Source of the DNA: Aplysia californica | Taxonomy: Eukaryota | DNA length: 64,000 bases | Reading direction: 5' to 3' | NCBI RefSeq assembly: GCF_000002075.1 | Contig: NW_004797283.1 | Location: 1,356,551 to 1,420,550 of the forward strand | Shown here: positions 1-64,000 of the stretch, one piece after another | Layout of the letters: the number at the start of each line of letters is the position of its first letter | Numbering within the stretch: the first letter of the stretch is position 1 | Position numbers and translations under genes: made by a program | Notes under the pieces: generated by a model | Database searches by the model: none | What the model was told of the DNA's origin: nothing | The model's input: only the letters and a program-made list of their open reading frames with translations

Positions 1-1432
1 AGGGGTTGGGCTTCTTTTCTTGAACGCTAGAAACTGAATGCGGGTGGTAGGAGGGTGCCACTGGCAGGTCCTACTTCTGTATTTTCCCTCCTCTGTTTCT
101 GTCCTGCTTTGTCCCATCCCTAAATAGCCATTATTGTTGTATCGATGTGCGTCTTTACTCAAACTCAAAGAAAAAGAAATGGAGTGTTGGTTCATGGCAA
201 AGCTAGCCTTTGAACAATATTTTCTGCCTTCCACCAAGGTTTGAATGGGACCTGGCTATTACTATTGCATTGGGATAAACCTGCCACAAGTTTGCTCCCT
301 GTTCAAGGGTTGATTTATTGTCTTAAGTTCTGGTTCAGGTGGTGGAGCTGTGAAGAGTTACTGTTGTAGTTTACAATGAGTAGCCCTGATTGGAGCAACA
401 TTTGAGTGGGGAGCAGATTGGAACAATAGTAACATGGGAACAGAAAGAGGTGTGGGTGGTTGGCTGATGCTCTGATGTGGTTTGCTCCTTCTTTCCTATC
501 AAACGTCTATCGTTCTTATCTCTCTTCCTTCTTTTTCATGTATGTTACTTTCTTGTAGCATTTCTAATCTTCGTCATTGATATGACCTTATTGCCTTGCA
601 AGTGCTGTAAAACTCTTTAACTAAAACTAAAAAAAAGAGAAAGAGAAGATCACTTGAGTGCTCTATGAACTGCAAGTCAAGTTATGGAAACTAGAATAGC
701 TGTGGCTTTAGGAGCTTTTGTATTTTTGTAAATCAGTGTCACAGAATGTGAATTTCTGTAGTTGTTGGAGGAACTTACAGTACTGAGATGAAAAAGACAT
801 ACAAAACAAAATACATACATACTTGAATTTGATTTTTTTGGGGTAGAATTTCCCTCGGTGATGTCTTTTTAGTTAAAAAAATTACCTTAAGTTTGTGAAA
901 AATATTTGTGCTAATGTCAACTTGGGACAATTTTTGGGGGGAATTGGCCAAAATGAGACAGAATTTCAGTGTGAGAAGCATGGTGTTGAAGTGGTCTTAT
1001 AATACATGTACTGGAAAAATACACAGAACAAAAAAGAAAACGATAAACAGTAATGAATGCTAATTTGTTCGTGTGATATGTGTACTCTCCGGGTTTTATT
1101 TGTATTTATGGGCCAGGGGTCCTTTCTTTTGAATAACCAAGTTAGTTTAATTTTAGGAGGTTTACTGCGCTCGCTACTGCATATATAAGCGCGCGAACCA
1201 CAAGTTGGTTGCATTCAAAACAGTTCACAGCACGACTTGGATTAGGTCAATGTTTATTTTAAAATGTAAAAAATTCATAGTGTTGAAAGGGACATTGAAC
1301 CTACAATGACCAATGAAGAAGCTGCTCGTGTTTTTGTATGCACATATGATTGTCAATGATCAGGATTGATTTGGTCATGTTGCTGTAGTGTTCTGAAAGG
1401 AAACAAACTGAAACTTTTGTTTTTGTTTGCAG

Positions 1433-2673
1433 GTCCAGTCCCAAACGTTTGCTCCAAGGGCCTGAAACACACATGGAATCCATTGTGTGTCATCGGCAGT
1501 GTGCAGAATGGAGACTTACAAGTCCGCAGAACAAGCAGCAAATCTGGACTACGACCCAAAACTGGCATCATGATGCTAAACTTAGGTGGTCCAGAGAAGC
1601 AGGAAGATGTTCATGATTTCCTTCTTCGTCTCTTCCTGGACAAAGATTTGATCCCACTTCCAGCCCAGAGTCAGTTAGCACCCCTAATTGCAAAAAGGAG
1701 AACACCACGTATCCAGGCTCAGTATGCAAAAATTGGCGGAGGTTCGCCCATCAAACGCTGGACGGAGCTGCAGGGCCAGGGCATGGTGGATATTCTGGAC
1801 AAGATAAGTCCAGAGTCTGCTCCACACAAGTTCTACGTGGGATTCCGCTATGCTGACCCCCTCACAGAAGACACCATTGAGCAGATGGCTGATGATGGAG
1901 TGCAACACGCTATAGCTTTCACTCAGTATCCACAATATAGCTGTTCTACTACGGGCAGTAGCCTCAATGCCATATACCGTTATTACAACAAGGGAGGACC
2001 CCCCGACAACATGACCTGGAGTGTGATTGATCGCTGGCCCACGCATCCCGGCTTAGTCCAGGCTTTTGTTGAGAATATCAAAGATGAGATCCTTCGTTTC
2101 CCCAAGGAAGACCAAGATGATGTTGTTATTTTGTTTTCGGCGCATTCTCTTCCACTGAAAGTTGTCAATAGGGGTGATCCGTACCCTACTGAAGTGGCTG
2201 CCACTGTCCAGCGGGTTATGGAAGGTCTGGGTCACTCTCATGCTTATCGCCTTGTGTGGCAATCGAAAGTGGGCCCTCTTCCCTGGCTCAGCCCTCAGAC
2301 AGATGAAGCAATCAAGGGTCTGGTTGACAGGGGAAGGAAGAACATTTTGTTGGTTCCCATTGCCTTCACGTCTGACCACATTGAAACCTTGTTCGAGTTG
2401 GATCTGGAGTACGCCGGGGAACTGGCAGCTGAAGTCGGGGTAAAAAATATTCGCAGAGCTGCGAGCCTCAACGACAACCCACTCTTCATTGACGCCCTTG
2501 CTGATATTGTAAAGAATCACATTGATTCTCAGGTTTCATGTTCTCCCCAGCTGTCCCTGCGGTGCCCAATGTGTGTCAATGTCACTTGTGGACAAGCTAA
2601 AGAGTTCTTCCGAAACCAACAGAGTCGGCTTGATGCTCTCACCGGCAACAAAATAGCGTCTGCGAAAGTGTAG
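1433..2673 (+). CDS. FECH: Ferrochelatase, mitochondrial; single large terminal coding exon (N-terminal exon(s) not identified, probably upstream of the window)
   Basis: ORF 1366..2673 has [66 protein letters not shown] and the animal C-terminal [2Fe-2S] motif CPMCVNVTC. Polypyrimidine tract and acceptor ttttgtttgcAG|G at 1431-1432 (phase 1), so 1366-1432 is intronic. Stop TAG at 2671-2673. Confidence 0.96.
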
Positions 2674-2694
2674 CTCCAAATTATTTAAGCCGTT

Positions 2695-2700
2695 AATAAA
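2695..2700 (+). terminator. Candidate proximal polyadenylation signal of FECH
   Basis: AATAAA about 20 nt after the stop codon, followed by T-rich sequence. Confidence 0.4.
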
Positions 2701-5557
2701 TTCATATTCCCAGAGTTAATTATTTTATAAGATCAAACTCATCTGAATCTTGTCTTTTTCAAAATTTGTTATTTCAAATTAACTTTTCAAAATGGGAGCA
2801 AAGGAGAGAGAATGGTGTAAATTTTCCAGTAAAGAAGGCTTCTTGTCTTGCAGACATTTTAGGACCATTTTGAAACTCCACATTTTTGGACTGTTAAAAA
2901 TTTGTTATCGGAGGTGTGAATTTCATGTCGCCTAAACATGCGATGTCTTTAATGATAGCAAGACATGATTCTGTTTGCCAAAACTGCATTTTGCATTGTG
3001 TTATGGTCATGGGCAGGTTGTCTTTCTCTTTTCTTTTTGGAGAGAGAAAATAAATTCCTCCTGGTTCATACTAGTGAGTGAAGCAAAATGACTTCACATC
3101 ATATTAAGAATTATCCTAGGGGAGGTTTCCTATGTTTTGATACTGAAATTATGTTTGTGAACATAAAGATACTTTAACAGCATATTGAATTGTCTTCCTG
3201 GGAGAGACAGCCTCCCTATGATCAAAACAATACAATACTCATGTTATAACATAATCAGAAATTGTAGCTTAGAGCATGCTTTAGAAAGTGAGGTTCTTTT
3301 TTTTTTTTCTGGTGCTGTGCCTCTTACTTTTATAAAATTGGGTCTTCTGCTCTCTCTCTTTGCCTTTTCGTCTCACCTTTTCTTTATTCATATTTGAGCC
3401 ATTCTCAGAAGGTCTGCTTAATACGTTGCGACAATTTTTTGGAATACCATTAAATTTTAGTCTTTCCGACTTTTATTGCTGCAGTGTTTGGTAGGTGTTA
3501 AAAATAATTTTCAAGTTTAGAAAATAATTTGAAAGCAAGCACTGGTGAATTAATCAGTTGAGAGTTTAATGGGTTTCGTATCCATAACCATGCCTTTTAA
3601 AGACATCCACTTCAATAAGCAGTAAAAATATTACAACAAACACAGCCTTAAAAATATTTATGATTCTCATCGATATATATGGCATTAACTAAGGCGGGTT
3701 TACTATTCAATAGTATACAATTTTGAATCCTGTTTTCGTACAAATTTTCTATTTGCATTGTTAGTGATCTCTTACTACCCGTTACGCCATCAGGCGTTTA
3801 GGGCAGCAGCAAAGGATTGTTAGTAATGCATGGAGGAAAAGCAGATCTTCAAGGGTGCTCAGCTTTTGAGAATGGCTGGTATATTGTATTTTATGGTGAC
3901 TGGTGAAAATGAAGGCTTGATTTAATTAAGTCGCAAGGAAATTTTTTTATGTTATCCTGAATGTATGGGCTTTCAGTTACAGTCTAGCACGCACATAGTG
4001 AAATCGCCAGGACACGGAAATCTTATCATTTTGTATGAATTAAATACAAAGAATACATACCGGGTATATCTAGAAAAAATTAGGGACCTGAAAAACTGTT
4101 TGCTATTATATATATGTGCGTGTTTGCGATGTGAGTGTTAGACTGTAATTATCAGAGCAAATATGACAAAAGTAGGCAATGTACATTTTATATGTCTTCA
4201 TACTTGTATTTTGATACCCCATGCAATAGTTTTTAAGAAAGATATTTCTGGATTAAATGATTATTAATATTAAGCTATGTGAGTGGTTGGCGGGCACTCT
4301 ACTAATGTGGTTTGCTTCTTTTGTCTTAGTAAACATCTATCATCCTTATTTTTCCTCCTTTTTTACTTTGTATGCAACGTTACTCTTCAGTAACATCTCT
4401 AATCTTTGGCATTTATGCGATGTAGGCCTATTTGTATTGCAAGTGACATAAAACTCTTACTGAAGCTAAAACAAATAAGTGTATCCATTATGCTTTTCTA
4501 AATTTGAACGAAGAGTTTTGAGTCTCATCTAAAATGTTGGTTTATTCTGATCTCATTTATGGTATTGCAAGCTTCTGCATGAAACCAACAAAAATCTAAT
4601 AATGCATGAGGCTTGTATTTTAACTACTGATAATCCGTGTATTCTTGTGTTTGCATTCCCTCTATGGGATTTTAAAAGTTGATTCAGCATGAAGGAAAAC
4701 TGCTCAGATTGTTCAGTGGAAATGTTTTAGTACTCTATTGAAGGTAACATACACCTTTAAGTTATTTTAAGAAGGTTGAAGAATAACTTCCCTGTCAAAA
4801 TGTTTCTGCTTGTTTTTAATGAGGATAGCTGTCAAGGTTAAAAAATCTTAATGAACTTGAAAAATATTATGTTCTGTTTAAACTTGTTTAGCCCAGACTG
4901 TTTTGTACATTTTACTATTCAAGCATTCAGTTTGAATGAAACCACTGAAGGACAGTGTTGATTGTAAATGAAAATGTGTTCTTTCTTAATTTCTGTGTTT
5001 GGAAGCCAAGAATTCAATAAGCATATTAAGTGTACTTTCACAATATTGCTTTATTGTCCAACATAAAAAAGGTAAATGTTCACTGTTATATAATATGATT
5101 GTGAAGCAAGGCCTGCTTCTAGTTCTAGTACAAATTACTTCTGTGATAGTGATGGGAACATTTCATCTTTTCTTTTCATTTACTTTCAGAGGTTTTTGTT
5201 CGGTTATTGTAAATTTATTATTTAAAAAAATCCTGTCTATGATTTGGTCACCTCAAAAGAATAATAAACTATGCATGGTGGTATTGTGTTCATTTTAATT
5301 TTAATTGGTAGCCAATGAGTTTTCTTTTGTCAGGTCTCTGAGGATGAGTGTGCCTATGATTTAGGTTATACATTTTGTATTGCCTTTGGTGCTTTTGTGT
5401 GTCTGGTTGCTATTATGCATGGAAAGTATGAACACGAAAAGTTTGGAAAAAATTTTACGCTTCTTTTTACAGAAATTCAACTTGTAGTTACTTAGAAGAA
5501 TGCATTCTGTTTTGAACTATTGAACTGAAAATTGGAGTTTCTTTCTGTTTGCTGGTA

Positions 5558-6362
5558 CAGTGGAAACCTGATATAACAGGGATGGTGGGAGTAGAGAAAA
5601 TGTCCTGTTATATCCGATCCCTGTTAAATCAGAAATGCAAGGAAAGTAAACATTTGTGGACTAATCCAGCTGTACTTATTCATGGGTAGTTTCCTTGGCC
5701 ACAAGTACCCACGAACAGGGGTTTTGGCACCAACTTTCTCCTTGCCTCTTTAAATCACATCAGAAGAACTTGATCCACAGCAGCTGCATCGGGTAGTCCC
5801 ATCTTCTTTCGATCCAGAGCAAACTTTCCATTGGACGAGTATGCTGCCACTATCTTCTCTCTATCCTTGATAATGGTGTGAATCGACCCTTGTGGAACGT
5901 CGAACTGACGACAAATTTCTGCCAGTGGAGCTTGCTTTTTGTCAACAGTCTGGATCATTTTGTAGTTTTTTGTCAATTGAAAGGCATTTTCTCTTTCGTT
6001 TGACATCGTTGGTGACAGTAGACACAGTACGCGTTCGTGTTGCTAGGTTTTGGGCTAGATCGAGGTTTGCAGCACACCGCAACCCTCTCTCGCTTCACAC
6101 GCTGCGTGTGCTTGCAGAGGCATGGCTTGCAAGGACTTGCTCCATCCCTGCGTTACTCTCTCTCTCTCTCTCTCTCTTACTTTTTACACATTATTAACGA
6201 GCCTCTGTCCCTGCTATAACCGGTTGGGCTCCGACGAGGCCCTGTTATTGCCGATAACTTTTAATAGAGACAAAGAGTAGGAAAAATTGGGGATTTAAAA
6301 AATCCCTGTTATTATTACCGGATCCCTGTTATTACCGGGCCTGTTATATATGGTTTCCACTG
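5558..6362 (-). mobile_element. Tigger/pogo-like (Tc1-mariner superfamily) deletion derivative with a relic of the transposase N-terminal HTH
   Basis: TA|CAGTGGAAACC...GGTTTCCACTG|TA; frameshifted KRKRKCLSIDKKL / AEICRQFDVPQGSIHTIIKDREKI (CENP-B/psq-type HTH) at 5755-6006. Confidence 0.88.
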
Positions 6363-9309
6363 TACAAGTGTAATAATAGCGAAGTTTATGGTGTAGCAGT
6401 TGGGCGCTTCGCTGTCACACACGAGAGACACAGGTTCGATTATTGAGTGGGGAGAATTTTTATTAAGTATGTCATTTCTTTCTGCTGGGGTGTTGTGTCT
6501 CTCTTAGCCTAGATTGGCTCTGATAGTACTAGTGGTATTATCAACATTAATCATGTCTAGTATTAGTTTTCAGATTTTCCTATCATGGTGAGTCTATCAG
6601 TTTTTAATTTATTTGGCATCCTGGTTATAAGTTGTTGCATGATGATTATGATAGAATTAGAAAAGTATGATATTTTATTACATAATCAGATTCTACTGTA
6701 GTGCATGTGAAGTTTGCGTATTTTGTTTGAAGTGAATGGTTGTTTAGTTTTAGCAATGCAGTATTCTCCGGCTAGTAGCACGCAATTCAGGTGATAAGAA
6801 AAAGGTGCTCTCTTGCGAGCATGCTATTAACTTAAGTGAATTTCTAAGGGGAGTAATTTAGAGTAAGTATTCTGTTGGATTTCATTGATTGTTATGAACT
6901 ACCTCGCATCCTGTGGTGGGGGTTACATTATATTGAACTGAGCAGGCCCTGAGGTGTGAAGTTTTCCTACACTTACTGGTCACAGACAACGGTCATCTTC
7001 ATGATTACGGCGTAGCCCTCTCACACTCACACTGTCCACCCGCCACGCATGGTCTGGCACAGCTTTCCTCGTTGCACAATTCTGTGTCACACCATGTCCC
7101 TATGGTTTTTTTCGCAGGCAAAGCTGCAGATTTAACTAAGAAATGAGGGTGTATGGTGTTTGCTTCACTTTCATCAGTTATGGAATTTGTTATTTTATTG
7201 GCTGATCCATTTTTTACTCAAGCACTCGAATGAACATGCTATTAGTAGGCCTACAAGATGGAGTTGTCGATTTGGAAAGTGCACTTATGGGTAAAAATTA
7301 TATTAGAAAAATTCGGTTCCCATACTGCCAACATGCTTTTTAATTTTAAGGCAGATTGTGTTTTTACCCGGCGTGCTATTAGTCGGGAGACCACTTTACA
7401 ATGATAGTCATGTAATAATGGTTGTGGTTGTTGTCACCGCCGTTTTGAATTCAATTACATTTGAGGAATTATATTTTGACAGTGTTGCTTTTTTGTTTTT
7501 CAGTTGTTTTTTTTCCCATTACTATTCATCACTTGGAAGTGAATCAACAGTTTTGGCCATTTGCGTAGATTATAAGGTAGTGCTGTGACGGAAGGTTCCT
7601 TTTTTCTCCTCAACAATGGGTGGCCATCTTAGACAGGTTCGACTGTTAATATAGTCGTGTCCGACTCATAACTGTTTCCCCCAAATTAGGTTAGACACAT
7701 CTTTTGTCTGAACTGAGGTTATTCACAACTGTAACTGCAATTGGTGATACATAAAAAAAGTAAATGGAACACTACACAGAAAGTATAGCAGTTCTGGAAG
7801 ATGTAATACAGGGAAATTATGTCCCCCCCGCCCCCAAAGTGTTTTGACCTAATTTGACTGATACATAGTTTGAGTCTAACACTGATGGTATGCAGTGGAG
7901 TCCATTTAAATGGAAATCTAGGGGACCCCAAGATATTTTTCAGCTTAGAGAGGGTTGCTCAATTAGCGACAAAATAAGAGTTGTGAATGACATGCTTGTT
8001 CAAATTTTATTTTTTGAAAGTTTTTTTCTCATCTATCTCTTTTTTTAGTTGAATAAGTGCAATCTGATCTGCAGGCTGAATGGATTGTGATTTCTCTACG
8101 GAATTGTCAGCTTTCTTAATCTGCCGAACAGTCACACAGAATAAAGAGTAGATTAGCACACTATACTAGTAGTGCTACACACCATACTGTGCTCAGTGCT
8201 TCTCAAGATAGGTGAGAAAGTTCATTGCCAGTGATGTCATGAAACATGCCACGTATGGTCAGGTGCTCATTTGTAGAGCCTTTGTGTACTGCTGACAAAA
8301 GGCCATGACCAACCGAAGATCGCGCAGCACCCATACATTAGCTATCCTTGCTTCTCTAGGCCTGTACACAGTGTGTATATACAGCACAACACAGTTGATG
8401 TCTCTCTCTTGTCCACAATCAACACGTGTGGGTTCCCATGTTTCTCTAGTTATGTCGTCTTGTAAGAGAAGTGATGATGTGGGTTACGTGAGGGTTGCTA
8501 GTGAAGATTTGGTTGCTATCCCTTGAAATTCTTTTCTGTTTAGAAATGGGAGTATTTTGGCCAATTTATAGTTTTCTTACAATGACAAAGCAGGGAAAAA
8601 ATCAGGGATTTTTATATTGTTTCAGCTAATGTTTCAGCTGTAACAGTTGACGTTGGATTAACTATGTTCAGTTCAATAACAGAATCCACTGGCTATGCTC
8701 AACTCATTTCATAGTTGCAGCCTTAAAATTAAAAAAAGGTGAGATAAAAACTCATAGGAAAACAACGCTATATATCATCTGTATCATCTGCTGGCAACAC
8801 TATCCTTTCACTAGATGGCCAGTATTCTTTAAATGACCCATCTGTCTGCAAACTCTCTCAGCTTGCTTACTTACTATCCGTTTGGTGACCCCTCAGGTAT
8901 CGGATGCATACAACAGAACAGAGAAACATTTGACTTGCACTTGTACAATTTCAATTTTGTCCTTGAGCTGTACCGTACTCAAAGGTTCCCCTTACATTGG
9001 AATGTTGCAGAAACCAAAACAGTCTTTGTGGAAAGTTTATTATGTGGTCCTGTAGACGCCAGTCTTAAAATTCCATTAAAAAAATATATGAAGCCTTTCA
9101 GCACAACACAAAAAGAGAATAATCATAAAAGAAGCTCTTGATCTCTTTGCCAGACTGTTTTTCTCCATCAAGATTTTTCATTCCAATTGTAGACATAAGA
9201 AGAGAAAAAAATGCTATTGTTGATGACAAGTATTGTACTAATTTTATAATGCAGATGTTTGTTCTCCTGTAAAATATATTTCTGGATTCACAAACATGTA
9301 TTCCTTTAA

Positions 9310-10396
9310 CCTTAACTCTGGCAAGTGGTTTCAACAGGAATGGCAGGGCTAATCAGCCAAAACGTGCACATGCTTTACAAATCAAGTTTATGTATGGACT
9401 TGTATCAAATAATAACTCTACAAAAGTATATATTTTCTGAAAGATAATCGAATGAACTTTTATATTTTGCCTTTGAACATATGATTTGATTTAATTTACA
9501 AGGGGTTATGTAGCTTTGAAATCCAAGATGGCTGACATAAAAAATTTACATGCTCATTAGCATATTCACCAATCTAATGTATTTCATGTTATAAAAAATG
9601 TGAGATAGCAGAAATATGGGTTTTTCAATAACCTTTCAGAAAATGTATAGTTTTATAGGTTTGAGAAGAACAGGTAATGAGTTATGACTGTTTCAATTTG
9701 TCATGTGGTCTGTTTCGAGCGCTGCTGATCAGTGATACTCGCTACTTTCATACCAATACCATACTCAACATAAAAACACTGTAAGTACAACCATGTGGTT
9801 TTCAGCAATCTGCTGGTAGTCTGTAATAATTAGTATAGCAAAAGGAACCTACTTTACGCTATAGCTCTCCTTTTTCTGCCCCTATTAGACTCCCAAAGGT
9901 AGTAGAATCTAGTGTTCCATTTGAAAGAGAAGTTGGGGCAGGATGAGAACTGGTATTCCCATTGTCTGTCAGATCTAATCCGAATTCTTGACTGAACACT
10001 AATAAATCCACCATTAACAGTGTCTGAATTACTTTCCCTAGTCAATTCACTTTCAAACGTATCCAAAAAAGATCGATTTTTGGCCATTTTTAGACCCACA
10101 TGAGTAGCACAAGTGATAGATCTACACTGGCATTAGTGGCTTGTGCCCTGATCAACAAGCTTTCAAAACATCCCTCTGTTTTGAAAGCAAAATACTCTTC
10201 TCCTTAGCCAGAATGGTAGAAATATTCTGATTGGTTGGAGGTTAGCCTTTTAACCGATCAGAAATCACTTTAGGAAGCCCCAAATATTTAGTTGGAAGGC
10301 AGAAGCAGCAGTTTACTACATGGTCCTATGAGATCGGCCCTGCCAGTTTCATGGCAGGAAATGGGCCGATCTAATCGGCCCTTGCCAGAATTAGGG
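9310..10396. mobile_element. piggyBac-like MITE
   Basis: TTAA|CCTTAACTCTGGCAAG ... CTTGCCAGAATTAGGG|TTAA, with a matching subterminal TGGCAGGGC motif. Confidence 0.65.
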
Positions 10397-10561
10397 TTAA
10401 GAACAAAAATAAACAAAATACATTAGGATACGACTCAATCATATGAATTTATTTTTGCATGAGCCTTAAACTGGCCGTAACAAAATTATATATATACATT
10501 TCATAAATGCAAAAGAAAAAAAATCCAAGAAGTATTCGTACCTATAAAAAGACCTGTGTTG

Positions 10562-10697
10562 TCAACTAGCGGGCATATAATTTGAATCGAGATAATTGTA
10601 ATTTGACTTAGTAAAGCTCATGTAGTCTGAATCTAAAACATCTCGCTTGTATGGCTGGAGACGATGACTTGAATCATGCTTTTCATGTTGGAAAGGT
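10562..10697 (-). CDS. ZZZ3: ZZZ3 last coding exon
   Basis: [44 protein letters not shown]; ttccag acceptor; AATAAA on - strand at 10448-10453. Confidence 0.9.
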
Positions 10698-13600
10698 CTG
10701 GAAAAGATGAAGAAAACAGTAAGTTATAATATATTATAGGGTGACCTTATTTAGGCCACATATGGCCCAAATAAGCTAAACCCCCCTCCTTTACCTTATT
10801 TAGGCCACAGGTGGCCTAAATAAGCTAAACCCCCCTCCCTTACCTTATTTAGGCCACGCCTGTGGCCTAAATAAGCTAAACCCCCCTCCCTTACCTTATT
10901 TAGGCCACACCTTTATACAAAGTCACAGAAATATTCCTTTTGTGCTTATTGAGGTACAGTGCAGGGTGATTTTACCTGCAAGGGTAATTGGACAAAATGG
11001 GTAGAATCTTTATTGCTAATGGTCATATTTAGACAAATCCTATATCATTGTCTTTTTTTTTCTTAACTGCTCATGGTTATTAAAGAGTAAGCCAACTAGG
11101 TAGTAATTTCGGATTCCTAATACTAATATTATGGGCATTCTTAAAATTTTAAAACTTGTTTTTAGCGCTTTTCTCAACGTAAAACGGATTCCGTAAAAAA
11201 GCAATGACCATATCTTTCTTTTTCAAAGTATTGTGCATATTATATTTGTGTGAAACTATATATTCTATGCTTTCATGTACATGAAAAAAGCTAATAAAGG
11301 CAAGCAAAATGTTCTTCAGAGACACAGATCTAGTAGTAGGCCCACTGAATTTTTTTTATAAACCGGGAAAGATGACCTGAAGATAACAAAATTATTTTAT
11401 GATCTTCACTTGCACTTGCAACTTTTTGGATAAATTATAGTCTACCTCATTGTCTTTTTTTTCCATCATTTTTCTTCACTATTCATGACAACTGGCATGT
11501 ATTGTTTTCAGTTATTATCAAGAAAGTGGATAGGCGGACTACGGGGTCTATCTAGCCAAAAGGATAGGTGGACCCCGGGGTCTACCTAACAAAATGCTAG
11601 GATTTAGGATGTGAACCCCGGAGTGAGCGTAGTGAAATAAGTAGTAGATCTAGGTTTAACTAAGGATCGGTGGACCCCGGGGTCAACATAGTGAAATAAG
11701 TAGATCTCAGTTTATTTTATAGTAGGACTGGCGGAGCCCGTGGTCAATGTAGTGAAATTATAAGTAGATATAGGTTTAATTAAGGATTGGTGGACCCCGG
11801 GGTCAATGTAGTGAAATCAGTAGATCTAGGTTTAATTAAGGATTGGTGGACCCTGGGGTCAATGTAGTGAAATAAGTACATGTAGATCTAGGTTTAATTT
11901 TAAGGATTGGTGGACCCTGGAGTCAACGTAGTGAAATAGGTAGGTTTAAGGTGGACCCCAGGGTCTACCTAACGAAATGCTAGTTAGGTTTTTAGAATAG
12001 GTGGAACCTGCGGGGTCACCGTAGTAAAATAAGTAGGTTTAATCTAGGTGTCCCGGGGGTCCACCAATCCTTAATTAAACCTTATTCCTCTACGGCTATG
12101 GTGACTCCGGGGTCCACCAATCCTTTTAAAATTAACCCTACTTATTTCACTACGCTGACCCCGGGGTCCACCAATCTTTAAAGAAACATACTTATTTCAC
12201 TACGGTGACCCTGGGGTCCACCTGTCCTAAAACCTAGTATTTCGCTAGGTAGACCCCGGGGTCCACCTTAAACCTGCTTATTTATCACTACGTTGACCCC
12301 GGGGTCCACCAATCCTTACTTAAACCAAACCTTATTTCACTACGGTGACTCCGGGGTTTACATCCTAAAACCTAGTATTTCGCTTTGCAGACCCCGGAGT
12401 CCACCTATCCTCTTCAGGACTAAACTATTATCAATTTGCAATTTTCATTGATTAGCATATTTTTTTTAAAATATTGAATCAGAGATTCGCTTTCTAAAAA
12501 GTCCACTGCTAATGCTATTCTTTTCAAAGAAAATGGCACAATTTGATTTTATGACATGTTGTAAAAAAAGAGTTTTAAAAATATCCCGAAAANNNNNNNN
12601 NNNNNNNNNNNNNNNNNNNNNNNNNNNNNNNNNNNNNNNNNNNNNNNNNNNNNNNNNNNNNNNNNNNNNNNNNNNNNNNNNNNNNNNNNNNNNNNNNNNN
12701 NNNNNNNNNNNNNNNNNNNNNNNNNNNNNNNNNNNNNNNNNNNNNNNNNNNNNNNNNNNNNNNNNNNNNNNNNNNNNAGACTGAGCAGAGGCTTACAATG
12801 TAAATTCTCTGCTCTACAAGTAGAGAAAATCTTAAGTTTGCGCAAAACAGATTTTAGAAAAAAAGTTGGATCTAATTATTCTAATAAAAGTAAAAGTGAT
12901 TGTTATGCTGAGATTTGTTATTATTAACTCTGGAAATACAGTTACTTGCTGAATCTAAAAGTAACTAGAACTGTGCAATTCGTTTTATTTCAATTCCAAA
13001 GCCCAAAGGCATAGCAATAATAAGTTAGATCTAGATCTAGCAGTTGTAGGCTGCTTCTAGCATAGGCCTGCTACTACTGATTCTAGACAGGGAATCTAGA
13101 TCTTGCTATCGCCTGCACTATTTAAGTCAAATATATGGTAAAATAAAAACAAAACTGAATTTTTTGTCAGTCAGTACATCCCAATTGCCATAGCCGCACG
13201 TATTAATAGTTGAATAATGCGATACCGAAGCAACACGTTATCACAGTGTGCAGGGGAGAGCGAGGTGCTCGGTCGATTCGGTGGTTCGGCTTTTGTAGAT
13301 CTATGCATTTTTTACGGAAAGCCCTATTACCTGGCCTATTACTAGATCTATTAGTGTTGTGAAAACTTCAACCTCTACAGCTCAGGCGTCAAAAGATGCT
13401 GGAAAATAATAATGCGTCCTGAAGTTTCATAATTTATTTTTATACAGCATAACACAGTACACAGCCAGTAGTTTTTATTTCACCGAGTTATAAAAATGGC
13501 CTTCGTATAAAAATTGCCTTGTTTTCAGAAGCAAATTTTAATAGTTCTAGTTCTACCGAATCGATTTTCAGGCGAATTCAACCATTTTGATGATCTTTGT

Positions 13601-14980
13601 TTTCCTTTTAAAAAGATGTAGATCTAGGCCTGTCGGATGTGGCAGTGTGATTAACACTGAGTTGTTTAGATCTAGATCTAGACCCATCAAAACACGAGGC
13701 TTCGTGGCCGATCACAAAAGTCTACGGGGCTTATCGAGGCCGATTCGCCCTGCTGCGAGCACGTTCACTAAACTGCCTATAGATAGAATCTACTACCAAA
13801 TATTCTCTACACGATCTTTGCTACTACTACTACTAGGCCTACTAGCCTACATGTACTACTACGAGACAGTAAGAGAGAGTGTCACTCAGACAAAGATAGT
13901 GTAACTTTGACTCAGCCACGTAGTGTACACACTTTTTATACCCCAAATTTAACCCGGAAGTCCATTCGGAGGATTTGACCTTTTCACTTGACCAAAGTGT
14001 GCCAAAATGGTAGCCTAGCTTTTGCCCCTCCATGAAGGAAAAATCTGGCCCTCATTCAAACCATTGGGATTGAGCAAAATTTTGCGTATTGTGCTTTGTT
14101 CTTTACAATATTCATTATGGTTATGATTTATAAGTTGTACACTGAGACAAAACCGTACTAAATGAGAAAGGTGCACCATTATGAAAGTGGAATGAACTCA
14201 GTTGCCTGAAAAGGGTAGTTTGAGCATGTGTGGCCTATATAAGCTAAACCCCCCTCCCTTACCTTATTTAGGCCACAGTCCACTGTGGCCTGAATAAGCT
14301 AAACCCCCCTCCCTTACCTTATTTAGGCCACAGTCCACTGTGGCCTAAATAAGCTAAACCCCCCTCCCTTACCTTATTTAGGCCATATGTGGCCTAAATA
14401 AGCACTCCCTATATTATAAGTGCTGGCAAGAACAAAAAAACCTTTTTGTTAATCAGCTGCATGAGAATTTAACAGGGGAAAGCACCACCTTTTTTTCTAT
14501 CAACCAAATTAGTTTTGTGGTGGAAAGCACTCACCAAAGTCACCAAAAATTAATCAGTCTAAATGGCCATACAAATGCTAATGAAGAAGGTCGAGGATAG
14601 TCCTGTGCATACGAATGTGGTGTAGCCGTTAGGTGCTTCTTTGTCAAAGACAAGAGACTCGAGTTTGATTCCCGAGTGGGGAGAATTTCTATTGGGTGTC
14701 TCGTTCTGTCTGCTGGGATATTTTATACCTCGCAGCCCAGGCTGGCCCTGATAGGCAGGGACAGCAGCCTGCCTCCAAAATGATATAAATTGTGTCAATG
14801 GAGACGTAAAAACACCTATTAAAAAAATATATTTACATAATTGTACTGGATCTGAACATCTAAATTTATTATGATTATACTATACGGCCCCGGAACTTCA
14901 GAATTCCAAAATTTTTCCTGGAACTTCATGTTTTGGCCAGTCACTATGTATGGTCGGACATGACCTGGAGATGTTGCCCT

Positions 14981-15019
<39 letters not shown>

Positions 15020-18000
15020 GAAGGTTTTACGGCGCTCGCAACTGCATAAGGTCATTCGAGCGCCAAGGGGTGGGTGTCAACAGAGAAGTCTTTACAGGGA
15101 ATCAGACTTAGACTGCTCACCTCTCTAGCTTCAACAGCACAAGGTCTGCTTCGACTATCAGGGCACCCCCAAAAAATAGCAGGGAGTGACAAACATACAA
15201 AAGAAGTAGAGGAAAATGACAATAGTAAGGATCAGGAAAGAAAAAGCAGCAGTTCCCTGTTGTAGATCAGGCACAGTTATGAGCGTGACATGAGTCAGCC
15301 CATTTACAATTCTACTACGCTTGAACGAGATATGTCCCCCCTTTCGGAATGGCTTAAAGACACTTCAGTCAGTGGCATTGCCCCGGGTGGGTATGCCCCA
15401 TTCTAACAGAGACCTCATAAATACAATGGAAAAACTATACATGTTTATATAAATGTGGCAGCAAGAGGGTTCAGCAGTTCAATTAGAAAATGAGGTGTGT
15501 CTGAGCTCGTCAGTCAAACATACAACTACAACAACAAGAACAACAAAAACCATCAAGACTGAACAACAAAGACCAACAACCAGGCTGTAACAAATCAAAT
15601 GAAATGAAACACCTAGTGATTAATAATAATAAATAGCATTTGTTTAGCGCGTATCCCCGCTTACAGTAAGCTCTATGTGCTTTACACCATATTATTATCC
15701 CACAAGCCCATAGAACACTCCGAAACATTCTCAGCTTCCCGGAAAGCATACAGTGCAAAGCAGCTGTTTAAGTGCTCAAACCCTGGCAAGATCTTCCACC
15801 GTCTTTAGAAGGATACCCATTCCCATCTGGGTGAAGTGGGAAAAATGTATGTAAAGTGCCTTTCCCAAGGACACAACGTTGGGCCCCTGATGGAATTTGA
15901 ACCCACGACCTTACGGTTGCGAGTCTGAGAGCCTAACCACTAGACCACTGACGCCACATTACATTGGTGGTCAGCTAAAACAATCATTACAATTACATAA
16001 AGTCAAGTTCTCACAGTCACAAAAGTGAAAAGCCAAAGGAGATAAATGTAAAAGAATTTATATTGATAAAACAAGTTTAAACGAACCCCAAAAGCATGCA
16101 AAAGATAACAAACCTGACTGCTTGTTCAGTCAGGCTTACAAAAAACAATGAGTTCACCCAAAAATAAAAGATCAGTTCTGTTCTGAACATACAGTGCACG
16201 ATTTGACTGAAAACATCTTCCCAACACGTATAACACTAACACTCAAAAAAAATTGTGAATATCAAGGATCAGTTATTTCTTCAAAATCCAAAGGCCAGTA
16301 ATATCTCTCTCACTATCACAACTCAGTTTATCAACTGATCTGGATGAGCAGGCAGGGAAATTAGCATAGAATACAGTGCTTGCCTGGGTTTGATCCCGGT
16401 TTCTGCAAGTGCGGTCAAGAGATCTCGAAAGGACCAGGAAATAAAAAAAGTCATGCAATTGCATTAATTGCTTGGGAAATGTTTTTTCCAAAATTAGATG
16501 TGGATCGAAGAATAAGAGGGAACCTACTAAACTGCATGGTATAAATTTAAATCTATCGGAAAAAATCACATTATATACATACACAATGCTGCAGTCGTCA
16601 CAGAAGTCGTAAGATACATCAGCAGGACAGTCAATACAGTGCCATCGTATTCCAACTATAGGTTCACAGCCACAGTTGTCACACTGAAACAAAAACAAAT
16701 CACGGATGCAATAAAATGAAACAAATATTCAGAGATAAACGGAAACCATTGTATGAAGGTAAAATCATACCTGGTTAAAAAGTAATTCAAAACCAACATA
16801 CAAAAAATAATATATATATATCGCTAGCCGCTTGATTCAACCACTTAATTGCCAAGAGACAAATTTTTCAGGAGAAGCAAAAAACTTTTCTTTCTTTATG
16901 CTAGTACCTATGAATCTGAAATTCAGATATATGATATAATATGATGTAGGAGGATGGTCTGTACCTAACATTAAAAAAACAAAAGCTTTCTTTCTTAAGT
17001 TACTGAACATAGGCGGTTAAGACCTACCAAAATCTGTGTGATTCAACCACCTAAGTGACAGTATGACGGCGTCTTGGCGTTTGAATCACATTAATCAACG
17101 CCACTCGGCGAGTGTCAATGTTTGCTTGGGCGTTTGAGTAATCGATAAAAGCAAATCATAATAATTTTAAGAGCAATTGTAAAGTTAAGAATCATTATTT
17201 CAGTTATTTAGTTGGGTGTTCCGGGGCAGAACTGTTTTTGACCTAATGGAGTTGGTAAAAAAGACCATCTTAATGCTCAATTTGTACTGGATGTTTTTGT
17301 TCAGTGTGTATCAAAGGTAACGAACGTTTGTGACAACAGGGTCGTTTTAGTTTCAGCCGGGTCTGAATGGTCCAGAAATCTAACACCGGGGGGGGAGAGG
17401 AGGGGTGTATTGCTTTTTTAAAAAACATTCAAGATTATCCATGTGCACATAGACCATGCGTGGTGGAGTGGGGGACAACACAACTGGCGAGTTAGCCTAG
17501 AACATTTCCTCTCTGATTGCCAACGCCGAGCTGTCAACATCGCTTGCGCTAGAGAAAGAAATCTGATCCGATTTTCGATCAAGTATGACTTAGAGGTCAT
17601 GTTGAAACAATATCATCATCAGGGGAGATAACAAAAAGAAATAATCAGAACACCAAACCCACAATATTAACCCTTAAAACCCTATACCGCTGGTAACCGC
17701 TGACGCCCTATTTTCCTATACCGCTGGTAACCGCTGGTCGACTTTATCGTTTAATTCCCAGTGCTAGAAACAGGGGATGTAACTCCAGATGACTCTGTCG
17801 TGAGCAGAAAGTACCGATAATGTCATGAAGGCAGTTCTACACCGAAAGTTTGGAAATTTTGCGAGTTTTTAAGAAAATATAGTCATTTTTCACTGCCAGG
17901 TCCTCCAGGCCGCAAAATTTTTGACATTTTTTATCCTAACCAGACCCCAATAATGATCTCCCAGTCGGATATATCCATAAATATGACCGTTGAAGACGAT

Positions 18001-20858
18001 TGCAGTGTTCCGCATGACATCGATGATGATTTTGACGATAGTGGAATTGGCAGGGGATCACCACTAAAGCTAACAGAGGCTAGATCTATGGCTGGGTCTA
18101 ATGATACTTTGACTGAAGTAGAGTCGGGGATCACACTCAAGACTTAACTCATAGAGTTGGTCCTAAAAACCAGTGTTTCAACCTTTTACCCTTTTATTCA
18201 GACTGTGCATTCATATATAAATAACATTTTCAAACTTCAGCAAAATCTAACAACAATTAAAGACACAGTAAACAAATTATCAAACCAACCTAATTGTTTC
18301 TAGTATCTCAATTTTAATTCAGGATTCTAGGGAGGTATGAAAAAAAAGAATTCAGGGTTTTAAGGGTTAAATATTAGGTCTACTTTATAATTTCCCTTGA
18401 ATTTATTACTGGATCCCTAATAACGAGAATCTTGCTTCAACGGACATTTAGCACCAGTCCCCTCCGCCTCGTTATAACAGTATTCCACTGTATTTCTAAT
18501 GTATTCAAATGCACATGGTGTTTTTTAAAAAACACACGGTTATTCCCTTTCTCCAAGAAAGAAACGATAAACACCTAGCAACACATCTGTTGAAAAGGCA
18601 AATGGGTTAACGAACTTGAATAATCAACAAGCAAAACAAGGGGCGCTGGGGTTAGAAGTGGATGAAAACATTAACTGCAGATGAATTGACCCCTTTGAGA
18701 CTTATATGACGAGAGTGTATAATTTTTTCTTATGCAGCGATGGAGGCAAGATGCTGCTGTCACCAATGGAATTCTTTATGCTTTGTAAAGCGCTAGGACC
18801 ATGACGAGCACAGTTTGTCATATTATTATTTTGTATTCTGCAAGGCTGCTTCTATTAGACGCACTGCGTAAAACTAATTCAACTAATTGTACATTCAAAT
18901 TCAACAATACTTTTTCCGTACAAATGAACCTTTTCCTTTTAGAGGCAGTCTGTAGTATTTACAAACAGGATCTAATTATGGGCTATTGACAGCTCAATTT
19001 AGCACTACTCTTCGTCCCTGGGGGATCCAAAACTGACCTTGGTGAAACAAATACTGACCCTGTTCACAAAGGGGGTAATTCAAGTGTTGGAGACAGCACA
19101 AGAAAATTGATGATTACTATTTAATTGTCCACAGCATGAAATTGACAAAAACAGACACATACCTTATATCCCACATGTCTAGTAAGGGCTGCCTGTTCTC
19201 GCTGTAACTTGTCTTTCCTCAGCCTTCGTAACTGTTGCAACTCTTGAAATTCTGGACTGTTCACAATATCTTCTGGATAGTCGTCTTCATCCTGAGCAGA
19301 GACAGAAATGAAAACAACAATATGTCAGAGTCAGAAAACTCACCAGGACGTAACACACTTTGAGCAACTAAAATGTTTACAAACTGCATAATATAACAGA
19401 ACCTGCTCTAACAGAAACCCGTATAAGACAATCAACTGTACAAACAGCCTCTTCCATTCCCCCCCCCCCTTGCATTTTTTAAACATTATAATCACACTGT
19501 ATAAGATAGTCACTTTCTCCTCAATAATAGGTGGCCATCTAAGACAATGTAGACTGAATTTAAAAGTCATACCATCCCCCAGAGCACTTTTCTGAAAGAA
19601 AGACATGTAATTTACTGGGATAATAAAGCAGCGTAAAATATATAAGTAAAAAATAAACTTGCAAGAGAGAAAAGGCAATAGGACTACTACAACAGATTTA
19701 ATACATTGTATGCGTAAAAATATACCTATTAAATCTTGTTCTTTTACAACCGCAGCATTTTTCCAAAGGGTAAATCATGATGCCGAATCTCTTGGACTTG
19801 GAACGTAGCTAGTTGAAAGGATTTTGACTTTTCTGATAAGTGCTGTCACATGCACACACATATAATTAGAGTATGAAATAAACCTGATCCCAAAAATTTC
19901 TAGGCTACAACAACAAAGGAGAAAAACTAGAACACATGGAATTGAAGCAATAGAAAGAAGGCACCATTGTAAACTCTTATTTCTCCTGTCAATCCATCAA
20001 TCTGTTGTTATGAAGCACTACATGAACACTATTGTGTCGGCACGCCCCTCTTTAATTCAAACAAAAAACAGCAGAACAAATCCACATGTTCATAAATAGA
20101 CCTTTAACGTAACATACAGGAGTAAACTTACTGAGGAATCATTTGTACTCTTTGACATTTCGAAAGAAGGAAATTCATCCCCATTATAGACCACCCGTCC
20201 ACTGCCAGTTTCCATGTCTGTTCCATCGTCAGGCATCCACACAGGGGGCACATGGGACTGCAGGAATGTGGAGCTGCTGTAATACATTCGACTGTACCGA
20301 TGGTGGCGATGAGACCCCTGAGGACAGTGTAAAGAAATGATTTAGATTTGAATGGCCGCCCACTTTGACATGTGATCACACGAGAGGAGTGTAGTAGTTT
20401 TGTATTTTATAAGTGTCACAAAGGTGAGTCTCATTTGCTCAATCAAAGCACAGGTCCAAGCTTATTTAGCACTGAATTAAAAGTTCAAACTGGGTAATTA
20501 AATCAAAAAGGTTTCTGTTCTTTCACTGGTTTAGATTTTTGCTCAGACTCATATTACATAAGGTACTATCATTTGGTTTTGTTTTAAAGCTATACTTTTC
20601 TACTGTGTGAGAAAGCAAGAACAGACAGAGAAATTCATTCAGACCAACTGCAAATGAAAAAGAAGGAGAGAGAGAGAGAGAGAGAGAGAGAGNNNNNNNN
20701 NNNNNNNNNNNNNNNNNNNNNNNNNNNNNNNNNNNNNNNNNNNNNNNNNNNNNNNNNNNNNNNNNNNNNNNNNNNNNNNNNNNNNNNNNNNNNNNNNNNN
20801 NNNNNNNNNNNNNNNNNNNNNNNNNNNNNNNNNNNNNNNNNNNNNNNNNNNNNNNNNN

Positions 20859-20890
<32 letters not shown>

Positions 20891-23800
20891 GTGTTTTACA
20901 GAACAGGCTTTTTCAGCATGAGAGACATGTATTTACTAATGTTCTGTCTTGTTGTGTGTATGCGTGAGTGCACCGCACCTAACCTCTGTAACATCCACTG
21001 CCCCTGTGAATGACCAAGACAAATTTCTCCCTGTGAGATGAATAAAGGTTGTCATTGCACATTCTGGACACTTTACATAAAGTCATTGACACCATCATTG
21101 CCTTTCTCACCCTGGATTAGGGTATGGGGCACAAACAATTTCCACTTTCCCCTATCCTGGGCTAGCCTCTTGATGTTATTCCATGTTTTCCTACTTTTTT
21201 GTACATCAATTTCTGTGAATCTTCTCCAAGTTCCACATGGTCTTCCCTTTGATCTTTTGCCCTGTGGATTCCAATCTCACATTTTCCTTGTTATGCAGGT
21301 GCCTGACTTCCTGAGAGTATGTCCAATCCATCGCTGCCTCATCTGTAGCTTAGCTCCGTCATGTTTTCCTTAACATTTCCTCCTTCCTTGGTGACTCTAT
21401 TTATCTATCTGATCCTCAGTAACTTCCTTAGATACTTAACTCTTTATCTCCGAGGGGGGTAAACCCACTATGCCGAGGCCCTTTTGTGGTGCTAAATCTA
21501 TAGCAAACCTATTTTGATATTTCTTCATCTTACGAGAGACCTGTTTTAGGAAATTTCCGAAATATAATTTGATGTTGAAGTCGTCGTAAAGGAATATGCC
21601 AGCTCACCAGCACGGCGGTTCCAATCGCGAGCTGCTGGGAGCGGCTTGCTGGAGATACAGAGTTAATCAAGAAAACCTGGATCCTCTTTATTCAAGTCTG
21701 AGATGTGTTCCATGTCTCACCTCCACACAAAAAGACTGACTTCATGTTTGAATTGAAAATCCTCAGCTTTGTTCGAAGTAAGATATCCCTCGTCCTCCAA
21801 ATCCTATTCAAAGATATGAAAGCAGTCTTTGCCTTTCCGATGCGGGACTTTATTTTGGCACCTGTTCCTGCCTCTCTGTCAATTATACTCCTAAGATAGC
21901 AGAAAGATTCGACGTCTTCTCATGCATTTCCTTCTTTTGTGACCTGCTCCCTTCGTTATGCATCTATCCTTAAGATCTTTGACTTTATGGGGTAGATCCT
22001 CAATCCAACAGACTCTGATAGGCTGTTTAAAACTGAAGTCTTTGCTTGCATCTGTTCCTGGGTGTGCGAAAGGAGCACCAAGTCGTCTCCAAAATCCAGA
22101 TCATCCAACTGTATCCAAGGGGTTCACTGTATGCCATTTCTGAGTCCTCTGGTGGTTTCCTTCATCAGCCAGTCGATCGACAAGATGAGGAGGAAAGGTG
22201 GTAGTAACATGTCTCACACCGGTCTCGATGTCAAAGCTATCAGTGAGCTGGCCATCATGTACAACCCTGCAACTTGTCCCTTCAAATATGCTCTTGATGA
22301 GGTCCACCAACTTCTGTAGGATTCCATGATGTCTCAGTATCTTCCATAGTGTCGCTCAGTCTATACTGTCAACGGCCTTCTCATAAAGTGGGATATAAGA
22401 ATTTTGATTAGCTTAGGCATTTTTCTTCATAGCCATAGTAACAATGTTACCTTCTTAGAATGAGATGTTAGATTGGGCATTCTCCCAGGTACTGGCAAAC
22501 CCTCTCTTGCTAGCCTCAGGAAGTATTTCTGTACCCGACTTGCAACCTTGGGATAAAAACAAAAAGTCTTACTTAATGAGCATAAAGTTAGAGAAACGAA
22601 AACATAGCAATGTTCCCCAATTTAAAAATTAAAAAACCCCAAAAACAAAACATACAGGAGAACCTTCTGAAGGGCTGGAGACTGTTGAAAAAAATCTGCG
22701 CCACCAGAAATTCACGTGAGAAAATAACTCCAAAGTAGTTAGTCCAGTCTGGGGATAGCCATGCACTTTGAACTTTTCAGATTCAAGGAAAAAAAAACTA
22801 GTACATCTGCTTTCATTTCCTAACAAAGATGTCTTTTATTCTTCCAGAGGATGTAAACTGAAAATCCCATATGCTGTAGAGAAAACAAAATGACTAATTG
22901 GAGCGAAGGAAACAGATGGGAATGCAAAAGCGTTTTGTCAATGTTGTGAATAGGTTTAAGATTAAGTGTCTATAGAGGACACTTTGTATTGTATACTTGT
23001 CATGTTGTACTATGCATGCCTAAAATGTTCTTAAAATTAACCAAGCCAACAAGAATAGGCCTTGACAAAGCACAAACGTTAAGGGGAGGGAAAGAAACAA
23101 AGAGAGCGAGTAAGGGAATAAGTAAGTGCTGCTGAGGTAGAGCACTTTATTGAGCACTTATTGTTTTAGTAAGTGTGTTACGGCGCTTGCCAAACAATAA
23201 GGTCATATAAGTGCCGGAGATTAGAGGTGTTACACAAGGGAGTAACAAACACAAAAAAGAAGGACGGATAAGGAGGACAGATATTTGGCAGGAAAGAAGA
23301 AGCAAACCACACCAGAGCACCCACCAACCACCCACATTGAGCACTTAGTCCAGGCTGGCTCTGACAAACAGGGTCAAAGTAGCTACCTCCAAAATGATCT
23401 CAATTGTGTTGAAAGGGGTGTAAAACATTTACACACAATTACACTTGATCCAACTGCAACAGCAGAGCAGGCAGCCTGATAACAAAAGGGCGTTTGTTTG
23501 AACACAGGAAGAAGCTATGACCAAACAAGCTTGTGAGAGTTCTAATAAGTGTATGTTTTGGGACGAAAAATTCTGGCCATAAAAAGTGTTAGGCAAGGAG
23601 CAAATGTGACAAGCTACTCATGCTAAAAAAAATGTTCTGATTGGTGCAACACAATGTTGATTTATTGTGATAGATGAACGAGTGTGAATGAGGAATTTGA
23701 ATTTATTGTGCAAACAGAAGATTTGAGCTCAATAAGAACATATCCAATGAACTCTATGAAGCAGTTCCTAAGAAATCCACATGGCATTAATTTTCACCTG

Positions 23801-26800
23801 AATTGGTGTTCGATTTCCAAGGGCATCAGCAATTTTAGCCCAGCGTCTTGACTCAACTTCTTCAGGAGGAAACTGAACGAGCAAACTCTCAAGCCTAAGG
23901 AGAGTCAAAAATAAAAGAATATTGAGTTGTCAAATTTAAGTCATATGAAAGAAATTTTATCCACAAAAAAAAAAAGCGGCAGAGACATACACACTGAGAC
24001 ATATGAAAAAGCTGCAGAGAAACACTAAGCCAAGTTAGACTTTTTTGTACTAAGAGTAACTGCCACGCCCACCAACTGTAGAAGACAAAAAGTTAGCAGA
24101 AACATTGGACTTAAAACGTTCGTGGGATGACTCAACAATCTTTTTTCCCCCTTGGTTATGTGCACAGATGTGTGAGATGGAGAGAATGTGTTAGAGAGTG
24201 TGTGGGTGTATGGGTGTGCACACGTGCATGTGTGTTCATGCGTCTGTGTATGTGGGGAAACACCAAATCAATGATCCAGGATCAGGACAATTTATCTTAT
24301 CTTATCCTCCAACAAATTTCCATACAGGCTTGTGAATATTTCTGAAGCAAAGAGTATGAGTACGATCTTCATTAAAATTATCTCATTTAGTGTTTTGGAA
24401 TCAATTACATTCAAAATAAACAAGACATCTTACACAACCAGGTAATTGTTATCAAAAGCCCCTACATACAATACCTCCCCTCCCCCCAAAAAATTGTGCA
24501 AGAATATTTATCACTTTAAGGTTTGGGAGCAAACATGCTGGCTTTATATTAAATCCTTTCATTATTCGTAGCAAAATAATGGGTCTTTTACAATCCGAAC
24601 TTACAACAAACAAAATATGAGAACCAAACAAAGCAACATCCACACAGCAGTATAACATTTGTCTATTTTAGGAGAAATATGTTGGGTGGGGTTCTTTGGT
24701 GGGGGGGGGTAAGTTTTTACGGCATTCGCAACTGCATAAGGTCATATTAGCATGCAGGACACATTAAATATTTTTCAGTTGGTAGGAAATTTGGAATTTT
24801 GCCAGGGTGGTGGCCGAAGCCTACTTTTATTGATTTTAGGACCACCAAAGGATCTTGAACGAGCGCAACTTGCACATGAGACCTCCAAGATTTTTCGCCC
24901 TTTCCCGAGAAAGCTAGGTGCTTGATCTTACCTACCATAAGATTAGGGGTGTGGATGAAAGACAGCTGCGAGAGGGATGCGAGGAATAGCAGTAGAAAGG
25001 CGGGAGAAAGAGTAAAGAGCCCAGAGGAGTTTTTTTTTTTTTGTAAGTGTTTTACGGCACTTGCAACACAGTAAGGTCATATAAATGCCAAAGATTAAAG
25101 GTGTTCCATGAGAGTAACAAACACAAAAAAGGAGGAGAGATAAGGACGACAGATATCTGATAGGAAAGAAAAAGCAAACCACACCAGAGCACCCACCAAC
25201 CACGCATGCCCAGAGGAGTGGGCAAAGGGGAGTGGGGAGGCCGGAGGGTGAAGAAAGCGGAGGCGAAAGCAGACAACAGAACATGGTTAGAGAGCAGGAA
25301 AGGAGGTGAAAACAAATTTTTAGAGAAAAAAATTTTCCGTCGCTGTCCGGATTCAAACCTGGGACCTATTGAATGAGAGGCATGCAAACATCATAACCTC
25401 TAGACCACGAGAGTCCCCTGAGAAATATGTTTTTCTGTTGTTGTTTTTTTATAGTAGAGGGTTTTATGACGCTTGCAACTGCATAATGTCATATGAGCGC
25501 CAAGGGGTGGGTGTCAACAGAGAAGTCTTTACAGGGAATCAGACTTACTCTGCTCACCTCTCTAGCTTCAGCAGTACAAGGTCTGCTTTGACTATCAAGG
25601 CACCCCGGAAATAGCGGGTCACAAGAGAGTGACAAACATACAAAAGAAGTTGAGGAAAATGACAATAGTAAGGATTAGGAAAGAAAAAGCAGCAGTTCCC
25701 TGTCGTAGATTAGGCACAGTTATGAGCGTGACATGATGAGTCAGCCCATTTACAATTCTACTATGCTTGAACGAGAAATGTTCCCCCTTTGGGAATGGCC
25801 TAAAGACACTACAGTCAGTGGCACTGCCCCGGGGGGTGAGAAATATGTATATTGTTGTCAAAGAAGTATTGATGCAGAACAATCATACCTCTGCTGTTCC
25901 TCCTCTGTCCATAATTGATTAAATGTTGCAGGTTTGGAACTGTCTTTTGCTCTGCCACGAACAACAACAAGATCTGAACTGTTACTTGATGTTGAGGGAG
26001 AAGCAGCAGCAGCAGCAGCTTGAGGTACAACGCCTTGAAGCAATTTGGACTTTAAACTTTGCACTTGATCAACTGCAGAACAATTAAGTGTGAGCTCAAA
26101 CACAAATACTCTTATCTTCTCGCATTCACAGAGAACTTTTCAATTCTATGCCTCTATGCATCTTTCCTAGCAATTCTAAAGAATAGCAAAAGAGTTGCAA
26201 AATATAGCCTACATGAGGTAGATTATCACATACAAAAATGAAATGTCATCACCTCTCGCATCACCATATTATTCATCAAGGCAAAAAAATTACTGAGCAA
26301 ATCCAAAGTCTCATAACTTGTCAAGAAAAAGGACCCCAATATCACATATTTTCTCAAAAAGCACTCCTACTTTCTTGGAGTTTTTGAACAGGAGACCTCC
26401 CATAGCAGATGTATAAGTGTAGTTTCCGACTCATTCTCATTGGTACAACAGTATATAATATGAATGTAAAAACTTTTTGTTGAGGTATCTTTCCCATTAT
26501 ATCAATTTAATAAAGCTATAGATTACAAAATTTTAAACAACGATAAAGCAAAAATGAAGAAGAAGAAGAAAGCGAACAAAATAAAAATACATACCACTTC
26601 CACTCTCCAGTTGACCTTTCTTATTCCTGGTCTTATGTTTTGAAGAGGCAAAATATGAAAAATTGGCAGTACTGGTATATTTTTCCCATGCAACCACTGG
26701 AAGCTCAGCAATTTTCTGGGGTAAGGGATAACCTGAAACAAAATCAAAATAACAGCACGTCTTCTCTAGTGACGGTTTAAAAGATCTAAAATACATCCAA

Positions 26801-28585
26801 GAAATAACTAAACTGAAATGCATCTGATAGAGACCCTTAAGTACACATTGTTCATGTTCATTTGCTCCAGACTGAGGGACGTAAGAAATAAACTTCTTCA
26901 CCAGCAACCAGAAAGAGACAAGACCCTACATTTATATATTACATCAAACGTACAAAACAGTCGAATATGTCTTGAGGAACACAGTTCTTATTTATCTTAA
27001 TTCTTAGGCAGGTGGTTCTCTTGAACTGTGTTTATAATATACAGTCATACCTGTATAAGACGGCCACGCATTGTCAAGGGGAAAAGTGGCTGTATAATAA
27101 GACAGGTGGCCGTCTTAGGAAGGAATGATCAAAATGAAGAAAACAAATTATTTAGGCTACTTCTGAGGTCCCAACTAGAGGTGGTTGCATGCTTAGGACT
27201 GCCCAAGGGTTGATTAAAATGTGTTGCTGTTATTGATTATGGTTCCAGGAAAGGACAAAACAAAACGAAATGTTTCAGACGAGGAAGGCCAAATGTCATA
27301 GTAAAACAAATAAATGGGTCGCCACTACTCAGCGAACGAGCGGGCACGTCTGTCGCGAATTTTTGTTGACTTCTTTTGCTATGGACTGGGTTGTGGGCGG
27401 GCTTTATAGGTTATGACGGGTCACACGCTTCCCTTAAAAGCAGCTGAAAATTTATTGTTACCCATTGGTCACTTGGGTAAACACTGGGAGTGATCTAAGC
27501 AACATGACCGTTTCATCCATTTGAGGGACTGACAACGACAGGTGAATGAATTATGACGGCTTGTCCGCAACGTCAGGGGAAAATGCATAATTTTTTACAG
27601 TCTGGCCGTCTTAGGCAGGTAGATTTGACCGTGGGTGGATAAAAAAGGGTGACCACGGCCGCGTTGGACAGGTGCCCGTTTTACACAGTTAAATTATATA
27701 GAAAAAGCACAAGGGGGGGAAATGGAAAGTGGCCGTTTGTACAGGTGGCCATCATGGCAGGTTCAACTGTATAGAAAACCCCCCCACAAAGATGGGAGAG
27801 TGAAGTGATGTTTGAGCAGGTTCATAGTATGTATAATAATTGTGAATTTCACAAATGACAGTTTACATTCTAATGAGATGCCATTTTCTAAAAAAATGTT
27901 TTGTTCCATCAGTAGTGACCCGTTTTCTATTCAACAAACACAATTTCCACGGTGCAAAATAGATATATCTAATTTTTCTTATTCAAGCTAACCAAATGAT
28001 CTGTCCATTGATAACAAAATCGTTAGTTATGGTTACAATTCCAGTCTTCATTCTTATTTATAAGTGAAAAGTAAAGTCCAACCTGTTCTAACAGCCACCT
28101 CTATAAGACAACCATCTGAGCAAACGGCCACTTCCCATAATCCCCTTTGCAGTTTTTTTAACATTATTTTGGCACTGTGTAATGCAGTCACCTGTCTAGG
28201 ATGACCATTTTACTCCTCGACAATGTGTAACCATCTTTGACAATTTCGACAGTATTTCAGTACTGACTCGGAGATAAACACATTGTTTTCAACCACTCTA
28301 CTGAGAAGACTTTTTCCATGCCTGCTTTCTGCACATAATAAACGTACCAAAGTTCTCTCCTTTCTGAAGCCTTTCTACAAAGTGTAGTGGATCAGCCAAA
28401 GCCTCATCTTGTGATCTGTACAAGGTTTCGATGTCTTGAGCAGTCTGTTTTCGTTGAGCTTCCAGAAGTGCAATAGTGTGGAGGAGGTGCCTGTAGTCAC
28501 TGTTCTCTTTCAAGGCGACATGGTCACTCTCGAAGTAGTATGGATCACTGATTTTCTCATACGAGAAGTCTTCCTTTTCCGCCAT
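10562..28585 (-). CDS. ZZZ3: ZZ-type zinc finger protein 3 (ATAC complex subunit, ATAC1-like); 9 coding exons, 434 aa
   Basis: Exons 28585-28348, 26732-26595, 26072-25889, 23894-23798, 22546-22451, 20317-20132, 19291-19163, 16683-16583, 10697-10562. All introns GT-AG with consistent phases; total 1305 nt. Motifs [33 protein letters not shown]...[26 protein letters not shown] (SANT), [19 protein letters not shown] (ZZ), [13 protein letters not shown]. Confidence 0.93.
11528..12411. repeat. Head-to-head minisatellite palindrome (10 forward + 8 reverse units, ~35-65 bp each, core GGTGGACCCCGGGGTC)
   Basis: Unit orientation flips at ~12045. Confidence 0.9.
12593..12777. other. Assembly gap (185 N) inside element copy 1
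   Basis: Run of N. Confidence 1.
14616..14815 (+). mobile_element. tRNA-derived SINE (relatives at ~6388-6460 and ~50478-51580)
   Basis: A-box TGGTGTAGCCG, B-box GAGTTTGATTCC; body shared with the other copies. Confidence 0.65.
14987..15393 (-). mobile_element. ~400-bp retroposon (SINE-like family X)
   Basis: Colinear with 25431-25836; (TA)n tail; ~12-bp TSD TGCCC(T/C)ATTCTA. Confidence 0.8.
15620..15956 (-). mobile_element. tRNA-derived CORE-like SINE (second copy ~59575-59850, - strand)
   Basis: TGGTCTAGTGG ... GGTTCAAATTCC, then GTTGTGTCCTTGGGAAAGGCACTT (CORE-like); L2-type tail ending in (TTA)n. Confidence 0.72.
16583..16683 (-). CDS. ZZZ3: ZZZ3 coding exon 8 (ZZ zinc finger)
   Basis: [33 protein letters not shown]; tttcag acceptor, GTATGT donor. 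Confidence 0.92.
17671..18366. mobile_element. piggyBac-like MITE
   Basis: TTAA|CCCTTAAAACCCT ... AGGGTTTTAAGGG|TTAA (13-bp perfect TIR); subterminal direct repeat CCTATACCGCTGGTAACCGCTG x2. Confidence 0.85.
19163..19291 (-). CDS. ZZZ3: ZZZ3 coding exon 7
   Basis: [43 protein letters not shown]; gctcag acceptor, GTATGT donor. Confidence 0.88.
20132..20317 (-). CDS. ZZZ3: ZZZ3 coding exon 6
   Basis: [31 protein letters not shown]...NDSS; cctcag acceptor, GTAAGT donor. Confidence 0.87.
20667..20888. repeat. (GA)n microsatellite spanning an assembly gap (N 20693-20858)
   Basis: GA repeats on both sides of the N run. Confidence 0.95.
21085..22385 (-). mobile_element. Degenerate 5'-truncated RTE-clade LINE (reverse transcriptase relic)
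   Basis: Fragments [55 protein letters not shown] and LAQDRGKWK; many frameshifts. Confidence 0.82.
21440..21662. mobile_element. 223-bp TTAA-target MITE nested in the RTE LINE
   Basis: TTAA|CTCTTTATCTCC ... GGAGATACAGAG|TTAA; removing it restores the LINE reading frame. Confidence 0.82.
22451..22546 (-). CDS. ZZZ3: ZZZ3 coding exon 5
   Basis: [32 protein letters not shown]; cccaag acceptor, GTAACA donor. Confidence 0.9.
23798..23894 (-). CDS. ZZZ3: ZZZ3 coding exon 4 (SANT/Myb)
   Basis: [32 protein letters not shown]; ccttag acceptor, GTGAAA donor. Confidence 0.9.
25030..25416 (-). mobile_element. Near full-length tRNA-headed SINE (family Y); 3' parts recur at ~452-635(+), ~4280-4475(+), ~23155-23335(-), ~58548-58725(+), ~59915-60110(+)
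   Basis: A-box TGGTCTAGAGG and B-box GGTTTGAATCC on the - strand; body TGTGGTTTGCTTCTTCTTTCC; tail ATGACCTTA...GCCGTAAAAC plus A-rich end. Confidence 0.78.
25431..25836 (-). mobile_element. ~400-bp retroposon (SINE-like family X)
   Basis: A-rich tail; perfect 12-bp TSD TGAGAAATATGT (25419-25430, 25837-25848). Confidence 0.82.
25889..26072 (-). CDS. ZZZ3: ZZZ3 coding exon 3
   Basis: VDQVQSLK...AAAAAA...[25 protein letters not shown]; ctgcag acceptor, GTATGA donor. Confidence 0.88.
26595..26732 (-). CDS. ZZZ3: ZZZ3 coding exon 2
   Basis: [20 protein letters not shown]...LESGS; tttcag acceptor, GTATGT donor. Confidence 0.88.
27042..27769. mobile_element. TA-target Tc1/pogo-like MITE (family A)
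   Basis: TA|CAGTCATACCTG ... CAGGTTCAACTG|TA; repeated GTGGCCGTCTTAGGCAGG; colinear with 40171-40977. Confidence 0.85.
28348..28585 (-). CDS. ZZZ3: ZZZ3 coding exon 1 (ATG preceded by in-frame TAA; acceptor at 28607-28608, so a 5'UTR exon lies upstream)
   Basis: [45 protein letters not shown]...QKGENF; donor GTACGT. Confidence 0.9.
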
Positions 28586-29981
28586 TTAAAAAATGTACTG
28601 TGTATTCTGAAATGAACAACACAACTAAAACTTAAGTCCAGACACAATGAAGAAATGCTATTGCAGTGAAGCCCCGAATGATACAAATTTATATAATACT
28701 AACAATCTTATAATCATATTATAATATAGACTTAAGTGCTGATAGACTTGCCATATCTAGCCTTTTAAGTATATGTATTATTATTCATGTATTATAAAAA
28801 TATAACATTTTAACACTCCAAAGTTCAAGTAGTAAGCATTACGTTGGCTAGCTGTTAAAATGTAGGCCTACAACTCTCAAAATGTTTAATTTCTTTTTAT
28901 TGCAATTTCTTAATTTGAGGTATATCAGTAACATGTTCTCAAGAAATACTTTGTCAAAATTCAAATTGCACATATTGAAAAATGAAAAAAATAGCAAGAA
29001 TACATGATAATGTATGTAAAATTCTTAAAAGAATGAAATACTTTTTCTCTCTCCTGCAAAATATTGCTTTTTGAGCTTAGTACATTTTCACAATTGCTGA
29101 CAATTAGCTTCGTTACTGAGCAAGCCAACTATCTGATTTCCTTTTCTGCACCAAGGCGGCATCAAACCCTCTATTGACATTTCAGCAAATATTTTTTATT
29201 GCCATAACTGTCACAGACATTCCTTGTGTGGAACTTGGAGACAGCCAGAGATTTATATATATATAACACTAACACTGTTCAAGTTTGCTAATAATCAAGA
29301 GCAAACCGCACTTCAAGTTTCGTCAAATCTCCATTTGATATAAATCCTTGGAATGCCCAAGGTATGAAAGTAGCTCCCAAAACTTTTTCGGAGGCCATTA
29401 TAAGTTGTAAACATTGTAGACAATCAATAATTAGGTGGTTTCAGTTCTTCAACACTTTATGTGTAAAATTTAGCCCTGTTTCCAAATTTGGAACTCTGGG
29501 CACTGACCAGCTTTTGGCTGGTTCCAAATTTGGAACTCTGGGAAACAATCTTCTTATGACCAATTTTAGCAAAATATCATAAATAAATAGAGAGTTAGGA
29601 CCGTCATGAGTGTAAACACCAACACTTTTGATCATCCATCCTCTCCCTCAGTCTTTGCTCTAAATGTATCCTGCGCCTGGTTGTCAACATCAACCTGTCT
29701 GGATACCTGCTGTTGCAATTTACGTATCAATCATCTTTAAAATACCACAGCAAAATGAAGCAATCCATCGACCTAAACAAAAAGCAATTGTAAACGCCAC
29801 TTCCTTTTGATCTAAATGCACCTGGTCCCTGCTGTTCTCACTGCCTTCTTACAGCACAGGCAGACCATGGCCAATCAGGTGGAACTTACTGCAGACCACC
29901 TAGAATGCAGTGGGTCTAAACACTGGTCAGTCAAGCAGGATTTACCGTTGAACACCTTGTCGGGGTTGCTACAAAGAGGAA

Positions 29982-30155
29982 TTCCATAACGAGCAACCAC
30001 TATGAAATAGAGTATAGAATTAAAATAGAGGTTTTCGGGTTAAGGTTAATGCTAGGGTTAGAGTGTTACTGTTAGGGTTTGGGTTAGGGTAAGGGTTGGG
30101 CTTAGAAAGGTCTTTTCTTTATTGTGTTTGTCGGAGGTGGTTGCTCATTACGGAA
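29982..30155. repeat. Small inverted-repeat element containing degenerate TTAGGG-like repeats
   Basis: TTCCATAACGAGCAACCAC ... GTGGTTGCTCATTACGGAA; internal GTTAGGGTTTGGGTTAGGGTAAGGG. Confidence 0.6.
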
Positions 30156-30427
30156 GTCTATATTCTTTGCTACCATCAAGAGGACATGCACTGTTTTGAC
30201 TTGTCTCAGATACAATTCAAACATGATAAAACTTGCAAAACAAAATTATTGCAGGGTAACTGAATCAGAAGTGTTCAACAATAACTTTAAGCTAGTTTTT
30301 ACATTTTTGAACATTTTGATCGGAAATGAAAAGAAGACAGAAGGCGTAGTCTTGTCTAAAGTAATTATAAATAAAATAAGTAGTAGTGAGTATATAACAG
30401 TATATAATATATATATATATATTATGT

Positions 30428-30862
30428 GCGAGTGAGGCAGCGTAGTGAAAACAGGTGCTCGTCAAAATAATCAAAGTGAAGAAACTGGCATTTTTCCGAA
30501 GGTTTGTGAATTTTTATCGAATTCTTGTTTTTTAGCCCCCAATACCTTTCATGCCCATTAAAGAACACATATTTCTGTGTGGATTTTACTGAAAAAAAGT
30601 AAATTTTCAATTTCCCCGGACTCTCAAGCTGAGGAAATACTAATCTTTGGCAGCCATTTTCTCACTACACTAATTTTACCTCTGAAACTAGGCGACTCCC
30701 ACCTCCTCCATTTGCAAATGCCTCTATCTTGACCTATATATTCAGAACAGATCATGGATTATTTTGTCATCCAAAGCAAGACCAATGAACATGGTTTAAG
30801 ATGATAAATCTACATGTGCCCAAAAATTGACGAGAGCCTGATTCCACCACATCGTCACACAT
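30428..30862. mobile_element. Degenerate TIR element; inverted relative at ~52597-52965
   Basis: Shared ends TGAGGCAGC(G/A)T(A/G)GTGAAA and GCCCAAAAATTGACGA..GCCTGATTCCACCA between the two loci. Confidence 0.6.
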
Positions 30863-31164
30863 GGAAATAGGAAGAGGTCGAAGTATAGCCTACCCGGAAG
30901 AACAGCACTAGTCTAGTCTAATTTGTTAAGTTCTTCCATCATACCATATTTATAAATGGAATTTGTCAAAAGTTGGAACACTGAATGTTTTCACCCATTG
31001 TGGATGCGGCTGAGCCCGGAAAGTAATCTTTTTATTAAATTATTTTTTTTAGGACTTTGGCTTACTTTCTGCAGACAAACTACCCTCTTGGCAATATAAA
31101 TTAGAGTCATATCAAAGCCTCCTAACTCCGAATCCACGTTTAGTTTTAGTAATATTAATTTAAA

Positions 31165-32190
31165 AAATAATGGATTGCATTTATATAGCGCATATCCACT
31201 TATGCAATGCTCTATGCGCTTAACATGATAAATATTGTGGATTTACAAATCAATTTTAAAGGTACATAGTGTTACATACTCGTGCAAACACATATTCACT
31301 CACGCACGCACCACACACACATACATACACACATACGTGTACATATTATGCACATACGCACATACAAACTCACAACGATCTACAGCTTGGATGGATTCTG
31401 TCTAATCGAAATATGATGAAAATAGAAATGCTTTTAGTTTCTTCTTAAAAATTTCTAGATTTTCTGCTTCTCTGATAGTTTTTGGAAGCCTATTCCAAAC
31501 AAGTAGGGCAAAATATGAAAAAGAGCGTTGGCCATACGATTTGTAATTTATTTTAGGCTTAACAAGGGTTGTTTTGTCACTTGATGATCTGAGCGTTCTA
31601 GGAGGCACATAGGGTGTTAAAAGCTGTTTTAGATAGTCCGGTGATAAATCATTTAAGCACTTTTAGCAAGTTAAACAGATTTTATATATGATACACTCTT
31701 TCACTAGGAGCCAGTGTAATGCATTTAAAATAGGAGTCACATGATCATGCTTTAGTTTAGTGATTATTTTGGCAGCTCAATATTTTGTAGTCTTTGTAGT
31801 TGTTGTAAAATTTCTAGATTTTCTGCTTCTCTGATAGTTTTTGGAAGCCTATTCCAAACAAGTGGGGCAAAATATGAAAAAGAGCGTTGGCCATATGATT
31901 TGTAATTTATTTTTTTAACAAGGGTTGTTTTGTCACTTGATGATCTGAGCGTTCTAGGCTAGGAGGCACAAAGGGTGTTTAAAAGTTCATCAGGTACACC
32001 AGCCAGTAAAGAATTGCAATAATCAATCCTTGACAATATTATAAGTGATGTTATTAAAATTTTGGTGACACCAACAGACAGATATTTTCTAATGCTCCCT
32101 ATTTTCTTCAGCTGGAGATATAGATTTTTACAAAGATTGGATACATATGGTATTTCATTGACATATCTTGATCTAGCACCACACCTAGTA
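31165..32190 (-). mobile_element. L2/CR1-group LINE 3' relic with internal duplication
   Basis: ORF2 C-terminus PYVPPRTLRSS...YGQRSFSY...WNRLP..IR...FKKKLKAFLF*; SRIDYCNSLLAG-like fragment near 32000-32035; tail AAGCGCATAGAG...GCGCTATATAAAT. Confidence 0.85.
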
Positions 32191-33490
32191 CAAGTAGGCC
32201 AAGAAAAGATCCTTGATCTGATCTAGATATTTAGATCATTAGACCGGAAACATGCTTGTTTGTCGCAGGCCTCGACTCTAGGCTAGATGTGGCCCACGGA
32301 AAAATGTCACAGGCCTTGACTGTGCCCTGCATTATGGATCCGAAGTTATCACTGACACTCTCAAAAAGAGTAAATTAATGATTGCTTGATTGTATGAATT
32401 GAATTATATTTTTCAATTGTTTTTAACGAAGGAACATTTATTGTTGAAATTTTACCACCAAGTAATTTAAATTTGTTTTGATTTGCATACAAAAAGGTAG
32501 AAATATTGAAGAACACTACAAGCTGAATTGACATTTTACAGAAGAACTAGAGAAATCTACCTCTCTATACCACCACCAATTTGAAGGTGGAGAATAAAAA
32601 ACAGTATTTTTTTTACTAATACACCCGTCTCATGTACACGTTTGATATACTTTTATTCCAGTAGTATTTTACAGGCTGAACACGAAGGTCTTCATTTTTG
32701 CCGCAAATCAATAGATCTATTATAATCTAGATCTAGATTCTACTATAATTCTAGATCTATATCTAGATCTAGTTTTATTGATGTTTGAAAATAGTAAATT
32801 TAACTCTATAAATGGGGGGTTTCAGGGGGGCACCTAAAAAGAATCTGGGGGGTTTCAGGGGGGCCCCCTGAATTTCACAATGATTTGATGTTTTGGCAAT
32901 TAGGATTGATATTTACTTGAAAACAATTGATTTGCAAGGGTTTTAGTGGCCATGCGTGTGTGTTCTACGGCAAAAATTGTGGTAGTTTATGCATCTATGT
33001 GTGGGTGCAAAAGAAAAAATGTACCTAAAAACGTAAGTTACAGTTACAACTACAGTGTTAAAGTGCTGTGGGTAGTCCGTGCTGTGATTACGACTGTCAT
33101 CAATTTGATACTCTCGTACGAAATTGTGACAAACTGGACTGGGCGTGTGACATGGCAAACAGTAACAGGGCCTGTCAATTATGTCAATAAACCAGTCGCT
33201 GAAATAGAAAAATTGCAAAGTATTTTAGCCTTGTGTGTTAGCCATTTAAAACAATGTGGCTTGTTCATAACTTACCTTGAAACTAATTGGGAACAGCGAT
33301 TGACGAAGTCCTCTCTTCACCTTCTCATTGTGGGGCGCAAGGCCAGATTCGGCTAGTCGGCTTGAAAGGAAACCGAAAGTAGCACCAGTCTTTGCCTCCT
33401 AGCCTAGCCTAGGGCCTAGCCAAGTCAGTGTTGCCAGCCGGGGCCTTTTAAAAATTGGGATTCTGTCTCGTGGATAAATTAGCAAGGAAT

Positions 33491-33524
33491 CACAGAATTC
33501 TACACTTAAGTGTAGAATTCTGTG
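33491..33524. repeat. Perfect 34-bp palindrome with 8-bp TSD (probable P-element excision footprint)
   Basis: CAAGGAAT|CACAGAATTCTACACTT AAGTGTAGAATTCTGTG|CAAGGAAT. Confidence 0.75.
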
Positions 33525-35552
33525 CAAGGAATTAATCTCTCGCCGTCATTCCACTTGCGATGCAGGTAGTGATTAGCCTACATGTAGCCTAGTCTATAGG
33601 CTAGTATTATTATATTATTATTATTGAGTCTAAAAACTTATCGACCTGATTTACAAAGAGCTGAAAAGCATAAAACAACATTATAAACATAATTATCAGT
33701 CTAAGTGCAGACAAAGATAAACAAAGTCATATATATATATAAGTCAACAAAGTGTCAGCAAAGATAGTACATCCTACGATCGTAGCCTAGGGTGTAGTAT
33801 CTTTGGTGTCAGTCTCGTGACTAGACATAGATATCTGTACTCTAGGCTAGGCCTATTGCAAGGAGGTGAGAAAGCCTAGCCCTTGGCCCATTGTCATTGA
33901 CCATTAGACAACAACAAAGGCAAAGGTGTTTACCTATATGACCCTCAATTTGCCCAGTTGTATTTGCTCAGTAGGGTAGGTCTAGGCCTAGGCAACTCAA
34001 GCTGCATTTCGTGATGTAGGCCTGCCCTAGGCTAGTCCAAAAAGTGAAGAAGGTGAATGGGAAAGCCCAAAGCCGATTATCTGTAGATCTAGATCTACCG
34101 TCTACCGAACAAAAATAGGCCTAGCGCTCTACTCACCCCCGCACTGTTCGCACCGATTATACACACACATAACCCCCCCCCCCTCCTAATGTTTCATGAA
34201 TTATCATATGAAATAAAAAGACAACAGAAACACTGCCAACTCTGGGCCAAAAGCATTGTCTCTAAATTGTAAAGGAAACCAAGTTCTCCTGAAAAGAAAG
34301 CTGAATTAAAGGAAATACGAAGAGACATCATTATGCGTCATCCTTGCTGCATTTTGAACTTGGAAGTCGTGCTTTGCTTAGAGATCTATCACCCCGCCTC
34401 TTCGTCTGCCCTCTTGTCTCGACTGAAGAGTCTGTGGACTCGGTGGACTGTGGGCTCCCCTCCCGCGTTTCGTTGAAATCGGCCAGGCAAGAATAGGCTA
34501 GGCCTAAGCTACTCATTCATTTCGTCATCAAAAGAAAGGCTTTGATTATTGCATTCTTAAAAGGGATGAAGGCAATAATAAAAATGCATTGTCGGTGCGT
34601 ATGGTGGTGGGGGTCGGAGTGGGCTATTCTTTTTCGCTTAGTCTGCGTTCGCCTTCGCGAGTGATGTAGGCCTATGCTTTGAATTCAAATCCTCGGCAGG
34701 GCTTTGGCCATTGTGTGACTACTTATCTGTTTGTGCATACACGCATGTGTGTGCGATAGTGTGTAAGTGTATGGTGTGTTCAACACTAAGTAAACATTTC
34801 GTGGGGTCCTGGCCTACATAATAAGCGTTCGCCCGCACATTTTGTTTCTTTGTGCAATTCTAAAAATAGTAGTGGGCCTCGCAGCAGCCCAGGTACACGC
34901 TGACTGACACACTCTTGCACGCACCGGGAGCGCCACCTCGCGCCGACGCACTTGCAAACGGATATGGTGGACGTGGTGGTGACGGATTCAGCGTACAATT
35001 TATTTTTGATGATATAAAGACACAATTATCGTTTGTGGTGCTGCTGATATCGGGTAAGTTTTTATCGTATCATCGCTTCTATTGTACAAAACATGCTCCC
35101 GTAACAGCCCTTGTGATTTAAATGGGATGAATGTCTGATTTAGAGAAATCGCTGTGCACCTTTTTCTTCCTTCCTTCTCTTCCTCTTTGCCTGCATGCCT
35201 GTTCGCTAGCTTGCTGCTCCGTCGGCCGTTCGGGGCGACGGCGGGGCGATGAACTCGTAGCCATTTCATTGAAAGTAATCGGAAGGACGTAGTCCATCGT
35301 TTAATTGGGCAACGTTTATCTGAAGGGAATTTTTATTGTTGCATTACTGTTTCCCTTGGTATGGGAGAGATATCGGGATTGGAAGCATGTAATAGTTGTT
35401 CTGTGACCGTTCTGTGACCTGTTTTTTCTTGAAGTTGAAGCACCCTTTTCAAAACGTATCGATATTAAATATATTGGCACAAATAGATCTTCTATGTTCG
35501 ATTTCTCCTCATCTCGGAAAGATAAAATTAAGTTGGCATTACTGGTTATAAT

Positions 35553-35682
35553 TATAGATCTAGAAATAGATTCTAGATCTAGATCTAAATCTAGTAGATT
35601 CTAGATCTAGATATAGATGTTATATATAGATCTAGATCTAGATCTATATAGATTTAAATCTAGATCTTTTCTAGATTCTAGG
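35553..35682. repeat. Degenerate self-complementary (TAGATC)n microsatellite
   Basis: Repeated TCTAGATCTAGA; similar tracts at ~32710-32772, ~38203-38233 and ~38440-38457. Confidence 0.85.
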
Positions 35683-36271
35683 CTAAGTGATAATTGTAAG
35701 CAGAGTCAAAGAAACTGTTGAAGTTACTTTGAACTTTGGTTAAGATAAAAGATTTCTTGCTTTTTGTCGTTCTAAAAAAGTAATCTGCCTGTTTCAAGAC
35801 TGTTAGAAAAGTCTGACTAGGCCCCCCAGAATAGGCTAGAACTAATCTAGACTAGATCTAGACGAGTGTCTTGACTACCTCTACTGTCTAGCGTAGAGTC
35901 TAGAGATATGTAAGGCTAACTAGTAGGCCTGCTAGATCTAGAATCTAGTAGCCTCAGAGTAGTCGGAGAAGACCCTTTGGTATTCTTTTACTTTCGCTCA
36001 TGTCGCACACTTATACCAGTTGTTCATTTTCTACAGAATCTAGATCTAGATTTAGATTAGAAATCTAGATTCTAGGTCTAAATATCGATGCACTGAACAC
36101 GAATATCAACTTCATTTCCGTCACAAATTAATAGTCTTTGAAATATCTGATTGTTCTTTAAAATCGAGCTACATCACACTATGCTTAACCGCATAGTAAT
36201 TTGCGTGCTTTGGACTAGTCGTTGGGGGGGGGGTCGGGGGCCTGCTCCCCTGTGGCCTGTGGTAAAAGAAA

Positions 36272-37626
36272 GGGAGTGTATACAGACCCGGTAACCGGGA
36301 ACAAAATCACAAAGTTTACAGACCCGGTAGGGGAGCTCTTTTGTGATTTCGGAAAGTTTCAGTGCCCACTTGGCTCAGGGCAGACCACAGAAAATAATTC
36401 TACACTTACTGTAGAATTCTATGGGGTAGAGCTAGGTCCTTCTAGATCTAGACAGACAGACATAAATCATTGATCTGGTTTCGAGGCTGGCCTAGATCTA
36501 GATCTAAATGAAGATTGCGGATGTCTTTTCGATGACATGAACGATCGTTTTTTCCTCCGTTTTGGAGTTGGGGGAATCACAATTTGAAGAAAAGAATAGT
36601 ACAGTAGTCTCCGCCTAAGAAGATCCCACCGCTTATGATCCCGGTTCGCTTAAGATCCCGTTGTTTTAGGAAAACAGAACTTTTACTATACAAAAGTCAC
36701 CCCTAAGATCCCGCTCTGATGGTCGACATTCGGCTAAGATCCCGCATTTCAGATCATAATTTGTTAAACAAAAACGCCGTCGGGCACGGCCGATCAACCA
36801 AGAGTGAAAAGTTGAGATCATTAAACTGTCCGTCGGGTCAAAGATAAGCCAGTATCGTGAATGTGATCACATACACGTTGTAAAACTCGATGAAGCGATA
36901 CATTCAATGTTTGCCCCCGACGGGATCACACCGGGGTGTGAACTGACCGACGCGTTTGTTTTCCCCGAACATCGCACTCACACCCGAGCTCTCCTCCTAA
37001 ACTTGCATCACTCGTTGGGTGCGTAGGGCCTACACGTTCGTTCCAGGCGGGATCACATCGAACCGTGAACTCTTCCTTGACCATTGCAGCAGTTGTCTCT
37101 ACTCCCGAATTTGCGAGATGGACTGAATTTTAATTGGTGTGTTCACAACGTAATGGTGTGTAACGACAAAGGCGGTTTTGTGGGGGGACTTGGTCAGAGA
37201 TGGAAAGCTATACATTTTCGACAGGTAAAGGGGAGGGGCAACTGGATAAGCCTAGATCTTGAGCCTCATGATAGGATAATAAGTGAAAATGGCACGCCTC
37301 ATCGCACTATGCACTGTGATAGGTCATCAAGGTTAACCACTCTTTGCTCACCATATGTCATAAACCCACCAAGCGGGCACGTCAGTTCATTGTAAAGTGG
37401 AGGGAGAACATTTTACCGATTGTGAGCCTTAACATGGGTCACCATAGATTCTTCCCTGGGTCCGTCGCTCTCTCTCTCTCTCTTTCTCTCTTTCTCTCTC
37501 TCACACACACACACATGCACTACCAGGTCTGGGCGCTGAAACTTTCCGAAATCACAAAAGAGTTCCCCTACCGGATCTGTATACTTTGTGACTTTGTTCC
37601 CGGTTACCGGGTCTGTATACACTTCG
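36272..37626. mobile_element. Mutator-like non-autonomous element with ~97-bp TIRs
   Basis: 36272-36368 is the near reverse complement of 37530-37626; perfect 9-bp TSD TAAAAGAAA (36263-36271, 37627-37635). Confidence 0.85.
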
Positions 37627-38272
37627 TAAAAGAAAATATGGGATGTTACAGGCGTGCCCCTCTGTTTTTACCCATAGCCATAATTTGATATTTTACAGTT
37701 AGGTTTGAAATTTTCTCGGAAATAATTGATTTACGGCAGTTTTAGTGACTATGGTCTGCAGCAAACAGTCTGCAGTTTGACCCCCGAAGCAGTGCCTCTG
37801 TGTGCAGGAGTTAAAGTAAAAATTTACCCTTTTTTTATATTTTTAACTTTTGAGCTTGGACGTTGAAGAACTCAAACCAGACTTTCCTCTCTTGTGGATC
37901 TATGATGCTTCACAAAAGTTTTGGAATTCAGTCATAGTCATGAGATTTCATATATATATTTAATTCTATTTTTTCTTAAATGTGTGCACCTTCCTTTTTG
38001 ATGCACTCGAGTCCTTTGTAATTTGTAGGCATTCTCTGGTTTTAGCCCCATAGTTAACCTATTAGGTGTATTTTTTTAAATGGAAGTGATTATTCGCACA
38101 GGGTCAAGCTTACGTTGATTTTGGACCTCGTTTGTCACGCACGGGTTATATTCCACCTTTTGACAAAGGTTTTTTTTATGTTAAAACAACTGGACACTAC
38201 TTGATCTAGATTATCTCTAGATCTAGATCTAGTATAACTTGTTTCAGATTAAGGGTTAAAGTAAGCATGCAC

Positions 38273-38325
<53 letters not shown>

Positions 38326-39895
38326 AAGGGGAAAAAAAAAAGAGATCATTTGAGTCATTATCTTTGACACAATACACAACTTGAATTCTAATTTGAGCTG
38401 GGTTTTTTGTATCGCATTGCACAATTAGTATTAGAATTGGATCTAGATCTAGATCTATCCCTACCAAAGATAGATAACAAGATTGTTCACTCAGCCCGAA
38501 AAGTGTTAGCAGAAGTCGGCGCATTGCTTCAGATGACCCTGAAGTCTTTGTTTTGAAGCTTGCTCTTTCCTTTCTCCAGAAGAAGAATAGGATAAGCCCA
38601 GTCTGTTAATTTTACTTTTATTGTTTTTCACCCAAGTCCAAGTAGGGTCTGTTTGCAAAGTCCGCACTTTTTCGAAGAGGGCGCCACCAAATTCTGAGAA
38701 CACTTTTTTTATTTGGCTCAAAAAGAGGAGCCAACTATCTTGTGATCCATGACCTTTAATTGTCCCTACGCGAAAGAGGATGAAAAAAGGGAAAATGAGG
38801 AAATGCTAGGTCTAGTCTCTAGATAATTTCCATCCTTCCTTTGAAACGCCCTGTGCCAATAATATTTTGTAGTATTCACACACCCTGTGCGAATATAATT
38901 TCGTAATATTCACACACCCTGTGCGAATAACTACAGCCTTTTTTTTATTGATACTGACTAGCTATTTGGAATTGAGTCTCAGTTCGAGTCTGAATTGTCT
39001 TCCGTGGCTATTTGGACTCAAACTCCAATGCGTTTACGCAATCACTAGGTGTACCGGATGTGAAGCAGACAAGCAGTTCTACCTTGGCCTTCGGTATCTA
39101 CGATTTGGCCAATGAACTTACAACAAATGGACGCCGACTGTGGTGACCCAGTGCGAATTGTGTTCTTTTCTTTGCTAAGGATAATATAATAGTTGGGCGG
39201 GGCAGTGGGCAACAGTATGGGAGGGAATATAGCTCTGTGTGCAAAAAGAGAAAAAAACAAGTGACGGTGGTGGCGGCCCACATGCGATTTAAACGTAGAA
39301 CGACGCATCTTCCTGGTTGGCCTATTAATTTTAGTAATCGTAATGTGATGTCACCACTTCCTGTGATACCTACAGACTATTTTAAGAAGGCCGTGGAAGT
39401 ACCACATATAAGCACATTTCGGAATTCCTAGATCTAGTACTTGAACATGATGGAAGATCGCTTAGATCGTTGATGCTCAGAACAGTAAGAACTCTGATGC
39501 TTGAAATTGAAACACGGTATACGCAAAGACAATAAACTGCTCGAAAACTGCTGTAAAGACGCTGGAGGATTCCTCCTCCCCCCCCTTCTGCATGCTCCAT
39601 CACAAAAAACTACAAAGCAACAAATTATAATTTATGGGAAAAACTGTTGGTCAGTCGGGACGAGGAGAATTCGGGAGGGGGGGGGGGACTTCCGGGACCG
39701 ATATTTGATCCCCCGCTCATTAAAAAATTGTATGACCCCAAACGCAGACGCGCTGTCCTTTCGGCCATCAAAACTTCCAACACAGCGAAAGGTAGATTAA
39801 GCTTGATATAACATAGACACTTTGTCTTTTATCTTTGGTGCCTTGCGGTGTATTGTGGTCTCGGGATCGGAGGGGTATCCCGGTCTGACATCAAA

Positions 39896-39907
39896 CAAGA
39901 TGGCGGC
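39896..39907 (+). promoter_or_regulatory. YY1-type motif
   Basis: Exact CAAGATGGCGGC in CpG-rich context ~1.9 kb upstream of the ZNF ATG. Confidence 0.6.
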
Positions 39908-40170
39908 CTTACCTGTGATGAGATGATAAGCTATATCTAATCCTAGATGCTACTCGTTAGCCTATCTACGTTGTGTTCAATACTTACCGTTTCGAGCGGG
40001 GAACGATGTGTGTGGGTCTAACAGGTCCGGAGCTTCATCCACTGCGTCAACCTACCAGTAGCGTAGATCCCTGCTCAACCTGTATTTAAATCACGGCTCG
40101 GAAGGCCGGTTCAAATTTCATGTCTTTACGCGATAGTTCGATGATTCACTGTTTTTCTCATATACGTATA

Positions 40171-40977
40171 CAGTCAAACCTGTGTAAGACGGCCACCCAT
40201 TGTCAAGGAGAAAAGTGGCCGTATAAGACAGGTGGCCGTCTTAGGCAGGAGTGATCAAGATAAAGAAAATGAACCATTCCCATCTGAGGTCCCAATTGAA
40301 AGTAGCCGCATTGTTGTTGGTGGTGTGGTGGTTTGTATTTTGTTTGTAATTTTTTATTTTGTTGCTGATTTTGCACAAGGGTGACAATAAAACGAAATGT
40401 ATCAGACGAGGAAGACCGAGTGCCATGTTAAAACAAACAACTGGGTCGCCACCACTCGGAGAACGAGAAACGCTTCTGTCACAAGTTCTTGTTGACGTCC
40501 TTTGTTACTTTGTTGCAGACTGGGTAAACAGTGACCACTCATCTCACTTACGATTTGTGTATGAGTTCTGGGCAGGGCTTATGGGTTTTAAGAGATCACA
40601 CGCTTACCTCACCTGCAGCTGAAAATTGGTAGCTATTGGTCAACAGTGGGTGGGGCCTATGCAACATGATCGGTTGGAGGGACTACCTAACAACAACGAC
40701 AGGTGATTGAATTATGACGGCTCGCCCACAACGCCAGGGGCCAATGCACAATTTAAATAATTTAATACAAAATGTAATGGAGTCATTAAGGTGGCCGTCT
40801 AAGACAGAGGTGTTATTGCTTTGTGTGATACGGGTTGTGTGTTAAATTATGGTGGCCGTGGCCGCGTTCGACAGGTGCCCGTTTTACACAGTTAAATTAT
40901 ATAGAAAAAATGCAGGGGGGGGGGGGGAATGGAAAGTGGCTCTCTTATAGAGGTGGCCGTCAGGGCAGGTTTGAGTG
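40171..40977. mobile_element. TA-target Tc1/pogo-like MITE (family A)
   Basis: TA|CAGTCAAACCTG ... CAGGTTTGAGTG|TA; colinear with 27042-27769. Older short relatives at ~7360-7645, ~19380-19556 and ~28074-28252. Confidence 0.85.
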
Positions 40978-41829
40978 TATTACGCATTAAACCTGCAGAT
41001 TACCCCCTTAAAATTTAGGTGGTGCGTGGATGTTACTTATCAGCTGCACGCAGTTTCCGGTGACACCGGCTGGCTTCAGCAGAGAAGCCCCGCTCACATT
41101 CTGGTAGCTTGCATTTGCCGGTGTTGTTCCTTGAGTTTACCGCTGCCATGAGATTACCCCCGTCATTCTTTAACACTAGGGATCATGAATTGTCGGCCAT
41201 TTAAAAAAAATAAATTAATAATGATATCAAAATAACTTTAAAATTAATGGAAAGTCTTTCTCTACTTTCATAAAACTTGCTGGACTCTCATTCACCATAA
41301 AGTCACCATCCCCCTTACTTCCATGTCCCGTGAGCGTGGTTTTTCAACTCAGAATCTTGTTCGTACAGCACTCTGCAGTTCACTGACCACAAAGGCTGTA
41401 CATCAAACTGATCATTTGGCATGAAAGCAAGCATGAGACATTTTCATTTGATGAAAAGGAAGTGATCCAGGAGGCTTGAAAGTTTCACGATGGGAAAAAA
41501 ATGGAAAGACTGGAATGTGAACCCTGGGATAGCTCTGAAGAATAATGAATCAGTTTATTTTCTTTTTAAAAGTGTATTAGAGTTGGAATTGACTGCATTT
41601 TATTTCTCTCCTGGAACCCAACTTACCCTTCAAGTTAAATTTTAAGATTAATTGAAGTGACTTGTGGTTTCTTTAACAATATCTCTGTACTTGTAGCTTC
41701 TTTGCCTTAGTAAAAATTAAAGTTTGGGGTATTATATAAGTTTAAAGGGGGGGGGGTGATCCGTCCTTTCGTTTTAAAAAACTTGTGGCTTTTTCTCCTT
41801 TTCAGTTTCAGTGTGAACTGTCGACTGAT

Positions 41830-42486
41830 ATGGAAGGGCCAGGAGAAACAGTCACAGAAGAGACTGTGTCTGTGGAAGAGGAATCCCCTGAATCTGTAGA
41901 TGGAGATGGAAATGATGCACAATTGTCTCTAGATCCCAGTGCTAAAAACAGGTCAAAGAGAAAGCCATCAAAAACGCAAATCAAGCATATTGCCCCAAAG
42001 GATGAGAACTGTGACACTTCAAAGTACGGTACTCAAAATATGGAGGACCTGTTCAATGATGTAACGCAGGGTATTTATCCGGGAACAGGGTCAGATCTTT
42101 CAAACCAGGCTGTTTTGCCAGCGGGGATAAATCCTCAGCAACTGCCGACACCTGTGCAAGGTCCCATCCCTGGTGCCGGTGCCCCTCCTGCAACCCCAAC
42201 AACCCCGAGGAGACCCAGGCGGTCCTCGCAAATTTCTGGTGCTTCCCCTGGATCAGGCCGTTCGGTGTCCTCCAGGCCTCCTCCCAGTTACCCGTGTGGC
42301 ATATGTGGGAAGATATTCCGTGTCCCAAGTCGATACGACAGCCACATGCTAGGTCATAGTAAAGGCAAGCCATTTTGTTGCAACACGTGCGGAAAGATGT
42401 TTGCCTCCCAGCACAAGCTGGATCTGCACTTGCCTGTCCACAGCTGTGACCGCAGTGCTTCTTTCACTTGTGAAAGCTGTGGCAAG
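41830..42486 (+). CDS. C2H2 ZNF coding exon 1
   Basis: MEGPGETVTEE...YPCGICGKIFRVPSRYDSHMLGH...FTCESCGK; donor GTAAGA at 42487. Confidence 0.88.
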
Positions 42487-45400
42487 GTAAGATTTGCCTT
42501 TTTTTATTCTAAATAAATGTTTTTATGACTATTGTTACATCTGGTATTCGTCCTTTACGCGATAGTTCGATCATTCACTGTTTTTCTCATAACTTACGAA
42601 ATTGTTCTTAAAGATCGTTTTGCTTCTTTCTTTGGGTTTAAAAAAGCAATTTCAATCGAAGTTTAAAAGTTAAAATATATTTTTATTTTGTTTTCCTTCC
42701 CTTGTGGCAGTGGATAGTGGAGGGGATGTCCATTTTTCTTTCTCAAACATCTTTATCAATACTGGTTTGGGAGATTTAAAAAATTATAGTTTTTTTTTTT
42801 TTTTAAATTTAAGGTGTGCTTTACTTTAAATATAATTTTAATCTATTGCAGACTAATTTGATCAATTGGAAATTGACTTACTGTGGAACAATACATCTTA
42901 CAGCACATTCTCTGCCCATTAAAAAAAAATGATTTTCTTCCTGATTCTTTGTGTGTGTGCTTAATTTTGCCTTAGCATTTGAAGTGTTCTGAGATGACCA
43001 GTGGGCGGTGTGGCAAATTGAACAGGTATGAATGGTCACAAGGATAGACGGATAGATTTGATGGCAATAAAATAGTTGTTTTTACAAAGGAATTGTTGCT
43101 TTGTAAAATGGGATTGGAAGATAACATTTGTTCGGGTTCTGGTCTGGGAGATTGGCTATTGACCCTGGTTGTGTCAGAATTGAACTTTCTTCAGATGACT
43201 AGTTATTTGATCACTCTTTGATTGTCGATAAAAAGAAAAGCACCCCATTTTTCAAATGATTTATTTTATTTTCATTATTGCCGTTCAATGAAGTCTCTAT
43301 AGTTACCTTGTTTCTGTTCTGGTTTCACATGTTTTCTTAATGTTCTTAGGTGTGTGTCAACTGGCGTGCATACCTTTACCATTTGAAAGCAAAACATACT
43401 GAATCTGGAGGGAAAAAATTTGCTTGCAATGTAAGTAGATCCAATACCAATGGAGGGAAAAGATTTTCTTGCAATGTAAGTAATTGTTTGCTTTTATTTC
43501 TTTCCTTTTGTTTGGTTTTGTACTTTATTTACTATTTTAGTTTGCTCTTAAAAATATGTATTTAAGGCAACAGACAAAATGCGCAGACATATCTTTTTTA
43601 CAGTGAAGGATATTCATTCATTGAGACAGAATTTAATTTGTTTGTCTCTCTTGCTAGGTTTTGAAAGATCAGTCTCACATGTTACTTGTTGAACGTTACG
43701 ATTTCCAACAAATATTACAATGAGCTTGTGTTTTGTTAATTTTTGTTATGTTTTTAACAAAATTGGTACTGGGACTCTCAACCTTTTATAATTCAGTACT
43801 CATTTCTGAATAACTTCTTTTCTGCTCACCTTGTTCATTTCCCTTATAGATAGGGGAAGAATAAATTTAGTATTATATTATATATAGAATGGTGGTGTGA
43901 TTTTAGTCATTCTGCTTCTGCTTAACGGTCAAGTGGGCCGCAGCATTCTGGTTGAGAGACCCTGTCTGATAATTTTGCATCTAATGATCTAGTTTTAAAA
44001 ATCAGTTCACTAGCATTTGGTCATGGATGTAATTTTTGTCCATGACAACCTTTTAAGATAGCTGTGTTATTGAAGATTCTATTTCAAAGGTCATAAAGCT
44101 ATTTTTCTGCTTGTAAAGCTTGTATTTATTTAAACTAATGAGAGACAATTTTTCCACTTGTATTTGTTGTTATTCATTTTATGAAGTTGCATTGTTGACT
44201 GTATTATTGTTGCTGTTGTTGTTACTGTAAAATCCTCATTGACATGCTCAAAGATGCATCATCTCATTTTGCGCATGCATCACCTTCACTCATTCGAAGC
44301 CATTTTCTAGAATTCAGCCTTTCATTTCCGTACATTACTTTTGTAGTGTTAGAATCCAAGAAACTCTTCGCCTCTAAATTGTATAATTTTGGTTGAATTA
44401 GAATAAACTTACGGCTGGTGTGCAGCGAATCATAGGTCATTTGTTAATTTTAAAAGGAGGACTTGTTTCGTTTGCCAGACCATCTGATTGTTCTGAGAAA
44501 TGAGGCATTTTAGAAATGGGTGCAAAAAAATCAGGTCCATATGGGTTCAAACTTTTTTCTTCCGTGCCATTGACCAAGTTAGTAAGCAATTGTAGCACCA
44601 TTACTGGCTGTCTTCGTGGCCCATGGCAGATTTGACAGGCTTTTTTCGTGGGTTTTGGAGGTTTTTTTCTGCTATGCCAAGTGGACAATTGCTGCCTGCT
44701 GATTTCCCATTCATAGTACTTCATATTATGCTATCAACACCATTGATCCCGACCATACGCTTAGTTTTCATGCTGCTTTTGTGCACAGAATTTGATTTTG
44801 CTGTCATCTTCATGGTTAGTCCTGGCAAATGTAGATTTTTTTATTTTGTTAAAGACACAAGTCTGCAGATGGATGAACTCAAGTATGCCTTGCTTTTAAT
44901 ATTGCGGGTACTTCAAAATATATTTTAGTGGCTCTTGACTACGAAATTAACTGTTAGAGACATGTACATGTACCATTTTACCCCTGTCCTTGGAAATGTA
45001 CAGCAGTCAGTAAGAATATGCTTCAACAGTTGATGAACTGATGAACAGAAGCTGAAGTTATTAAGTGAGCAAATGAAAACAACATAAGTTTCCCAGAAGA
45101 AAGGGGATATGGTGTTATTCTTGACAATAGTGTTCAAAAGCTTGAACGATTTTTTTAAAAATGTGGGCTTTTTTAAGTTGCAGTTATTTCTCTCAAAGGA
45201 ACACAAATGTGTTGAGTCATCATAGTACTTTTCACAACTCCACCTATCCCTTATTTTAAATACCACAGCCAGTTAATCTTTGGTCTGTGTTGGTTTTAGG
45301 GTTGTTTTTTATTTTCAGTAAAAACTTGCATTCCCCTTGTTGCAAAGACGTTCATGGAGTTTCTGTGATGTAGAAATGAAAATAATGTGTTTAATTTTCA

Positions 45401-48172
45401 AATTGATTTTTAGAACTATTTTATTTATTTTTTAGATATGGTATCAGGGATTCCTCTATGGCTTTGGCTAACTTAATTTGAAAGTAAATTGTTGATGAGA
45501 GGCAACTTGATGTAAATGTCGTTCTTAAGTTTAACTTAAAAACCAGGAGACCAGGGTATTGAATGAGTGGTAATTTTTAATGGTGAAATGAGATGTATTT
45601 GCCTTCTTAATTAAGATGATTGAAATTTGAAATAATTTTTCAAGAAGTATTTGATATTCTCTGTCTCTTTGGCATCTAATAATAAAGATAAAAGTTGGTT
45701 TTTGAATTGAGCACTAAATTTGGATTTTACAGTAAAATGATGTGTTCTTTCTGCATATTTTTTTTTTTCTTTCACAAATTATATTGTGCTATTGTTTTGC
45801 TCTTTCAGCTTTGTGGTCGTCAGTTTCACACGGGCCAGAGACTCAGGAACCACATGGCAAGCCATGAAGTTGGCAAGAACCATTGTTGTCAGACCTGTGG
45901 TAAACTGTTTGAGAGCAAGAAGAAACTGGACACTCACATGCTGGTGCATAACCTGACCAGCAAGCACGACCAGCATCTCCAGTGCTCAGACTGTGGCAAG
46001 GAGTATACTGAGTGGATTGCCTTCAAACAGCATATGAAAACACATGGCGCAGAAGGCGTTCAGTATCCCTGTGGTCTGTGTGAAATGGTGTTTCCTACTC
46101 AATACGAGAAAGAAAAACACAAGAGAGTGCATAAGCAAGTTCAGTGTGAGTTCTGTGAAAGGTATTTCCGTTCGGCTTCGGTCTTGTCGGTTCACCTAAG
46201 GGTTCACACTGGGGAACGTCCGTATAAATGCGGACTCTGTGAGCGAGATTTTTCTCAGTCTTCTGTTCTCAAAGTCCACATGCGCACTCACCGAAAAGAG
46301 GGCAAGTATGAATGCAAAAGGTGCGGGAATGTGTACTTGGACGTTATGGAATTTTTCAAACATCACATGGGTCATCTAGAAGAGGGCAATCTTCAGTGTG
46401 AGGAGTGTGGAAAAGTGTTTGAGACAATCAATAACAAGAATCGCCATATGGCTGCACATAGGGACAGGGCTGGTCGTGTGTGTCAGGTATGTGGCAAAGA
46501 GTTTGGCAGAGTCTCTCACCTGGAGGCTCATATGCTGTGTCACTCTGACCAGCTACCTCTCTTGTGTAAAGTGTGTGGGAAAATGTTTCCATCTCAGGAA
46601 GTCCTGACTGCCCACTATGCCACACACATGTCTGCTGGGGAGAGCGTCTCCAATTCTGGCCTGCCTGCTTCCAAGGGTCCTCTCTTCTGTGGCCTCTGCG
46701 GCAAAATGTTCAAAGGACAGGTGTACCTGAACAATCACATGAAAAAGCATGAAAGAGAAGGCCTCAACGCTCGTGGTGGGGATGAAATTCCAGATGAAGA
46801 TCTGGTAGAAGTTGAGGGGGGTGAGTTTTCTTGCCTGGACTGTGGAAAAACATTTTCCAAAGAGCATCATCTGGCAGTTCACAAACGTGAGCATACAGGA
46901 GAGCGACCGCACACATGCATTTTGTGTGGTCAAAGCTTTATGTTGAGGAAAGAACTTCTGGATCACATTGGTGAGCACAAGCGCAATGGACTCATGATGT
47001 ACATGGGGAATCAAGGTGGTGCAACTGTAGCTGCAAACGCTGCTGCTGCCCCCACATCGGCTACTCAAAAGGTTGGCAATAACACAAAGACTCCCAATGC
47101 AACCTTTCATGAGAGTGATAGTGGCTCTGAAACAGAAACAGACAATGAAGAGTCCGAGGCAACAAAGGCTGCTGCTGCTGCTGCAACAGTACAAAATAAT
47201 AAGCAACGGTCTTCTCCAGCAGTAGTACCACAGCAAGCTATCACTCCATATAGAGAGAATGATTACCCACCTCCTCAGACCAATCAATATCCAGAAAAGA
47301 ACTATGTTATACCAGCAAAAAGTCAGTATGAAGAAAAACTGTACCCAAATGTTCGCAATGTTTTGTATGATGAAAAGAACTACCCTAGAAATATAAGTGC
47401 ACAGTACCTTGACAAGGACTATAATATTGATAGTCAGAACAATTATCAGGAGAAAAGTTTTTCTCGGAGCAGCCACGTGCCAGTTGTTGAAAAATCTTTT
47501 CCAAGCAATCACAGTACTGCGTACGTGGAGAAAGGATACTTGAACCCTCCCCCGCCGACATCTATCTCTGAGAAGAGGTACATAGAGAGTCCTGGCAGCT
47601 CTTACTCTGAGAAAGCTTATGTTGAAGCTCAAAAGCTCGCTTATGCCGAGGAGAGTCAAAGTCTATCCAGAAAGAATCACTCTCCGGTATCGATGAACGA
47701 AAGTCAAGTGTTACACTACAATATACCAAGGGGTTCCTATAATTCTCCCATTTCACCTCCATCTAGTCACATGCCATCCTCCAGTGGCAGCAGTAGTCAT
47801 TTACATGCAGGTTTACAGACTGAACCTTATGGAAGGCCAGACATACAAATTCCTTTAAATGACCGCATGCAACCAGCCATGCAGCTGTCGATGAAAGATA
47901 CCAGTGTCCATCCAAACATTCACATGATCCGACCAGAGCCTCATTTACCACCTAGTGTTCACCATGATTACAAAAATGATATGAGCCCATATGCTTTCCC
48001 ATACAATAAGGCATATATGCCCACAGCAATAAGCAATCTTCCTCACCGTAGCACTTTTCACACTGGCTTCCCAAGCACGCACGGCAGATTCACTACAGAT
48101 TCTCAGCTATCTGTAGCCAATTTCCAGCTTCTACCCCAAACTGCATTTCCTGAGAATTCCCATCAGACTTGA
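41830..48172 (+). CDS. Multi-C2H2 (Kruppel-type) zinc-finger protein; 16 fingers, 3 coding exons (41830-42486, 43350-43430 or -43475, 45809-48172)
   Basis: Fingers 3 and 4 are each split by a phase-0 GT-AG intron (CESCGK|VCVNWRAYLYHLKAKH; FACN|LCGRQFHTGQRLRNHMASH). TGERP linkers, acidic/Pro-rich N-terminus and low-complexity C-terminus. ATG at 41830 follows acceptor(s) at 41804-41805/41810-41811; an upstream coding exon cannot be excluded. Confidence 0.9.
43350..43430 (+). CDS. C2H2 ZNF coding exon 2 (alternative donor at 43476)
   Basis: ttcttag|GTG TGT GTC AAC...TTT GCT TGC AAT|gtaagt; completes finger 3 and starts finger 4. Confidence 0.87.
45809..48172 (+). CDS. C2H2 ZNF terminal coding exon
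   Basis: tctttcag|CTT TGT GGT; rest of finger 4 plus 12 further fingers, Ala/Ser/Tyr-rich tail, stop TGA. Confidence 0.92.
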   Translation, partial: LCGRQFHTGQRLRNHMASHEVGKNHCCQTCGKLFESKKKLDTHMLVHNLTSKHDQHLQCSDCGKEYTEWIAFKQHMKTHGAEGVQYPCGLCEMVFPTQYEKEKHKRVHKQVQCEFCERYFRSASVLSVHLRVHTGERPYKCGLCERDFSQSSVLKVHMRTHRKEGKYECKRCGNVYLDVMEFFKHHMGHLEEGNLQCEECGKVFETINNKNRHMAAHRDRAGRVCQVCGKEFGRVSHLEAHMLCHSDQLPLLCKVCGKMFPSQEVLTAHYATHMSAGESVSNSGLPASKGPLFCGLCGKMFKGQVYLNNHMKKHEREGLNARGGDEIPDEDLVEVEGGEFSCLDCGKTFSKEHHLAVHKREHTGERPHTCILCGQSFMLRKELLDHIGEHKRNGLMMYMGNQGGATVAANAAAAPTSATQKVGNNTKTPNATFHESDSGSETETDNEESEATKAAAAAATVQNNKQRSSPAVVPQQAITPYRENDYPPPQTNQYPEKNYVIPAKSQYEEKLYPNVRNVLYDEKNYPRNISAQYLDKDYNIDSQNNYQEKSFSRSSHVPVVEKSFPSNHSTAYVEKGYLNPPPPTSISEKRYIESPGSSYSEKAYVEAQKLAYAEESQSLSRKNHSPVSMNESQVLHYNIPRGSYNSPISPPSSHMPSSSGSSSHLHAGLQTEPYGRPDIQIPLNDRMQPAMQLSMKDTSVHPNIHMIRPEPHLPPSVHHDYKNDMSPYAFPYNKAYMPTAISNLPHRSTFHTGFPSTHGRFTTDSQLSVANFQLLPQTAFPENSHQT

Positions 48173-63500: not shown

Positions 63501-63639
63501 CAAGAAACCTACCATATGATGTGGCCTAAATAAGATAAGGGAGGGGGTTTAGCTTATTTGGGCCTCAGTGTGGCCTAAATAAGGTAAGGGAGGGGGGTTT
63601 AGCTTATTTAGGCCCAGTGTGACCTAAATAAGGTCACCC
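60533..63639 (-). mobile_element. Second, inverted copy of the 10739-14409 element (left end intact, right end not found)
   Basis: 60533-63165 is colinear with the reverse complement of ~10908-13690, including the palindromic array at 61692-62538; terminal array 63520-63639 ends GGTCACCC. Confidence 0.88.
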
Positions 63640-63987
63640 TAATATAATTTTGTTATTTTCTGGTCACCTTTCCAAGGACCTTAAATTGATTCTACATCAC
63701 ATGTCATGTACGATACGGCTGTGAAGGAAAATGGATGTGAAGAGTTTTAAAGAAATAATAATGTAACTTGTAAAGAAAACAATGCTTTACATTGGTTTAG
63801 TTATTTTGACTACATATGTGGCCTAAATATGGTAAGGGAGGGGGGTTTAGCTTATTTAGGCCACAGATGTGGCCTAAATAAGGTAAAGGAGGGGGGTTTA
63901 GCTTATTTAGGCCACCTGTGGCCCAAATAAGGTAAGGGAGGGGGGTTTAGCTTATTTAGGCCATATGTGGCCTAAATAAGGTCACCC
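63640..63987 (-). mobile_element. Left end of a third copy of the same family, abutting or interrupted by copy 2
   Basis: Array 63817-63987 ends GGTCACCC; 63640-63673 resembles internal sequence 62661-62694 and 11367-11400. Confidence 0.8.
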
Positions 63988-64000
63988 AAATTAAATATAG

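What the first reader, a model, noticed from the sequence alone, without database searches (positions are those of the whole stretch)
10739..14409. Transposon whose ends are direct arrays of a recombination-site-like cassette
Seen: both ends (10739-10910, 14227-14409) are tandem copies of GTGGCCTAAATAAG-CTAAACCCCCCTCCCTTAC-CTTATTTAGGCCAC, i.e. 14-bp inverted arms around a polar 19-bp core. All six cores point the same way, including at the right end, so the termini are simultaneously direct and inverted repeats. Arms and cores are nearly invariant while the short linkers differ (ATA, AG, GCCT, AGTCCACT x2, TAT). The 3.3-kb body sits in the linker position between cassettes 3 and 4. Outer ends are GGG/CCC with a perfect 9-bp TSD. 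Known: 9-bp TSDs, G..C termini and subterminal tandem repeats typify Mutator/Foldback-type elements, but their arrays are normally mirror images. Inference: the ends may have been built from one cassette array, and recombination between direct cassettes could excise or swap the body, leaving ~350-bp empty or solo-array forms. The loxP/FRT-like geometry is an analogy only.
Basis: partly seen in the sequence, partly recalled or inferred. Interest (0 to 1): 0.85.

Follow-up and report, generated by a model that had tools for sequence, protein, structure and literature searches.

The report
Transposon with direct-repeat cassette ends
This is a recently active, non-coding cut-and-paste transposon family (about 500 copies, most like Mutator foldback elements) whose two ends are direct copies of one self-complementary repeat array, so the ends can recombine with each other and shed the middle, leaving tiny body-less elements that also spread.

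Summary
The family has about 500 copies, a strict AT-rich 9-bp TSD and an empty allele in another sample, so it moved recently by ordinary cut-and-paste. The loxP/recombinase idea is not supported: the body is one invariant non-coding sequence with deletion subfamilies (no cargo swapping), no end-to-end junctions exist, and the spacer (19, or 11 bp) is too long. Because each cassette is an inverted pair, the arms of the two ends are in-register mirror images; only the 11-bp centre is polar. A transposase would see a normal foldback terminus like Tm1 or Muta1 (Mutator); Merlin is not excluded, since no transposase was linked. Some minis may be assembly collapses. I found no description of this architecture, but Repbase/Dfam could not be checked. 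The scan had noted only the internal palindrome before. New variant of a known kind; interest 0.45.

The parts
10730..10738 (.). left copy of the 9-bp target site duplication
10739..10759 (+). left terminus: 7-bp motif GGGTGAC plus first 14-bp arm
   Evidence: 515 genome matches at up to 1 mismatch
10762..10908 (+). left array: three cassettes (arm, polar core, inverted arm), linkers AG and GCCT
10909..14229 (+). non-coding body shared by the family (3.5-3.7 kb subfamily)
   Evidence: 538 genome candidates for its right 347 bp, six 100% identical
11532..12414 (.). internal foldback: two opposed arrays of a 45-60 bp unit; part of the family body, lost in the 0.87-kb and mini forms
   Evidence: (z = -32)
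12593..12777 (.). assembly gap (N), left unfilled; flanks collinear in other family members
14230..14386 (+). right array: three cassettes, cores in the same direction as at the left end, linker AGTCCACT
14389..14409 (+). right terminus: last 14-bp arm plus 7-bp motif CACTCCC
   Evidence: 563 genome matches at up to 1 mismatch
14410..14418 (.). right copy of the 9-bp target site duplication
60533..63987 (-). second family member in the window: two left ends (at 63987 and 63639), body of the 3.8-kb subfamily, right end missing

Best explanation
A non-autonomous cut-and-paste DNA transposon family, most likely moved in trans by a Mutator (Phantom/Tm1-type) DDE transposase. Shown: about 500 copies, a 9-bp duplication made on insertion, recent movement, a non-coding invariant body, and direct arrays at both ends. 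Inferred: the transposase cuts at the 7-bp G-rich termini and binds the 14-18 bp arms. Since the arms alternate in direction, the array of binding sites reads the same from either end; a direct copy of an end array therefore works as an inverted repeat, and the direction of the 11-bp spacer is largely invisible to the enzyme. The direct repeats are then worked on by ordinary homologous processes (unequal exchange, annealing during repair of the gap left by excision). These change the cassette number, copy variants from one end to the other and delete the body, leaving solo arrays much as LTR elements leave solo LTRs. Solo arrays keep both termini and at least one lineage has spread as a MITE.
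For: 36 end pairs with an exact 9-bp duplication, 1 with 8 bp; 33 distinct TSDs, 90% AT. A contig from another sample joins the flanks of copy L032 and skips 3644 bp = element plus one TSD. Six copies are 100% identical over 347 bp. Left end against reverse-complemented right end aligns in register at 70% identity with mismatches concentrated in the 11-bp centres and the linkers. Cassette number varies, left 1-4 and right 0-3 in 33 copies. The 3.8-kb subfamily has the same two-base arm variant and the same ACT linker at both ends, with 73-83 bp exact left-right identity against about 48 elsewhere; the AG linker and the A8G variant occur at the left end in some subfamilies and the right end in others. 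27 exact-ended minis plus 2 with a variant first arm, in several linker lineages. Of 18 copies with a collapsed first palindrome at least 13 starts are minis, some sharing derived core changes. Tm1 has asymmetric 7-bp outer motifs, 14-bp repeats of variable number, a purine-rich motif and 9-bp TSDs (PMC3169594). Muta1 has a GGG terminal motif and 12-bp repeats that differ only in their linkers, and one repeat per end suffices (PMC5499845). The genome holds MULE transposases (37 hits).
Against: No transposase was found between these ends in any fetched locus, and none of the listed ends brackets a MULE hit; only the first 100 ends of each list could be compared. Merlin-type transposases are also present (70 hits) and make GG ends with 8-9 bp TSDs. 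One mini (C84) is duplicated on both sides of a 2.9-kb gap, which fits either a full/mini heterozygote or an assembly collapse; three more such close pairs were not checked. The cores are identical across subfamilies whose bodies differ by 2-9%, a little more than a neutral spacer would suggest. Some shared variants could be recurrent mutation.
Confidence: 0.62

Rival explanations
1. Same anatomy and recombination, but the mobilising enzyme is a Merlin (IS1595-family) transposase.
For: Merlin elements have 5'-GG termini, 8-9 bp TSDs, sometimes very imperfect TIRs and internal tandem repeats (PMC8101967); 70 PF12762 hits in this genome.
Against: The strict 9-bp TSD, asymmetric 7-bp outer motifs and arrays of 14-bp arms match Tm1/Muta1 more closely; IS1595-family TSDs are usually 8 bp; no listed end brackets a Merlin hit.
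Confidence: 0.2
2. The polar core is itself functional (second DNA-binding site, host G-rich-box factor, or G-quadruplex/hairpin structure on one strand), and the direct orientation is kept by selection.
For: Cores have one consensus across five subfamilies. Only 1 flipped core was seen among hundreds of ends, while a flipped linker palindrome occurs at three places.
Against: Left-right exchange also homogenises cores. My rough count (about 1 fixed change where about 5 are expected) is weak. Two copies with no right cassette have perfect TSDs (L003, L065), though they may have lost it after insertion.
Confidence: 0.12
3. A site-specific (tyrosine) recombinase acts on loxP-like cassettes to excise or swap the body.
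For: Arm-spacer-arm geometry in direct orientation; body-less products exist; 17 PF00589 hits in the genome.
Against: Such sites have 11-13 bp arms and 6-8 bp spacers, and Cryptons have no TIRs (PMC3212892); here the spacer is 19 or 11 bp. No cargo diversity. No end-to-end junctions. Two 94-bp minis imply different crossover points, one inside an arm. The 9-bp duplication is made at insertion.
Confidence: 0.04
4. The element is real but the body-less forms are mostly assembly collapses of the two direct arrays.
For: C84 mini and 490 bp of flank are duplicated exactly across a gap, offset 3577 bp, close to a full element minus a mini; close pairs also at C137, C315 and C560.
Against: 84-94 bp minis sit in gap-free sequence with their own TSDs while exact left-right identity is mostly under 50 bp; the collapsed-palindrome lineage is mainly minis that share derived changes.
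Confidence: 0.1

Closest known systems
Tm1 of root-knot nematodes (Mutator/Foldback, Phantom subclass; PMC3169594)
   Same: 9-bp TSD; different 7-bp motifs at the two outer ends; about 14-bp motif in variable copy number; purine-rich motif between units; non-coding kilobase members and MITE-like members.
   Different: Tm1 arrays are head-to-tail units mirrored at the two ends; here units alternate in direction and the two ends are direct copies. Tm1 has a known transposase copy; none is linked here.
Muta1 of Aedes aegypti (type 2 foldback MULE; PMC5499845)
   Same: GGG-starting terminal motif; short subterminal repeats with variable linkers; unequal repeat numbers at the two ends of non-autonomous copies; 8-9 bp TSD.
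   Different: Muta1 TIRs are 97% identical mirror images with single-direction repeats; no direct array and no solo-array products are described in that paper.
Merlin / IS1595 family (PMC8101967)
   Same: GG termini, 8-9 bp TSD, imperfect TIRs, internal tandem repeats.
   Different: Usually 8-bp TSD in the IS1595 family; arrays of paired arms at both ends are not described there.
Crypton and loxP/FRT-type tyrosine-recombinase sites (PMC3212892)
   Same: Inverted arms around a polar spacer, repeated in direct orientation.
   Different: Spacer too long, TIR-like termini and a 9-bp TSD present, no recombinase linked, no junction products.
Solo-LTR formation in LTR retrotransposons (established knowledge)
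   Same: Direct terminal repeats recombine and delete the body, leaving one hybrid repeat between the original TSDs.
   Different: Here a DNA transposon; the solo keeps both cleavable termini and can move again.

Membership tests
Mutator (MULE), type 2 foldback | 8-11 bp TSD, typically 9 bp | tested here: met
   36 of 37 exact duplications are 9 bp; empty allele in another sample
Mutator (MULE), type 2 foldback | long TIR built of a terminal motif and short subterminal repeats of variable number | tested here: met
   120-180 bp in-register mirror at 70% identity, arms matching; variable number
Mutator (MULE), type 2 foldback | the two TIRs are mirror images over their whole length | tested here: not met
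   11-bp centres are direct: 403 direct and 0 mirrored right ends
Mutator (MULE), type 2 foldback | MULE DDE transposase between the same ends in an autonomous copy | tested here: inconclusive
   none in 70 loci; 37 MULE hits in the genome could not be cut out
Merlin | 5'-GG termini and 8-9 bp TSD | tested here: met
   criteria from PMC8101967
Merlin | DDE_Tnp_IS1595 transposase between the same ends | tested here: inconclusive
   70 hits in the genome, none bracketed by the listed ends; lists cover only the first 100 ends
Tyrosine-recombinase site / Crypton | 11-13 bp arms around a 6-8 bp spacer | tested here: not met
   14+19+14 or 18+11+18 bp
Tyrosine-recombinase site / Crypton | no TIRs; 4-6 bp terminal direct repeats | tested here: not met
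   TIR-like termini and variable 9-bp TSD
Tyrosine-recombinase site / Crypton | circular excision intermediate | tested here: inconclusive
   no right-left junction in the assembly; extrachromosomal circles cannot be seen in it
Already catalogued family (Repbase/Dfam) | match to a deposited consensus | not testable with these tools
   libraries not available; the 12-bp arm core occurs in one unrelated paper only

The most novel reading that the evidence does not exclude
The direct orientation is functional: the polar core is read by the transposase or a host factor, and the element has a second, programmed reaction in which the arrays recombine to release the body and leave a transposable solo array.
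Probability: 0.08. Interest if true: 0.85.

Novelty: new variant of a known kind. Interest (0 to 1): 0.45.

Why it matters
It shows that a TIR transposon can have ends that are direct copies of each other when its binding module is self-complementary. That gives a DNA transposon LTR-like behaviour (solo formation, concerted evolution of the two ends) and a built-in route from a 3.5-kb element to 90-150 bp MITEs, one of the long-discussed origins of MITEs, here with parents, products and marker variants in one genome. It also matters for annotation: TIR finders score such ends as 70% imperfect, and assemblers may collapse them. It does not reveal a new enzyme or recombination system on present evidence.

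Tried and rejected
Different cargos: rejected, every body is the same family; extra sequence in long copies is nested MITEs or a LINE. Mirror right ends: 0. Right-left junctions within 30 bp: 0. Sister families with other termini or a symmetric core: only point and slippage variants found. Core as a fossil end-to-end junction: considered (arm + 7 + x + 7 + arm gives 19 for x = 5) but each side matches the termini at only 3 of 7 positions. Internal foldback as an independent nested element: 57 of 61 listed clusters lie within about 4.5 kb of a listed family end (counted by hand), so it travels with this family. Structured RNA: only generic hairpin hits far below gathering scores. The Phantom paper was not held; one paper search timed out, two found nothing. 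Two patterns over the size limit were shortened and re-sent. The tree includes misaligned rows (L034, L036, L065, L069) and was used only for the subfamily distances. The bisulfite run was uninformative.

Full report
Observation. The structure is as described. The element spans 10739-14409 between two copies of a 9-bp sequence. Each end has three cassettes of arm, 19-bp core and inverted arm, and each terminus adds one half arm and a 7-bp motif, GGGTGAC on the left and CACTCCC on the right. All six cores point the same way. The arm matches 27 times in the window against 0.52 expected. The gap at 12593-12777 was left unread. In gap-free family members its two flanks are collinear and about 100-255 bp apart, and both ends share one TSD, so the two sides very probably belong to one insertion. 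No frame is involved, as the body has no credible ORF.

Family. The genome is 927 Mb in 4332 pieces; from memory these figures are those of the Aplysia californica reference, which no tool confirmed. It holds 1290 cassettes, 515 left and 563 right termini and 538 candidates for the right part of the body. In the copies fetched, 36 end pairs have an exact 9-bp duplication and one an 8-bp one; the 33 distinct TSDs are 90% AT. The family is young: six copies are identical over 347 bp, and copies lie about 1% from their subfamily consensus. A contig from a different sample joins the flanks of copy L032 with a single target copy, skipping 3644 bp, which is the element plus one TSD. This shows that the duplication is tied to the insertion and that the site is polymorphic. 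A run from a second organism holds related sequence at 90-99% identity.

Body. All bodies are one non-coding sequence with deletion subfamilies of about 3.8, 3.5-3.7, 3.05, 2.4 and 0.87 kb, 2-9% apart in substitutions. Longer copies carry nested MITEs or a LINE; no fetched locus has a transposase ORF inside the ends. A 0.9-kb internal foldback (11532-12414) is part of this body: nearly all listed matches to its unit lie next to family ends. It is absent from the 0.87-kb and mini forms, so it is probably not needed in cis. There is no sign of cargo swapping.

Orientation. Direct cores are the rule: 403 right ends with the direct core and none mirrored, one mirrored left end. But the ends are also inverted repeats in the sense that matters to a transposase. 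The left end aligns in register with the reverse complement of the right end at 70% identity; the arms match, including a symmetric TAA at the core edges, and the mismatches fall mainly in the 11-bp centres and linkers. Because arms alternate in direction, the array of arms is the same from either side.

Recombination between the ends. Cassette number varies, 1-4 on the left and 0-3 on the right. In the 3.8-kb subfamily both ends carry the same ACT linker and the same two-base arm variant; the AG linker and the A8G variant are at the left end in some subfamilies and the right end in others. This is best read as exchange between the ends, although some variants may have recurred. Body-less forms exist: 7 with one cassette, 17 with two and 3 with three have exact ends, 2 more have a flipped first palindrome. 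The 94-bp and 144-bp forms that were fetched have 9-bp TSDs, except L029. The 144-bp form is what an in-register crossover in the 3.8-kb subfamily gives; two 94-bp forms imply different crossover points, one inside an arm. One lineage with a collapsed first palindrome has 18 copies, at least 13 of them minis, some sharing derived core changes; it has spread on its own. Caution: the C84 mini is duplicated with its flanks on both sides of a 2.9-kb gap, offset 3577 bp. That fits a full/mini heterozygote or an assembly collapse, and three other close pairs could not be examined. No right-left junction exists in the assembly.

Mechanism. Shown: cut-and-paste-type insertion with a 9-bp duplication, recent mobility, invariant non-coding body, direct arrays, body-less forms. 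Inferred: a DDE transposase supplied in trans cuts at the 7-bp termini and binds the arms; a direct copy of one end array is tolerated because the module is self-complementary; host homologous repair, probably often at the gap left by excision, varies the arrays, homogenises them and deletes the body. How the direct arrangement first arose is not shown; copying of one end over the other, as seen in the 3.8-kb subfamily, is sufficient.

Comparison. The closest described elements are Mutator foldbacks. Tm1 has different 7-bp motifs at its two outer ends, about 14-bp repeats in variable number, a purine-rich motif and 9-bp TSDs, with a Phantom-like transposase (PMC3169594). Muta1 has a GGG terminal motif, 12-bp repeats whose linkers carry all left-right differences, and needs only one repeat per end (PMC5499845). 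Both have mirrored arrays, which is the one feature that differs here. Merlin also has GG ends and 8-9 bp TSDs (PMC8101967). The genome has both transposase types and neither could be tied to these ends, so the element works like a Mutator foldback but membership is unproven. Tyrosine-recombinase sites have 6-8 bp spacers and Cryptons lack TIRs (PMC3212892); those criteria fail.

Limits. Repbase and Dfam were not available, so the family may already be catalogued without the architecture being remarked on. Paper searches found no description. The scan's earlier notes cover only the internal palindrome of this stretch.

Verdict. Real and family-wide; an unusual end architecture on an otherwise ordinary non-autonomous 9-bp-TSD transposon. 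New variant of a known kind, interest 0.45. The most novel reading left open, a functional polar core with programmed body release, has about 8% probability.

Noticed in passing
window 60533-63987 (minus); L047: Copy with two left ends 348 bp apart (outer end from the 2.4/3.05-kb type, inner element of the 3.8-kb type). The same chimera at C12 (L047) is complete with a TSD at the outer left end, so it moved as a unit; the window copy has lost its right end.
   Followed up: partly
window 11532-12414: Internal foldback of about 50-bp units with a GACCCCGGGGTC palindrome; some units contain GGGGTCTACC, close to the Muta1 terminal motif. Probably coincidence; function unknown.
   Followed up: partly
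G000:C145:225427-225470: The only left end whose first core is inverted; it shares a flipped first palindrome with two minis on C137, showing local inversion between arms.
   Followed up: partly
L053 (G000:C84:1474080-1477800); also C137, C315, C560: Pairs of minis 1.9-3.6 kb apart on one strand; at C84 an exact 634-bp duplicate across a gap. Candidates for full/mini heterozygotes or assembly collapse.
   Followed up: partly
L054 (G000:C81:1369197-1370475): Four left ends in tandem at 403-452 bp spacing next to a gap; tandem amplification or assembly artefact.
   Followed up: no
L059: A LINE-like element (reverse transcriptase and RNase H-like pieces) follows the first right cassette, apparently inserted in the right array.
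   Followed up: no
window 1366-2673 (+): A complete ferrochelatase (PF00762, E 1.8e-107) in one uninterrupted ORF of 435 aa; intronless, possibly a retrocopy.
   Followed up: no
window 16273-16698 (-) and 41785-48172 (+): Neighbouring host genes: an exon with a ZZ zinc finger and a multi-C2H2 zinc-finger gene.
   Followed up: no

Follow-up and report, generated by a model that had tools for sequence, protein, structure and literature searches.

A perfect 34-bp hairpin is very probably the end-joining scar of an excised P/THAP transposon, with a cut likely 18 bases inside the TIR

The hairpin at 33491-33524 of the window (the whole stretch of 64,000 nucleotides analysed here, G000:C13:1356551-1420550) is very probably the end-joining scar of an excised P/THAP transposon of the CACAGAATTC family, whose transposase likely cut 18 bases inside the TIR. 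That the hairpin is the scar of a P element, whatever the depth of the cut, we regard as highly probable. The excision reading is supported by the shared TIR, by a parent element of THAP/P type (L097), by the number of scars in the genome (927 Mb, 4,332 contigs) and by perfect 8-bp TSDs in 42/48 fetched 33/34-bp scars, the other six having one mismatch; parent, scar counts and TSDs thus support the preliminary description, which saw here a P/THAP-family element that had inserted and then excised.

In order, the window carries CAAGGAAT (33483-33490), CACAGAATTCTACACTT (33491-33507), AAGTGTAGAATTCTGTG (33508-33524) and again CAAGGAAT (33525-33532): a perfect 34-bp palindrome between two copies of CAAGGAAT, for which a repeat search of the site gave 17-nt arms, 100% complementary, with a spacer of 0 nt. 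A whole-window scan for perfect arms of at least 10 nt returned 33491-33524 as the sole non-simple-repeat hairpin with an exact 8-bp flanking direct repeat; the chance expectation per 64 kb is 8e-6 for the hairpin by itself and 2e-10 with its TSD. The features of the site and its surroundings are:

33483..33490, no strand: left 8-bp TSD copy, CAAGGAAT (read from the sequence and the hairpin scan)
33491..33508, plus strand: left arm, TIR bases 1-18 (17 in the split first proposed; sequence against family TIR)
33507..33524, minus strand: right arm, TIR bases 1-18 (sequence against family TIR)
33525..33532, no strand: right 8-bp TSD copy (read from the sequence and the hairpin scan)
36386..36423, no strand: second, decayed scar of the CACAGAATTC family, 2.9 kb from the main hairpin
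33276..33520, minus strand: stretch spanned by one contig of run X6 (contig placement)

The letters of the 17+17-bp perfect hairpin with its 8-bp TSD are confirmed as first described, and 17+17 is only one of the possible splits. The base at 33508 is A, which also matches base 18 of the family TIR, and the central TA (33507-33508) is common to both arms; the site would read identically if split as 17+17, 18+16 or 16+18, or as 18+18 overlapping by the 2 nt TA. The split of the 34-bp hairpin is therefore ambiguous because TIR base 18 is A and, because TIR bases 17-18 are TA, a 34-bp scar is uninformative on cut depth. The central TA would be the microhomology used in joining. The decayed scar at 36386-36423 consists of an 18-nt-type left arm with a small insertion, a C and a 14-nt right arm, between flanks (GGGCAGAC and GGGTAGAG) that are alike at 6/8 positions. 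The window also holds a tandem hairpin repeat, CTTATTTAGGCCAC...GTGGCCTAAATAAG, without TSDs (10795-10875, 14270-14402 and 63603-63980), which is probably part of another repeat family.

The hairpin arm corresponds to the outer bases of a TIR of 23 bp, CACAGAATTCTACACTTATAGAA. As a 17-mer it has 1,425 matches in the 927-Mb genome (711+714; 0 for a backwards control), 425 of which (214+211) extend to the 23-bp TIR. This TIR, which begins with CA as in the P superfamily, bounds non-coding elements of 1.2-4.1 kb, of which there are some 200 long non-autonomous copies; of the long copies fetched, 15/20 are flanked by a perfect 8-bp TSD. A genome search with the PF21789 profile gave 42 matches, and among 19 ten-kb stretches fetched around them one has both exact ends. 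This is L097 (G000:C986), 1748-6702, a 4,955-bp element in which an intron of 1,018 bp separates a short THAP exon from one of 855 codons; joined by a splice inferred from GT/AG and reading frame, the exons give a protein of 878 aa. The protein has the Pfam domains THAP, Tnp_P_element, TNP RNaseH_N, GTP-binding insertion and RNaseH_C, all above cut-off; its best PDB match is the Drosophila P transposase 6p5a, to which it is distantly alike (E 1e-27). Its MFDAM, VCDG and QDHLE align with FDEM, VSDL and QDIVE of the fly, so that the DDE triad is present; the catalytic triad of the fly transposase is D230, D303 and E531 (PMC7776569, in part). Judged from its sequence, L097 encodes a P-superfamily (THAP) transposase with a predicted GTP-binding domain.

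The terminal 250-300 bp or so of L097 and of the non-autonomous L034 are alike at 79-86%, and in 3/3 elements examined a 15-bp subterminal motif lies at position 44 at one end and 55 at the other; the putative motif recalls the unequal spacers (9 and 21 bp) between TIR and binding site in the fly P element (PMC7776569, in part). The L097 copy itself is without a TSD (4/8 mismatches). It was the only near-complete transposase-encoding copy found in a search for further autonomous copies, the other matches being a partial copy (98%) with the left end, a 90% fragment and two diverged relatives. A 22-bp hairpin with a perfect 8-bp TSD of its own lies within the element's left end (L097:6523-6544 and L238:3318); it is the old footprint of a related element that once sat inside the parent. 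The longer element with the same termini and a THAP/P transposase that had been predicted is thus found in L097; the parent is P-type and not hAT, and the arm lengths do have a peak, at 18, so none of the outcomes named beforehand as refuting was seen. A hAT-type footprint was also considered and rejected: the parent's domains are of P type, the palindrome is TIR-derived and the TSDs are intact. hAT footprints are not known to retain TIR sequence, and their palindromes derive from the flanks.

The exact 34-bp scar has 65 copies in the genome and the exact 33-bp scar, the commonest form, 251. Both 17-nt arms with 1-25 nt of filler between them occur at 60 sites, and a 17-nt arm followed by a base other than A gives 121 matches, which overlap the filler class. 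TSDs of 6, 7, 9 or 10 bp were seen in 0/48 fetched 33/34-bp scars; for the filler scars (46 of the 50 sites listed, four being lost to flank de-duplication or overlap) 45/46 have a TSD with no more than one mismatch. In the symmetrised target, TSD position 1 is preferably G (0.51) and the position three bases upstream preferably T (0.79). Hairpins of 30-46 bp with 8-bp TSDs are numerous in the genome, in line with the prediction of many at 30-38 bp; and empty sites with one TSD copy exist as paralogs, 28/131 scars lying in repeats whose other copies have a single target copy, although none was seen at the hairpin site itself in four sequencing runs. A figure of 2,227 hairpin sites was rejected as a scar count: it is inflated, about 29 of the 50 sites listed being a passive 42-48-bp variant with constant flanks. 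Most of the sites listed are a 46-bp repeat-borne variant: in L051-L065 (e.g. G000:C1:686695-686740), a filler-type scar of 46 bp, its TSD decayed, lies inside another high-copy repeat and was co-amplified with that repeat.

The scars have the traits of excision footprints, in that both TSDs are kept with outer TIR bases between them, and their junctions have the spectrum of end joining: microhomology joins, templated fillers and a sharp upper limit to arm length. There are 62 distinct junction types among the fetched scars, with fillers copied from the arms, and one repeat site has 33-, 34- and 36-bp scars in different copies. Two scars, of 46 and 48 bp, keep 32-34 nt of one end, reaching past the TIR, as aborted gap repair might leave. 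At one repeat site (L171, L219 and L236) the centre of a 36-bp scar occurs in opposite orientations, AG and CT, which suggests either separate repair events or a flip of the strands within the hairpin. At L195:1501 a 36-bp scar lies within a 33-bp scar, and its 8-bp TSD is scar sequence.

In flies, scars likewise keep both TSDs and outer TIR, with microhomology joins and templated fillers (PMC2895639 and PMC5466332, in part). Of the two strands, the fly transposase cuts one at its 3′ end and the other 17 bp into the TIR (PMC7776569, in part), and in the cited parts of PMC2895639 and PMC5466332 it is Pol theta that joins the donor tails, by microhomology, in apparent blunt joins and with templated insertions. 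Because the scars here share the anatomy of fly donor junctions, we infer the same end-joining route. By analogy, insertion of a P-superfamily element would have made the 8-bp TSD; the transposase would have made one cut flush with the 3′ end of each terminus and another N bases further in on the opposite strand, so that the donor kept two identical 3′ tails of N nt; and end joining of the polymerase-theta type would have annealed the tips of these tails, with fill-in and ligation to follow. At N = 18, tip base A18 could pair either with the partner's T17 (the TA overlap), to give the 34-bp scar, or with the partner's T16, to give the 33-bp scar; repeated priming would give the filler scars. 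Snap-back priming gained no support from stability, as folding of a 17- or 18-nt tail gave no stable structure.

Given a P scar, we consider a cut depth of N = 18 fairly likely and one of N = 17 possible but clearly less so; the junctions would bound the depth at 17 from below and 18 from above, and the statistics lean to 18. When tip-paired products were enumerated for N = 17 to 20, N = 18 predicted scars of 34 and 33 bp, which are the two dominant classes; N = 17 predicted tip-paired products of 30, 28, 23 and 22 bp, the 33- and 34-bp scars being then unpaired. The 36-bp product with central AT, which N = 19-20 would give, was absent from the 50 sites listed of the 60 filler sites. At 27 distinct filler junctions of at least 3 nt, A18 is present in 36/54 arms (background A 0.325, p 3e-7) and T19 in 6/36 of those A18 arms. 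The arm profile of the fetched scars (43 arms of 18, 27 of 17 and 6 of 19) is not our main test, since the loci came from searches favouring 17- and 18-nt arms. Base 18 of the fly TIR is A. At fly insertion junctions, where a 17-nt cut is proven, 35/63 arms of at least 16 nt reach 17, and A comes next after base 17 in 13/35 arms (our hand tallies from Tables 1-3 of PMC2895639, in part). Set against these partial fly data, which come from repair mutants with a different tail sequence, continuation to 18 given 17 differs here from the fly's 18 given 17 (Fisher p 0.009) and shows no significant difference from the fly's 17 given 16 (p 0.26).

Alternatively, the scar may be the same but the cut that of Drosophila, at 17 nt, with the 34-bp form a blunt 17+17 join and base 18 added by polymerase as templated or untemplated dA; this we think doubtful, though it accounts for several observations. 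Apparent blunt 17+17 joins do occur in flies (3/34 isolates in Table 1 of PMC5466332, in part), 18/54 filler arms stop at 17, and several one-armed scars end there too (L012, L026 and L261). The 121 matches with a base other than A at position 18 also fit a 17-nt cut, as does the 36-bp AG class, which needs no flap under N = 17, and the 30-bp 17+13 product with its T17:A14 pair makes up 11 of 100 matches listed. As for A18 itself, untemplated dA addition could supply it, and in 16/36 A18 arms, where the next base is G, templating is possible. Yet a 17-nt cut would leave both dominant products, 316 sites, without tip pairing, whereas blunt full-length joins in flies amount to at most about 9% (PMC5466332 and PMC2895639, in part). 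Moreover, 17 nt followed by A and C occurs 16 times (all 36 matches listed), against about twice for 17 nt followed by C, G or T and then C (100 of 121 listed); the 22-bp TT/AA product was seen 0 times in the first 100 matches of the 17-mer, against 18 exact 33-mers; and a sister family keeps C18. The exact 17-nt stagger that had been proposed as conserved is therefore not upheld: the 33-bp scar is the commonest (251 vs 65), filler arms peak at 18 and the sister family needs at least 18. The expected arm-length mode near 17 stands in so far as there is a peak near it, but in filler junctions the peak is at 18. What appears from these junctions to be conserved is a long stagger, of 17-19 nt, not demonstrably of 17.

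That the 33-36-bp hairpins are instead micro-MITEs, mobile units in their own right that the P transposase has multiplied, is very unlikely in our view. It would explain why there are 251 + 65 identical copies with fresh 8-bp TSDs in mostly unrelated flanks, and why a comparison of 47 full ends with 131 scars gave 0 true pairs of full element and scar at the same site (only two self-matches). It does not sit well with 62 junction types and fillers copied from the arms, nor with the finding of different scars at the same site or of a second family that has the same pattern with its own lengths; the hairpins lack the uniform interior and the cis sites for mobilisation that mark a MITE, including the subterminal 44/55 motif of the long copies, and a 17-18-nt staggered cut in a 34-bp unit would leave almost no duplex (from PMC7776569, in part). 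More improbable still is a collapse independent of transposase, in which the TIRs form a stem-loop in replication and the loop is deleted, or in which a microhomology deletion removes the interior. Though a few scars fit internal-repeat deletion (a 30-bp scar with a TAGAA overlap, L016, and the 46-/48-bp scars), collapse of a 23-bp stem predicts arms of about 23 or more, and the limit seen is 18; arms of at least 20 are only 7/36 even in a search selecting for them, and the 4-bp TATA overlap (bases 17-20), which should dominate, was found at none of the 50 sites listed of the 60.

A second P family in the same genome has elements of 5.0-5.2 kb with perfect 8-bp TSDs (L100:3099-8270, L101:3172-8269 and L112:1830-6862), the TIR CATAGACCTATAATTA[A/G]CCGAG and long transposase frames about 40% identical to P0001. 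Its 24 scars have a mode of 35 bp (9/24), and in 9/9 of the 35-bp scars TIR base C18 is at the centre, so that dA addition is excluded in this family. The four of these nine that come from elements with unequal ends all have C19 of one end paired with G17 of the other. The junctions would need a cut of at least 18 in the second family, and it was probably at 19. A third P family (L099:3129-8244 and L305) has an 11-bp TIR and unequal ends, and gave one scar, too few to draw on; its 38 bp retain 15-17 nt from one end and 21-23 nt from the other.

The CACAGAATTC family is like the P element of Drosophila melanogaster in its THAP-HTH-RNaseH-GTP-binding transposase, its CA...TG ends and 8-bp TSD, and in its internally deleted copies and unequally spaced internal motif (PMC7776569, in part). 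It differs in the TIR, 23 bp against 31 in the fly element, and in its scars, which centre on 33-34 bp whereas the commonest short-microhomology joins in the fly are of 30 and 32 bp (PMC2895639 and PMC5466332, in part); its cut was likely one base deeper than the fly's. The zebrafish Pdre2/THAP9, whose excision has been shown in cells (PMC10983969, in part), is similar in its 8-bp TSD and in having one full-length copy and many deleted ones (PMC10983969 and PMC7776569, in part), but differs in its 13-bp TIR and distant subterminal repeats (PMC10983969, in part). Invertebrate THAP9-like transposases (Elysia, Paramuricea, Nymphon and Ixodes) have the same Pfam architecture. In all, 203 of the scored candidates are related to the L097 protein at E <= 1e-50, the best identity being 43-47%, and none of the 120 listed belongs to an identical family.

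P footprints are already known from fly assays, where scars were induced at one laboratory locus; here there are hundreds of natural, retained scars. The cited parts of PMC10983969 and PMC7776569 state a 17-nt cut for no enzyme but that of the fly, those of PMC10983969 reporting excision with no mapped cut position, and we found in the open-access literature no account of genome-wide natural P scars or of cut depth outside flies. The present analysis contributes the transposase-encoding parent, exact scar counts and a statistical case for a family-specific cut depth. The long staggered cut is a hallmark of P transposition, and the scars indicate that a distant THAP9-type transposase in a non-fly animal also uses one; spliced genes and the size of the genome would make the host an animal other than Drosophila. 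We incline to the view that the depth of the stagger is family-specific (18 here and 19 in the sister family), and that germline scars reveal both this depth and a tip-pairing rule of Pol theta. With an intact-looking transposase frame and its ends available, a possible variation of stagger length between families can be tested directly; and the several hundred scars offer a natural record of germline end joining at one defined break.

Contigs from four runs (X1, X5, X6 and X8) were placed on 33000-34000 to seek an empty or full-length allele. The scar is present in X1 (the possible source), X6 and X8, and X5 has a hole at the site; the contigs of X6 and X8 pass from unique flank into the hairpin. 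No full-length element allele was seen at 33000-34000 in the four runs, and no 42-bp skip (an empty allele) was seen at the site, a weak negative in that contigs break within the hairpin. Because X6 and X8, samples besides the possible source, carry the hairpin, the scar at 33491-33524 is heritable and probably common, and the germline origin first suggested for it is borne out.

The X6 contig that covers 33276-33520 runs on past 33276 into an exon starting at 28606 (ATG at 28585); from this splice-like join the contig would be of RNA origin. Because the contig joins the two, the scar appears, on this placement, to lie within or next to a 5′ non-coding exon of a gene on the minus strand, a gene to which a ZZ-finger exon further along that strand may also belong. 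P elements of the fly favour promoters (PMC7776569, in part). The scar has no known function. Elsewhere in the window, on the plus strand, lie a ferrochelatase CDS in one uninterrupted frame (1360-2673; Pfam PF00762, E 2e-107) and the exons of a multi-C2H2 zinc-finger gene (41746-48172), whose motifs were read by eye.
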